Shown in pieces: positions 1-54,653 of a stretch of DNA of 54,653 nt. The position numbers and the translations under genes were made by a program. Position 1 is the first letter of the stretch, and every line of letters starts with the position of its first letter. The DNA is from a virus. Lineage: Duplodnaviria; Caudoviricetes. Under the pieces are notes generated by a model, which worked only from the letters and a program-made list of their open reading frames with translations, was not told where the DNA came from and ran no database searches. Location: the IMG/VR virus record IMGVR_UViG_3300021368_000936, positions 1-54,653 of that record, one strand, 5' to 3'.

Positions 1-132
1 AGAAAAAAATCTAAAGAAGCTAACTACTACGACGCCGAAAGCGAAGGCAAAGACTTCAAAGACAACTTCTACGCGCCAGAAGAGTACGGCACGTGGGACT
101 GTTACCACAAAGACAACACCGACGCGCCGTAG
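1..132 (+). CDS. 3' end of a hypothetical protein (partial; ...NYYDAESEGKDFKDNFYAPEEYGTWDCYHKDNTDAP*)
   Basis: Frame +1 is open from the window edge to TAG 130-132, with protein-like composition. Translated by hand. Confidence 0.5.
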   Translation, partial: RKKSKEANYYDAESEGKDFKDNFYAPEEYGTWDCYHKDNTDAP

Positions 133-160
133 TAAGAGTAAAGAAGCGGAGATTAAGGTC

Positions 161-334
161 ATGAACTCACGGAAACTTGAATTGTTTCCATGGGTAGGCA
201 CATTTCCATACTTCATGAAGGATGAAACAGAGAACAAAAAGTGTTGGTTTACCTGTGAAGAACATGCCACAAAGTACATCAGACGATACAACTGTAAGTA
301 CAAGCTTTACCACTACACTGGAGGAGGACGGTGA
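161..334 (+). CDS. Hypothetical cyanophage protein (MNSRKLELFPW...KKCWFTCEEHATKYIRRY...); the frame is also open upstream to the window edge with a K/T-rich stretch
   Basis: ATG 161 follows GGAG/AAGG; TGA 332-334. The CWFxCEEH motif is familiar from T4-like cyanophage small proteins. Not in the ORF track. Confidence 0.65.
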   Translation: MNSRKLELFPWVGTFPYFMKDETENKKCWFTCEEHATKYIRRYNCKYKLYHYTGGGR

Positions 335-614
335 TGATCTAATCCTCCCACTTCCTGAAGAGATTCTTAAGACACTATCGTGGAATGAGGGTGATATGTT
401 AAAATGGAGTGTAAATAAGGGGAGTATCACATTGGAGAAAGCAATGACAGATCCAGAGAAGTGGAATAGAGGACTAGACATCTTTATTGAGTCAGTAATC
501 GAACCTGATTCTAACCTTAGAGCACATGCTCATGAGCAAGAATGTTTCCATGAATTGATGTGGGTACGTGAGAATGTTCTGGCATATTTGAAAACTCTCA
601 GGTGGCGTGAATGA
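264..614 (+). CDS. AbrB/MazE (SpoVT-AbrB)-like DNA-binding domain in frame with a second small helical protein (internal start 444)
   Basis: FTTTLEEDGDDLILPLPEEILKTLSWNEGDMLKW fits the swapped-hairpin AbrB pattern. GGAG precedes the in-frame ATG at 444 (MTDPEKWNRG...). The start at 264 rather than 222 is a judgement. Confidence 0.6.
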   Translation: MPQSTSDDTTVSTSFTTTLEEDGDDLILPLPEEILKTLSWNEGDMLKWSVNKGSITLEKAMTDPEKWNRGLDIFIESVIEPDSNLRAHAHEQECFHELMWVRENVLAYLKTLRWRE

Positions 615-754
615 CACCAGAACCACAGAATCCTACCGTGCCACTAGTATTATCACTGGTGGCATGTTTTGTATTTGCCATTGGTATCATCATCGCTGGA
701 TACTTTCATGGTAACATGCACTTAATCACCACACTAAAGAATGCTCACTCATGA
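611..754 (+). CDS. 47-aa single-pass membrane protein
   Basis: ATGA overlaps at both ends. Hydrophobic run PLVLSLVACFVFAIGIIIAG is followed by YFHGNMHL. Confidence 0.75.
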   Translation: MTPEPQNPTVPLVLSLVACFVFAIGIIIAGYFHGNMHLITTLKNAHS

Positions 755-1245
755 AAGAATTTGATTATGACCTGGATTACAAACAACTTGACTTCAAAGA
801 TCCAGACACTCGTAGACTTTATCGTATTGGAAGGGGAGAGCAAGGAGTTCTATTGGTACGCCCTTATACAGACATTATTTGTGCTCATTGGCGATTTAGA
901 ACCCCTCACATAGCAATACAATCTGCTACACACATTTACTCAATGTTCTTACGTTATCTTGACCAAGAAGATTTCATTGGTATGGATATGTGTCGTAAGT
1001 TTCTTGAGATGGGGTTCACACGGTCTAGAAGGTATGCTAACCATCGTTCAGGTAGGAAGTATGCCACGAAACCGCCATACTACCATACAGGCGATCGTGG
1101 AGGGGTGCCAGTGTTACCACAAGAATTAGATTGTTTGACCAATGAGAAGGCACAATGTGCTAAGATCTTTAAAATCTATCGTGATCGTGCTGCCAAACAC
1201 CCAGAGTATGTTAGAATGAGAAAAACATGGAGATCCAATGAATAA
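751..1245 (+). CDS. DUF4385-family protein
   Basis: Motifs YRIGRGEQGVLLVRPY and GMDMCRKFLEMGFTRSRRYANH. Confidence 0.85.
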   Translation: MKEFDYDLDYKQLDFKDPDTRRLYRIGRGEQGVLLVRPYTDIICAHWRFRTPHIAIQSATHIYSMFLRYLDQEDFIGMDMCRKFLEMGFTRSRRYANHRSGRKYATKPPYYHTGDRGGVPVLPQELDCLTNEKAQCAKIFKIYRDRAAKHPEYVRMRKTWRSNE

Positions 1246-1411
1246 CCATTATGATCGTGATCACCCACATATCACACTAGATGAACAACTAGAGATTGAC
1301 ACTGAACTCACTCAGTTACACAATCGTTATGATAGACTAATCGAAAAAGTATACCTAATGGGGTATAAGAAAGGACTACTACATAATCAAAACACATCAG
1401 ACGAACAATGA
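1238..1411 (+). CDS. Hypothetical protein, 57 aa
   Basis: Hand-translated ORF overlapping both neighbours (MNNHYDRDHP...). Confidence 0.65.
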   Translation: MNNHYDRDHPHITLDEQLEIDTELTQLHNRYDRLIEKVYLMGYKKGLLHNQNTSDEQ

Positions 1412-1566
1412 ATCTAACTCTACAAGAGATTGATCATATCATCAAAGCACTTGAATCAATGTCATCTCATGATGTAGCAAGAGCAAGAGAACTCATCGCC
1501 CCAGGAGTAACAGATCATCGAGCACTAGTTAATAAACTACAAAACTACAAATATCGCTTACAATAA
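1408..1566 (+). CDS. Hypothetical protein, 52 aa
   Basis: ATGA overlap with the upstream ORF; MNLTLQEIDHIIKALE... Confidence 0.7.
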   Translation: MNLTLQEIDHIIKALESMSSHDVARARELIAPGVTDHRALVNKLQNYKYRLQ

Positions 1567-1568
1567 TC

Positions 1569-1748
1569 ATGTACGAAGAACTAAACTGTTTTGAAGAAGC
1601 ACTAAAACACTTCGGCACTAGAGTAGAGATCATTACTGCTATGGAAATGTCTCGCCGTATCACCCCTGAAGATGCTTACCAAATGATCAAGGATGAACTG
1701 AAAGAAGTAAAAAAGTGTCGTAAACTCTTCAAATCAGAAGAATGCTAA
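1569..1748 (+). CDS. Conserved small cyanophage/cyanobacterial helical protein, 59 aa
   Basis: MYEELNCFEEALKHFGTRVEIITAMEMSRRITPEDAYQMIK..., tightly packed in the operon. Confidence 0.75.
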   Translation: MYEELNCFEEALKHFGTRVEIITAMEMSRRITPEDAYQMIKDELKEVKKCRKLFKSEEC

Positions 1749-1828
1749 GCACACTATTCATTCTATTCTTCATCATACTACTAACAATCACAATGGAGAT
1801 GACATGGGGTGTCAAACGACCACGCTAA
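1742..1828 (+). CDS. 28-aa hydrophobic membrane peptide (MLSTLFILFFIILLTITMEMTWGVKRPR)
   Basis: Fills the gap between neighbours. One TM helix plus a basic tail. Confidence 0.55.
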   Translation: MLSTLFILFFIILLTITMEMTWGVKRPR

Positions 1829-2018
1829 ATGGACACATGGTGGACTAGAACCAACATCAGTTAACATACTACGATTAATATCAGAACTAGAAGGAGCATA
1901 CCAACTAACAAAGTATATGGCATTTGATGATGATAATGCTATACTAGATCAGATGAAGCAACGATACTACAAACTGTACTTCAAACTATCCAAGGAGGAG
2001 AAACAATGTTCACAGTAA
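1809..2018 (+). CDS. Hypothetical protein, 69 aa
   Basis: ORF track. GTG start preceded by GGAG; helical composition. Confidence 0.65.
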   Translation: MSNDHAKWTHGGLEPTSVNILRLISELEGAYQLTKYMAFDDDNAILDQMKQRYYKLYFKLSKEEKQCSQ

Positions 2019-2176
2019 TTACATACGATAATGAACATAAATGTACTCATTACCATGAGGTAGCAGATGCTATAGATTATGATGATGCTGAACAAGTAGT
2101 CAAAGATTCTCACCCTAATGAAAGACTACTCGGTATTACCTATTCTCCCCAGGGTAACTCACAAGCTACTACATAG
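2006..2176 (+). CDS. Hypothetical protein, 56 aa
   Basis: Strong RBS AGGAGGAG before ATG 2006; TAG 2174-2176. Confidence 0.75.
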   Translation: MFTVITYDNEHKCTHYHEVADAIDYDDAEQVVKDSHPNERLLGITYSPQGNSQATT

Positions 2177-2224
2177 GCACTCTCTAGTATACATCAGCAT
2201 TCCTTAACGTAATTATACTCCCCC

Positions 2225-2257
2225 TGTGGAAAAGGTTGTGGAAAAACCTGTGGAAAA
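2225..2257. repeat. Three direct repeats TGTGGAAAA (= TTTTCCACA, cyanobacterial DnaA-box type) at 12-bp period
   Basis: Exact copies at 2225-2233, 2237-2245 and 2249-2257 in an intergenic region. Confidence 0.8.
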
Positions 2258-2347
2258 CTAAATGTATTAAAAAACATAGGTAGTGTGCTTTAATGTGCTC
2301 TGGTGTTGTTGGCTTAGCGCCCCTGCTATGGAACGTCAAGTGCCTCA

Positions 2348-2406
2348 GTGACACCCCTCAAAGTGGCACACAGACCCCTCTCAGGGCATCCTAGTGGCTG
2401 TACAAT
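2348..2406 (+). promoter_or_regulatory. Two-box early-type promoter P1 (GTGACA...GTGGCAC; -10 TACAAT)
   Basis: Same architecture recurs seven times, with the second box 36-39 nt upstream of the -10. Confidence 0.7.
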
Positions 2407-2413
2407 GACTATG

Positions 2414-2507
2414 TTCTGAAAAACACGAAAAACTCAAAAAAATCAAAAAACCAGAAAGTTTAAATTCTTAAAAAGTGAGAATTTTGAGTTTTTTCGATTT
2501 TTCAGAA
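2414..2507 (+). ncRNA. Putative structured AT-rich leader RNA or small RNA (long hairpin)
   Basis: TTCTGAAAAACACGAAAAACTCAAAA (2414-2439) is nearly complementary to TTTTGAGTTTTTTCGATTTTTCAGAA (2482-2507). It starts at the predicted TSS of P1. Confidence 0.5.
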
Positions 2508-2536
2508 TTTAAAATAGTTAAACTTTAACAATTTCA

Positions 2537-2767
2537 ATGTTTTTCGAGAAATTTGAGTCTTCAGCAGTTAAATCTATTGAAGTAGAAGATAATGTTGTTA
2601 CTATTGTGTTTAATTCTTCAGATAAAGAATACAAATACAATATTATGAATGAAGAGTTTGTAAATACTCTTCAAGATAGTATTATGAATAACAAATCAAT
2701 TGGTAGTTTGATTAATAAATCAATCAAAGATAAATTGATTGTTGAACTAAATACCACTACTATTTGA
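2537..2767 (+). CDS. KTSC-domain-like nucleic-acid-binding protein
   Basis: Pattern SSAVKSI...VTIVFNS..KEYKY...SIGSLINKSI resembles KTSC domains. Confidence 0.6.
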   Translation: MFFEKFESSAVKSIEVEDNVVTIVFNSSDKEYKYNIMNEEFVNTLQDSIMNNKSIGSLINKSIKDKLIVELNTTTI

Positions 2768-2789
2768 TAGTAATAACTAACAACTAATA

Positions 2790-2945
2790 ATGGCAAAGAC
2801 TAATAGAACTTCCTCTCACAAACAACAGTTTGAAGATGAGTATGAAGATTTCGGGTACGATGTTAAGAACGCCCGAAGATATCAGTCCAAATCTAAACGT
2901 ACACCAAAGTTTAAAGATTACAATGACTTCGAGGACAGTAATTGA
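2790..2945 (+). CDS. Hypothetical charged protein, 51 aa (MAKTNRTSSHKQQFEDEYEDFGYD...)
   Basis: Hand-translated; ATG 2790, TGA 2943-2945. Confidence 0.7.
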   Translation: MAKTNRTSSHKQQFEDEYEDFGYDVKNARRYQSKSKRTPKFKDYNDFEDSN

Positions 2946-2988
2946 ACTGTCCACTACCACTTGATTTCTGATGTGGTTGATGTATTGT
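2933..2988 (+). promoter_or_regulatory. Early-type promoter P2 (perfect inverted repeat GGACAGT-N6-ACTGTCC; -35 TTGATT; -10 TATTGT)
   Basis: Inverted repeat at 2933-2952 upstream of sigma70-like hexamers, ahead of ATG 3013. Confidence 0.7.
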
Positions 2989-3012
2989 ATGTAAGTCAAA
3001 CAAATTCATCCA

Positions 3013-3261
3013 ATGAAAGAGAACATCATCGACAGAGAAAAACTCCAAGATGCACTCATTGAATCGATCATTGATGGTATGGATCACAAGACGATGTATG
3101 CCTACGTTTATGATAGTTTGAATGGCAACTTTGATGATTACACAATGAACGAACTTATTCAGGAGACTGAAGAGTATTACCCTGAATTGTTGGAAGATTG
3201 TAATGTAGTACAGGTGACCTACACTGACACCCCCATGGCAGAAGAAGTCTACGGCGGGTGA
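3013..3261 (+). CDS. Acidic hypothetical early protein, 82 aa
   Basis: ORF track; has its own promoter; D/E-rich helical sequence. Confidence 0.8.
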   Translation: MKENIIDREKLQDALIESIIDGMDHKTMYAYVYDSLNGNFDDYTMNELIQETEEYYPELLEDCNVVQVTYTDTPMAEEVYGG

Positions 3262-3315
3262 CAGTCGGACTAGTGGCACACAGGGGGTTGTAAGTGCCCC
3301 CTTCTCCTGTATTGT
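3258..3315 (+). promoter_or_regulatory. Early-type promoter P3 (GTGACAGT...AGTGGCAC; -35 TTGTAA; -10 TATTGT)
   Basis: Motif repeat with the conserved spacing. Confidence 0.7.
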
Positions 3316-3342
3316 ATAGAAGTCAACCAAACGACACCAAAC

Positions 3343-3666
3343 ATGCGTAAGATCGAACGACTGATGAATGCTGCTGTTCACAACAACAGCAACTGGAGCA
3401 ATTCCAACACCAGTGTTACTTTCTGCCCTGAATCTGAAGAGTCCAAAGTATACCTTCACGGCAACCACATTGCCACTGTGGGTGACAACTTCCTTCAAAT
3501 ATTTGATGGTGGATGGCAATCCAACACCACCAAATCTCGTCTGAATGCTCTCATTAATGAGTTCTGTAATGCCATGACCGATGGTGTACATCAGAAGGAT
3601 TTTGCTTGGTTCATTCGTGACAACAACGTCACACGTGAATTCGAGAATGGGTACATCTTCGCCTGA
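3343..3666 (+). CDS. Conserved phage hypothetical protein (MRKIE...LHGNHIA...GGWQSNTTKSRLNAL family)
   Basis: ORF track; recognisable motif widespread in phages. Confidence 0.85.
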   Translation: MRKIERLMNAAVHNNSNWSNSNTSVTFCPESEESKVYLHGNHIATVGDNFLQIFDGGWQSNTTKSRLNALINEFCNAMTDGVHQKDFAWFIRDNNVTREFENGYIFA

Positions 3667-3712
3667 TAGATGCACTACCACTTGCCAGCACTTCCTAATG
3701 GTGTAGAGTATC

Positions 3713-3738
3713 AACCCCGTCGAAAGATGGGGTTTTTT
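3713..3738 (+). terminator. Rho-independent terminator
   Basis: AACCCCGTC-GAAA-GATGGGGTT stem-loop followed by a T-tract. Confidence 0.85.
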
Positions 3739-3809
3739 ATTGTATACAACATCACAAAAATGTTGTACAATGCTGTTAAATAGCAACGACACTTTCAAGG
3801 GGGTTTCTA

Positions 3810-3941
3810 ATGACAGTTCAGGAAATGTACGATGAAATGATTGAACAGTCTTTGGAAGATTATTTTGTAGGGTATACAGAGACATCACAATATGATGATA
3901 GAGGTGAATACGTAGACATTGAATATACCACTGCTAATTAA
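3810..3941 (+). CDS. Very acidic 43-aa protein (MTVQEMYDEMIEQSLEDYFVGY...)
   Basis: RBS AAGGGGGT, upstream TACAAT, TAA 3939-3941. Not in the ORF track. Confidence 0.7.
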   Translation: MTVQEMYDEMIEQSLEDYFVGYTETSQYDDRGEYVDIEYTTAN

Positions 3942-3976
3942 CACAAACTGGTCAGCCGCGCCAACCACCTGACTAA

Positions 3977-4021
3977 GTGGCACAGCACCCCCAGCAAACC
4001 GTCCGACCCCGTGCTTATAAT
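3977..4021 (+). promoter_or_regulatory. Early-type promoter P4 (GTGGCAC; -10 TATAAT), leaderless
   Basis: TATAAT 4016-4021 ends 6 nt before ATG 4028. Confidence 0.7.
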
Positions 4022-4027
4022 AGGCAC

Positions 4028-4204
4028 ATGAGAAACAAACTGATCAACGACGACAACTTGCTTGAACTCCAAGGGTTCATGTTTGACACCATGGCATCTG
4101 CTGAAATGGCAGTCGATTGGTTTTGTGATCGCTTCGAATGTTCTGCCACTGATGAAGTGATCGACTTTGTAATTGATGCCCACTTTGCTTTCTTCGGTGA
4201 ATGA
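4028..4204 (+). CDS. Acidic hypothetical protein, 58 aa (MRNKLINDDNLLELQGFMFD...)
   Basis: Start moved from 3977 to the ATG at the predicted TSS. Confidence 0.75.
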   Translation: MRNKLINDDNLLELQGFMFDTMASAEMAVDWFCDRFECSATDEVIDFVIDAHFAFFGE

Positions 4205-4449
4205 ACAAAATGTCAACCAAAGGCAACTTTTCTTTCTACAAGGTAGAGATTGACCTCCACGAATCTCCCTGCCATCCTATTGTTTTCTTTAGGAAAGAAC
4301 GTAAGTGCAAAACATCTAAGGGGATGGATAGGCAACACAATCGAGTTGTGAATGAGACGGTTGATCAATGGCGTCCATACTCTCAAAGGATCAGGCGTTA
4401 CACCATCTCACGTGTGCCAGCAGATCAAGTGGACTATGTGGTGAACTGA
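4201..4449 (+). CDS. Basic hypothetical protein
   Basis: ORF track; ATGA overlap with the upstream gene. Confidence 0.75.
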   Translation: MNKMSTKGNFSFYKVEIDLHESPCHPIVFFRKERKCKTSKGMDRQHNRVVNETVDQWRPYSQRIRRYTISRVPADQVDYVVN

Positions 4450-4471
4450 TCGCCCTCCCATCCTCTATACT
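4414..4471 (+). promoter_or_regulatory. Early-type promoter P5 (GTGCCAG...AGTGGAC; -10 TATACT), leaderless
   Basis: TATACT 4466-4471 ends 6 nt before ATG 4478. Confidence 0.65.
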
Positions 4472-4477
4472 AAGGAC

Positions 4478-4675
4478 ATGACAAACAAAGCAATGAAACC
4501 ATCCGACTTCCCCATGGCACAGTCCCTCACCTTTGCTGACCTGACGGGTCGTGCTGGTCGCCCCATGGACTTCGATGGTGACTTCGATGATCACTTCACC
4601 GCTGAGGATTATGATCGCCGCCGTGCTCAGCGTGACGGTTGGGGAACTGACTCCTGGGACCGCTACTGCCGCTGA
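4478..4675 (+). CDS. Hypothetical protein, 65 aa, Asp/Arg-rich
   Basis: ORF track; has its own promoter. Confidence 0.75.
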   Translation: MTNKAMKPSDFPMAQSLTFADLTGRAGRPMDFDGDFDDHFTAEDYDRRRAQRDGWGTDSWDRYCR

Positions 4676-4689
4676 GCAGGGTCTACAAT
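4632..4689 (+). promoter_or_regulatory. Early-type promoter P6 (GTGACGGT...AACTGAC; -10 TACAAT)
   Basis: Same spacing as the other copies; followed by ACACACAAC as in P7. Confidence 0.6.
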
Positions 4690-4714
4690 ACACACAACAA
4701 ACAAACCAAACCAC

Positions 4715-4972
4715 ATGACCATCGCCACTGCTCCTGAGACCTTCAACGGTTGGGCAAACTACGAGACCTGGAACGTGTCCCTGTGGATCAACAACGATGA
4801 GGCGATGTACCGTCTCGCTCGAATCAAGGGGCACAGTGGATACGATCACCTGATCCCTGCCCTAGAGGTGAACTTCGGGCAGATGACCCCTGATGGTGTC
4901 CGTTGGATGGATGGACGGATCGACACCGACGAGATGGACGAGATGCTCGAAGAACTGTGTGACAACGGGTGA
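4715..4972 (+). CDS. Conserved phage hypothetical protein (NGWANYETWNVSLWINNDE family)
   Basis: ORF track; recognisable motif. Confidence 0.85.
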   Translation: MTIATAPETFNGWANYETWNVSLWINNDEAMYRLARIKGHSGYDHLIPALEVNFGQMTPDGVRWMDGRIDTDEMDEMLEELCDNG

Positions 4973-5017
4973 ACTGTACCCCATAGGGCAGGCAACCCCT
5001 GCCCTGGGCTCTACAAT
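4959..5017 (+). promoter_or_regulatory. Early-type promoter P7 (GTGACAAC...AACTGTAC; -10 TACAAT)
   Basis: Motif repeat; TCTACAATACACACAAC is identical to P6. Confidence 0.65.
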
Positions 5018-5038
5018 ACACACAACAGAGAAACACAG

Positions 5039-5245
5039 ATGCCCACCGCTTGCTTCGCCGTCCAACCTGCCTCATTCGCCAACTTCGATGAGTGGGGTTG
5101 TGATTGGGCAACCGATATCAACCATGCCTACCGTCTCGCTGCTACCTATGGAGAAGATGCAATCATTTGGCGCTGCCCCCACCAAGGCAACCCCATCCGC
5201 TGGGTTCGTGTTGAGCACCAAGGCGACAGCATCCAAGCGTGCTAA
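5039..5245 (+). CDS. Hypothetical protein, 68 aa
   Basis: ORF track; directly downstream of P7. Confidence 0.75.
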   Translation: MPTACFAVQPASFANFDEWGCDWATDINHAYRLAATYGEDAIIWRCPHQGNPIRWVRVEHQGDSIQAC

Positions 5246-5314
5246 GATTGCCAAGGCAGGCGCTCGCCTCCTGAATCGTTTCCTCCCACACCATAAGATC
5301 GTCGTCTTCACCAA

Positions 5315-5515
5315 ATGAACTTCGGAACAGCAACCAAAGCAGAACTCATGGCAGCAGGGTTCACCATGAAGACCATCCGCCCACGTCGCCCACGTAAGGG
5401 TGAACTCATCTGCCAGCGAGTCGGATTTAAAACCAAGCGAGGCAGTCAGCAATGGCGACAGCGTGAGCACATCAGCAGTCCATCTGCCTATGCCGTGGTG
5501 ATGGGCAACGGGTGA
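5315..5515 (+). CDS. Basic hypothetical protein, 66 aa
   Basis: ORF track; possible extended -10 TGCTAAGAT at 5240-5248. Confidence 0.65.
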   Translation: MNFGTATKAELMAAGFTMKTIRPRRPRKGELICQRVGFKTKRGSQQWRQREHISSPSAYAVVMGNG

Positions 5516-5527
5516 CAGTATAGCACA

Positions 5528-5560
5528 GGGGCGGGGGGACAGTTAATGCCCCCTTGCCCC
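5528..5560. other. GC-rich hairpin at the early/late boundary
   Basis: GGGGCGGGGGG...CCCCCTTGCCCC inverted repeat in an intergenic region. Confidence 0.6.
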
Positions 5561-5717
5561 CCTAGCGCCCCCGCGCCGAGCGATCCCAAAAAAGTACCTT
5601 CTTTCTAACCTACAAACGTTTCCAGACGAGCGATAAATATTAAGAGGGAAATCGAGAAATCAAAACAACTCGAAAATAAAAAATTTCCCAGGTATCAAAC
5701 GCCCTCAAAAGTCGATC

Positions 5718-5957
5718 ATGAAACACAAAGTAACTTACAGAACGCCTAACGGCGTATTGCAGGAAACCATGTTTGATCAATTTGATGAATTTTGTGACAA
5801 CATGGAGGACGTAGCAGCACAATATTACCAGGGACTGAAAGAACCTGGAGATGTCAACATTGAATCAGTATTAGACGATGGAACAACAAGAGGAGAGAAA
5901 GTTTCATTCGATGGAAGAACTGAATTCCTATCTGAGCAACATGAAGCTGATGTATAG
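5718..5957 (+). CDS. Hypothetical protein, 79 aa
   Basis: ORF track; downstream of TAAATA 5634-5639. Confidence 0.7.
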   Translation: MKHKVTYRTPNGVLQETMFDQFDEFCDNMEDVAAQYYQGLKEPGDVNIESVLDDGTTRGEKVSFDGRTEFLSEQHEADV

Positions 5958-6063
5958 ACCTCCTGGTGGGGACTATATGCTTCTGACAGACTATCTGAAC
6001 ACCATAGAAGAACGCTTAAGGAGGTTGGAAGGTGGCACAACTAGTAATACCGACAACGGTTGA
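5911..6063 (+). CDS. Hypothetical protein (MEELNSYLSNMKLMYRPP...)
   Basis: ORF track gives 5878..6063; the internal ATG 5911 reduces overlap. Confidence 0.6.
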   Translation: MEELNSYLSNMKLMYRPPGGDYMLLTDYLNTIEERLRRLEGGTTSNTDNG

Positions 6064-6397
6064 TACAACGTCAACAGACGGCAATTGTACGTATCCTGCT
6101 AAGCCTCTCGAAGGACAACCGATTGTCTCACCGAACATTACGATTGGTGGACAACAGGTAAAGTTCTATACTGCTTCGACACCTCCTGCCACTGTAGAGG
6201 GTGTGAAGGTAAATCCACTTATTCCAGCACCATGCCAACCAGGGGTGAGAGTTATTCAAGCAACAGTAAATACTACTGTGTTCTTTAATAATCAATTGCC
6301 AGCGGTAGCAGGGGACCAAGCATCAATGGCAGGTAGTCCTAGACCACTAGTTGGTCCATACGGTCCAGCAACAGTGTTAATTGGCAGTTCTGGATGA
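6032..6397 (+). CDS. PAAR-like baseplate spike-tip protein (gp5.4-like)
   Basis: TVFFNNQLPAVAGD resembles the PAAR consensus; C-terminal TVLIG; lies upstream of gp25. Confidence 0.6.
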   Translation: MAQLVIPTTVDTTSTDGNCTYPAKPLEGQPIVSPNITIGGQQVKFYTASTPPATVEGVKVNPLIPAPCQPGVRVIQATVNTTVFFNNQLPAVAGDQASMAGSPRPLVGPYGPATVLIGSSG

Positions 6398-6400
6398 TTA

Positions 6401-6409
6401 TGGTATAAT
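6401..6409 (+). promoter_or_regulatory. Extended -10 promoter TGGTATAAT
   Basis: TG-n-TATAAT 22 nt before ATG 6432, which has the RBS GAGG. Confidence 0.55.
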
Positions 6410-6431
6410 ATGAAAGTCAACTGAGGTTATT

Positions 6432-6578
6432 ATGGCAAGAGCAAAAGTCGGACTGAGTGGTCAGAAACTGATCGAGGCTACTCCCAAATCTACCCGTCAG
6501 GGTATGGGGAAGAACACGAAGTATGCTGCCACTAGCAGAAACAAAGCAAAGAAGAAGTATCGTGGACAAGGTAAGTGA
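6432..6578 (+). CDS. 48-aa basic protein ending KKKYRGQGK (gp5.1-like small protein preceding gp25)
   Basis: Hand-translated; GAGG RBS; YRGQG C-terminus is typical of T4-like marine phages. Confidence 0.8.
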   Translation: MARAKVGLSGQKLIEATPKSTRQGMGKNTKYAATSRNKAKKKYRGQGK

Positions 6579-7080
6579 AGTAAGAGAATGGATTAAGCAT
6601 GTTTCTATGAAGCGTGGGGAACTTGGTGGGTATGCCATATGTCCCTACGCTTTTTCTGCGTCTGTTCGTATAGAGGAACGCGCTCTGAGCGAGGTGACTC
6701 TGATAGAAGGCGCGGATGTAACCGTTTTTATTGTTGGAGACTGTAGCGTTGCTGCTATGATGGCAACCGTTGATACTCTTAATATGATGTATAGAGATCA
6801 TATATGGTTAGACGACCATAAAGACGAACCAACGTTTATAAACGGCGTTCAAAGTAATTTTGGTAAAGATAATCTTATTTTGTGTCAGCGCCGAGATAAA
6901 TTACTAGAGGCGAGACAAAAGCTTCATAAAACCGACTATTATAGTCATTGGCACCAAGAAATGTACGAGAGGATCATCCATGGCAAATTCACCAGTAGAC
7001 AAGAGCAAACAGTTCGTCGAATCTGGAATGACACTCATAACGGATCAAGCAGCGGACAAATGGTTGAAGATGTATTGTGA
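6562..7080 (+). CDS. Hypothetical protein with W...LGG.AICPYA motif (DUF1415-like)
   Basis: ORF track gives 6523..7080; in-frame GTG 6562 preferred because it reduces overlap. Confidence 0.65.
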   Translation: MDKVSEVREWIKHVSMKRGELGGYAICPYAFSASVRIEERALSEVTLIEGADVTVFIVGDCSVAAMMATVDTLNMMYRDHIWLDDHKDEPTFINGVQSNFGKDNLILCQRRDKLLEARQKLHKTDYYSHWHQEMYERIIHGKFTSRQEQTVRRIWNDTHNGSSSGQMVEDVL

Positions 7081-7153
7081 ACGTAATGATAGAAAGAAGT
7101 TAGCGAACTTCCTTAGTCAAGCAGAATGGGACGATGGTTTTGTTGGGAAGTAA
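6980..7153 (+). CDS. Hypothetical protein, 57 aa (MANSPVDKSKQFVESGMTLITD...)
   Basis: GAGAGGA RBS, ATG 6980, TAA 7151-7153. Not in the ORF track. Confidence 0.7.
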   Translation: MANSPVDKSKQFVESGMTLITDQAADKWLKMYCERNDRKKLANFLSQAEWDDGFVGK

Positions 7154-7155
7154 GA

Positions 7156-7161
7156 TAAATA
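7156..7161 (+). promoter_or_regulatory. T4-type late promoter core TAAATA
   Basis: Intergenic, 18 nt upstream of gp25. Confidence 0.7.
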
Positions 7162-7179
7162 GTCAATAAAACTGTCTTC

Positions 7180-7572
7180 ATGCCTGAATTCCAGACATTT
7201 AAGGATTTCAACATCAACTTTAAGCCTCATCCTGTAACAGATGACTTACAAGTTGTAAAAGATAGTGCAGACATCAAACAGTCTATTAAGAGTCTCTTAT
7301 TGACCCGAAAGGGTGAGAGACTCTTTAATTCTGATTTGGGAACTGCTCTAGCGGATTTATTGTTCGAACCTTTGGATTTTGGTACGGCAGCGATCATACG
7401 AGATGAGATTTATGAAGTCATCAATAAGTATGAACAGAGAATTGAAATTCGTGAACTGAATGTTGATACTAACTTTGATGATAATGGTTATGACATTAAT
7501 TTAGAATACTCGATTCGTGGTAGAGCGGATCTACAAACAAACATCGAATTCTTCCTAGAGAGCACTAGATAA
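7180..7572 (+). CDS. gp25: Baseplate wedge subunit gp25
   Basis: IKQSIKSLLLTRKGERLFNSDLGT...LLFEP...YEQRI motif; position before gp6. Confidence 0.93.
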   Translation: MPEFQTFKDFNINFKPHPVTDDLQVVKDSADIKQSIKSLLLTRKGERLFNSDLGTALADLLFEPLDFGTAAIIRDEIYEVINKYEQRIEIRELNVDTNFDDNGYDINLEYSIRGRADLQTNIEFFLESTR

Positions 7573-7574
7573 CC

Positions 7575-9380
7575 ATGGCGTCATACGTACAAGTATCAAA
7601 CTTAGACTTTCAAGACATTAAGACTGCTCTCAAGGAATATTTGAGAGCACAGTCTGACTTTACGTCGTATGACTTCGAAGGATCGTCAATGAGTGTCCTA
7701 TTGGACATTCTTGCTTATAATACGTATTATACAGCGTTCAACGCCAACATGGTGGTGAACGAACTGTTCCTGGACTCAGCAACCCTCAGGGACAACGTTA
7801 TTGCCCTTGCCAAGCAGTTAGGGTATAGACCCAAGTCAAAGGTCGCTCCAGAGGCACGGGTGACCTTCTCTGTGACCTATCCTGGTGCTTCTCCAAAAGT
7901 ATCTGTACTACAGAAGGGAACAGGTTTCACAACTGTATTCAATGATACACTATATTCTTATGTAACAGTTGATGACCAGTCGGTGCCTGTGGAAAACGGC
8001 GTTGCTTACTTTGATGGCATCCCTATCTATGAAGGAACCCTGATTACCAGCACTTATGTTGTCAATACCTCTCTACCCTCCCAGAGGTTCATTATTCAGA
8101 ACCCAGGCGTCGATACTAGTTCTGTAAGGGTAAAGGTATACGAGAGTGCTCAATCGACCTCCTACGCCGTTTACGACTATGCTGAGAACATTCTCAATGT
8201 AGACTCCCAGTCCAAAGCATTCTTCCTTGATGAAGTAGAGGATGAGCGTTATGAATTGTTCTTTGGTGATGGAGTTCTAGGCAGCAAACTCGACAATGGT
8301 AACAAGATCGAGATTACATACCTAGTTACTAATGGTGCTGACACCAATGGAGCGAAGAGCTTTACCTTTAATGGTGTCATTACTGATAAGTTTAGCAACA
8401 CTGGATTCGTCTATAACGTTTCTGTCAACTCTTCAGCAACCGTAGCAGCAAATGGTGGTGCTGGTATCGAGTCGATCTCCAAGATCAAATACAACGCTCC
8501 AAAGTATTTCAGCACTCAAGACCGTGCTGTTACTGCTAATGACTATGGCAGCATTGTAAGAAACATCTATCCTGCTATCTCGGACATCATCACGTTTGGT
8601 GGTGAAGAGGATGATCCACCAGAATACGGCAAAGTAAAGATTGTCATCAAACCAGAAAACGCCAGTTTCTTGTCTTCTACTACAAAGAAGAACATTGTAG
8701 ACAAGATGAGAGAGTATATGGTTGCTTCTGTCACTCCAGAGATCATTGACCCCTCTATTCTCTATATTGAGGCAACTAGTGCCATCTATTACAACACTTC
8801 AGTAACTACAGAGAAACCCGAAGAGATTAGAAACAAAGTTATCTCAGGAATCAATTCTTACCTGGCACAATCTACGGTAGAGAAGTTCAACGGCAAGTTC
8901 CGTTATAGTAAGTTTGTATCAACTATTGACAATAGTGATCGCTCTATTTCCTCTAATGCCACGACGATTATGATGAGGAAGGATTTCTATCCTCAGATCA
9001 ATTCTACGTCATTCTATGAGGTTTGTTATCAGAATGAATTTGATGAACCTTGTGATGGTCCAACCCTGATGTCTACAGGGTTTAAAGTCACTGAGTTCCC
9101 TTCATACACAGTGTATTTTGAAGATAGGGATGGCATAATCGTCCTATATAGATTAGACAGTTTGACTGGCGAAAAAATCACATTGAACGATTCTATTGGA
9201 ACCGTTGATTATGTGAAAGGTGAGATCAAATTGTATGATGTAACTATCATCCAAGGTAGTTTCAGTGATAATAAAATTGAAATTCGTGTCAAACCCAAGT
9301 CGAATGATATTAATGCTTCTAGAGAACTATATCTAGATGTTGATGTAACTAAGAGTAAATTCACGGTATACCCAGAGTAA
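7575..9380 (+). CDS. gp6: Baseplate wedge subunit gp6
   Basis: LDFQDIK...YDFEGS...LLDILAYNT...FLDSATLR and QDRAVTANDY motifs. Confidence 0.95.
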   Translation: MASYVQVSNLDFQDIKTALKEYLRAQSDFTSYDFEGSSMSVLLDILAYNTYYTAFNANMVVNELFLDSATLRDNVIALAKQLGYRPKSKVAPEARVTFSVTYPGASPKVSVLQKGTGFTTVFNDTLYSYVTVDDQSVPVENGVAYFDGIPIYEGTLITSTYVVNTSLPSQRFIIQNPGVDTSSVRVKVYESAQSTSYAVYDYAENILNVDSQSKAFFLDEVEDERYELFFGDGVLGSKLDNGNKIEITYLVTNGADTNGAKSFTFNGVITDKFSNTGFVYNVSVNSSATVAANGGAGIESISKIKYNAPKYFSTQDRAVTANDYGSIVRNIYPAISDIITFGGEEDDPPEYGKVKIVIKPENASFLSSTTKKNIVDKMREYMVASVTPEIIDPSILYIEATSAIYYNTSVTTEKPEEIRNKVISGINSYLAQSTVEKFNGKFRYSKFVSTIDNSDRSISSNATTIMMRKDFYPQINSTSFYEVCYQNEFDEPCDGPTLMSTGFKVTEFPSYTVYFEDRDGIIVLYRLDSLTGEKITLNDSIGTVDYVKGEIKLYDVTIIQGSFSDNKIEIRVKPKSNDINASRELYLDVDVTKSKFTVYPE

Positions 9381-9386
9381 GATTAG

Positions 9387-12300
9387 ATGGCAGCCAAGAA
9401 GAGAAGGTTATCGTCCCTGATCGAGTCACAACTCCCAGGGTTTATCCAGTATGAGTACGAAAATTTCTCGAAGTTCGTAGAAAAGTATTACGAACAGCAG
9501 GAGTCTGCTGGTCAACCGTTGGATATTGTCTCTAATCTAAATCAGTATAGAGATATCAATTTTTATGAAAAGAACCTACTAAATCAACAATCTACACTAT
9601 CTGGTTCTATTGCTGCTGACGCTAGTTCTTTTGAGGTGGCACGTGATGGGGATTCCTTCCCTGAAGAGAACGGTTATGTTCAAATTGGTGACGAGATTCT
9701 ATTTTATCAGACTAGAAGCGGCAATGTTTTTAGTGAAGTCTCTAGAGGTGTAAGTGGTAACACCACCCTAGGAGATTTGTATACCAAGTCAGCATTCGTT
9801 ACAACTGCTGCTGTCCCACATTATCAAGGTGATGTTGTAAGAAACATCAGTAATCTATTTCTATATGCTCTAGTTAAGGAATTTGAGAAGACATATCTGT
9901 CTGAATTCCCAGAAGCATATCTCAAAGAGGGTGTCGATAAAAGATCCCTAATTAAAAATATTTCTTCGTTCTACAAGGCAAAGGGCACCGACAAGTCGAT
10001 CAAGTTCTTGTTTAACGCTATCATTACTGATGATCCACTAGATGTACCTGAGGTTGTCAAACCAAAGAACTACACACTTAAGGCATCTGTATCAGATTGG
10101 ACTAAAAACTATTCACTAAAGGTAAAAGTAAACACTGGTGATGTATTCAGTCTAATTGGTGAGCGTATCACCCAAGAGATTGATGGTTACGATAAAGGCA
10201 TTGAGTTTGCTCAGGCAGTTGTTGATAATGTCATCTCTATTGGTAGTGATGGTCAAGAAGACTTGTACGAGGTTATTCTAGAACCATCTACAGTCAATGG
10301 TCAGTTCCAAGTTTCTGGTAGAACTGAAACTACTGTCATATTGTCTGCCACTGCTACTAGTAATGATACAATCACTGTCAAGTCTACAATGGGATTTCCC
10401 AAGACGGGCAAGATTCTAGTTGGTGATGAAGTTATTACATATAAGGACAAAACTGTTAATCAGTTTATTATCGATCAACGTCTTGGTCCTATCAGAAACC
10501 ACAATATCGGTAAGAGCGTATTCCGTTATTCTACTATCACTGGTGGTGATGTAAAGATCACTACACTAGGTTTGTTGTACAACCTATTGCCATCCGAGCA
10601 AGCACCATATTCTGTTCGTGGTGATATGGTCCAAGTTGGAGACGCTGGTTTCCAAACTAATGATCCTATTATCTTCGATACTATTCTAGGAAGGAATAGA
10701 TGGAGAATCAATGAATCTCCATCGACTCAAACTGTTCAGATCAAAGGAGTCACTAAACAGTTCGTCGGTGATGTAGGAGCAGTGTTTGAGGATGACCAAT
10801 ACTATTATATTGCCTCTTCTTCATATCCTTCTGGAAATATTCTTGTAGATACTCAGTATGGCGAGAATCTACTAGACCAAAAGCACCTAAAACTAATTCG
10901 TAAGCAACCTGTAACCACCACAGAAGTATATGAAACTTCTAATAGAGATGTTGGTATTTTCATTGATGGTGTTCCTGCTTTGGGATACAAATCTGATGAA
11001 TTCGTCAAGCAAGGTGCTATTGAGTCGGTAACTGTTGAGAACAGAGGATTCTCTTACGCTAACCCACCATTTATTCTTGTCAATGAGCAACCTGGCAAAG
11101 CAAGGTGTACACTCAATGGTAATGTTCTAAATGAAATTGAAATTCTAACTACAGAAAACTTTGATGACGATCCTGCTATCAGAATCACTTCTGGTGAAGG
11201 GGCAGTTCTAGAACCAGTAATTACTGCTGGTGCTATTACTAGCATGAATGTCATTAATGCTGGTAGATACTATTCTACACCACCAGTCATTCGTATCGTA
11301 GACCAACTTGGTAAAGGTAACTTTGCTGAGTTTGAAGCAATTCTTGATTCTGATGGTAGTATTAGTGAAGTCAAAAAGATTTCTAAAGGTAGATTCTACA
11401 CTAGAGGATATACTAACGTTTTTGTTGAATCAGTTGGCAAGGGTGCTGTTGCTTCGGCAAAAATCAAGCGTTGGGTATATAACCGCTACGAGCAGATCAA
11501 AAATAATGTAGATAGCAGCAATGGCACAGTATTTGCTAACTACAACCCATTGAGAGATTATGGTTATGCTTATGTTGCTAATCCAGTTAATGCTAGAAAG
11601 AAAGCATATTCTAGTGACAGTGCTTATAATGCCAACTTGATCAATGAGAATATCCACTCTCCTATTATTGGTTATGCCTATGATGGCAATCCAATCTATG
11701 GACCAATTGGATACAGCGATCCTGTAGATACTGGTTCTTCTCTAACAAAACTTGCTAGTGGTTATGATCTTAAAGGTTCGAGACCAAATGGTCCTGATAC
11801 TGGTAAGTATCCACTCGGTACATTTATTGATGACTATCAGTGGGTTCCTAGTGTAAACTCTGGCAAAACTGAACTAGATCAGAACAATGGTAGATTCTGT
11901 GTAACACCAGAATATCCAAATGGTACATACGCTTACTTCATTACTGTAGACTCTAATGAAGTTCCTCAGTTCCCATATCTTCTTGGTAAGAACTACTATT
12001 CACTGCCAGTAGATTCTAACTACAATTCTAATATTTCTCAGGATGATATTCCTGTAGGGTTGAAAGCACTCAGATCTAGTCTATCTGAAAGTAATGGTAG
12101 TGAGTTCGGTGCTTTGATTCAAGATGTCAAAAAAGGTAATATCTCTTCTGGTTACGTAGAATCTTCTACTGATAACTTCTCTCCTGGTAACACTGTATAC
12201 TTAAACAATACCAAAACTGATGGTGGCGGTGCTGTTGTCAATGTAGATCGTGTTACAGGTGTTGATGTTTCGTCGATTGAATGTACTCAGACAAAAGCAA

Positions 12301-15300
12301 CACAAATTAAAATTCAAGAAAGTGGATATTTGTTCGCTGGAGATGAAATTAGTCAGACAGGAGAAGATGGTGGCATCATTGCTACTGGAGATCTTATTGG
12401 TGATGTATTCAATGCCAGTGAATTAGTTCTCAGGAATGTTAATGGAACATTTAACACAACTAGACCTATTGATTCCGAAACTATTGTTGTAACTCTAGTT
12501 TTGGATTCTGACGCCAACTTTACTGCTGGCGCTACGATGAGATTGACTAATGATGACAATGAAGATCAAGCGACTGGCGAAATCTTAGAAAGTACAAGCA
12601 GACAGAACTCTGTTAAGGTAAAGGTAACTAGTAATGCCAATTTCTTTGTTACATCTAATTATTACCTAAGAAGTTCTAACCTCAGTGATAGCAACCGTGT
12701 AGAGATTATTTCTATCAACTCACTAAGCACAGGTCTAAATCCATTCTCTGTAAATGAGAACATTGCTATTGCTACTACCACAACCAATCACAATCTAGGA
12801 GCAGGCGATCAAGTAGTTGTAGATATTCTACCAGATGACGCTTCTACCGAAACCGAGTATTATGTAAGAAAGCGTTTGTATCAAACTGCTACTGCTTTAC
12901 AACCACAGCACAACTCTACTATTACTGATCCTGGTATTGGTAGTGCTGATGTTTTGAATAGTGGTCTTGGTTATACTGCCGACACTTATTATGAGGTTGA
13001 ACTAATTTTTGTGGATTCTACCCAAGCAAGGCCTGGTGTGGGTCTACCTGGGGATGCTGGTAATGCTTTGGCAACTATTGATGTATCCAATCCACAAGGT
13101 CTAGGATCTGGTGGTGTTGGATCTATTTTGATTACTACTAAGGGTAAAGGATATCGGAAAGGCGATCGTCTAACAGTTTCTGATGCTGCCCTACAAAGGT
13201 CTGTTGGTGAATCTAGACCAGATAGATTGATTCTGGAAGTAGATCATGTTGGATTTGCTTATAGCAATACTGTTCTTAAACTAACTAACGTAAACAATCT
13301 ATCTCAGGAAGATTTCATTCAGATTGGTCCAGAAGTTCTTAAGGTTACTGCTGTTGATACTACTACTGATGAAGTTACTGTTGAAAGAGGACAGCAAGGT
13401 ACAACTCCAACCAATCATTACGATGGTGCTACCGTAACACTAAAAGATGGATTCTATAGATTTAGTGATGACTTTAGACCATTCGGTGATGATATCACTA
13501 AACCATATCTCAATCAGTACAATTCTGAAACTCATGTAATTGATGTTTCATATGATTACAATGCCAATCAACCACAGGTATTGTCTAACAGTTCATCGTT
13601 CTTCGATAGCTCTATTCCACAGAAACTAGTTCAGTTTAAAACTGTTGAGGAAGAAGCATTCAAACTTGAGTTTTCCACAGACAATACAAATTTCCAAATC
13701 AATCCTGTTCTTGATGTTCAGAAGTATTACAAATATACTTTTGATGTTAGTCACTTCTCGATGCTTGACACATATCTAGATTTTTCATCTAGTGCTAACT
13801 ATAATATCTTTACTGAAGAAAAAGAGACTAGTGGTATTGCTCCTGGTAATGCTGGTGCTTTTGTGTCCATTAAATTGGGATTTGGACCTGCTATCTCTAC
13901 GAATACTTATCAAGAAAGAAGAGCAATTAATTTCCAGAACTACTTCTACTTTATTAAGGTATCTCCTAATGTAGACACTAGTGGTTCTTATCTAAGGATT
14001 ATTGACGATCCATTGACAGGAATCAAGAATGTCTTGTACAGCACAGAAACCAAGTTTGTTTATGGGGTCAATGAAACTCCAGCATACGATGGTAGTGGTA
14101 CAATGTCGTATATTACTAGCGCCAGACTTGCTGAAGGTAACATCCACTCTGTCAAAGTAGTCAACACTGGTGAGGGATATGCTAAGATTCCTACTGTATA
14201 TGGTGTCCAACCAACTGCTGTAAACGAAGCATTTGTTGATCCTGTATGGGATCCTGTTCTACAGGTTGTTACTGGTTTTAATATCACGGATCAAGGTGGT
14301 GGTTATTCTAAACCAGTTGTCTTGTTAACAGACACTGATGGCATCAAATATGAGTATGAGTGTAGTCATCTAAACGGTAAACTCAGTCAAGTTGCTGTAT
14401 TGAAGCAAGGCAGTGGATTTACATATAAACCAACAGCAAAAATCATTGAATCTGATGTAAAGATCTATCTAGAGTCTAACAACATTGGTTTGCCACAAAA
14501 TGTCAAGATCAATAATCCTGGTCGTGGTTTTAATGCTGACAAATCTCAGTTGGGTTCTTACGAATCTCCAACAACATTTGTTCTAAGAAACATTAGTGAT
14601 CGATTCTTCTCTGGTGAGAAAATTAGACAGTTGACAACAAATGCTACTGCTGTTGTTGCTCAAGATGGTTTTAGAGAGGGAAGCAACCTGCTGAAAGTCG
14701 TTGCTATCACTGGGGTTTTCGATAGTGGTAGTGAGATTACTTCTGTTCTTGGTGGCAGAACCGCTACACTGTATGCTCAGTTGTCTACAGAGTTTGAACC
14801 TGATATCAGGTCTTATGTAGACAATTTTGGATACTATACTTCTGATAGAGGTAAACTTAGTAATGCTAACCAGCGTCTACAAGACTCTTTCTTCTATCAA
14901 GACTATTCTTATGTAATTAAGTCGAAGACTTCTATTACTGAGTGGAGAGACCTAATTAAGAAGACTACTCACCCAGCTGGATTCCAGATGTTTGGTGAGA
15001 TGGTTGTTGAGAGTCAAGGTGAGGCACCAATGCCTACCACTCAACCATCGCTTAATTATGTTAGCACGATTGAACTACCACCTGTACAGATTACATCTCT
15101 AACTTCATCCAAACTTGTTACTGTTATTCAACAGAAATTAGAGCAACTCAAAGTAGAAGAGGGTCGTGGTTCTATTTCTATCGATACGTTTGATGCTACT
15201 GAGACGGTTACTTACAATGTAAGTCTTTCTCCTGCTTTTGATGGTACGTTCGATCTATCTACAGGCAACTTGGTTGGTAACACCGAGTTTACTCTAATTG

Positions 15301-18300
15301 ATAAGAAGAACAATCTACCACTACAACTTACCAAAAATGAGCAACTCATCTGTACTCTAGATGGTATTTTCCAAGAACCAGGCGAAGCATTTACTATTAG
15401 TGGCAACAGAATCACTTTTGCCGAACCTCCTCTTGGTGCCCGTGTTGTAGAGGGTCAAGATGTTGACCCTGTTAAGTTCTATGGTAGAGCAATCAAATTC
15501 AAGGAATCTGCTCTTAATGACAGATACTTTAGAAAGATTAAATCAATTGCTGATCAGTTTGATGGCAACACCACAGACTTCTCTCTATATTGGGAAGATG
15601 GTACTATCGTCAAGACAGAAGATACCGAGAATCTAATTGTTGGTTTGAATGGTGTTATTCAGAAAGCAAGAACTACCGAAACCGAACCATTTGGCAATTC
15701 TTACTCTATCATTAGAGATGAAGATGATACTGTAGCAGATATCATTCGTTTTACAAAACCACCTATTGATAATGAAGATCTTTATGGACCCCCTGAAGAA
15801 CTTCCAGAAATTCTTAAGAATTATGAGAAGTGCTTTATTTACAGCATTGGTAGTTATGAGCGTTTGAAGATTAACTCCGATTTGTATGAATATAGATTTG
15901 GTGGACCATATCTGATCCAAGATGAAGTAACTAATTCTGTAAGAAAAATTGATGATCCGAAGTATGCTTTGGTCTTTATTGATGGTGTTCTACAGAGAGA
16001 TACTGATTCTTACACTATCGTCGGTCCAAATATTACCTTTACCAAACCACTTCAGTTCTCCGAGAACTCTGCTGGTAATAGAGCGGTACAAGATGTTAAC
16101 ATCATTTTGATGTATGGTAGAGATGTAGCAAAGACTCTTACTTTCTACGATTTCGAACCATTTTCTTACAGAAATACTATTAGTGTAACACTACGTGGTG
16201 CTGGTATTGGCACTAGAATTAGACCTCAACTTGATCAATTCGCTGGTCAAAACTTCCACCTCAAGCAAGGTGGAACTATCGTTGGTAAAGTACAGAATGT
16301 ATCTAACGAGTTTCCTGACGAAGCTATTCTTACACTACAGCATAATGTAAACGTTGAGTTTGATGAAAATACAGGTCTAGACATCTGTCTAGCAGAAGAC
16401 ACATATACGGTATATCCTATTACTGGACCATATACTGTAGAAGCGACCTATAAGACAGATGACGAAGGTGAAAGAGTTCTAGAGAAGAACGTTCCTTCTT
16501 GGTTGTTTGGTGTTGAAGCTGGTCTCGAAGCATGGAATAACAAGAATTCTATGTTTGCCAACTTGCTACCTGGAGACAAGATTCTCATTGATGGCGAGAG
16601 CGAGTATCGTGAGATTATAAGAACTCCTGATCAAGTATACACCAAGTCATATGTTAATGAGTATTATATTGAAAATGAGCACTATGCTAAGGTTCAGGCA
16701 ACTAACTATGAAGGTGATACTGAAGGCGAAGGTTTAAGTATTACTGCTAGTGTAAACCAGTTTGGTGCTATCACTACTCTCAATGTTGCTGACGTTGAGT
16801 TTAACCAGAGAGACCTGTCACTATACTTCGACGAAGGTATTCTTCTACAACCAACTGCTTACGAATACTTCACTACCCCTGAAGTTCACTTCATTCCTGT
16901 TGACGGCAATGGTGGTGGAGCAAAAGCAGAAGTTATCGCTTATGGTGGTCAGATTCTTGATGTTGTTCTAACTAATGGTGGTGCTGGATACACCCAACCA
17001 CCAAGAGTTGTAGTAGCAAGAAGATATAAGAGAATTAAGGAACAGACCCGTAAGATTGATACTCTAACAGAAATCAGAATCCAAACGGAAATTGATTCTG
17101 TCTTCTCTATGATCGGTAATACCGAGATTAGAATTGAGGGTGGTCCATTCAGTCCTCAGGCTATTGCTTCTATTGTCAGTTTTGGTGGATTTGATCCAGA
17201 ACTGAACACTAATAGACAGATTATTGCTGGCATTAATACTCTCTTTGGTGAAGAACGTGACGCTAGAATGACTGATGAGAAGTTCCCAACTTCTATCGAT
17301 ATTAAGACCCCAGCATTCATTACTCCAGTAGTTATTGAACTCAATACCGAAAGAGTTCTTACCCAAGTCATTGGTGGTGTTGTTGGATTCGAAGCACTTG
17401 CTACTCTGGAGACTATTACTACAGAGGAAATCAATAAGATCATTCAGATCAAGGCAAACAAAGCATTTGAACCAAAAGGCATTCCAACATCTGGTGGTCT
17501 TGGAACATTTGTTGATGCTCCTATCTCCGATACCTCTACTATCATCTATGCTGCCAATACTCAAGGATTCCCAGATACTCCTGCCAGAATCCTTATTGGT
17601 GGTGAATACATTTACTATAGAAGAAAAGAAGACGACAGATTCCTTGACGTTGTTAGAGGATATCAGGGAACTACCGCTATTGCTCACAACCCTGGCGATC
17701 TAATTCTATCTCAACCTGAATTCACTGTTCTTCTCTCTGGTGGTGTTAATACTATCCTCAGTGAGGGTAGCGTTGCTCAATCTTCTGTAACTAATATAGA
17801 GAAGACAGCACAAATTCAGTCTATCAGTGAAGTTATTGATACTTTCACAAATATCAATGAAATAAAGCAATCTATTGATCTAGAAGAAGAAGTTATTCTA
17901 GAGCGTGTAGATAAGCAGATCACCATTATCCCACCAACATCATATAATATTGTTACTGAGACACATGCTACTCATTCTAGAGTCTTCAAAGCATCTGCTG
18001 GTCTTGCTGATGTATTTGGTGTAAGTGGTGAAGTTCTAACTGCTGGTCCAGAAGTAACTGAAATTCAGTTGACTCAAGAACAGCAAATTGAAGTTGATAA
18101 CCTTTCAACTGTTTCTTCTGTTTCTATTGGTAGTGTTGCTGCCACAGCAACCTCTACTTCTAAGGTAGTAACTACTTCACATGAGTCTACACTTATTACC
18201 AACACAGTTGCATTTGATGTTCTGTCTACTGTAACTAGTGTATCCACACAGATTATAGAGAATCCACAAACTCGTATTGATTCTCTATCGTCTAACATTG

Positions 18301-19115
18301 TAACATTTACTAACCTCAACCTAAACAGAACTGCCCTGAGAGAAATTCAAACTTCTACTCAACCATTCATTATGCACCACAGGGTGACTGATGTTGTAAA
18401 TTCTGTACAGGATGTTAATACCGAGTTTACCACCATTTCTATGGTTCTTGGTGGTGTGAATGCTACTGCTTCTGGTGGTACAGAAATTGATTATCGTTAT
18501 GCTATTGTTGACTTTATCATTGAAGAATATGTACTAGAAGAGTATATCTTCCAGAGAAATGGTAATCAAGTATTCCTGCTTGATCCATATAATGAAGTAA
18601 TTCGTAGAGATGGTTCTTCCTTTATCGTAGAAAACAGATCCCAGAATGCTCCTCCAGGATTTGAGGATTACAACCTTGGTAATGTTGGTTTGACACTGGG
18701 TGCTTTCGAAACTAATGCTAAGGTTGATAGTGGTATTGCTTCTGGTCTAACTATTGCTGACGTAGATGCTATCTACCCAACTTTGAACATTCGTGATTTT
18801 GACTTTAGAGCAGAATCTGCTCTGCTTGGTAATGGTGATAGATTCAACCTTGGTATTCCTACCTATCAACAACCAATGTCTGAGGTTGTTAGTGGTATCG
18901 ATATCAATGGTGAAATGACACTAGATTCTAACGAATATTTCCCAACTTCGGGACATATTATAATTAGAAACAATAGTGGACTATATATTGATACCTTGTC
19001 TGTAATCTCTTATACTGGCAAGAGCGGCACCAACAAACTGACTGGATGCCAGCTAGAGAGAGGAGATAGTCTCCCATTAGGCGGAGACTTAGCAACTCCC
19101 TTCTCTATCGTATAA
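9387..19115 (+). CDS. gp7: Giant baseplate wedge initiator gp7 (3242 aa) with YHYH-like domain and many GxGY beta modules
   Basis: Lies between gp6 and gp8. FYKAKGTDKSIKFLF and LQDSFFYQDYSYVIKS...HPAG are gp7-type motifs. Confidence 0.85.
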   Translation: MAAKKRRLSSLIESQLPGFIQYEYENFSKFVEKYYEQQESAGQPLDIVSNLNQYRDINFYEKNLLNQQSTLSGSIAADASSFEVARDGDSFPEENGYVQIGDEILFYQTRSGNVFSEVSRGVSGNTTLGDLYTKSAFVTTAAVPHYQGDVVRNISNLFLYALVKEFEKTYLSEFPEAYLKEGVDKRSLIKNISSFYKAKGTDKSIKFLFNAIITDDPLDVPEVVKPKNYTLKASVSDWTKNYSLKVKVNTGDVFSLIGERITQEIDGYDKGIEFAQAVVDNVISIGSDGQEDLYEVILEPSTVNGQFQVSGRTETTVILSATATSNDTITVKSTMGFPKTGKILVGDEVITYKDKTVNQFIIDQRLGPIRNHNIGKSVFRYSTITGGDVKITTLGLLYNLLPSEQAPYSVRGDMVQVGDAGFQTNDPIIFDTILGRNRWRINESPSTQTVQIKGVTKQFVGDVGAVFEDDQYYYIASSSYPSGNILVDTQYGENLLDQKHLKLIRKQPVTTTEVYETSNRDVGIFIDGVPALGYKSDEFVKQGAIESVTVENRGFSYANPPFILVNEQPGKARCTLNGNVLNEIEILTTENFDDDPAIRITSGEGAVLEPVITAGAITSMNVINAGRYYSTPPVIRIVDQLGKGNFAEFEAILDSDGSISEVKKISKGRFYTRGYTNVFVESVGKGAVASAKIKRWVYNRYEQIKNNVDSSNGTVFANYNPLRDYGYAYVANPVNARKKAYSSDSAYNANLINENIHSPIIGYAYDGNPIYGPIGYSDPVDTGSSLTKLASGYDLKGSRPNGPDTGKYPLGTFIDDYQWVPSVNSGKTELDQNNGRFCVTPEYPNGTYAYFITVDSNEVPQFPYLLGKNYYSLPVDSNYNSNISQDDIPVGLKALRSSLSESNGSEFGALIQDVKKGNISSGYVESSTDNFSPGNTVYLNNTKTDGGGAVVNVDRVTGVDVSSIECTQTKATQIKIQESGYLFAGDEISQTGEDGGIIATGDLIGDVFNASELVLRNVNGTFNTTRPIDSETIVVTLVLDSDANFTAGATMRLTNDDNEDQATGEILESTSRQNSVKVKVTSNANFFVTSNYYLRSSNLSDSNRVEIISINSLSTGLNPFSVNENIAIATTTTNHNLGAGDQVVVDILPDDASTETEYYVRKRLYQTATALQPQHNSTITDPGIGSADVLNSGLGYTADTYYEVELIFVDSTQARPGVGLPGDAGNALATIDVSNPQGLGSGGVGSILITTKGKGYRKGDRLTVSDAALQRSVGESRPDRLILEVDHVGFAYSNTVLKLTNVNNLSQEDFIQIGPEVLKVTAVDTTTDEVTVERGQQGTTPTNHYDGATVTLKDGFYRFSDDFRPFGDDITKPYLNQYNSETHVIDVSYDYNANQPQVLSNSSSFFDSSIPQKLVQFKTVEEEAFKLEFSTDNTNFQINPVLDVQKYYKYTFDVSHFSMLDTYLDFSSSANYNIFTEEKETSGIAPGNAGAFVSIKLGFGPAISTNTYQERRAINFQNYFYFIKVSPNVDTSGSYLRIIDDPLTGIKNVLYSTETKFVYGVNETPAYDGSGTMSYITSARLAEGNIHSVKVVNTGEGYAKIPTVYGVQPTAVNEAFVDPVWDPVLQVVTGFNITDQGGGYSKPVVLLTDTDGIKYEYECSHLNGKLSQVAVLKQGSGFTYKPTAKIIESDVKIYLESNNIGLPQNVKINNPGRGFNADKSQLGSYESPTTFVLRNISDRFFSGEKIRQLTTNATAVVAQDGFREGSNLLKVVAITGVFDSGSEITSVLGGRTATLYAQLSTEFEPDIRSYVDNFGYYTSDRGKLSNANQRLQDSFFYQDYSYVIKSKTSITEWRDLIKKTTHPAGFQMFGEMVVESQGEAPMPTTQPSLNYVSTIELPPVQITSLTSSKLVTVIQQKLEQLKVEEGRGSISIDTFDATETVTYNVSLSPAFDGTFDLSTGNLVGNTEFTLIDKKNNLPLQLTKNEQLICTLDGIFQEPGEAFTISGNRITFAEPPLGARVVEGQDVDPVKFYGRAIKFKESALNDRYFRKIKSIADQFDGNTTDFSLYWEDGTIVKTEDTENLIVGLNGVIQKARTTETEPFGNSYSIIRDEDDTVADIIRFTKPPIDNEDLYGPPEELPEILKNYEKCFIYSIGSYERLKINSDLYEYRFGGPYLIQDEVTNSVRKIDDPKYALVFIDGVLQRDTDSYTIVGPNITFTKPLQFSENSAGNRAVQDVNIILMYGRDVAKTLTFYDFEPFSYRNTISVTLRGAGIGTRIRPQLDQFAGQNFHLKQGGTIVGKVQNVSNEFPDEAILTLQHNVNVEFDENTGLDICLAEDTYTVYPITGPYTVEATYKTDDEGERVLEKNVPSWLFGVEAGLEAWNNKNSMFANLLPGDKILIDGESEYREIIRTPDQVYTKSYVNEYYIENEHYAKVQATNYEGDTEGEGLSITASVNQFGAITTLNVADVEFNQRDLSLYFDEGILLQPTAYEYFTTPEVHFIPVDGNGGGAKAEVIAYGGQILDVVLTNGGAGYTQPPRVVVARRYKRIKEQTRKIDTLTEIRIQTEIDSVFSMIGNTEIRIEGGPFSPQAIASIVSFGGFDPELNTNRQIIAGINTLFGEERDARMTDEKFPTSIDIKTPAFITPVVIELNTERVLTQVIGGVVGFEALATLETITTEEINKIIQIKANKAFEPKGIPTSGGLGTFVDAPISDTSTIIYAANTQGFPDTPARILIGGEYIYYRRKEDDRFLDVVRGYQGTTAIAHNPGDLILSQPEFTVLLSGGVNTILSEGSVAQSSVTNIEKTAQIQSISEVIDTFTNINEIKQSIDLEEEVILERVDKQITIIPPTSYNIVTETHATHSRVFKASAGLADVFGVSGEVLTAGPEVTEIQLTQEQQIEVDNLSTVSSVSIGSVAATATSTSKVVTTSHESTLITNTVAFDVLSTVTSVSTQIIENPQTRIDSLSSNIVTFTNLNLNRTALREIQTSTQPFIMHHRVTDVVNSVQDVNTEFTTISMVLGGVNATASGGTEIDYRYAIVDFIIEEYVLEEYIFQRNGNQVFLLDPYNEVIRRDGSSFIVENRSQNAPPGFEDYNLGNVGLTLGAFETNAKVDSGIASGLTIADVDAIYPTLNIRDFDFRAESALLGNGDRFNLGIPTYQQPMSEVVSGIDINGEMTLDSNEYFPTSGHIIIRNNSGLYIDTLSVISYTGKSGTNKLTGCQLERGDSLPLGGDLATPFSIV

Positions 19116-19124
19116 ATATAAATA
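19111..19124 (+). promoter_or_regulatory. Two overlapping consensus late promoters TATAAATA
   Basis: TATAAATATAAATA upstream of gp8. Confidence 0.85.
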
Positions 19125-19160
19125 AATCAGACAAAACGTTCACACATCGAGAGATTATCA

Positions 19161-21032
19161 ATGGCTGCTATTATCTCAGACAAGTTTAGAATTTTTAACG
19201 CCACCCAATTCCTTGAGTCGTTGTCTGAGCCCACTGGCGGCGCAGACACCTCTACCGAGAGAACAAGGATGTATTTCTTTGTGGGTCGCCCCCAAAGATG
19301 GGATGCCTACCTTGAAATCTTCAATGCTAATGCTACTCCTTTTGTAGCAGGTAATGAAGTTTACATTGGCGCTAACTATGCTTCCGCCACTTTTAAGGCG
19401 ACAATTAGAGAAGTATACGAGAACTCGCTCCTTCTCCACACTGTTGGTCCTCAGACCAATTCTGTTCCTACACCAGGGCAAGCACTTAAAGGTTGGAACG
19501 GTACTGCCGACACCAATGCTGAAGCATTGACTGGTGTGTATCGTTATGCTACAGAGGATGTTCCTCCTGTACCACTCGACAACCAAACCGAAAAGTATGA
19601 TGTTTATGATGACATCATTGCTGCTAAGCGTATTACTACCGACTTTGCTCGTAGCGTAATCCGTCGTTTCAACTGGGATACCGCTGCTAACCCATTCTTC
19701 GACATGTGGAAGCCTGACTACTCCACAACTCCTGGTTCTGGTGGTCAGATTGGTAAAGCTGGTGCTACTGGCGCTACCAATATTGCTGATGCTAAGTTCT
19801 ACTTGATCAACTCTCAGTATGAAGTATTCAAGTGTCTCTATAATGGTCAGAATCCTGCTAACCCAGCTGGTCAAACTGTAACCAACGAACCAAAGACCAC
19901 TCCTTCTGCTGGTCAGGGTACTTATGCTAACGGCATCTTCACCGAAGATCCTGCTGCTAATGGTTATATTTGGAAGTATATGTACACCATCCCAACCGAT
20001 GACGTACTACGTTTCCTCTCCACCGACTTCATGCCAATCGTCCTCACATCGGACACTACTCGTCAGGCAACTGAAGCACTTGCTACTGCTAATCCTGACG
20101 CTATCAACGTTGTGTTGATCGAAGATGGTGGCACTGGTCTAACCAACGGCACATACTATGCTCCTATCGTCGGTGATGGTACTGGTGGTAAGGTTGAGAT
20201 CACCGTTTCTGGTGGTTCTCTTTCTGCTGTCGTCGTAACCGATTCTGGTTCTGGTTATACATATGCTTCTGTTCCTCTCCAAGATGGTCTAGTCAATGGC
20301 GATCCAGGTTGGACAGGTTCTGCTATCGGTCTTTATACCGACGCTGGTCTAACAACTTCTGCTACTGGTGCTGTTCCTTCTAACGCTACTGGTGCTCTTG
20401 AAGTTATTCTTCCTCCTCAGGGTGGACATGGTGCCAACATGGAAGAAGAACTCAACGCTAAGCGTGTTATGACGAACATCCGTCTAACCTACGCTGAAGG
20501 TTCTGGTGACTTCCCTGTTGACAACGACTTCCGTCGTATCGGCATCATCCGTGACCCATATGCTGCTGGTGGTACTACTTTCGCTACCGCTCCTACTCTA
20601 AGTGGTGTATATGCTGTCAAGGTCACTGGTGCTACTGCTGACTATGTTGCTGACGAAACCATTTCTCAGACAACTGCTTCTGGTGGTACTGCTTATGGTA
20701 CAGTCGTATCTTGGGAAAGAGATTCTGGCAATGCTGGTCCTGGTGGCGCTGGTGTTCTTAAGTACATCCAGTCTCCTTCTCTCCACACCGATGCTGGTGT
20801 TGTAAGAGAGTTTGAGAACAGCGGTCAAGCAATTGCTGGTGCTCAGTCTCTTGCTTCTGGTACTGTTGATGGTGGTAACAACGACACACTCGTAGGTGTT
20901 ACTTTTGCTTCGGGTCTTGCCTCTCCTGAGATTGGCAACAACTCTGGTGAAATCATCTATGTTGAGAACCGTCGTCTCATCACTCGTGCTGCTGACCAGA
21001 TTGAAGACATCAAACTCGTAATCGAGTTCTGA
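19161..21032 (+). CDS. gp8: Baseplate wedge subunit gp8
   Basis: MAAIISDKFRIFNA, VFKCLYN, GYIWKYMY and ENRRLITRAADQIEDIKLVIEF motifs. Confidence 0.92.
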   Translation: MAAIISDKFRIFNATQFLESLSEPTGGADTSTERTRMYFFVGRPQRWDAYLEIFNANATPFVAGNEVYIGANYASATFKATIREVYENSLLLHTVGPQTNSVPTPGQALKGWNGTADTNAEALTGVYRYATEDVPPVPLDNQTEKYDVYDDIIAAKRITTDFARSVIRRFNWDTAANPFFDMWKPDYSTTPGSGGQIGKAGATGATNIADAKFYLINSQYEVFKCLYNGQNPANPAGQTVTNEPKTTPSAGQGTYANGIFTEDPAANGYIWKYMYTIPTDDVLRFLSTDFMPIVLTSDTTRQATEALATANPDAINVVLIEDGGTGLTNGTYYAPIVGDGTGGKVEITVSGGSLSAVVVTDSGSGYTYASVPLQDGLVNGDPGWTGSAIGLYTDAGLTTSATGAVPSNATGALEVILPPQGGHGANMEEELNAKRVMTNIRLTYAEGSGDFPVDNDFRRIGIIRDPYAAGGTTFATAPTLSGVYAVKVTGATADYVADETISQTTASGGTAYGTVVSWERDSGNAGPGGAGVLKYIQSPSLHTDAGVVREFENSGQAIAGAQSLASGTVDGGNNDTLVGVTFASGLASPEIGNNSGEIIYVENRRLITRAADQIEDIKLVIEF

Positions 21033-21049
21033 TTTACTTTTTACTCCGC

Positions 21050-21055
21050 TAAATA
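21050..21055 (+). promoter_or_regulatory. Late promoter core TAAATA
   Basis: Intergenic, upstream of 21092. Confidence 0.65.
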
Positions 21056-21091
21056 CTTCAACGAACAATGTAGAGTATTTGGCGGAGTAAC

Positions 21092-24000
21092 ATGCCACAG
21101 AAGACTAACCTTAATGTAGCACCTTATTATGATGACTATGATGCTGGCAAAAACTTTTATAAGGTTTTGTTCAGACCTGGATACTCGATCCAGACTAGGG
21201 AATTAACTTCTCTACAATCGATTCTTCAGAATCAAATCGAGAGTTTTGGTAAGTTCAACTTCAAGCAGGGACAGCAAGTCATCCCTGGTGAGGTTGGACT
21301 TAACACCAAGCTTGATTACGTCAAGTTATCTTCTGTATCTGAAGTCGCCGTAAATGAAGGCGGACAGATTGTTTATAAGAAATACGACATTAAAAAACTT
21401 GTCGGAACACAACTCTCGGGTCTAAACTCGGGAGTTGTTGGGCGCGTACTGAGTGCTGAGTACGGGTCTGACATCGAAGCAGATACATTGTTCGTCAAAT
21501 ATACCACAAGTGGTAGTGCTAGCAACGAAACCACCTTCAGACAAGGTGAAACGCTAGAAGTCATTGGTGGTATCAATACTCCCCTACTTGTCGTTGGTAC
21601 AGATGGTAGCGTACTCCCTACCAGTATTAATATAGAAGATCCCATTTCTGGTCAGATTTCAACTCTTACCAGTCCTGCTATGGGATTTGCTACTGCTGTT
21701 GATGTACAGGAAGGTGTCTACTTTGTCAACGGTTTCTTTGTAAGAAACGAGAAGCAACTCCTAGTAGTTAACAAATATTATAATAAACCATCAGCAAAGG
21801 TAGGTTTTACTGTAAGTGAAGACGTTGTAACTCCAGAAGAGGACGCTTCCCTAACAGATAACGCCAGAGGTTTCTCAAATTCCTCTGCTCCTGGTGCTCA
21901 TCGTCTTAGCATCAATCTAACCCTCACTAAGTTTGATTATACTGCTAATACTGATAAAAACTTTATCCAACTAGTTCAGATTAAGAACGGAACTGTAGAG
22001 AAGCAAGTAAAACCAGCAGACTATACTCTTCTAGAAGAAACTCTAGCAAGAAGAACTTACGACGAGTCTGGTGATTACGTTGTAGAAGATTTTGACTATG
22101 ATGTTAGAGAATATTACCAGAGAAGTGGTAACAATGGTGTGTATGCTCTCAATACCGAAACTGGTCTAATCAATAAGACTTACACCGAGACAGAAGCAGA
22201 AGGCAAGATGGTCTTGCATGTAAGTTCTGGTAAGGCATATGTCAAAGGATATGAAATCATCAACAAAGAGTCTAAGACTCTAGAAGTTAGTAAAGGTAGA
22301 GATACCCTACAACGTGATAATGTAACAATTAAATCTAAGGGTCTATCCGAGTTTAATGTAACCAATGTATTTGGTGGTGTTCCTCTAAACAGTGTTGGTG
22401 ACATCAGCACAGGTTACCCATCTGTTTCTCTAAACAGTGTATTTAATGATGGTACTATTGGTTTCTCTGGTCTAGAACCTGATGGATATTTTAGAGATAC
22501 CGTAAGTAGAAGGTCACAGGTCTTTAATCTAAAAGATGGTATCATGACCATCTATGTTCAGTCTCTAGTAGATCAACCTGTAGCGACATCCGACCTTCCT
22601 GATGAAATATTCTTTGTCACTACTAGAGGTACAGGAACAGTTCAAGGTAAGCGTGCTACAGTTATTGGTAAGGCAATTGTCAATCGCCCCGAAGTTAACC
22701 CTGCTAGTAATGCTGTATTTGGTGAACTAACCATTCTTGGTGACAAGAGTGTTCTCGATAACTTCATGAAAGAATATGATGATGGTGAGACTGATTACAG
22801 AAGATACATTTATACTTCTGAAACATTGATGGAGACTTCTTCCAACCCATATGGTGTCGTTGTTGATTACAACCCAAGTTTCACTCCTATTGTTGGTGTA
22901 TCGAAACCTAAGAATTTTAGAATGATCAGCAGAGGTTCTGGTTTTAATCCAGATTCTGATATTATTCTTTCTAAAGGTAGATCTGCTTCTACCACTCCAT
23001 ATAATGCTACATTTGGTTTCTCGTATTTTAATCCAGTGTTCTTCACTAGACTAAAACTAGAGAAGAAAATTATTGCCGATACATTCAAGAAAGGTAAGTA
23101 TATTTACGGTAAAGAGAGTAAAGCATATGGTGTCATTGAGAATGATACTACAGGTAACTTCAGTGGTATCTCTACTCTATTCGTAACTACTCTTTCTGGT
23201 CAGTTCATTCCTGGCGAAACAATCATTGATGAAGAACAAAACGCCATCAAGATTGCTAAAGAGAATACTATTTCTCACTTTGTTGTCAATAAGAGAGGCA
23301 GCAACTACAATGATGCTTCTAGTGTAGTCATCAATGGTGAAATTTTTGACCAGTCTAAAGTTGATGTTGTTCTGTATGGTGGTGCCGTAGTTCAGGTTCT
23401 AGTTGAAGATAGATCTGCTCTACAACAAACATATGCTACTCCACCTGACATTCTATTCACAAGTGATGACTCCAATTCGGACAAAGCAGTTGTAACACCT
23501 GTCTTGTTTAAGGACACGGTACTGACATTTACACCACAGAATGTAAAATCACTATCTTCTACATTCAACAACTACACATTTACAGCAGACGTTGATTTCT
23601 CTTCTACGACTTATGCTAATTACAAGCAAATTAGTGACTTCACCTTCTTTGGAACTAAAGGTAAGAAGTTCATCGAGTGTAATGGTTTTGGTGCTGATCT
23701 AACTGGAGACCTAATCCAAGGCGATATCATTCAGTTCACTGATGCTAATAATAACGTAATCAAGAACATTGTTCAATACGTAACTCTACCACAGAACACT
23801 GAGAAGTCTAGAATCTATTTTGATTATGCTCTACCTGATAATGTAACTAACGCCACTATCGTAAGACTACGCCCTGTACTAGCAAACAGTTCTGCTACTC
23901 TAGTATTCCCAACTGGTAGTAAGCAAGTAGCATCTCTGGTTAATGATGATGCCAACACCAAGTTCAAGTATCACGTAAGAAAAGACTTTGTTACCGATCT

Positions 24001-27000
24001 ATCTGCTAGTGGTGGTAACCTAACGTTTACTGCTCAACTACCAGTTGGCACACAGAAGTTTGTTCCTTTCACCGAGAATAATTTCTTGATTACTGTTCTC
24101 AGTAAAGGATCTTCTACTGTTGTAGAAAACGGTGATATCATTTACATCGATCCTAGATATATCGTTGTCGAGGATTCTGTCATTACTGCTAGTAGCGTAA
24201 CTGCTGGTGCTTTGAGAATCCAGAATCTACCATCCGATTACTTTGGTGTTATTACCGATAGTAACTTCCCTGTACTAAAACTAACTGCTACTGTCGAGAT
24301 TGATAAAGCACGTCCCAGACTCAAAACTGCTATCAGAAACAAGCGTGTCATCGTTGTATCCTCTGGTGACCGTGTAATTCCTATTAGAGGTCAAGACTAT
24401 GATTCTGATGTCATTGAGACCTTCTCTTATTCTGACGTATTTAAACTCAAGTATGTCTATGAAGGTACAGCAACTAACCCACCTGTAGTTGATCCAGCTG
24501 GCAACTTGGTTAGTGGTACTGATGTAACTTACAAATATAAGTTTGACAATGGACAAAGAGACACATACTATGATGTTTCTAGAATTGTATTGAAGCCTGG
24601 TTTTGATGCTCCTACTGGTCAACTAGTCGTAGCGTTCGATTTCTTCGAGCATTCTCAAGGTGACTTCTGTACTGTTGACTCGTATCTCCATGAGGCAGGT
24701 GTTCTACCTGACGAGATTCCTCTATTCAACTCTGCTGTCAATGGTGTCATCTCTCTTAGAGATTCCATCGACTTCAGACCTAAGGTTGATGGTAATACTA
24801 CCATCACTGGTTTCCAGGATCAATCTATTGTTGAAGCATTTGACACCACAGACTACATCACTTTCCTAGGCACTGGTGGCATCCCAACAGCAACACCTGC
24901 TAATGATGCTGGTCTACCATACACAGTCTCCTTCAGTGAGAAGCAATATCTAGATCGTATCGACGGTCTGTTCCTCACCAAGAAAGGTGACTTCATTATT
25001 AAAGAAGGTAATGCTTCCCTCAACCCATCCAAACCAGAACCAGTAGATGATGCTGTTTCTCTCTGCTATCTCCATATCCCTGCTTATACTAATAACAGTA
25101 AGGATGTAAGAATTGTTCCTGTGGATAACAAGCGTTATACCATGAAGGATATTGGTAAACTAGAGAAGCGTATTGAGCGTCTTGAGTATTATACTACTCT
25201 AAGCATCCTTGAGCAGCAAGCACTAAACATGCAAGTCAAGGATGAAATTGGTCTAGACAGATTCAAGTCTGGTTTCCTTGTGGATAACTTTGAAGCACAT
25301 AGAACTGGTAACCTCAAGTCTGACGATTACAGATGTGCTATCGATACTCAGCAGTCTGTCCTAAGAGCACAGACCAAAGAAGATAGTTTTGTTCTCAAAG
25401 AAATCAACACTAGAGATGACCAAAGAGTAGTCAATGGTTATGTCATTAACAATGGTGTTGTTACACTACCATATGAAAACGTTGAACTACTAGGTAATGC
25501 TAATGCTACTAACACCATTAATCCTAATCCTTTTGTTGTTATCCAGTATGTTGGTGAGGGTGTTATTTCTCCACAACAGGATTCTTGGTATGATCAAAGC
25601 ATTGCTCCTCTAGTTGTTGATACTAACACTAAACTAAATACTATCTTCCTAGCAAAAGATGTTGTAGCAGATGCTTATTCCAGTCTCTATAACTCCTTTA
25701 TTGTAAACTGGTGTGGTACTGATGCTGGATTGCTACCTATTGAATCTCTTGCTGGTATTAATAGTGAAGATATTGAATCTACCGTAGAACCTGCTTCTAT
25801 TGCCAGTTCTTCTAATGTAAGTCCACAGAACAATGAAGTAGGCAAGGGTGTTGGTACAAGAACTATCAACAACAGGAAAGTTTCCACTGCTCTACAGTTC
25901 TTCGCTAGATCTATTCCTGTCAAATTTGTCATGAACAGACTGAAGCCTGATACTAAGGTTTATGTCTTCATGGAAGGTCGTAACATTGATCGTTGGGTTG
26001 TACCCGATAGTCGTTTCAGTGGTCAGGCAGGTAACTCCCTTTCCACTTTTGGTGCTCCTCTCGTCACAGATAGTAATGGTAATCTTTCTGGTATCATTCT
26101 AGTTCCTGCTGGTCTACCTCCCGTATCCAACACTAGATGGACTGGTAATGTAGATACTGTCAACTACGACGAAACTGGCGAAGAGATCAGATTCTCTACT
26201 GGCACTAAGACTATTAGATTCACTTCTGCTTCTGATGATGCTGACAAGTCTGGGGTGGATACTTATGCTGAAGTCAAGTTCTATGCTGCTGGCATCACAC
26301 CAGAGAATCCTGCTAGCATTACTTCTACTGCTACATCATTCTTCAAAGCAAATGAAGGTGTTCAGTTGGTTGATAGCAATACTGATGATCCAGTCAAACC
26401 AAATCCACTTGCTCAAACATTCAAGATTGAGAACTTTGATGGTGGCGTTATGACCACTGGTGTTGATCTTTTCTTCAGCAAGAAGAGTAAAAGCATTCCA
26501 CTTAGAGCATATCTAACTGATATTGCTGCTGGCAAACCAGGCAAGAATATTATTCCTGGTACACAAGTATCACTAACTCCTGAAACATACCTAAGAGTTT
26601 ATGTCACAGGCGAAAGCGAAACTGTTACTATCAATCTAGATGAGATTGTAACTGGTAAGTCATCGAATGCTGCTGGTCCTATCGCTAAAGTATTCGACTC
26701 GAACCTAGTAAGAGTTGGTGATGATACCAGCACTTCCTTCCAGTTGAATAAGGAACAGGTCTATACTCTTGTTCTTAATAACCACAATGGAACTTCGTTT
26801 ATAGCAAACGAGTCGCTATCTATTCCTTCGGTTACTACTTACAACAACCTGAACAATACCACTCTTGGTGTATTCATTGCCAAAGATTCTGGTAAAGTAA
26901 CTGATCTAAAAGTTAGTGCCGTTGGTGACAACTACGAGACTGCTTCCATCACTATTGAGAGTCCTCAGTTGCCTGGAGGATCTTCAGCAACAGGTTCGAT

Positions 27001-29164
27001 TTCTGTTTCTGATGGCAAGGTATACAACTGTGAGGTTTCTCTCTCAGGAAGGGGATATACCGAACCACCATCTGTTGTTGTAAAGGGTGTTGGTCTTGGT
27101 GCTGCTGGTGCTGTTATCGAATCTGTTATTGAGATTGATACACCTGCTGTAAGAATGGGTATTGCTATTGATTCTGACGGTGTTACCGAATCTACAACCC
27201 CAACCAGATTTAACTTCAAGCACCCTGTATTCCTACAAAATGATACTGAGTATGCTCTTGCTATTGAGACAGACTCGATTGAATATGAACTATGGGCATC
27301 CAAACTAGGCGAGGTTGAAATTGCTACCAGTAACATTGTTACTACACAACCTTCACTAGGTTCTGTTTATAAGTCTCAGAACACTGACACTTGGACCGAA
27401 GATCTATTTGAAGATATTAAGTTTACTCTATACCGTGCTGAGTTTAGCACCACAGATGGCGAAATTGAAGTTACCAACGAAAATCTAGGTTATGAGAAAC
27501 TACAGGTTTCTCCTTTTGAGACTAGTGTGAGATCTGCTACTAATGCTACATCCACCCTGTTCAAAAATAACAACTCTGTTGTCAAGGTTTATCATAGAGA
27601 TAATGGTTTCGAAACTACTGGCGACTCTTATGTATTCTTCCAAGAAGCAGAAGACGTTGGTGGTATCTCTGGCGTTACCTTGAACCAGAGACTGTATAAA
27701 GTTTCTAACTCTGGTATTGATAGTTACAACATTACAAGTCCAAATGGAGCTGGTTCTAGCATCATTGGTGGTGGTAAGTCTGTTCTTGCTTCTTACAATA
27801 GAAAGTTCGAGCGTCTCTATGCTCAAGTTCCTTATCTACAACTAGATGGCACAAAGATTGAGTCGTTTGTTGCTACTACTGATGTAGTTCCTGTTGACTC
27901 ACCAACTAAGAACTATGTTTCTTATTCCTTTGTTGACTATGAGAAGACATTCCTTGGTGAAGAACACTTCTTTACTAATCAGAAAGTAGTTGCTTCTAGA
28001 ATTAATCAGACTATGAATGGTTTGGCACATTCACTGAAGTATAAGTTTAGACTGTCCACATCAAACTCTGCTCTGTCTCCTGTTATTGATCTACGTACTG
28101 CTACGGTCAAGACAGCATCTAATAGAATTGAAAATGCTACTGGTTATGAAGACAGATATGGCAAGAGAGATCAGATCGTCAAGTTCCAACCTCTCTACAC
28201 TTTGTCTATTGCTGTTACTGGAACAAATGCTGGTCAAGTAGATGCTAATCTAACTTTGGTTGGTCAGACTTCTAAGGCAGAAGGATTTATCACTAACTAT
28301 GATAGTGGTGATGCTACAATTAGATTGAGAACTTTCACTCCATTCCAACAGGGCGAACCACTAGACCTCATTGGTACTGATGGTGTTCAAATTCAAAACG
28401 TTGGTATTACTATCACCAATATTTCTGAAATTGATTTCAACTTCAGTGTAGGTTCTAATGTGATTGCTTATTCTCAAACAGACTCTACTGTTAGTTACGC
28501 TAATAAGATTAATGGTAAGGTTATTCTTTGGGATGCTGAAGATAAGATCCTAATTGTGGAAAACTCTTATCAACCAATCAACAACAACTATACTGCTAAG
28601 GTTGCTGATGGTGAAGCATACAATAGAGCAACAACAACATCTGCTCAACAACCTGATATCTTTAGAGTTGGTGATGTGGTTCAATCAACTGGTGATGACA
28701 TCCCTGTGTTTGTAGAACTCAACACAATTGACTACACTACAGGTGTTGATTATGTTCCAGAAACAGATGCCGTCAATAGTTCTTCGGTTGCTAAGTATGT
28801 AACCAAGGAAGTATTCATCGACAATCCTGGTTCTTCTATTGATGTAAGATCTACTATGAATCTTACCGATATTGAGAATGTTAAGATTTACTATAAGATT
28901 AGAGAGTCTTCCAGTTCGGCAAACTTTGACGATATTAACTGGACTCCATTCAATGTTAATGGCAACCCAGATGTAGAAAACCTTGCTACTCCAACCAACT
29001 CCATTTCTGGTCAGTTTGAGAAGCAAGTAGATTACCAAGAACTAGTTTATAGTGCTTCGAATCTACCCGAATTTACATCATTCGCTATTAAGATTATCAT
29101 GAAGACTGATAATCCTTCTTATGTACCTAAGATCCAAGACCTAAGAGCTGTAGCTTCATACTGA
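21092..29164 (+). CDS. vrlC: VrlC-like / DUF4815 virion structural protein (2690 aa)
   Basis: NLNVAPYYDD...VLFRPG..IQTRELT, APGAHR, LARRTYDESGDY, RYTMKDIGKLEKRIERLEYYT and NPLAQTF motifs. Confidence 0.85.
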   Translation: MPQKTNLNVAPYYDDYDAGKNFYKVLFRPGYSIQTRELTSLQSILQNQIESFGKFNFKQGQQVIPGEVGLNTKLDYVKLSSVSEVAVNEGGQIVYKKYDIKKLVGTQLSGLNSGVVGRVLSAEYGSDIEADTLFVKYTTSGSASNETTFRQGETLEVIGGINTPLLVVGTDGSVLPTSINIEDPISGQISTLTSPAMGFATAVDVQEGVYFVNGFFVRNEKQLLVVNKYYNKPSAKVGFTVSEDVVTPEEDASLTDNARGFSNSSAPGAHRLSINLTLTKFDYTANTDKNFIQLVQIKNGTVEKQVKPADYTLLEETLARRTYDESGDYVVEDFDYDVREYYQRSGNNGVYALNTETGLINKTYTETEAEGKMVLHVSSGKAYVKGYEIINKESKTLEVSKGRDTLQRDNVTIKSKGLSEFNVTNVFGGVPLNSVGDISTGYPSVSLNSVFNDGTIGFSGLEPDGYFRDTVSRRSQVFNLKDGIMTIYVQSLVDQPVATSDLPDEIFFVTTRGTGTVQGKRATVIGKAIVNRPEVNPASNAVFGELTILGDKSVLDNFMKEYDDGETDYRRYIYTSETLMETSSNPYGVVVDYNPSFTPIVGVSKPKNFRMISRGSGFNPDSDIILSKGRSASTTPYNATFGFSYFNPVFFTRLKLEKKIIADTFKKGKYIYGKESKAYGVIENDTTGNFSGISTLFVTTLSGQFIPGETIIDEEQNAIKIAKENTISHFVVNKRGSNYNDASSVVINGEIFDQSKVDVVLYGGAVVQVLVEDRSALQQTYATPPDILFTSDDSNSDKAVVTPVLFKDTVLTFTPQNVKSLSSTFNNYTFTADVDFSSTTYANYKQISDFTFFGTKGKKFIECNGFGADLTGDLIQGDIIQFTDANNNVIKNIVQYVTLPQNTEKSRIYFDYALPDNVTNATIVRLRPVLANSSATLVFPTGSKQVASLVNDDANTKFKYHVRKDFVTDLSASGGNLTFTAQLPVGTQKFVPFTENNFLITVLSKGSSTVVENGDIIYIDPRYIVVEDSVITASSVTAGALRIQNLPSDYFGVITDSNFPVLKLTATVEIDKARPRLKTAIRNKRVIVVSSGDRVIPIRGQDYDSDVIETFSYSDVFKLKYVYEGTATNPPVVDPAGNLVSGTDVTYKYKFDNGQRDTYYDVSRIVLKPGFDAPTGQLVVAFDFFEHSQGDFCTVDSYLHEAGVLPDEIPLFNSAVNGVISLRDSIDFRPKVDGNTTITGFQDQSIVEAFDTTDYITFLGTGGIPTATPANDAGLPYTVSFSEKQYLDRIDGLFLTKKGDFIIKEGNASLNPSKPEPVDDAVSLCYLHIPAYTNNSKDVRIVPVDNKRYTMKDIGKLEKRIERLEYYTTLSILEQQALNMQVKDEIGLDRFKSGFLVDNFEAHRTGNLKSDDYRCAIDTQQSVLRAQTKEDSFVLKEINTRDDQRVVNGYVINNGVVTLPYENVELLGNANATNTINPNPFVVIQYVGEGVISPQQDSWYDQSIAPLVVDTNTKLNTIFLAKDVVADAYSSLYNSFIVNWCGTDAGLLPIESLAGINSEDIESTVEPASIASSSNVSPQNNEVGKGVGTRTINNRKVSTALQFFARSIPVKFVMNRLKPDTKVYVFMEGRNIDRWVVPDSRFSGQAGNSLSTFGAPLVTDSNGNLSGIILVPAGLPPVSNTRWTGNVDTVNYDETGEEIRFSTGTKTIRFTSASDDADKSGVDTYAEVKFYAAGITPENPASITSTATSFFKANEGVQLVDSNTDDPVKPNPLAQTFKIENFDGGVMTTGVDLFFSKKSKSIPLRAYLTDIAAGKPGKNIIPGTQVSLTPETYLRVYVTGESETVTINLDEIVTGKSSNAAGPIAKVFDSNLVRVGDDTSTSFQLNKEQVYTLVLNNHNGTSFIANESLSIPSVTTYNNLNNTTLGVFIAKDSGKVTDLKVSAVGDNYETASITIESPQLPGGSSATGSISVSDGKVYNCEVSLSGRGYTEPPSVVVKGVGLGAAGAVIESVIEIDTPAVRMGIAIDSDGVTESTTPTRFNFKHPVFLQNDTEYALAIETDSIEYELWASKLGEVEIATSNIVTTQPSLGSVYKSQNTDTWTEDLFEDIKFTLYRAEFSTTDGEIEVTNENLGYEKLQVSPFETSVRSATNATSTLFKNNNSVVKVYHRDNGFETTGDSYVFFQEAEDVGGISGVTLNQRLYKVSNSGIDSYNITSPNGAGSSIIGGGKSVLASYNRKFERLYAQVPYLQLDGTKIESFVATTDVVPVDSPTKNYVSYSFVDYEKTFLGEEHFFTNQKVVASRINQTMNGLAHSLKYKFRLSTSNSALSPVIDLRTATVKTASNRIENATGYEDRYGKRDQIVKFQPLYTLSIAVTGTNAGQVDANLTLVGQTSKAEGFITNYDSGDATIRLRTFTPFQQGEPLDLIGTDGVQIQNVGITITNISEIDFNFSVGSNVIAYSQTDSTVSYANKINGKVILWDAEDKILIVENSYQPINNNYTAKVADGEAYNRATTTSAQQPDIFRVGDVVQSTGDDIPVFVELNTIDYTTGVDYVPETDAVNSSSVAKYVTKEVFIDNPGSSIDVRSTMNLTDIENVKIYYKIRESSSSANFDDINWTPFNVNGNPDVENLATPTNSISGQFEKQVDYQELVYSASNLPEFTSFAIKIIMKTDNPSYVPKIQDLRAVASY

Positions 29165-29364
29165 TGAGATATTTAAAAGTTGAAGGTCACGAAAATCTTT
29201 ATCGTGATGTCACCACGGGAGCGATTGTCAACACTGACAAACCCGCTCCCAGAAACTTTTCTCGTACATTTAACAATGCACTAGAAGACATAAATACTTT
29301 GAAGGAAGAACTATCTGAAATCAAACTACTTCTTAGAGAGATCGTAAGAAATGCCAGCAATTAA
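29164..29364 (+). CDS. Small coiled-coil protein, 66 aa
   Basis: KVEGHENLYRD..TGAIVN plus a heptad C-terminus; contains late promoter TAAATA 29291-29296. Confidence 0.8.
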   Translation: MRYLKVEGHENLYRDVTTGAIVNTDKPAPRNFSRTFNNALEDINTLKEELSEIKLLLREIVRNASN

Positions 29365-32300
29365 CGTCGCCAGAACAGATACCTTTGAAACTCAAAGGCA
29401 AAAAATCAACCAGATTGGAGACATCCTATCGAACATTTCCGCTGGCGGAAGTGACCTACAGACAGGTAACCTGAAATTAGGTGACGGAACGAAAGCTGTT
29501 CCTTCTCTTTCGTTTATTAGTGATTCTACCCTAGGTTTATACAGACCAGATAATTCACAAATTGGTTTTGTATCGGACGGAAAAGACCTAGTAAGATTCG
29601 AAACAGAAAAGTTCTATACATTTCAAGATCTCTTTGTTAGAAAGAAAACTCTTGTAACTGCTGGTCTATCTATTACCAATGAAGGTCAGAATTATGATAC
29701 TGGTTCTTATGATGCTATTAATGTAATTGGTGGTTCTGGTACTGGTGGTTCTCTTAATATTTCTGTAGAAGCATTTGGTGGTAGTATTTCTAGTAATGGT
29801 TCTAATTACCTGACAGGTGTCTATTCTGACATCCCAATGGTCAGCACTGGTTCTGGTACTGGTGTGACAGCAACCTTTGCTACATCAACACCTCAGTTTG
29901 TAATTCAGTCTGGTGGATCTGGTTACACTGATGGAGTATACTCTAGTATCAATGTAGTATCGTCTGGAGTCGGTATTGATACTCAGATCACTCTAGAATT
30001 TACTGGTGGTGCCCTAACAGATATTACAATTGAGAATGTGGGTAGTAAGCACCTTGCTGGTGACACATTCTCTATCCCAAATAGTGAACTACTATACTTT
30101 GATGAAGTACAGCAACTAGAAGTACAGAGTGGTGGTTCTGGTGCTACTATTGCCATCAGTGGTAATCCCAATGTAATTGATGCTGCCACGTTCGAGTTTC
30201 TAACTAAGGGTGAAGGTCACGCTGTTGGTGATGATCTAACCACTCCTGGATCTCAGACTCAAACAGGTAACTTGCCAGGAAGTGTTTCTGGTCTTTCCGC
30301 TACTCTAGGAACTGGTACTACCCTGACCTTGACTTCTACCGCTGGCATTATTGCTGGCATGAATGTTATTCAACTCAGCGGTGATGGAGCAATTGCTAGT
30401 GATACTACTGTTGCCAGTGTTACTAACGGCACTACTCTTGTTCTATCTGCTGCCCCAGAAGTTGCTGGTTCTGCTGTCCTAGATTTTGCCTCTCAGTCAG
30501 TATCTTCTATTGTTCTGCCTAACGTATCATCTATTGTTCTAGGATCTCTTATTAGTGGTGGTGGATATAGTGGAGAGATCACTGGTATTGATCTAGATCT
30601 AGGAGAGGTTAGCATTACTCCCGATAGCACTAATGCTCAAAATAATGTAACTTTCACTATCAATCCTCCATATGGCACTGGTTCTGGATTCAATTTTGAT
30701 ATTAATGCTGTTGGTGTTGTAAGCGAACTTAGTGTAAATGCTGAAGGTAATGGTTATGCTGTAGGAGATACACTAGCAGTAAACCCTGCTGATTTGACTC
30801 AACCAATTTCTGTTTATGTATCAGTATTTGCTGGTCAAGAAGTTTCTATTGGATCAGCAATTCCTCTGTCTGTTGGAGACAACGTAAACACATACACTCC
30901 ACCAGATGCTGAAGCAGGAACCCCAGCACAATATGGTCCAGACCTAGAAGTTATTGCTATTACTGGTGGTAGTAATAATGCTGTCACAGCATTTGTATGT
31001 TCTGCTGCCGAAGATCTCGGTGTAGATGCTGAGTTTGTAATTAATGGTGGTGGTACGGTATATACTTCTACTGGATCTGTTACTAAAAATCTATACTACG
31101 CTGGGTTTGATGAAGCTAATCAAACTCTACAACCAGACCTGACTCTTTATGTTGGTAGCAAGTATCGTTTCATCCAATCTGACGGATCTTCTGGCGAACA
31201 TCCTATTGCTTTCTCTCAGCATCCCAACGGAACACAGAACAACATTACTGGTGTAACAGCAGATCTAGATTCTACTTCCACATCAATTACCGTGTCTGAT
31301 GCTACAGGTATTCTTCCTGGAATGGGAATATCTGTTGCTAGTGGAGATGGTGCTATTGATATTGGAACAACCGTTGAGTCGGTTGTTGGAACTACAGTAA
31401 CTCTATCAGAAGCACCTGCTACATCTGGTGTAGGAACAGAACTATCATTCGTCGGTGTTGAACTCACTGCTGGTGTTACTAATAATGATGATGGTAAGAC
31501 TATTGAAATTACCGAACTAACTCCAGATCCTCTCTATTATTATTGTCCAAACCACGCTGATATGGGTGGTGAACATAGTCTAGATTCAAACAACCCAAAA
31601 GTTTTTGGTTCGGACTTCGAGGTTACACTAACGGAAGTTGGTATTGCTGATGTTATCAAGTTTGAAGTAAGCACAGGTAACACGACAACAACAGCAATTA
31701 CATCTACTACAGGTGCTATTGATGAATTGACTTCTGCCACTTCTGTTACATCACCTCTAGTTAATGCCACCGATGTGGTAGCAGATAAACTGTCTGCTAC
31801 TGCTGGTCAAAATTTAGATATTGAAACTGCTGCTGATATTGTAGCAGTTGGTCAGACTCTAACGTTTAACAATATTGTTTTGAACTACACCAATAGCAGC
31901 ATCACTGCTGCTGGTGACATCAAGACAAATACTGTTTTGAATGTTAATGATGTTCTGACTATCAACCAAAATGTTATTGGAACTAATGCTAGCAGCAACC
32001 TAGAACTTACTCCTGGACTTGGTAAGACAGCAAGAGTTGATACTAACACTGCTTTCCGTTTGCCTGTAGGTAATACTGCTGAAAGACCAACTATCGAGGA
32101 AAGTGGTCAAATCAGATTTAACAACGAGACTAATCAATACGAGGGTTATAGTTCTGCCAACAGTTCGTGGTCTTCTCTAGGTGGTGTACGTGACTTGGAT
32201 GGTGATACTACTATCCTTGCTGAAGAATCTGTAGGCACAGACGATGATACTCTATGGTTTCTCAATGATAATAATATCACTCTAAAACTAGACAGAAATT

Positions 32301-33592
32301 ATCTTGACTTCTTCTTTGTAAAAGAGATTAAATCTACAAAGCAAGGCATTCCTTCTTTCAATAAGTGGGTTGCTAATGTCTCTGTAACCACTGGTCAGTA
32401 TTTGAAGTATGGTCTCAATCTATTTGAAGTTACTGGTGATGGTGTAACAGGAGGTCCTGGATCTCCTCCGTTGGATAATAGTGGTACTGCCTTCACTAAT
32501 GGTACTGCTACACTTCAGTGGTCTCAACTAGCAGTTGCTCCATTAACAATTGCTGAGGTAGAAGAATTTAGAATTGGACCTACAGAACCAATTCCTTTGG
32601 TTGTTAACGGTGATCTTAGACTTGCTGGAAACAAAATTTCTACGGATATTAGTGATATAGTAATCCAACCCAATGGACTACAGAAAGTTGTCATTGATTC
32701 TCCAACATCTCTTGTACTGCCTGTTGGTGATAACAACTCCAAGGGCAATCCAATCCAAGGTTCTGTCAGATATAATACTGACGACAGTCAGTTTGAAGGA
32801 TTTAACGGTGCTCAGTGGGGTGGTCTTGGTGGTGTTAAAGATATTGACCAAGATACATTCATCCAGGCAGAAACTGCTCCTGGTGCTGACGAAGACACTT
32901 TGTTCTTCAAGAATGCCAATAACGAAACTCTAAGACTCAATGATCAGAAACTAGTATTCAATTATATCGATACTCTAGAATCTGAAACTAGTAACATCTT
33001 TAATTTTGTTGCTGATACGATTACGTTTGGTACACAAGATGTTACGTTAGACAACACTGCTGCTGGAGAAACTCTACTATTCAGTTCTAAGAATAACTTT
33101 GATATTGGTCTATCTTCTGGTCTCAATACCGATCCACTACTCAGACTTACAAACACAGGTAAGATCTACTATAATACATCGTTTGGTCTAGGCAATTTCC
33201 AAGGTCTAGAACTTCTCAACGAAGATCTATCCAAGTTTGAGTTGTCTCATATTAAGACTCATACTTCCAAGATCACTCTTGTCAAAGGTACGGTTGATTC
33301 TAGTTCCACCATTCTTTATGATCCTGCTGTTGCTGTATCTGCTCAGGTAGAACTGGTTGCTCATAACCAACAGACTGGTCATAAGGAATTTATCCAGTTT
33401 ACTGTTATTGACGATGGAACAGATATATATCGTACAGAGATTGGTAATGTCAAGACAGGCGAGGAAATAGTCAATTCCACATTTGACTTTGATGCTTCTA
33501 ATAGGGTACGTGTTACCTACACTGTAGATAGCAATTTGATCAATGGCAACAATGTTGAGATCACTGTAGTAACTACCGTAATTAAGAGGTAA
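29351..33592 (+). CDS. Virion structural / fibre-like protein (1413 aa) with cupredoxin-type motif
   Basis: N-terminal DTFETQRQKIN; duplicated LPVG...G.(I/V)R(F/Y)N....(Y/F)EG...W..LGGV.D.D.DT modules; YYYCPNHADM. Confidence 0.8.
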   Translation: MPAINVARTDTFETQRQKINQIGDILSNISAGGSDLQTGNLKLGDGTKAVPSLSFISDSTLGLYRPDNSQIGFVSDGKDLVRFETEKFYTFQDLFVRKKTLVTAGLSITNEGQNYDTGSYDAINVIGGSGTGGSLNISVEAFGGSISSNGSNYLTGVYSDIPMVSTGSGTGVTATFATSTPQFVIQSGGSGYTDGVYSSINVVSSGVGIDTQITLEFTGGALTDITIENVGSKHLAGDTFSIPNSELLYFDEVQQLEVQSGGSGATIAISGNPNVIDAATFEFLTKGEGHAVGDDLTTPGSQTQTGNLPGSVSGLSATLGTGTTLTLTSTAGIIAGMNVIQLSGDGAIASDTTVASVTNGTTLVLSAAPEVAGSAVLDFASQSVSSIVLPNVSSIVLGSLISGGGYSGEITGIDLDLGEVSITPDSTNAQNNVTFTINPPYGTGSGFNFDINAVGVVSELSVNAEGNGYAVGDTLAVNPADLTQPISVYVSVFAGQEVSIGSAIPLSVGDNVNTYTPPDAEAGTPAQYGPDLEVIAITGGSNNAVTAFVCSAAEDLGVDAEFVINGGGTVYTSTGSVTKNLYYAGFDEANQTLQPDLTLYVGSKYRFIQSDGSSGEHPIAFSQHPNGTQNNITGVTADLDSTSTSITVSDATGILPGMGISVASGDGAIDIGTTVESVVGTTVTLSEAPATSGVGTELSFVGVELTAGVTNNDDGKTIEITELTPDPLYYYCPNHADMGGEHSLDSNNPKVFGSDFEVTLTEVGIADVIKFEVSTGNTTTTAITSTTGAIDELTSATSVTSPLVNATDVVADKLSATAGQNLDIETAADIVAVGQTLTFNNIVLNYTNSSITAAGDIKTNTVLNVNDVLTINQNVIGTNASSNLELTPGLGKTARVDTNTAFRLPVGNTAERPTIEESGQIRFNNETNQYEGYSSANSSWSSLGGVRDLDGDTTILAEESVGTDDDTLWFLNDNNITLKLDRNYLDFFFVKEIKSTKQGIPSFNKWVANVSVTTGQYLKYGLNLFEVTGDGVTGGPGSPPLDNSGTAFTNGTATLQWSQLAVAPLTIAEVEEFRIGPTEPIPLVVNGDLRLAGNKISTDISDIVIQPNGLQKVVIDSPTSLVLPVGDNNSKGNPIQGSVRYNTDDSQFEGFNGAQWGGLGGVKDIDQDTFIQAETAPGADEDTLFFKNANNETLRLNDQKLVFNYIDTLESETSNIFNFVADTITFGTQDVTLDNTAAGETLLFSSKNNFDIGLSSGLNTDPLLRLTNTGKIYYNTSFGLGNFQGLELLNEDLSKFELSHIKTHTSKITLVKGTVDSSSTILYDPAVAVSAQVELVAHNQQTGHKEFIQFTVIDDGTDIYRTEIGNVKTGEEIVNSTFDFDASNRVRVTYTVDSNLINGNNVEITVVTTVIKR

Positions 33593-33601
33593 TAAAAACC
33601 A

Positions 33602-34111
33602 ATGGCAGGAAATTTAAATACACTAGATTCGGTTGGTGGATTTTCAGTATCTAATAAAGTTATTGTAAATCACACATATGATGCTACGAATCTAAACTCA
33701 CTAGAAGTCAAGAATGCTTTTTATGATGATTCATTTGCTCAGCATTATATCCTGAGAGGAACTAACACGTCTACACTCTCTGTAGATAATGTTAATGGTA
33801 TTCTTTCTATCCCCTCCAACACTATGAATTTTGTTGAGTCAATTGTTGTTGCTGTCAACGATGACAACACGGCTAGCATCACTCAGAAATTGGAAAGTGC
33901 TCTTCAGTGTGATAATTCTGGAGTAGTAACCGAGTTGTCTACTATGACAACTATCATTAAAGATAGCATCCCAGATGGACAAACTTGGGAGATCGAACTC
34001 TTCACTGGTGGTGGAGCAAATAAGTTCAGTTATGCCACAACAAGGATTGGTACAACTAAAACTGTCAAGTGGGCAGTATATACCAAAGTAGTAAGTATCG
34101 ACTGGACATGA
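33602..34111 (+). CDS. Virion structural protein, 169 aa
   Basis: ORF track; beta-rich; LDSVGGFSV N-terminal motif; GAGG RBS. Confidence 0.75.
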   Translation: MAGNLNTLDSVGGFSVSNKVIVNHTYDATNLNSLEVKNAFYDDSFAQHYILRGTNTSTLSVDNVNGILSIPSNTMNFVESIVVAVNDDNTASITQKLESALQCDNSGVVTELSTMTTIIKDSIPDGQTWEIELFTGGGANKFSYATTRIGTTKTVKWAVYTKVVSIDWT

Positions 34112-34114
34112 TGC

Positions 34115-34120
34115 TAAATA
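34115..34120 (+). promoter_or_regulatory. Late promoter core TAAATA
   Basis: Intergenic, upstream of 34159. Confidence 0.7.
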
Positions 34121-34158
34121 GATAGAGGAAATAAAATCATCAGCGGGCTGGATAGAAG

Positions 34159-37100
34159 ATGAGCTTTAAGTTTAATTCTGACAGGGAACAATTAAGAGCT
34201 ATTGCTCCATCTTTAATTGGAGATGAGGTACTTTCAATTAGGTCTGGCACAGGCGCTGATGAGAAAGAGGTACTTAGGACTCTGCTTGACCCCGACACGA
34301 AACTGCCACGTGTTGGTATCAACAGAACTGGTAGCAGAATTGACAGATATGTAATCACCAACCAAGGTAGTGGGTATACTCAATTACCTAGTGTTACTGT
34401 AGCTGCTCCTCCTCCTGGTCCTAATGCTCGTCAAGCATTTGCTTCTGCCTCTGTATCCGCTGAAGGTAGAGTTACTGGTCTTCTAATCGATGATCCTGGC
34501 GATGGTTACACTTCTGCTCCCGCCGTATCAATTACTGGTGGTAACGGAGCTGGGGCTGATGCTGAAGCATTCCTAGACACTGTTGACTTCGAACTTGATA
34601 TCAACGGTGCTATTAGAACTTCTACGTCTATCATTTCTGACACGGCGAGAATTCTAAACCTAGATATCGACAACCTCGTTACTCCAGATGCTCAGCTAAG
34701 AGCACCAAATCTCAAAACATTTATTAACAACACAGGTACACAATGGGTAGCAGATAAGTTCTACCAAAAAGATTCCTTTGTTGTTCGTGGTCCTAACGTA
34801 TACCAGGCACTAACTACTGGTTATTCTTCTGCCAATCCTCTAGATCCTCCTCTACATATTGACGGTATCCAGACCAATGGTAATTCTCTAGACGATCTTA
34901 CTAGACCTGGCGTATCATTTAAACACATCGGTTTCCGTGTAGCTGACGAGAACGAAGTATACTATAACGAAACTGGTGAAGCAGGTATCTACCCAAGATC
35001 TATCACTCCTCTGCTCGGTGATAAATCTGATAAGATTGCTACCACAGAATACGTCCTCAACCTAGCAACGAATGACGTTGGTGGTCGTATTTACGTTTCA
35101 CAGCAGATTGGTTCTGACCTAAACGACGGTCGTTCTGCTGTTAACCCAGTTAGAACTATTAAGAAAGCATGTCAGTTGGCATGGCAGACTCCTGGTGTTA
35201 AAGAATCGATTATTATCTCTGGTGGTGACTACACAGAAGATAACCCAATCTCAATTCCACCAGACGCTTCTATTGTTGGTGACAACCTACGTCTGGTTAT
35301 CATTCGTCCTTCTAACCCAAGAAAGCACATCTTCAAGTTCGGTGACAAGAACTACGTCATCGGTGTTACATATCGTGACCAAGAAGGTGCTGATACCTTT
35401 ACTTGGGACTTTGCTATGGTCTTTGACGACAAGCAAAGAATCACATATGCTGCCGACACAAATGGTGACTTCGGCACATCATTCCCTGTAGGTACACAAG
35501 TCTTTGGTGAAGATGCTTTCCGAGCAGACTTCCAGGATAATGGTGGTCTATCTTCTCTCGTCGCTGGCGTTGAGATGAGAGGTGTTAATGGTGGTGTCAT
35601 TGAATCTACTAGAGTAGAGTTTGATGCCATCACAGGAGCATCTGCTTACATTACTGGTGAGTTTGATTATAGGAATATTTCTGGTGGTATCACTGCTGGT
35701 GAAACACTATCTTATGGTGGTGCCAATACTTTAAGATTTGCTCCAAACACAGCATACACAGTAGGTCAAATTGTTTGGACTTCTGATCATACATACAGCG
35801 TTTCTGCCGCTGGTACTTCTGGAGAAACCAACCCAACACACGATGCTGGTGCTGCTGGTAATGGTCCAGACACTCTGGAGTTTACATATATTAGAGACAC
35901 TTATACTCTAGTTACTACAGATGTTATCTCGATTAGACCTGAAGGTGAGGTCGTATTCGAGGATATTCCAAACCCAGAAGCTCCTGCTCTACCTATTTAC
36001 AGAATTGACTTTTCTCAGCAGGGTCAAGATGCAATTGCTACTGGTGGTTATCAGGATCCTGGAACACCAGAAGATCTTGGTGGTATTATTTTCTACACCA
36101 ACGCTCTACAAGGTGCCGACAACATTCACGACTTCAAAGAAGGTCAAGAAATCTTCATCGAAGGTCTATCGACATCAGCACCTGACCTCTCGATGCTTAA
36201 TGGTATCCAGAGAATCTACAAGGTCATTGAAGACCCTGATGGTAGATCAAGACGTTTCGTCATTCCAAAGAAACTACCACTACTAACAAATGACAACTAC
36301 GATCCTGGTCAGTTTGCTGCCGTAAGATCAGTTGCCAAGTCGGTCACTCTATCTCTACTCAACTCTCCATTTAAGTTCAACCAAGCAAATCCTGTTGCTA
36401 GAAGATATCAGGATGCTTGTCTACAAATTAAGAACAATAGAGAGTTCATCGCTGATGAAGTTGTAGGTCGTATTAATGATGAGTTCAAAAAAGAATATTT
36501 CTCGATCTATGATATCGGTGGTTCTGCTGCCCAGCAATTCACTCCAACTAACGTAACCTATGATCCTGCTACAGGTATCTCTACGTTTACTGTAGCAAAC
36601 CATGGTCTAGTAGCTGGTGATGGTGTATCCATTGCTGACAACTCCTTGGTGTTCACTTGTGCCATGGATGGCAATAAGACTGAGCACAGTTCTCCACAGT
36701 CTGACTACTACTCCAGTGGCAAGGCATTGCCAGTTTTGAGCAGTGGTTTAACTACAAATACATTCCAGTTGAATGTAGGTGTTTCTGGTCCTGATCAACA
36801 GTTCACTCCATCAGATGCTGTATACAATCCAGCTACTGGTGATTTGACAATCAACCTCAATACTACCCACGGACTAGACGTTGGCGAAGGTATTGTAATC
36901 GATGATAACTCCTTGTCATTCACATGTGACATGGATAATAACCAGTCTACTAAGACTTATCCACGTCCTGGCATCGACCCATACGCTGGCAGATCTATCA
37001 ACATCACTGCTGTTCCTTCGGACACAGAGATTACAGTTAATGTAGGTGCCTCTGCTGCTAACAAGTATTTCACACCTTCTGCTGCTGACTATAACCCCGT

Positions 37101-40100
37101 AACTGGTGACATGACGGTTACTGTCGGTCAGCATGGTCTAGGTGTTGGTCGTAGTGTTGTCCTAGCAGATGAGTCTTTCACCTTCACCTGTGATCAGGAT
37201 AATAACCAGACTCAGCATCAATATCCACGTCCTGGTGTTGACCCATATGCTGGTCAGTCTATCGCTATCACAGCAGTTGGTACAACTTCCCACACCCCAA
37301 CAGACGCTCCTTATGATGCCGCCACTGGTATTGTTGAGTTCACTATTGCTGGTCATGGATTTACTCAAGGCGACTACATCAAGATTGCTGACGATTCTCT
37401 AGATTACACATGTGTTCTAGATGGTAATACCGTAACCAAGTCTTATCCACGTGCTGGTTATGACTATCCATCTGGTCGTTGGTTGGAGATCTCCAACGTA
37501 ACTGGCGATACGTTTGAAGTTAACATTGGTCCATCTTCTTACACTGGAGCACACACTTTTGTAAGTGCTGATCCAAATGCTATCGAGAGACAAGACGGCA
37601 CCTTCACTATCAATGTTGGTACATCTTCCAATACCACAACCCATACATTTATCAGTGCTACTACCAACGCTATTAAGCACGAACCTCAGTCTACACATAC
37701 TTTCGTTGGTACAACTGCTAACTCTATCAAGCACCTACCACAGTCTGCTCACACGTTTGTAAGATCAGCAACCAATTCTCTATCTGTTGGTGGTGATGAA
37801 TTCAAGGTCTATCTTGGAACATCCAGATTCATCCACACGTATGTAAGTGGTGGTACGATTACATTTGGTGGATCTTCTTATAACGTCACTAATTTCGTAT
37901 ATGATAACTTCATTACTGGTACAGCAACTATCACGATTGATACCTCTATTCCTGGTATCTCGGAAGATAATATCGTTCAACTTGCTGGACTTATAGTCGA
38001 GTGTGATATTGATGGCGTTACTACTCAGAAGACTTATCCAAGCTTCAACATTCCAGTCAGTGACGACAAGTGCCGTAGAGATGTTAAACACTTCCTCAAT
38101 GCTCTAACACAAGACCTTGAGTTTGGAAGCAATAACAATATTCTCGATTCTGCTAAGAAGTATATTGATGGTACGAATACTGAAATCACATTCGTAGAGA
38201 ATGAGATGATTCAGACTGTCCGTGCTATTGAGTACGCCAGAGAACTAGCAATCTTCGCTATGAGAAAGTGGAGAACTGGTAATGGCATGGCAGGCGATCC
38301 AATTTATACACCACAGTATTCAACTCTACCAAGATACTTTGACGATACCATTATTGATGACGGCAACAACCCTGCTTGTGACAACGTAAGATCTGCTATC
38401 GATACTCTATCGTATCTCTTCGTTGACGTTCTTGCTAATAACGCTTCTGGTACATATCTAGACGCCGCTTGGTTGATTGCTAGAAACAGACATCACATTG
38501 CTGATGAAGCATACAACGCTGCTATTGTTCAGTTCCCAAATCTAGCACTAGTTAACATTGATGAGAGAAAGTGTCGTAGAGATATTAACTTCATCCTCTC
38601 TGCTGTAATTAGAGACCTTATCCTAGGTGGTAACGCTGGTATTGTAGAAGCTGCCGAGTCTTACTTCACTGGAACTCAACTAACTGGTGTCCCACAATCT
38701 GAGTTGGGTGCTACGATCTACGCCTTCAATGAGGTAAGAGATCTTGCTATCCAAGCAATGAGAAACTGGAAGGATGCTTCTGGTAATAATATTGGTGCTG
38801 CTTTGTACACACCAATCCCAAGATTTACTGACAGCAGTATTCTTCCCGATCCTAATGGCAACCCATTGTGTGCCAACGTCGAATCTTCTATCACAACAGC
38901 ATTCGCTTTCCTAGAAGATGTTCTAGATGGCACCATTCTAAAGGGTGCTACCACAGTTGAAACTGGAACACTCTTCGATACTGTTGGAATCTACACATAT
39001 CCTAGCAGTGTAATTAGAGATGCTGCTGGCAATTACATTACCGTAAGATCTACTTACGATGACCTACCAATTATTGAAGCATCTCCATATACTCAAAACG
39101 CTTCTATCATCTCTAAACTAGGTGGTAGTGGTGCTCTAATTGATGGTTCTAAAGTCAAGAATCCTAACTGCCCATTCCCTGGTCTAGAACTAGACGGAAC
39201 AGCATCCTTCCCCAACCAGGGTAAGTCGATGGTTGCTTCTGCCTTCACGATCGTTTCTGAAGGTGGTACTGGTTATAAGATTATCGAAGATGGTTATGTA
39301 CAGTTGGTTTCGGTCTTCTGTATCTTCACCACTGATGGTATTCTTGCTGAGTCTGGTGGTTACGCTTCTGTTACTAACTCCGCTTCTAACTTCGGTCAGT
39401 TTGCTCTAAGATCTACTGGTTTCAGAAGAGAGGCATATGAGTTTGACGTTGCTCAGATCACTAACGTTTCTTCTACTCCAACTGGCAGAACAATCTTGTC
39501 TGTTAGTGGACTTGGAAGAGAACCACTTGAGCACTATGTTGCCAAGATTGATGGTTTCGAGAATGTCAACCCTGATATTGAATACTTTATTGACGTTGTA
39601 GAAGGCGTCACAGTTGGTCCTCCTTTCTCTGCTCAGATTACTCTTGAGTCTGGTTCTGGTGGTCCTGCTGAATTTAAAAATATTTCTACAGGTAACGTTA
39701 TTGCTCTGTCAGCTCTGGTTGGTGAAACCGTCAGACTACACAGACCATCTATCGTTAACTCCTCTTCCCACACCTGGGAATACGCTGGTTCTGGTACTAG
39801 CTACCTTGCTCTACCTGAAAACGGTGGTGTTAAGATCGAAGCAAACGAGCAAGTCTCCGAGAACTATGGTAGAACATACGTCTCTGGTACTGACGAACTA
39901 GGTGACTTCAAGGTTGGTACATTCGCTAGAATTGAGAACAGAACTGGTAACATCACCTTCACGGGTACGGTTACGATCTCGGAAGTTGAATTCTTGAAAC
40001 TGAAAGGTGGTGACGTTGTTGTTACTGGTTTCGACAACAGCAACACACTGGGTGGTGCTAACGCTACCGACTCCAAACTACCAACACAGAAGGCGGTTAA

Positions 40101-43100
40101 GGACTTCATTACAAACAACCTTGGTCCCTTCATCAACAAACCATATTCTACGAACCCAGTTCCTAGAGCACTGGTTGAACTTACTGACTCTGGTAAGATC
40201 TCCGAAGATCAGATTCCACCTCTACGTCCTTTCCAGGTCTTCACTGTTGCTGACCAGGCAGAAAGAGTTGCTATCGAAGGAGCACTTGCTGGTGACATCG
40301 CTATCCAACAGGATACATCAACGTCATTCATTCTAAACAATGATAACGATAGTTTGTTCGTATCGTTCCCAGTAGACACCACTCTACAATTTACTATCGG
40401 TGATGTCTTTACTGGCGATGTATCTGGTGGTAAGATTCAGGCAACTGAATACAGACAAGGTGTTGTATATCAGATTAACATCACTGATGGTGGTTCTGGT
40501 TACATCACACCTCCTGTTGTTACTGTATCTGGTGGTAATCCACAAGCAGGTGCTGTCACAGCAAATATCACAACCGAGATTGCTAACGGTCAGGTTGTTA
40601 TCATGAACATTGAGTTGTTCAATGGTTTCGTTGGTGGTAAAGGATACACTACACCACCTACCATCACTATTGCTGCTCCTGCTGGTTCTGGTACACAAGC
40701 AACCGCTAATGCTTTGATTGAAAGCAGACTCTATGGTGATATCGTTAACAACGTTAAGATTGTTGATACTGACACTATCGAATCTAGTGATCTCCCAGCA
40801 GAGACAATTAACATTACTAGAGTTATCAATACTTCTGCTTCTGATATCAACAACTGGGTATCTCTATCATCTAATCAGATCGCTGCTAGTGACATTACTT
40901 CTGGAACTATTTCAACTGCTCGTCTAGCAACTAACGCTGCTGGTTCGGAATCTGCTGCTAACTCCTTCACCTTCCTAAGAGGTGACCAAGCATATGCTCC
41001 TGCCGTACAAACAATCAAGGGTCCTGAGACTAGATACTTTGCTAAACTCAAGACTCAAGCAAACAGCGGCGCTTCTCAGCTGATCTTTGATTCTAACTCG
41101 AACTTTATTAAGGGTCATGAAGTTATACAAATTACTGGTATTCAGTCTGACACTAACATTGATGGTGTTCTAACTGAAGCAGGTGAGACCACTGTTACTC
41201 TAGACAAGTTCTTAACAGCAACTCTATCTGCTGGAACAGTTCTAGAATTCAACAGAGGATCTTCCCCACTAACCTTCGAATCTTCTCAGACTCAAGGTGA
41301 ATTCGTTGAACAGATTGTTATTCAGAATGGTGGTCAGGGCTTCGATGCTGGTCCATTCTTCAACGTTCCTCTCGCTGGTGGTAACGGAACAGGTCTGAGA
41401 GTTAACATCATCACAACTGGTGGTGTAGTTACCGACGTTACTATCGTCAATGGTGGCGAAGGATATGGTCAGAATACCAGTCAACAGAACGTTGACTTTA
41501 TCGTATCTTCCGCTCCTTCTGAGATTGGACCTGGAACGGGTCTAGTCCTACTAGCAAAAGTAACTACAGTTCTAAGACAGTATGCTAACGTTGCTGTTGA
41601 TATCAACAGAGTTACTGATCTAACTACATCTGGTGATGCCTACGGTACACTTGGTGTTGCTAGATTCCTCAAGCAACAGTTCTTGATTGGCGAAGCAGGT
41701 AACGGTTCTGTTGCTATCAACACTGGTCCTGACTCTGGTCTTGACGCTGACACCCTGGACGGTGCTCAAGGTTCGTTCTACCTGAACGCAGGTAACATGA
41801 ATGCTGGTACTTTGCCTGTTGATAGACTATCTGGTACGTACAACATTAACATTTCCAACCAGTCTGGTAGTACCCTCAGATTGAGAACTGCTACCAGCAC
41901 TCCAACAGGTAACCCAACACCAGACCAGTTTGCTGCTGGTATCATCGCTGATACCAAGAACAATAACGCCGACAACCTCTTTGACGGTGGCACCAGACAT
42001 ATGGTGATGACCCTAAGAAATGGTGGTACTGACTTTGACGCTACCTTCGGTGGTGTTAGACAACTCGCCTTCACCGATGGTACTGCCAGCAATGGTGGTA
42101 ACATGTGGATTCGTGGTTCGTTCAACAGTCCAGCAAACCAGTTTGGTGACTGGTATAAGATTTGGAGTTCTGGTAACCACGGTGAACTCAGCGGACTAGA
42201 CGCTGACAAGATGGATGGTCGCCAAGGTAAGTGGTATCAGACTGCCACTCACATTAACTACGGATACTTCAGTGACAACCGTCTACCAAAACTTCAAACT
42301 GAGAAGGACATCCTCAAGACATTCAGACTCCTTGATTGGACTGGTACTCCTAGATACAATGTTCTTGTTCGTGACGAGCTTCTTAACGCCGCTCCATTCC
42401 AAGTTGGTACACCAGTCAACTTGTATGACAATGGTGGTAACGGTGTAGGTGAAATCACCCTAACCAAGGTAACACCTGTACAAGACGTTAACGACGCTGC
42501 CAACAACTACACAATGTTGACTGGTAGTTTGACATCGGGTGATTTTACTGATGCCAACGGTAACCAGGACGCCTTCTTTATTGGTACTGGTGGTGTTGCC
42601 AACGCTTTTGCTTTCCAAGACTGGGGAGTTTCTCCAGTTGATCAAGATGCTGATGGTAGAGCAGATGGTACATTCGAAGTTGCTGAACTAATCAGTGACG
42701 GTGGTGCTGCTCAATTGAAACTAGGCAGAGTTGATGGTCAAGTATCCACTTCTCCATCGATCTACTTCAGATCTTCTCAGCAAGCATCTAGCACTTACAA
42801 CACAGCAATTATTGCTTCTGGTGGTTCTGGTGGTCAGGGTGATGGTGCCCTAGAACTCAAGGTTGGCACTGCCAACTCCTTGACTGTAAATGGCAACATC
42901 ATCTGGAATGCTGCTAACGTATCACCCACCGTACAAAACATTGGTTCTGTTTATACAGGAACCAATAGTTCTGACTTTGATCCTGCTAACCCAGAAGACA
43001 ACGTAACTCTAAGAAACGTTGTCATGAGAGATCTCAATGGCAACTTTACTGCTGGAACAATTACTGCTTCTTTGACTGGTGCTGCTTCGGACAACGTTCT

Positions 43101-44337
43101 GAAGGCAGGCGATACAATGACTGGGGCTCTAACCATCACCAACGTTGTTGCTGCTAACCAAGCACTGAGCGTATCTGGTAGAGCAGACTTCTTGAGCAAT
43201 ATCACAGTTTCTGAAGATCTAACAGTTGATACAAATACATTCCACGTAGATGCCACAGACAACTCAGTCTGTATTGGTACTACTTCTTCTGATTCTTCTC
43301 TCAAACTACTGATCACCGAGACTGGTGCTCAAGATGCCATCATGAGAATGTATGGTCAATCAGTTAGCGGTACTCAGTATGACCCAGTAATTCAAATGCT
43401 AGGTCAGGGTAATAATCCTACTGAAGAAGGTTTTGAACTAAGATATGATAATTCTACTGGTGAAGTATTCTTCAAGCAACTGTTTAGTGGTATTACTACC
43501 ACATCAGCATTTGTGTTCAGCACTGCTAACTTCAGCAATGCCCTAGAAATTACTGGTAACGGTAATTTGGGTATTCAGATGACGCCAGCTGATGCCTATG
43601 AACTGGATGTCAACGGTAACATTAGAACCGAGACATCATTGACTGTTGGTTATGCCAACGCCAACGCTGGTGCTACTATGGTATTCGGTGGTGCCACTGG
43701 TGCTGCTCTATCTACCCCAACTGCTGCTCAGTCTCAGATCTCTAACTTCAGAATTGGTAACCAACTATCTACCAGTGACGTATTTGAGATTACTGCTAAC
43801 GATGGAGCATCTGGTTCTCTAGTTTGGAAAGCGACTCCAGCACTTGCTGTTCAAGGTTCTTACAACAGAGTTGCTATTAACACTGATCAGTTTGGTGGAG
43901 TTGACCCTGAGGATAATACCCAGAGATATTACAGTCTGAATATCCAGGGTGACATGAATATCAACGGTCTTGTCTACCAGAACAACAGTGAGTTTGTTAC
44001 CTCACGTTGGACCGAGGCAGATAATGAAGCCGATATCTACAGAGACTCTAAAGTTTGGATCAACCCAGACATTAATGTCAATGGATTCACTGGAAACCCA
44101 ACATACGATCTACAAATCGGTGGTGGAACTGAAAATGGTGACCTAGGCATGACTGGCATCTTGTATGTCAACGATGCTGCTCAGTGGATTGATACCTTGG
44201 GTATCATTAAGACTAACCCAGACACGATTGCTGAAGATGTCACAATCCCAGCAAACACCAACGCCACCTCCGCTGGTCCAATCACCATTCCAAACGGCGT
44301 AACCATTGATGTTATTGGACAATGGTCCATCGTCTGA
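34159..44337 (+). CDS. Giant tail-fibre protein (3392 aa): interrupted beta-helix, nested beta-domain stalk, two phycobiliprotein-like domains, SGLDAD fibre motifs
   Basis: IYVSQQIGSDLNDGRSAVNPVRTIKKA beta-helix cap; SGLDADTLDG and SGLDADKMDG; C-terminal SAGPITI...WSIV. Confidence 0.85.
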   Translation: MSFKFNSDREQLRAIAPSLIGDEVLSIRSGTGADEKEVLRTLLDPDTKLPRVGINRTGSRIDRYVITNQGSGYTQLPSVTVAAPPPGPNARQAFASASVSAEGRVTGLLIDDPGDGYTSAPAVSITGGNGAGADAEAFLDTVDFELDINGAIRTSTSIISDTARILNLDIDNLVTPDAQLRAPNLKTFINNTGTQWVADKFYQKDSFVVRGPNVYQALTTGYSSANPLDPPLHIDGIQTNGNSLDDLTRPGVSFKHIGFRVADENEVYYNETGEAGIYPRSITPLLGDKSDKIATTEYVLNLATNDVGGRIYVSQQIGSDLNDGRSAVNPVRTIKKACQLAWQTPGVKESIIISGGDYTEDNPISIPPDASIVGDNLRLVIIRPSNPRKHIFKFGDKNYVIGVTYRDQEGADTFTWDFAMVFDDKQRITYAADTNGDFGTSFPVGTQVFGEDAFRADFQDNGGLSSLVAGVEMRGVNGGVIESTRVEFDAITGASAYITGEFDYRNISGGITAGETLSYGGANTLRFAPNTAYTVGQIVWTSDHTYSVSAAGTSGETNPTHDAGAAGNGPDTLEFTYIRDTYTLVTTDVISIRPEGEVVFEDIPNPEAPALPIYRIDFSQQGQDAIATGGYQDPGTPEDLGGIIFYTNALQGADNIHDFKEGQEIFIEGLSTSAPDLSMLNGIQRIYKVIEDPDGRSRRFVIPKKLPLLTNDNYDPGQFAAVRSVAKSVTLSLLNSPFKFNQANPVARRYQDACLQIKNNREFIADEVVGRINDEFKKEYFSIYDIGGSAAQQFTPTNVTYDPATGISTFTVANHGLVAGDGVSIADNSLVFTCAMDGNKTEHSSPQSDYYSSGKALPVLSSGLTTNTFQLNVGVSGPDQQFTPSDAVYNPATGDLTINLNTTHGLDVGEGIVIDDNSLSFTCDMDNNQSTKTYPRPGIDPYAGRSINITAVPSDTEITVNVGASAANKYFTPSAADYNPVTGDMTVTVGQHGLGVGRSVVLADESFTFTCDQDNNQTQHQYPRPGVDPYAGQSIAITAVGTTSHTPTDAPYDAATGIVEFTIAGHGFTQGDYIKIADDSLDYTCVLDGNTVTKSYPRAGYDYPSGRWLEISNVTGDTFEVNIGPSSYTGAHTFVSADPNAIERQDGTFTINVGTSSNTTTHTFISATTNAIKHEPQSTHTFVGTTANSIKHLPQSAHTFVRSATNSLSVGGDEFKVYLGTSRFIHTYVSGGTITFGGSSYNVTNFVYDNFITGTATITIDTSIPGISEDNIVQLAGLIVECDIDGVTTQKTYPSFNIPVSDDKCRRDVKHFLNALTQDLEFGSNNNILDSAKKYIDGTNTEITFVENEMIQTVRAIEYARELAIFAMRKWRTGNGMAGDPIYTPQYSTLPRYFDDTIIDDGNNPACDNVRSAIDTLSYLFVDVLANNASGTYLDAAWLIARNRHHIADEAYNAAIVQFPNLALVNIDERKCRRDINFILSAVIRDLILGGNAGIVEAAESYFTGTQLTGVPQSELGATIYAFNEVRDLAIQAMRNWKDASGNNIGAALYTPIPRFTDSSILPDPNGNPLCANVESSITTAFAFLEDVLDGTILKGATTVETGTLFDTVGIYTYPSSVIRDAAGNYITVRSTYDDLPIIEASPYTQNASIISKLGGSGALIDGSKVKNPNCPFPGLELDGTASFPNQGKSMVASAFTIVSEGGTGYKIIEDGYVQLVSVFCIFTTDGILAESGGYASVTNSASNFGQFALRSTGFRREAYEFDVAQITNVSSTPTGRTILSVSGLGREPLEHYVAKIDGFENVNPDIEYFIDVVEGVTVGPPFSAQITLESGSGGPAEFKNISTGNVIALSALVGETVRLHRPSIVNSSSHTWEYAGSGTSYLALPENGGVKIEANEQVSENYGRTYVSGTDELGDFKVGTFARIENRTGNITFTGTVTISEVEFLKLKGGDVVVTGFDNSNTLGGANATDSKLPTQKAVKDFITNNLGPFINKPYSTNPVPRALVELTDSGKISEDQIPPLRPFQVFTVADQAERVAIEGALAGDIAIQQDTSTSFILNNDNDSLFVSFPVDTTLQFTIGDVFTGDVSGGKIQATEYRQGVVYQINITDGGSGYITPPVVTVSGGNPQAGAVTANITTEIANGQVVIMNIELFNGFVGGKGYTTPPTITIAAPAGSGTQATANALIESRLYGDIVNNVKIVDTDTIESSDLPAETINITRVINTSASDINNWVSLSSNQIAASDITSGTISTARLATNAAGSESAANSFTFLRGDQAYAPAVQTIKGPETRYFAKLKTQANSGASQLIFDSNSNFIKGHEVIQITGIQSDTNIDGVLTEAGETTVTLDKFLTATLSAGTVLEFNRGSSPLTFESSQTQGEFVEQIVIQNGGQGFDAGPFFNVPLAGGNGTGLRVNIITTGGVVTDVTIVNGGEGYGQNTSQQNVDFIVSSAPSEIGPGTGLVLLAKVTTVLRQYANVAVDINRVTDLTTSGDAYGTLGVARFLKQQFLIGEAGNGSVAINTGPDSGLDADTLDGAQGSFYLNAGNMNAGTLPVDRLSGTYNINISNQSGSTLRLRTATSTPTGNPTPDQFAAGIIADTKNNNADNLFDGGTRHMVMTLRNGGTDFDATFGGVRQLAFTDGTASNGGNMWIRGSFNSPANQFGDWYKIWSSGNHGELSGLDADKMDGRQGKWYQTATHINYGYFSDNRLPKLQTEKDILKTFRLLDWTGTPRYNVLVRDELLNAAPFQVGTPVNLYDNGGNGVGEITLTKVTPVQDVNDAANNYTMLTGSLTSGDFTDANGNQDAFFIGTGGVANAFAFQDWGVSPVDQDADGRADGTFEVAELISDGGAAQLKLGRVDGQVSTSPSIYFRSSQQASSTYNTAIIASGGSGGQGDGALELKVGTANSLTVNGNIIWNAANVSPTVQNIGSVYTGTNSSDFDPANPEDNVTLRNVVMRDLNGNFTAGTITASLTGAASDNVLKAGDTMTGALTITNVVAANQALSVSGRADFLSNITVSEDLTVDTNTFHVDATDNSVCIGTTSSDSSLKLLITETGAQDAIMRMYGQSVSGTQYDPVIQMLGQGNNPTEEGFELRYDNSTGEVFFKQLFSGITTTSAFVFSTANFSNALEITGNGNLGIQMTPADAYELDVNGNIRTETSLTVGYANANAGATMVFGGATGAALSTPTAAQSQISNFRIGNQLSTSDVFEITANDGASGSLVWKATPALAVQGSYNRVAINTDQFGGVDPEDNTQRYYSLNIQGDMNINGLVYQNNSEFVTSRWTEADNEADIYRDSKVWINPDINVNGFTGNPTYDLQIGGGTENGDLGMTGILYVNDAAQWIDTLGIIKTNPDTIAEDVTIPANTNATSAGPITIPNGVTIDVIGQWSIV
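36532..37790 (+). repeat. Four ~90-aa internal repeats with four clustered closing strands
   Basis: (F/H)TP....Y...TG....T...HG.......DD/DNSL.FTC..D.N.....P four times, then HTF(V/I)....N(A/S)(I/L) four times. Confidence 0.85.
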
Positions 44338-44347
44338 TAAATAAATA
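44338..44347 (+). promoter_or_regulatory. Late promoter(s) TAAATAAATA
   Basis: Intergenic, before the first glycine-rich gene. Confidence 0.7.
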
Positions 44348-44378
44348 ATAGTACCAGGATAACCACGAACTTACTGCT

Positions 44379-45434
44379 ATGTCAACTCTTAATGTAGGGA
44401 CTATCACGCTGTCTTCAGGATTGACGCTCCCAACCTATACTTCAAACCCTGATAACAGACCAGGACACTCTGCTGGTAGAACCATTTTTGATACCGTCAC
44501 AAACACTATTCAAGTGTCAGATGGCAGTCAATGGATTTCTGCTGGTGCTAGTGGTAGTGGTTTGATTTCTGCTACAGGTGGTGAGATTACATTCTCTGGA
44601 TCGTATAAAGTACACACTTTTACTCAAGTAGGACAATATAACTTCGCTGTTTCTAGTGCCGCTGGCGGTGCTACTGCTGAAGTTCTTGTCGTTGCTGGTG
44701 GTGGTGCTGGTGGCACCATTGGTGGTGGCGGTGGTGGAGGCGGTGTTTGCCACCACTCGGCATATCCTATCTCTGCTGGTTCATATCAAGTTACTGTTGG
44801 TGCTGGTGCTATTTGTCCTCTAGCTGGTTATCCTTCACCCAAGGGCGTTCAAGCAGGTCCTAGTAAGTTCGGATCTCACGAAGCATATGGTGGTGGTCCT
44901 GGTGGATCTTGGAGTGGTCAAACTAATGAGTATGGCACCGATGGTGGTTCGGGTGGTGGCGGAACTGGTCCTGGTCCTGATGCTTTCGGTGGAAGTGCTA
45001 CTCAAGGCATTGCTCCTGGTGGTGGACAAGTTTATGGAAACCCTGGTTACAATGGTGGCAACAAAACTAGTGGCACACACTCTGGAACCCACACAGGTGG
45101 CGGTGGCGGTGGAGCTAACCCCAACAACACTCGTAACGGAAGAGTCGGTGGTGATGGTGTAAACATTATGGGATATGTCGTCGGTGGCGGCGGCGGTGGC
45201 GGTTCCCACGAAAACTATGCTAACTCTCCTATTTCTACACCTGCTGCTCCTGGTGGTGGCGGTCGTGGCGCTGGAAGAGCTTCCCAGTTTGCTGGTGGTG
45301 GTGGTCTAGGGTTCGGTGAGCCTGGTGTCACAAACACTGGTGGCGGCGGCGGAGGCGGCTGGTATAATGGAGGTGGCACTGGACAAGGTGGTGCTGGCGC
45401 TCCTGGTATCGTCGTTGTCAGACACTCCGTATGA
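44379..45434 (+). CDS. Glycine-rich fibre-tip/adhesin-like protein A
   Basis: MSTLNVG N-terminus; YKVHTFT...VLVVAGGGAGG...GGGGGGV; C-terminal GGAGAPGIVVVR (polyglycine-II domain). Confidence 0.85.
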   Translation: MSTLNVGTITLSSGLTLPTYTSNPDNRPGHSAGRTIFDTVTNTIQVSDGSQWISAGASGSGLISATGGEITFSGSYKVHTFTQVGQYNFAVSSAAGGATAEVLVVAGGGAGGTIGGGGGGGGVCHHSAYPISAGSYQVTVGAGAICPLAGYPSPKGVQAGPSKFGSHEAYGGGPGGSWSGQTNEYGTDGGSGGGGTGPGPDAFGGSATQGIAPGGGQVYGNPGYNGGNKTSGTHSGTHTGGGGGGANPNNTRNGRVGGDGVNIMGYVVGGGGGGGSHENYANSPISTPAAPGGGGRGAGRASQFAGGGGLGFGEPGVTNTGGGGGGGWYNGGGTGQGGAGAPGIVVVRHSV

Positions 45435-45442
45435 GGTAATTA

Positions 45443-45940
45443 ATGCTTTATGATGTAATTGAAAATTTTCTCGAAGAAGAAGATTTTAGTGAACTTGTAA
45501 AACAAACTTTAAATAACCCATATTTCCCATTGTTTCTGAAGCAGCGTGTTGCTGCTTCCTGGACGGACGATGGGATTTATTTTACCCATTGCTTTTGGCA
45601 GGGAGATCGGATAAGTAGTGATTTCTTTCAACCGATTGAGCCTGTAATCAAAAAGTTAGACGCTGAAAAACTTATAAGAATTCAGTTTAATCTATACCCA
45701 CCGACCGCTGAAACAGTAAGGCACGACTGGCATATTGATCAACCAGACGATCACAAGGGTTGTATTTTGTATCTAAATACTAATGACGGACAAACGTTGT
45801 TGAGAGAATCCGAAACCAGTGCTATAGGTATTAACTCTATTGCTAACCGAGCACTGTTCTTCAATCCAGCAAAACCTCACTGTAGTACAACTTGTACTGA
45901 TCAAAAATTTAGATCTAATATTATCTTCAACTATGAGTGA
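45443..45940 (+). CDS. 2OG-Fe(II) oxygenase-superfamily protein
   Basis: WHID...ILYLNTNDG.T...NRALFF...H...R; HxD...H triad plus Arg. Confidence 0.8.
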   Translation: MLYDVIENFLEEEDFSELVKQTLNNPYFPLFLKQRVAASWTDDGIYFTHCFWQGDRISSDFFQPIEPVIKKLDAEKLIRIQFNLYPPTAETVRHDWHIDQPDDHKGCILYLNTNDGQTLLRESETSAIGINSIANRALFFNPAKPHCSTTCTDQKFRSNIIFNYE

Positions 45941-46601
45941 ACTACATAATGTGTTTTCCATACCTGTGTGGAAAACAAAAATTACTGAATCTGATTACAA
46001 CAAAAAATTAATTCTCAACGAAATGCTGGACAACTTTAAAGTTGATCCAAAGAGAAACACTTGGGATAAGGTGATGCCCACTACTATGAAAAGTGTGTGG
46101 CATCATTCTAATAATGATGAAGATGATAAAAGATTCACAAATATCAGTTACGAAGAGTCTGGACTTACTAAAGTAATAGATTCTAGAATTAGAGAATTCT
46201 TTTCTCATTGTAGATTCATATCTGATGTAAACTACTTCTTCCAGATTACAAACTACACTGTATCTACAGAGGGTTATTTCTTGACTAGTCATGGGCACGG
46301 ACAGGACTCATTTAGTTCTGTGTTGTTCTTACAATATGATAAGTTCAATCATCCATCGACGTATTTTAATAATCCATATTCAGCAGCAGATCAAACACGC
46401 TGGTTACAAAAAGATCTGTATGATTCTATTGATCACAGCGATCCATTCTTTAGTTACTTCCAAGATGTATGGTCTATTGAAACTGAAGAAGATGACTACA
46501 TGATCTTTCCTGGTCATGTCAAACATGAAGTTCCTACTGTAGGAAAATCAGACAAAGAACGTGTTACTATTTCCTGTAATATTAAAGTGTACAAATCATG
46601 A
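45933..46601 (+). CDS. Putative 2OG-Fe(II) oxygenase (TIGR02466-like, HxH)
   Basis: VFSIPVW, HGH...SSVLF, IFPGHVKHEV, RVTISCN; start corrected to ATG 45933. Confidence 0.8.
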   Translation: MSELHNVFSIPVWKTKITESDYNKKLILNEMLDNFKVDPKRNTWDKVMPTTMKSVWHHSNNDEDDKRFTNISYEESGLTKVIDSRIREFFSHCRFISDVNYFFQITNYTVSTEGYFLTSHGHGQDSFSSVLFLQYDKFNHPSTYFNNPYSAADQTRWLQKDLYDSIDHSDPFFSYFQDVWSIETEEDDYMIFPGHVKHEVPTVGKSDKERVTISCNIKVYKS

Positions 46602-48157
46602 GCAAGATCATTAACGAGATAACTGTTGTCGGCGGTGGTAGTGCTGGGTGGATGACTGCTTCAACTCTTGCTAGGTTTTTTCCTAACAGAAAAATTACAG
46701 TTATTGAGAGTCCTGATATACCTATTGTCGGTGTAGGAGAAAGCACCTTAGGTCAAATCAATCATTGGTTGTATGCTTTGGGAATCAATGATGATGATTT
46801 CATGAAAGAATGTGATGCTTCGTATAAGTTGAGCATCAAATTTACAAACTTTTATAAGAAGGATGATGGTGGATTCCATTATCCTTTTGGTGCTCCATTT
46901 ATGAAGGACACTGAACTGGGGTATAACGACTGGGGTCTTGTAAAACTATTGTATCCAGCAGTCCCTAATATTGATTTTGCTCGGTGTTACAATCCTGCCA
47001 CTACTCTGGCAGAAAACAACAAAATCTCTATGAACACCAGAGGTGAGTTTGACAATTTCAATTTCAAGAAAGATACTGCTTATCACTTTGATGCCGTAAA
47101 GTTTGGTCAGTGGTTGAAGAATAATTATTGCCTTCCTAGAGGTGTAGTTCTAATCAACAAAAATGTTGAGAATGTAATTACAAATGATGATGGTATTGAG
47201 AAGTTGATTCTTGATGATGGTTCAGAACATACATCAGATCTATTTGTAGATTGTACAGGATTCAAGAGTCTTCTCTTACAGCAAGCAATGGATGAGGAGT
47301 TCATTTCTTATGAAGACATTCTGCCGAACAACAAAGCATGGGCAACTAAACTTCCATACACAAATAAGGACGAACAACTAGAACCATTCACAAACTCAAC
47401 TGCTCTATCTAATGGATGGGTTTGGAATATTCCTCTTTGGAGTAGGATTGGTACGGGATATGTTTATAGTGATAAGTTTACAACCAAGGAAGATGCCCTA
47501 GAGGAATTCAAGCAATACCTCGGTAGAGACGATTTAGATTTCAAAGAAATCTCTATGAGGATTGGTATCCATAAGAGAACCTGGGTAAAGAATGTAGTTG
47601 CTATTGGTCTGTCAGCAGGGTTTATTGAACCACTAGAAAGTAATGGTCTATTTACTGTCCATGAATTCTTACTTAAACTAGTCAAGTCTCTGTCCAAAGA
47701 ATCAATCAATCAGTTTGATAGAGACACATACAATCTGGTCACCAGAGATATGTTTGATGTCTTTGCTACCTTTGTATCTCTCCACTACAAATTGAGTGCC
47801 AGAGATGACACAGAATACTGGAGGTATGTTACAGAGAAGAGTGTGGAGAGAGAAGAGATCAATCGTATTCCTCAACTACAATCAGACTTCAGGAATCTTG
47901 CTCAAGCAAAGATGTACAACGAAGAGTTTGTATTGAATAGTGGTACACCTTATATTGCTATGGGCATGAACTATAGTATAATTAATGACCAGACTCTACT
48001 ATCATGGGAGTATTATCAAAATAAAAATTACAAAGAGATTGCTGACAGAGCGTACACTATGTTTAACAAACGAAAGTATTTGTGGCAACAGGCAGCATAC
48101 ATCTGCCCAACATTGAACCAATTTTTGGAAAATAAATATAACAGTGAGGTCGTTTAA
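46598..48157 (+). CDS. prnA: Flavin-dependent tryptophan-halogenase-family protein
   Basis: GGGSAG, VGVGEST, ASYKLSIKF (catalytic Lys), WVWNIP and FIEPLES motifs. Confidence 0.92.
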   Translation: MSKIINEITVVGGGSAGWMTASTLARFFPNRKITVIESPDIPIVGVGESTLGQINHWLYALGINDDDFMKECDASYKLSIKFTNFYKKDDGGFHYPFGAPFMKDTELGYNDWGLVKLLYPAVPNIDFARCYNPATTLAENNKISMNTRGEFDNFNFKKDTAYHFDAVKFGQWLKNNYCLPRGVVLINKNVENVITNDDGIEKLILDDGSEHTSDLFVDCTGFKSLLLQQAMDEEFISYEDILPNNKAWATKLPYTNKDEQLEPFTNSTALSNGWVWNIPLWSRIGTGYVYSDKFTTKEDALEEFKQYLGRDDLDFKEISMRIGIHKRTWVKNVVAIGLSAGFIEPLESNGLFTVHEFLLKLVKSLSKESINQFDRDTYNLVTRDMFDVFATFVSLHYKLSARDDTEYWRYVTEKSVEREEINRIPQLQSDFRNLAQAKMYNEEFVLNSGTPYIAMGMNYSIINDQTLLSWEYYQNKNYKEIADRAYTMFNKRKYLWQQAAYICPTLNQFLENKYNSEVV

Positions 48158-48159
48158 TC

Positions 48160-48762
48160 ATGGCATATGAAGCTATCTGGTATCACACCAGAATTCCCGA
48201 TAAAGTAATTGATCTGTTGACAGAAGACTTAGAGCAAGCAACTGAAGACACTCAGTTTTCGGAGTCGATGACTAAATCAGGTTCTGACTTTAAGATGAGA
48301 GACAGTTCCAATCTATGGGTTCCAGAAACTCATTGGGTATGTGGAATGCTTTGGCACTACATCCAGTTGGCAAATAGAAATAACTTTAGATATGATATTG
48401 ATGGGTTTGATAATGGATCTATTCAATACACTAGATATCAAGAAGGTAATTACTACAACTGGCATAAAGATGATGGTGTGTCAAATGCTTACACTCCTGT
48501 AGATGATCCTGAAGAAGACTTCATCAAAGGTAGTACACAAAAAATCAGGAAACTTTCTGTTACTGTTCAACTATCTTCTCACGAAGATTATACTGGAGGT
48601 GAAGTTCAGTTTCTGGAAAACAACAATAAAACTTTCTTTGCTCCGAAGAAGAAAGGAACTGTGATTGTATTTGACAGTCGTCTTCCACACCGAGCAAAAA
48701 AAGTGTTGACTGGAGAAAGACGTTCTCTAGTTGGTTGGGTTGTTGGTCCTCAGTGGAGATGA
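48160..48762 (+). CDS. Prolyl-4-hydroxylase/PKHD-type 2OG-Fe(II) oxygenase
   Basis: WHKD, RKLSVTVQL, YTGGE and FDSRLPHRAKKVLTGERRSLVGW motifs. Confidence 0.9.
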   Translation: MAYEAIWYHTRIPDKVIDLLTEDLEQATEDTQFSESMTKSGSDFKMRDSSNLWVPETHWVCGMLWHYIQLANRNNFRYDIDGFDNGSIQYTRYQEGNYYNWHKDDGVSNAYTPVDDPEEDFIKGSTQKIRKLSVTVQLSSHEDYTGGEVQFLENNNKTFFAPKKKGTVIVFDSRLPHRAKKVLTGERRSLVGWVVGPQWR

Positions 48763-48763
48763 T

Positions 48764-49336
48764 ATGAGAAAGTGGGATGACTGGTCTGTCATTCTAGTGC
48801 CCAATATGATAGACCCAATGTTTCTTTTCCAACCTATTCCTTGGGAAAGAGGGCAGTATACATATCATTATCCTGGACATGTTGTCATGGATAAAGATGA
48901 GAGGCAAGTCCCTGGTAGTATTTCTAGATACAACCACCCTCACTACCATGATATTTACTATCAAGTAAAAAAGAGAGTGGAACAATCTATCAATGAAGTT
49001 TTATATCCAACCTATTATTATGATAGGTTTTACTTCAAGAACCAGGAATTAGTTCCTCATAAAGATAGACCATCTTGTGAAGTTAGTGTTTCTCTACACT
49101 GTTCTAATAATCTAGATTATGGTTGGCCTATCTGGTTCGACACACCAGATGGAGATAAGATTCCTCTAGTTACGAATCCTGGTGATGCTGTCATATATAA
49201 AGGATGTGAGCGTGAACATTGGCGTGAACCAATGAAAGGTGATCATAAATCCTACTACCACCAAATCTTCTTCCATTATGTAAGAAGAGATGGACCGCAC
49301 ATTGAACATGCTTTCGACGCTCCTAATCGAAGATAA
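48764..49336 (+). CDS. 2OG-Fe(II) oxygenase-like protein
   Basis: HKDRPSCEVSVSL, PGDAVIYKG...HWRE and FFHYV; start corrected to ATG 48764 after GGAG. Confidence 0.82.
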   Translation: MRKWDDWSVILVPNMIDPMFLFQPIPWERGQYTYHYPGHVVMDKDERQVPGSISRYNHPHYHDIYYQVKKRVEQSINEVLYPTYYYDRFYFKNQELVPHKDRPSCEVSVSLHCSNNLDYGWPIWFDTPDGDKIPLVTNPGDAVIYKGCEREHWREPMKGDHKSYYHQIFFHYVRRDGPHIEHAFDAPNRR

Positions 49337-49339
49337 ATA
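49334..49339 (+). promoter_or_regulatory. Late promoter core TAAATA
   Basis: Upstream of the second glycine-rich gene. Confidence 0.65.
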
Positions 49340-49367
49340 CTTAAGAGACTAATACCGCCAGATAAAG

Positions 49368-50564
49368 ATGTCGAATTTAAATGTAGGTGAAGCTGTTGTA
49401 GGATCGGAGTTAAATCTACCGATCCATACAAACGGGTCTAGACCAGTTGCTCCCCCTGACGGTCATATGATCTTTAATCAGGAAGAGGGAAAAATTCAAG
49501 TTTATGATGGTGCCAACTGGTTGTCAATTGGTTCCACTAATTATGCTATGACTGCTAGTGGTCAGGTCACTACAACTGACTTGACTGGAGCAAATGCTGG
49601 TGACAGAGTTATCAAGTTTACTGGTAACGGTACATTGAATGTAACTGAGTCTTCTCCTGATAAAGGTGTTGATCTATTGATCATCGGCGGTGGCGGTGGC
49701 GGTGGTGGTGTTATCGGCGGTGGTGGCGGCGCTGGTGGCACTTTGTATAAGAGAAATGTTGTTCTACCTGCAGGTACTTACTCGATTACTATTGGTAGTG
49801 GCGGCATTGGTGGTAAAGGATGGAACCAACCAGACCAAGAAGGAAGAGCAGGAAACCCAACTACATTTATTGGTGGAGACATTATCTACGAAGCAGTAGG
49901 TGGTGGTGGCGGCGAAGCTCATGGTGGTTCTTCTAACCCTGGTTTTGCTGGTGCTGGTGGTTGTGGCGGTGGATCTGCTAACAGATCTAGACGTGGTGGT
50001 TCTGCTGTAGGCAATGCTTTCGGTTACATCGAAACTCTACAAACTCCACCTAGAGCTCCTACCAGTGATGCCTATGCTTCTGGTGCTGGTGTCCTAGGAA
50101 CTCACACGGGAAACACTGGTGGTAACGCTAGAGGTATTGTCAGAAGAGGTATCCAAGGTTGGCCTGGTGGAAACTGGGGTGGTGGTGACACAGGTGCTGG
50201 TGGTGGCGGTTGTGGTTACTGTGGTATCAACGGTGGAGCACCTAGAGACGTTGGTGGTCCTGGCGGATCTGGTTGCTACATGGAAATTGAAGGAACTCTA
50301 CAAGCATATGCTGGTGGTGGAGGCGGCGGTGTTCGTGGAACAGGTCGCCCTAGATCCACTGGTGGTGCTGGTGGAGGTGGTAAAGGAGGTAGAAATAGTT
50401 TGCTTCCTGGACCATATGGTTCGAACGTCGGTGAAGGTGCTGAAAATGGTCAGGCAAACACTGGCGGCGGTGGTGGCGGCGGTGGTTACAATGGTGGTAA
50501 CTCAAACATCATTGGTGCTACTGGTGGTCCTGGCGTAGTAATCGTCAGATATAGATACGTATAA
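49368..50564 (+). CDS. Glycine-rich fibre-tip/adhesin-like protein B (paralogue of 44379)
   Basis: MSNLNVG; RP...GHMIFN....IQVYDGANW; polyglycine runs; GGPGVVIVRY. Confidence 0.85.
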   Translation: MSNLNVGEAVVGSELNLPIHTNGSRPVAPPDGHMIFNQEEGKIQVYDGANWLSIGSTNYAMTASGQVTTTDLTGANAGDRVIKFTGNGTLNVTESSPDKGVDLLIIGGGGGGGGVIGGGGGAGGTLYKRNVVLPAGTYSITIGSGGIGGKGWNQPDQEGRAGNPTTFIGGDIIYEAVGGGGGEAHGGSSNPGFAGAGGCGGGSANRSRRGGSAVGNAFGYIETLQTPPRAPTSDAYASGAGVLGTHTGNTGGNARGIVRRGIQGWPGGNWGGGDTGAGGGGCGYCGINGGAPRDVGGPGGSGCYMEIEGTLQAYAGGGGGGVRGTGRPRSTGGAGGGGKGGRNSLLPGPYGSNVGEGAENGQANTGGGGGGGGYNGGNSNIIGATGGPGVVIVRYRYV

Positions 50565-50580
50565 TTAAGGAGTTTTTAAA

Positions 50581-50895
50581 ATGGATTTGACTTACGCTGC
50601 TTCTTTGACAAGTGATCAAAAGCAAGCAATCATTGATCTACTGAATCACATTACTGATGAAGAACCCTTCGGTCCTGGAGTCAGTTCCGATTGGGTAAAA
50701 GAAATGAGAGAAGTTCTACGATTGTCTACACCCAAAGATGCAGACATTCAGCAATGTAGAATGCTTCAACTCATCAACAGATCTGACAGTGGTGTTGGGT
50801 ATACTATCGATGACCTGACTTCACCAGAAGGTCTTCCTGTTGTTAGACTAGTAGGAACTACAGCACAACTCGACAAGTTGCTTGATAGTAAGTAA
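50581..50895 (+). CDS. Hypothetical protein, 104 aa
   Basis: AAGGAG RBS; ORF track. Confidence 0.75.
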   Translation: MDLTYAASLTSDQKQAIIDLLNHITDEEPFGPGVSSDWVKEMREVLRLSTPKDADIQQCRMLQLINRSDSGVGYTIDDLTSPEGLPVVRLVGTTAQLDKLLDSK

Positions 50896-51503
50896 TGCAA
50901 TTTGACATTTTGCCATTGTTCTCAAGTCCTCTTACACTAACTAAATTAAATCAAGATACTGATTCAATCTTAGAACAACTGAAAGAGACTGAGTATATTG
51001 ATACTTTAGATTCTACAAATCAACAAACAAATATTCAATCCAAGATATCTAAATCTAAAAACATTCTAGAATCTTTTCCTGCCTTACAAAAGGAAATTGT
51101 AGAACACTTATCTTCTTACATAAAAGATGTAATGAGATATGAGGATTTAGATTTCAAGATTACTAGTTCGTGGTCAACACTGACTCCACCAGGACATAGT
51201 GGAGAATCACACTGTCATAAAAATAGTTGGTTAAGTGGAGTTTTCTATCCTCAAGACGGTAGTAATATACTATTCTCAGATGGATATCAATTCTTCTATC
51301 ACGAACCATCAGAATATAATCTATGGAACTCATCTAAGTGGGCAATACCAGCAGAGAAAAATCTACTGATCTTTTTCCCAAGTCATTTGAACCATCAGAT
51401 TACTAGTAACACATCATCAAACAACCGTCATTCTATTGCTTTCAACGTGTTCCCACGTGGAGTATGGGGTGAAGGAGATTCAATAAATAGTACCGTATCG
51501 TAA
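50895..51503 (+). CDS. Putative 2OG-Fe(II) oxygenase (TIGR02466-like, HxH)
   Basis: LFSSPL, HCHKNSWLSGVFY, FFPSHLNH and RHSIAFN motifs. Confidence 0.85.
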   Translation: MQFDILPLFSSPLTLTKLNQDTDSILEQLKETEYIDTLDSTNQQTNIQSKISKSKNILESFPALQKEIVEHLSSYIKDVMRYEDLDFKITSSWSTLTPPGHSGESHCHKNSWLSGVFYPQDGSNILFSDGYQFFYHEPSEYNLWNSSKWAIPAEKNLLIFFPSHLNHQITSNTSSNNRHSIAFNVFPRGVWGEGDSINSTVS

Positions 51504-51518
51504 TTATTACTGATTATC

Positions 51519-51707
51519 ATGGACACAGCAGAACTCAGAAAGAATTTTGAAGAGCAACTTGCTAGCACCGACAAGCAAATTGCCGAACTAGAAGCGAACC
51601 TTGCTAAAGCAAGAGAGTATAAACTGAAACTAGCAGGTGGTCTAGAGACATTAGATCTTCTCAACCCACCCGAAGAAACTCCTGCTGAAGAACCAGCAGC
51701 AGAATGA
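51519..51707 (+). CDS. Small coiled-coil protein (possible fibre assembly chaperone)
   Basis: Heptad pattern; own late promoter TAAATA 51484-51489. Confidence 0.75.
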   Translation: MDTAELRKNFEEQLASTDKQIAELEANLAKAREYKLKLAGGLETLDLLNPPEETPAEEPAAE

Positions 51708-52402
51708 TAGATGCTAAAGAGTTTGATATCGACCTCTCTTCTTGGGAGGTCGATATTCTTCATGTTGGGCGGTGTCAAAACAGATTAATTAAAATTAAAA
51801 ACTTTTTTTCTAACCCAGACAAAGTTAGAGAGACTGCTTTAAATGCAGATCTTAAAAATACTATCATGGGAGAAGTCTCTTCTGTTCCTGGGTATGTGTC
51901 TAGGATAGGTGGAATTGATATGAAATTCTTTTCCCCATTTAGAGACATTATATATGATAAGATGAAGACTACTAATTTAGTTTTACACAATCCAAAGTCT
52001 TCTATGTTTACATTTCAAAAATACAAACCAGGAGAATTGTGTAGAACTTCTAGTTTGTATCCACACGTAGATTGGCAACACTATGCTTGTGTTTTATCAC
52101 TGAATACAAATGAAGAGCTAGAGGGCACTGAGAGTGGGACTGCTTTTTGTAGACACGTTCCTACTAACATGGAACATATATGTTCTGATGTAAACTATCG
52201 CTATGATCGAGTATCTAATAGAGATCAAACAATGGTTCCTCTAGATCCATCTACTTTTGATAGATGTGGTTGGTTAACCTATCACATAGAACCACATGAA
52301 TACAATACTTTACTAATGTATGAAGGTAAAGTATGTCACACACCATACTTCAATACTAACTGGAACTGTGATCGTATTACCTTCAATGGGTTTCTAAAAT
52401 AA
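51704..52402 (+). CDS. DUF6445-like DSBH oxygenase
   Basis: IKNFFSNPDKVR, PHVD, GTAFCRH, YNTLLMYEG..CHTPY and RIT motifs. Confidence 0.75.
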   Translation: MIDAKEFDIDLSSWEVDILHVGRCQNRLIKIKNFFSNPDKVRETALNADLKNTIMGEVSSVPGYVSRIGGIDMKFFSPFRDIIYDKMKTTNLVLHNPKSSMFTFQKYKPGELCRTSSLYPHVDWQHYACVLSLNTNEELEGTESGTAFCRHVPTNMEHICSDVNYRYDRVSNRDQTMVPLDPSTFDRCGWLTYHIEPHEYNTLLMYEGKVCHTPYFNTNWNCDRITFNGFLK

Positions 52403-52409
52403 CCCGTCC

Positions 52410-52415
52410 TAAATA
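52410..52415 (+). promoter_or_regulatory. Late promoter core TAAATA
   Basis: Intergenic, upstream of gp13. Confidence 0.7.
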
Positions 52416-52440
52416 GTATTAGGGAATTTGTGTAAGATAC

Positions 52441-53271
52441 ATGGCATCGCCAAGCACTAGGCAGGAACTAATTGATTACTGTAAACGTCAGTTGGGTGCT
52501 CCTGTATTACAAATCAATATTGCTGATGAGCAAACTAGTGACATCATTGACGATGCCATTCAGTTCTACCATGAACATCATTTTGATGGACTTGAGCAAA
52601 TGTATCTCAAGCATAACATCACTGATAGTGATATTTCTAGGTTCACTACACAGAATGAAGTTACACAGACTTCTGGTACAGACGCCACTGGTTGGGAACA
52701 CAGAAAGAACTTCCTAGAGATCCCCGATCATGTGATGGGTATCAGTAAAGTATTTGGTGTGTCATCAAACTTCGTTCGTAACGAACTGTTTGGTATGACT
52801 AACCAGTTCTTCCTGATGGATATGTTCTCCTTCTCGAATGGATTCAAGATGGGGAACTTTGACTTGACCAACTTCTATATGGTCAAACAGTATTTTGAAA
52901 CTCTAGATCAAGTTATTAACACTGGTTCTTTCGTACAGTACAGATTCACCAAGAGGCAGGACAGACTGTACATTGATATTGATACAAGCAGACTAGTGGA
53001 AGGTAACTGGATCTTAATTGATTGCTGGGGTGCTATTGATCCAGATACTTACACCCAAGTATATAATGATTCATTTGTTAAAAGGTATGCTACTGCCCTG
53101 ATGAAGCGACAGTGGGGAGCAAACCTCATCAAGTTTAATAATGTACAACTTCCTGGTGGCATCACTCTCAACGGTCGTCAGATCTGGGAGGATGGAAACA
53201 GAGAAGTTCAGCAACTTGAGTCAGAAATGCTGACCAAGTATTCCCTTCCACCTATGGATATGATCGGATAA
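52441..53271 (+). CDS. gp13: Neck protein gp13
   Basis: LIDYCKRQLGAPVLQIN and KRQWGANLIKF...LPGGITLNG motifs. Confidence 0.95.
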   Translation: MASPSTRQELIDYCKRQLGAPVLQINIADEQTSDIIDDAIQFYHEHHFDGLEQMYLKHNITDSDISRFTTQNEVTQTSGTDATGWEHRKNFLEIPDHVMGISKVFGVSSNFVRNELFGMTNQFFLMDMFSFSNGFKMGNFDLTNFYMVKQYFETLDQVINTGSFVQYRFTKRQDRLYIDIDTSRLVEGNWILIDCWGAIDPDTYTQVYNDSFVKRYATALMKRQWGANLIKFNNVQLPGGITLNGRQIWEDGNREVQQLESEMLTKYSLPPMDMIG

Positions 53272-53272
53272 G

Positions 53273-54394
53273 ATGCCAACATCACCCTATTTTCCTACTT
53301 ATTACAGCGGTTATTCTGGCGAGCAAAATCTCGTACAGGATCTCGTTGACGAACAGATCAAACTGTTTGGATCAGATATCTACTACATGCCAAGGACAAT
53401 CCTAAAGGATAATACTTTGGATGATATCATCTATTCAAAGTATGAGTCTCAGTTTCAAATTGAGATGCTACTAGAGAATGTTACTGGATTTGGAGAGACA
53501 TCTGAGTTCATCAGTAAGTTCGGTCTACGTATTACAGATGAAGTAAAGTTCCGAGTATCCACAAGACGCTGGGACGAAGCTTCGGATGGATATGATCTGA
53601 CTGTAGATGGTAGACCTAATGAAGGGGATCTTCTATACTTCCCTCTCACAAAAGACTTGTATGAGATCAAGTTTGTAGAAAGAGAGCAACCTTTCTATCA
53701 GATGGGTAAGCTCCAGTTCTATACAATGACTGCCGAGATCTATGAGGTTGGTAGTGATAGCATCGAAACTGGCGTTGCCGAGATAGATGTTATTGAAACA
53801 ACTCAATCTAGTTCTATTAAACTCTTCATGGATCCTGGTGGCACAGGAGACTTCGTTGTTGGCGAAGAAATCGTTGGAGATGAGTTTCTTGCTAAGGCAA
53901 CAGCAAGCATTGATAGTGGTGCCGTAGATAATGTGACTGTGACAGACACAGGTCTGTACTACAACCAGGCATTACCACCAACAGTCACATTCTCTGGAGG
54001 AGGAGCAACTACAGATGCTACGGGTACTGCTACGGTCTCTGCTACTGGGCTTATTACTGGTGTTGTCATATCAGATGGTGGCGCTGGGTATACTTCTGAA
54101 CCTACTGTCACAATTGACTACTCACCCAAAGACAATAGAGCAGATGTCAAGTCCTGGGATAGTGCTACAAGAGCACTCGAAGTCATCAACAGAACAGGAA
54201 CGTTCACTACAGCTGAACTAGTTACTGGTCTAACCTCTGGTGCCAAGTGGAGTCCTGAGTCGTTTAACACTCTAAATAATACCAACAGCAACTACGATCA
54301 GAACTTCGAGATCGAACAAGAGGCTGATGAATTAGTCGATTGGGGTGAAGTTAATCCCTTCGGTGAATACGGTAACTTTATGGATTCATTCTAA
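53273..54394 (+). CDS. gp14: Neck protein gp14
   Basis: EQNLVQDLVDEQIKLFG, SKFGL, RPNEGDLLYFP, PFYQMGK and NPFGE motifs. Confidence 0.95.
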   Translation: MPTSPYFPTYYSGYSGEQNLVQDLVDEQIKLFGSDIYYMPRTILKDNTLDDIIYSKYESQFQIEMLLENVTGFGETSEFISKFGLRITDEVKFRVSTRRWDEASDGYDLTVDGRPNEGDLLYFPLTKDLYEIKFVEREQPFYQMGKLQFYTMTAEIYEVGSDSIETGVAEIDVIETTQSSSIKLFMDPGGTGDFVVGEEIVGDEFLAKATASIDSGAVDNVTVTDTGLYYNQALPPTVTFSGGGATTDATGTATVSATGLITGVVISDGGAGYTSEPTVTIDYSPKDNRADVKSWDSATRALEVINRTGTFTTAELVTGLTSGAKWSPESFNTLNNTNSNYDQNFEIEQEADELVDWGEVNPFGEYGNFMDSF

Positions 54395-54653
54395 TGCTTG
54401 GGGCACACTTTTATAACGAAGCTACCCGTAAGACGGTTATTGGTTTCGGTACACTATTCAACAATATTGAACTCAAGAAAGTAGATCCCAACACAGGTGA
54501 TGTGTTGGAGGTTGAAAAGGTTCCTCTTGCTTATGGACCTAAGCAGAAGTTCTTGACACGTCTGGAGCAGAACCCAGATGTATCAAATAAAGTTGCTATC
54601 ACACTACCACGTCTCTACTTTGAGATGACTGGTATTACATATGACTCTGCTCG
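54394..54653 (+). CDS. gp15: Tail sheath stabiliser / tail terminator gp15 (partial)
   Basis: MLGAHFYNEATRKTVIGFGTLFNNI...VPLAYGPKQKFL...TLPR; runs off the window. Confidence 0.92.
   Translation, partial: MLGAHFYNEATRKTVIGFGTLFNNIELKKVDPNTGDVLEVEKVPLAYGPKQKFLTRLEQNPDVSNKVAITLPRLYFEMTGITYDSA

What the first reader, a model, noticed from the sequence alone, without database searches (positions are those of the whole stretch)
36490..38045. Russian-doll nested domain stalk inserted into the first phycobiliprotein-like domain
Seen: four homologous beta-domain starts occur at ~36532, ~36796, ~37063 and ~37288, but only the fourth is contiguous with its closing strand (AHTFVSADPNAI). The missing C-terminal parts follow in a cluster: GTFTINVGTSSNTTTHTFISATTNAI completes unit 3, STHTFVGTTANSI unit 2, and SAHTFVRSATNSL unit 1. 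A fifth, circularly permuted copy (YFSIYDIGG [insert] DEFKVYLGTSRFIHTYVSGG...VYDNFITG...LIVEC...KTYP) encloses them, and it sits between the first helix and the KCRRD helix of the helical domain. Inference: serial domain-in-domain insertion builds an out-and-back stalk projecting from the fibre, with length tunable by unit number.
Basis: partly seen in the sequence, partly recalled or inferred. Interest (0 to 1): 0.78.

Follow-up and report, generated by a model that had tools for sequence, protein, structure and literature searches.

The report
Nested beta-domain arm in cyanophage fibre
A giant tail-fibre protein of a T4-like cyanophage carries five copies of one small beta domain inserted one inside the next like Russian dolls, a rare way of building a protein arm whose size differs between related phages.

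Summary
The finding lies in a 3392-aa tail-fibre ORF (34159..44337, +) of a T4-like cyanomyovirus. Profile searches find four bodies of a ~101-position unit. Only the fourth is complete. Bodies 1 to 3 stop at profile positions 81, 83 and 72. The three orphan pieces that follow start at 72, 84 and 83, which is last-in-first-out order. A fifth, circularly permuted unit encloses them and sits between helix 1 and the KCRRD helix of a weakly phycobiliprotein-like domain.

In 121 homologues, breakpoints are complementary in last-in-first-out order in 149 of 183 multi-level runs and in first-in-first-out order in 0. Eight natural homologues carry the permuted unit alone, uninterrupted. The same site holds 0 to 19 units, at about 104 aa per unit.

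Unit 4 alone folds at pLDDT 96. The three open bodies and the three closing pieces, folded as two chains, dock with score 0.66 against 0.00 for the best control, and the best contacts join body 3 to the first closing piece.

No coordinates were available, so the stalk shape is inferred. The closest analogue is the nested SBHM array of cyanobacterial RNA polymerase Si3. I rate it a new variant of a known kind.

The parts
34159..44337 (+). Giant tail-fibre gene (3392 aa), orthologue of Syn1_101
   Evidence: ORF. PHROG 5342 'tail fiber protein', E 0, 4757.9 bits. Matches at 72% nt identity a Syn1 CDS annotated as tail fiber protein, which lies between gp8 and gp13.
36391..36495 (+). Helix 1 of helical domain 1 (aa 745-779)
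   Evidence: AF2 helices at aa 748-759 and 761-775. jackhmmer finds the paralogous helix at aa 1433-1452.
36496..36525 (+). Base (permuted) unit, first strand YFSIYDIGGS (aa 780-789), equivalent to profile positions ~62-71
   Evidence: Strand at aa 780-787 in the model. In 8 homologues this strand runs straight into the FK.YLG strand. The permuted order, profile 61-98 then 2-61, is seen in 5 of 5 uninterrupted homologues tested.
36535..36795 (+). Unit 1 body, open (aa 793-879; profile 2-81)
36799..37065 (+). Unit 2 body, open (aa 881-969; profile 2-83)
37066..37287 (+). Unit 3 body, open one strand earlier (aa 970-1043; profile 2-72)
37288..37596 (+). Unit 4, complete and contiguous (aa 1044-1146; profile 1-101)
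   Evidence: E 1.9e-45. Folds alone at pLDDT 96.0, pTM 0.86.
37597..37686 (+). Closing piece of unit 3: F.INVG strand plus HTF strand (aa 1147-1176; profile 72-99)
   Evidence: The 25 best contacts of the two-chain fold join it to body 3.
37687..37740 (+). Closing HTF strand assigned to unit 2 (aa 1177-1194; profile 84-99)
   Evidence: The assignment rests on last-in-first-out order and linker length, which is inference.
37741..37791 (+). Closing HTF strand assigned to unit 1 (aa 1195-1211; profile 83-98)
   Evidence: The assignment rests on last-in-first-out order and linker length, which is inference.
37792..37878 (+). Base unit, FKVYLG and HTY strands (aa 1212-1240; profile ~74-92)
37879..38067 (+). 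Base unit body, placed last by circular permutation (aa 1241-1303; profile 2-62)
38068..38448 (+). Rest of helical domain 1, from the KCRRD helix (aa 1304-1430)
   Evidence: Helices in the model. 40% identical to domain 2.
38449..38949 (+). Helical domain 2, uninterrupted paralogue (aa 1431-1597), weakly phycobiliprotein-like

Best explanation
Residues 780-1303 of this cyanophage tail-fibre protein form a recursive, same-family domain insertion.

Architecture. A circularly permuted copy of a ~100-aa beta domain is inserted in the loop between helix 1 and helix 2 of a helical domain. Unit 1 sits in the hairpin between the base unit's first two strands. Unit 2 sits in the loop before the last (HTF) strand of unit 1. 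Unit 3 sits in the same loop of unit 2. Unit 4 sits one hairpin earlier in unit 3. The chain therefore runs outward through four bodies and returns through three closing pieces in reverse order. Each piece completes the sheet of the unit it left. These steps are shown at the level of sequence and prediction.

Consequence (inference). Every junction between units is crossed by two chain segments, and both ends of the array lie at the base. That should give a stiff side arm rather than beads on a string.

Variation. Relatives carry 0 to 19 units at this site, so arm size varies between phages.

Function (inferred, about 0.35). The arm carries adhesin-like beta barrels that reach the host surface, and unit number modulates reach and valency during adsorption.
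For: In this protein: bodies end at profile positions 81, 83 and 72. Unit 4 covers 1-101. The following pieces start at 72, 84 and 83.

Stack parse of 121 proteins: 563 of 794 pairings are complementary within 4 positions in last-in-first-out order. The figure is 261 of 794 in first-in-first-out order. In 200 shuffles the mean was 0.44 and the maximum 0.475.

Innermost triplets (open piece, complete unit, continuation): 196 of 247 are complementary (null mean 123, maximum 139). Among 80 distinct triplets (at most 70% identity), 56 are complementary (null mean 16.6, maximum 31 in 2000 shuffles), with inserts of 100-118 aa.

Multi-level runs: 149 of 183 are consistent with last-in-first-out order and 0 of 183 with first-in-first-out. 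These include other architectures: (83,56)->(56,83), (56,83)->(83,56) and (83,83,72,25)->(25,72,83,83).

Homologues use four insertion sites, at about positions 25, 56, 72 and 83.

At the same helix 1 / helix 2 site, 8 homologues carry the permuted unit alone, uninterrupted (94-105 aa). Of 67 insertions of at least 60 aa, 8 have 0-1, 43 have 4-5 and 16 have 9-19 detected bodies. Where all bodies are detected there are about 104 aa per body. Bodies and closing-strand hits correlate at r = 0.96 and differ by 0 or 1 in 53 of 67.

Folds: AF2 on aa 735-1440 gave pLDDT 86.1 and pTM 0.66, with all HTF segments called strands at pLDDT mostly above 90. Unit 4 alone gave pLDDT 96.0.

Two-chain fold of aa 793-1043 against aa 1147-1213, two parts of one polypeptide with unit 4 left out: score 0.66, best of 3 controls 0.00. 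That mark was reached by 58 of 80 solved complexes and 2 of 110 mismatched pairs. The counts hold only roughly because my own alignments were used. The runs agree in at least 97% of contacts and partner pLDDT is at least 87. The 25 best pairs join chain 1 residues 179-247 (body 3) to chain 2 residues 3-26 (the first closing piece). Each body presents the same three stretches to the partner. No solved look-alike was found, so a pass from memory is unlikely.
Against: No model coordinates or full contact map could be read. The pairing of the two outer HTF strands with units 2 and 1 is therefore inferred from order and linker length, not seen. Both units break at the same site, so breakpoints cannot tell them apart.

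34 of 183 runs, 24 of 80 distinct triplets and 231 of 794 stack pairings are not complementary. I attribute this to undetected short or divergent pieces. One case was checked: a missed 'HNF' strand fills an 18-aa gap in P0069. The attribution is not proven in general.

Open starts outnumber detected terminal pieces, 931 to 762.

A paralogue-type stoichiometry test meant to pair B1 with the last closing strand came out the other way in its crude sums (195 against 129 for the swapped pairing). I judge its classification unreliable.

All structural evidence is prediction. The stalk shape, the oligomeric state and any binding function are untested. The 'tail fibre' label comes from annotation of relatives.
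Confidence: 0.82

Rival explanations
1. Ordinary tandem repeats. Units 1-4 are beads on a string that fold without the distal strands, and the HTF cluster is a small separate beta-meander domain.
For: The four bodies are adjacent and the four HTF strands are adjacent. DSSP alone cannot tell what the HTF strands pair with.
Against: Contiguous units always include the HTF strand (390 complete units; unit 4). Body 3 lacks two strands and the next piece supplies exactly those two. Breakpoints are complementary at four different sites in homologues. The closing pieces dock on the open bodies, score 0.66 against 0.00 for the best of 3 controls.
Confidence: 0.04
2. Strand complementation is real but not nested. 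The closing pieces pair with the bodies in first-in-first-out or crossed order, a swapped rather than Russian-doll topology.
For: Units 1 and 2 both break at about position 83, so their two closing strands cannot be told apart by breakpoint. The crude type-count test favoured the swapped pairing, 129 against 195.
Against: 0 of 183 multi-level runs fit first-in-first-out order and 149 fit last-in-first-out, including runs whose outer levels use different sites. The first closing piece contacts body 3, not body 1. Linkers of 2-4 residues between closing strands, and between the last one and the base unit's strand, leave no room to skip a domain (sequence; inference).
Confidence: 0.05
3. The nesting is real, but the five units pack into a compact knob on the fibre rather than an extended projecting stalk, and unit number changes bulk or valency, not length.
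For: No coordinates were seen. pTM 0.66 for 706 residues fits a defined arrangement of either kind.
Against: Long two-stranded connectors are predicted at the unit 3/unit 4 junction (strands aa 1034-1045 and 1142-1152). The solved nested analogue Si3 is elongated, 150 by 50 Angstrom (PMC10895346, passages read). Both are indirect.
Confidence: 0.12

Closest known systems
Si3 insertion of cyanobacterial RNA polymerase beta' (nested sandwich-barrel hybrid motifs)
   Same: Copies of one small beta domain are inserted recursively into one another, so several domains are built from distant parts of the chain. The array sits in a loop between two helices of the host. ECOD analysis describes eight domains in a six-level recursive insertion architecture with bifurcating nodes (PMC13114784, passages read). 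The crystal structure shows four continuous SBHMs (1, 6, 7, 8) and four built from distant chain regions (2-5) (PMC10895346, passages read).
   Different: The host is a virion fibre protein, not RNA polymerase. No SBHM or Si3 structure appeared among the 50 PDB rows listed for the unit, and no Pfam family passed its cut-off. Here the base unit is circularly permuted, four insertion sites are used, and relatives reach 19 units at one site.
Inserted beta barrels: endosialidase beta-barrel domain (PF12195) and E1 FCCH domain (PF16190)
   Same: These are the weak best matches of the unit by fold (endosialidase TM 0.47-0.49, probability 0.93-0.97; mouse E1 FCCH TM 0.46/0.43) and by sequence (2 of 56 unit sequences each). 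The nearest named Atlas cluster is E1_FCCH, score 0.92. That both are themselves domains inserted into a host domain is recalled, not tested here.
   Different: All matches are below threshold (Foldseek E at least 0.02; Pfam E at least 0.011), so membership is not established.
Cyanomyovirus tail-fibre / structural proteins (PHROG 5342; Syn1_101, T4-like gene cluster 1070)
   Same: Full-length orthologues with the same position in the structural module. BFVD models of Synechococcus phage structural proteins contain the same unit at TM about 0.95.
   Different: The records carry names only. My four literature searches for cyanophage fibres, nested domains and domain insertion found no description of the nesting. 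Supplementary files were not read.

Membership tests
Recursive same-family domain insertion (the architecture class exemplified by RNA polymerase Si3) | A domain's sequence is interrupted by a complete copy of a homologous domain (A1-B-A2) | tested here: met
   Body 3 = profile 2-72, unit 4 = 1-101, next piece = 72-99. 56 of 80 distinct triplets in homologues are complementary against a null mean of 16.6.
Recursive same-family domain insertion (the architecture class exemplified by RNA polymerase Si3) | Inserted domains are themselves hosts, and closing pieces return in last-in-first-out order | tested here: met
   149 of 183 runs fit last-in-first-out order and 0 of 183 fit first-in-first-out. 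In the window the order is 81, 83, 72 then 72, 84, 83.
Recursive same-family domain insertion (the architecture class exemplified by RNA polymerase Si3) | Distal pieces physically complete the interrupted domains | tested here: inconclusive
   Prediction only. Two-chain fold score 0.66 against 0.00 for the best of 3 controls (mark reached by 58 of 80 solved and 2 of 110 mismatched pairs, roughly, with own alignments). Contacts are listed only for body 3 with the first closing piece. No coordinates of the AF2 model were available.
SBHM / hybrid-motif fold (the Si3 building block) | Fold or sequence match to SBHM domains | tested here: not met
   No RNA polymerase or SBHM entry among the 50 PDB rows listed for the unit, and 0 hits at E <= 0.001. 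No such Pfam family appeared among 56 unit sequences.
Phycobilisome protein family (PF00502), for the helical host domain | Score above Pfam's gathering cut-off | tested here: not met
   17.8 bits against a cut-off of 22.2, E 0.0033, on helical domain 2 only. PDB phmmer: phycoerythrin alpha E 0.003, and 9 of the 10 rows are phycobiliprotein alpha subunits. 8 of the 120 listed homologues carry a precomputed PF00502 hit. This is a resemblance, not membership.
Phycobilisome protein family (PF00502), for the helical host domain | Globin-like fold with a bilin-binding cysteine | not tested
   The fold of the helical domain was not searched on its own.
PHROG 5342 / T4-like cyanophage tail-fibre protein | Full-length profile match and position in the baseplate/fibre module | tested here: met
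   E 0, 4757.9 bits. Neighbouring ORFs match baseplate wedge PHROGs 219 and 438. The Syn1 orthologue lies between gp8 and gp13.
PHROG 5342 / T4-like cyanophage tail-fibre protein | Presence in the virion as a fibre | not testable with these tools
   Needs proteomics or imaging of virions.
E1_FCCH (PF16190), End_beta_barrel (PF12195), DUF7243 (PF23891), for the unit | Score above the curated cut-off | tested here: not met
   DUF7243 scored 17.1 bits against a cut-off of 27. Each of the three families is matched by 2 of 56 unit sequences at E 0.0044 to 0.035.

The most novel reading that the evidence does not exclude
This cyanophage-specific beta barrel is a natural self-inserting building block. 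Its termini lie side by side and at least four of its loops accept a whole copy. That lets phages grow rigid, even branched, tree-like arms of 1 to about 19 units from one loop of a helical fibre domain.

In one relative (P0021) eight open starts precede the first complete unit. That would be nesting deeper than the six levels reported for RNA polymerase Si3.

On this reading, arm size is an evolvable dial for adsorption and host range. The invariant Cys of each body and the invariant His of each closing strand could form a clasp that locks each returning strand.
Probability: 0.3. Interest if true: 0.8.

Novelty: new variant of a known kind. Interest (0 to 1): 0.62.

Why it matters
Recursive insertion of a domain into copies of itself is rare. 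A survey of 2.7 million domains singles out one six-level case, RNA polymerase Si3, as its extreme (PMC13114784, passages read).

A second, unrelated family in virion fibres would add several things. It has four permissive sites, a permuted base and natural variants from 0 to 19 units. Together these give a comparative series for asking how such architectures arise and fold.

It also warns annotators that these giant cyanophage proteins cannot be parsed as tandem repeats. It offers a candidate determinant of adsorption for abundant marine phages. The family is narrow: 725 representative proteins at E <= 0.001 among 1.84 billion.

Tried and rejected
Fold search of the whole 706-residue model against the PDB gave only beta-rich multidomain noise (TM below 0.1).

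Fold search of unit 4 against the PDB gave no hit at E <= 0.001.

Pfam on the whole protein gave nothing at E <= 0.1.

A simple count of open starts against terminal pieces per protein is biased. There were 931 starts and 762 terminal pieces, equal in 37 and differing by one in 35 of 121 proteins. The 18-aa closing strands are missed when divergent, and the permuted unit counts as an unclosed start. I replaced it with breakpoint tests and with counts inside one insertion site.

The paralogue-type stoichiometry test (B1 with the last closing type, B2 with the middle type) failed in two versions. The first was flawed because the closing-strand models also hit strands inside complete units. The repaired version classified divergent units into catch-all types, and its sums favoured the swapped pairing (129 against 195; both counts equal in 6 against 2 of 65 informative proteins). 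I treat it as uninformative, and it is listed under evidence against.

A covariation (mutual information or mirror-tree) test of strand-to-body pairing was considered and not run. Only 128 unique canonical cassettes were at hand and the closing strands are nearly invariant.

The unit profile found no copy in the other giant ORFs of the window.


Full report
WHERE IT IS. The finding lies in one ORF, 34159..44337 on the + strand, 3392 aa. The protein matches PHROG 5342 'tail fiber protein' over its length (E 0, 4757.9 bits) and no Pfam family at E <= 0.1. The nearest phage records are Cyanophage S-RIM44, Prochlorococcus phage Syn1 and Synechococcus phages Sf-CH11/CH1a, at 71-72% nucleotide identity (8 of 8 matching records). 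In Syn1 the orthologue (Syn1_101) is annotated as tail fiber protein and lies between gp8 and gp13. The window's neighbouring ORFs match baseplate wedge PHROGs. So this is the structural module of a T4-like cyanomyovirus.

A profile built from the four bodies and iterated once on 121 proteins hits aa 793-862, 881-954, 970-1043 and 1044-1117 (E 6.6e-29 to 1.2e-35), and more weakly 1240-1303 (E 1.2e-9). A closing-strand profile hits exactly four places, 1129-1146, 1159-1176, 1177-1194 and 1195-1211. A dot plot shows the same diagonals.

I then built a 101-position profile of the whole unit from 267 distinct units that are contiguous in homologues. Against it:
- unit 1 covers positions 2-81;
- unit 2 covers 2-83;
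- unit 3 covers only 2-72;
- unit 4 covers 1-101 (E 1.9e-45);
- the pieces that follow cover 72-99, 84-99 and 83-98;
- the late body covers 2-62.

The first orphan piece supplies exactly the two strands that body 3 lacks. The next two supply the single strand that bodies 2 and 1 lack. This is last-in-first-out order. First-in-first-out order would need the two-strand piece to come last.

THE ENCLOSING PERMUTED UNIT AND ITS HOST. Helical domains 1 and 2 are 40% identical (E 5e-27). In domain 2, helix 1 is 14 aa from the KCRRD helix. In domain 1 the distance is 520 aa. Across homologues most copies of this helical domain have 4-30 aa (one has 45) at that point. Eight proteins have 94-105 aa, 43 insertions have 4-5 detected bodies (512-536 aa), and 16 have 9-19 bodies (948-2001 aa).

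The 94-105-aa forms are the 'empty doll'. The strand equivalent to YFSIYDIGG runs through a short turn straight into the FK.YLG and HTY strands, and then into a body. The unit profile aligns first to positions about 61-98 and then to 2-61, in 5 of 5 such proteins tested and in the window's own two pieces. So the fifth copy is a real circular permutant. Units 1-4 sit in its first hairpin.

The 'phycobiliprotein-like' label is only weakly supported. PF00502 scores E 0.0033, 17.8 bits, under the 22.2-bit cut-off, on domain 2. Phycoerythrin alpha scores E 0.003, and 9 of the 10 PDB rows are phycobiliprotein alpha subunits.

TESTS IN HOMOLOGUES. The search found 954 relatives at E <= 0.001 among 2257 scored candidates. 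The best 120 were used, together with the query.

1. A stack parser over all unit fragments gave 563 of 794 pairings complementary within 4 profile positions in last-in-first-out order, against 261 of 794 in first-in-first-out order. In 200 shuffles the mean was 0.44 and the maximum 0.475. It also found 390 complete units, 192 unclosed starts and 23 orphans.

2. Innermost triplets (open piece, complete unit, continuation, all adjacent) were complementary in 196 of 247 cases (null mean 123, maximum 139). After reduction to 80 distinct triplets (at most 70% identity), 56 were complementary (null mean 16.6, sd 3.5, maximum 31 in 2000 shuffles), with inserted lengths of 100-118 aa. The triplets fall into four site classes, at about positions 25, 56, 72 and 83.

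3. Among multi-level runs, 149 of 183 are consistent with last-in-first-out order and 0 with first-in-first-out. Three are architectures unlike the window's cassette: (83,56)->(56,83), (56,83)->(83,56) and (83,83,72,25)->(25,72,83,83). The other 34 runs fit neither order. Most of these show a 72 read as 83, or an unclassified break.

4. Within the helix 1 / helix 2 site, bodies and closing-strand hits correlate at r = 0.96 and differ by 0 or 1 in 53 of 67 insertions. Where all bodies are detected the length per body is about 104 aa.

Misses are real. Open starts outnumber detected terminal pieces, 931 to 762. In the one discordant case I inspected (P0069), an 18-aa gap held an undetected 'HNF' closing strand that restored the order. 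I did not check the others.

STRUCTURE PREDICTION. AF2 on aa 735-1440 with 43 homologues gave pLDDT 86.1 and pTM 0.66. All HTF segments are strands at high confidence. Two long strands (aa 1034-1045 and 1142-1152) lie where unit 4 enters and leaves unit 3. Coordinates are not delivered, so pairings could not be read from this model. Unit 4 alone folds at pLDDT 96.0 and pTM 0.86, so the unit is a self-contained domain when contiguous.

The score was 0.66 (runs 0.69, 0.66, 0.64) and the best of 3 controls scored 0.00. That mark was reached by 58 of 80 solved complexes and 2 of 110 mismatched pairs. The counts hold only roughly because my own alignments were used. The runs agree in at least 97% of contacts and partner pLDDT is at least 87. 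This supports docking but does not show it.

The 25 most certain contacts all join body 3 to the first closing piece. Each body offers the same three stretches to the partner: its first strand, the GD.V.I strand and the FTC strand. No similar solved complex is known to me, and none appeared in the fold searches.

The pairing of the two outer strands with units 2 and 1 remains an inference from order and from linkers of 2-4 residues. A type-count test aimed at it was uninformative, and its crude sums went the other way.

WHAT THE UNIT IS. It has no solved relative. There are 0 PDB hits at E <= 0.001. The best are FlgT and the LPHT ring, phage endosialidase beta barrels, and the E1 FCCH domain, at TM 0.36-0.49. 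The same faint names recur by sequence: DUF7243, E1_FCCH and End_beta_barrel are each matched by 2 of 56 unit sequences, all below cut-off, and E1_FCCH is the nearest named cluster in the Atlas. BFVD holds 26 matches at E <= 0.001, and every one that carries an organism name is from a Synechococcus phage. The best lie at TM about 0.95. A profile search of 1.84 billion representatives finds only 725 proteins at E <= 0.001, and every one of the 150 listed has at least two matched stretches. The family looks confined to cyanophage virion proteins.

HOW IT PROBABLY WORKS. Shown, at the level of sequence and prediction: the chain leaves the helical domain, lays down one strand of the base unit, and runs out through bodies 1, 2, 3 and the whole of unit 4. 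It then returns, adding the missing strands of units 3, 2 and 1, completes the base unit, and re-enters the helical domain.

Inferred: because two chain segments cross every junction, the arm should be stiffer and harder to unravel than a tandem array. It should project from the fibre. The number of units, which differs among relatives, should set its size.

Function is inferred at about 0.35: extra host-surface contacts during adsorption. This rests only on the virion context and the faint likeness to a glycan-binding endosialidase barrel.

COMPARISON AND NOVELTY. The closest known system is the Si3 insertion of cyanobacterial RNA polymerase. There, SBHM domains are nested to six levels, with four continuous and four discontinuous domains (PMC13114784 and PMC10895346; passages read). 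The principle is the same. The fold family, the host protein, the permuted base unit and the range of unit numbers differ, and the SBHM membership test was not met.

Six literature searches found no description of this architecture in cyanophage fibres. For most papers I saw only the listings and abstract starts. Supplements were not read. I rate it a new variant of a known kind.

Noticed in passing
window 38449-38949 (aa 1431-1597), and homologues P0002-P0019: The helical host domain gives consistent sub-threshold matches to phycobiliprotein alpha subunits. In longer relatives it occurs as arrays of 9-13 copies about 110 aa apart. A phycobiliprotein-like module in a cyanophage fibre is curious in itself.
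   Followed up: partly
window 36535-38067 (every unit): Each body has an invariant Cys (F/Y-T-C..D) and each closing strand an invariant His (H-T-F) across homologues. A metal or other clasp between body and returning strand is conceivable but untested.
   Followed up: no
homologues P0021 (aa 1003-2022), P0069 (aa 1145-1725), P0063 (aa 924-1652): Relatives show deeper and branched nests. P0021 has eight open starts before the first complete unit, and one unit there is split at profile position 24/25 by about 940 aa. In P0063 two successive sub-nests appear to sit inside one outer unit.
   Followed up: partly
loci L019:8422-8733, L008:8413-8742 and others: Many relatives carry a second, contiguous and divergent unit type (no HG motif, 'ASP' in place of YPR) about 335 aa downstream of the first nest. 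The window's protein lacks it.
   Followed up: no
window 46598-48157 (+): A 519-aa ORF just downstream of the fibre genes matches PHROG 2928 'tryptophan halogenase' (E 1.3e-156).
   Followed up: no
window 4001-6000: G+C is 0.50 against about 0.40 elsewhere. The stretch holds only short overlapping ORFs on both strands, and no tRNA was found anywhere in the window. Unexplained.
   Followed up: no
window 9387-19115 and 21092-29164 (+): Two further giant ORFs (3242 and 2690 aa) lie in the same module and contain no copy of the unit.
   Followed up: partly
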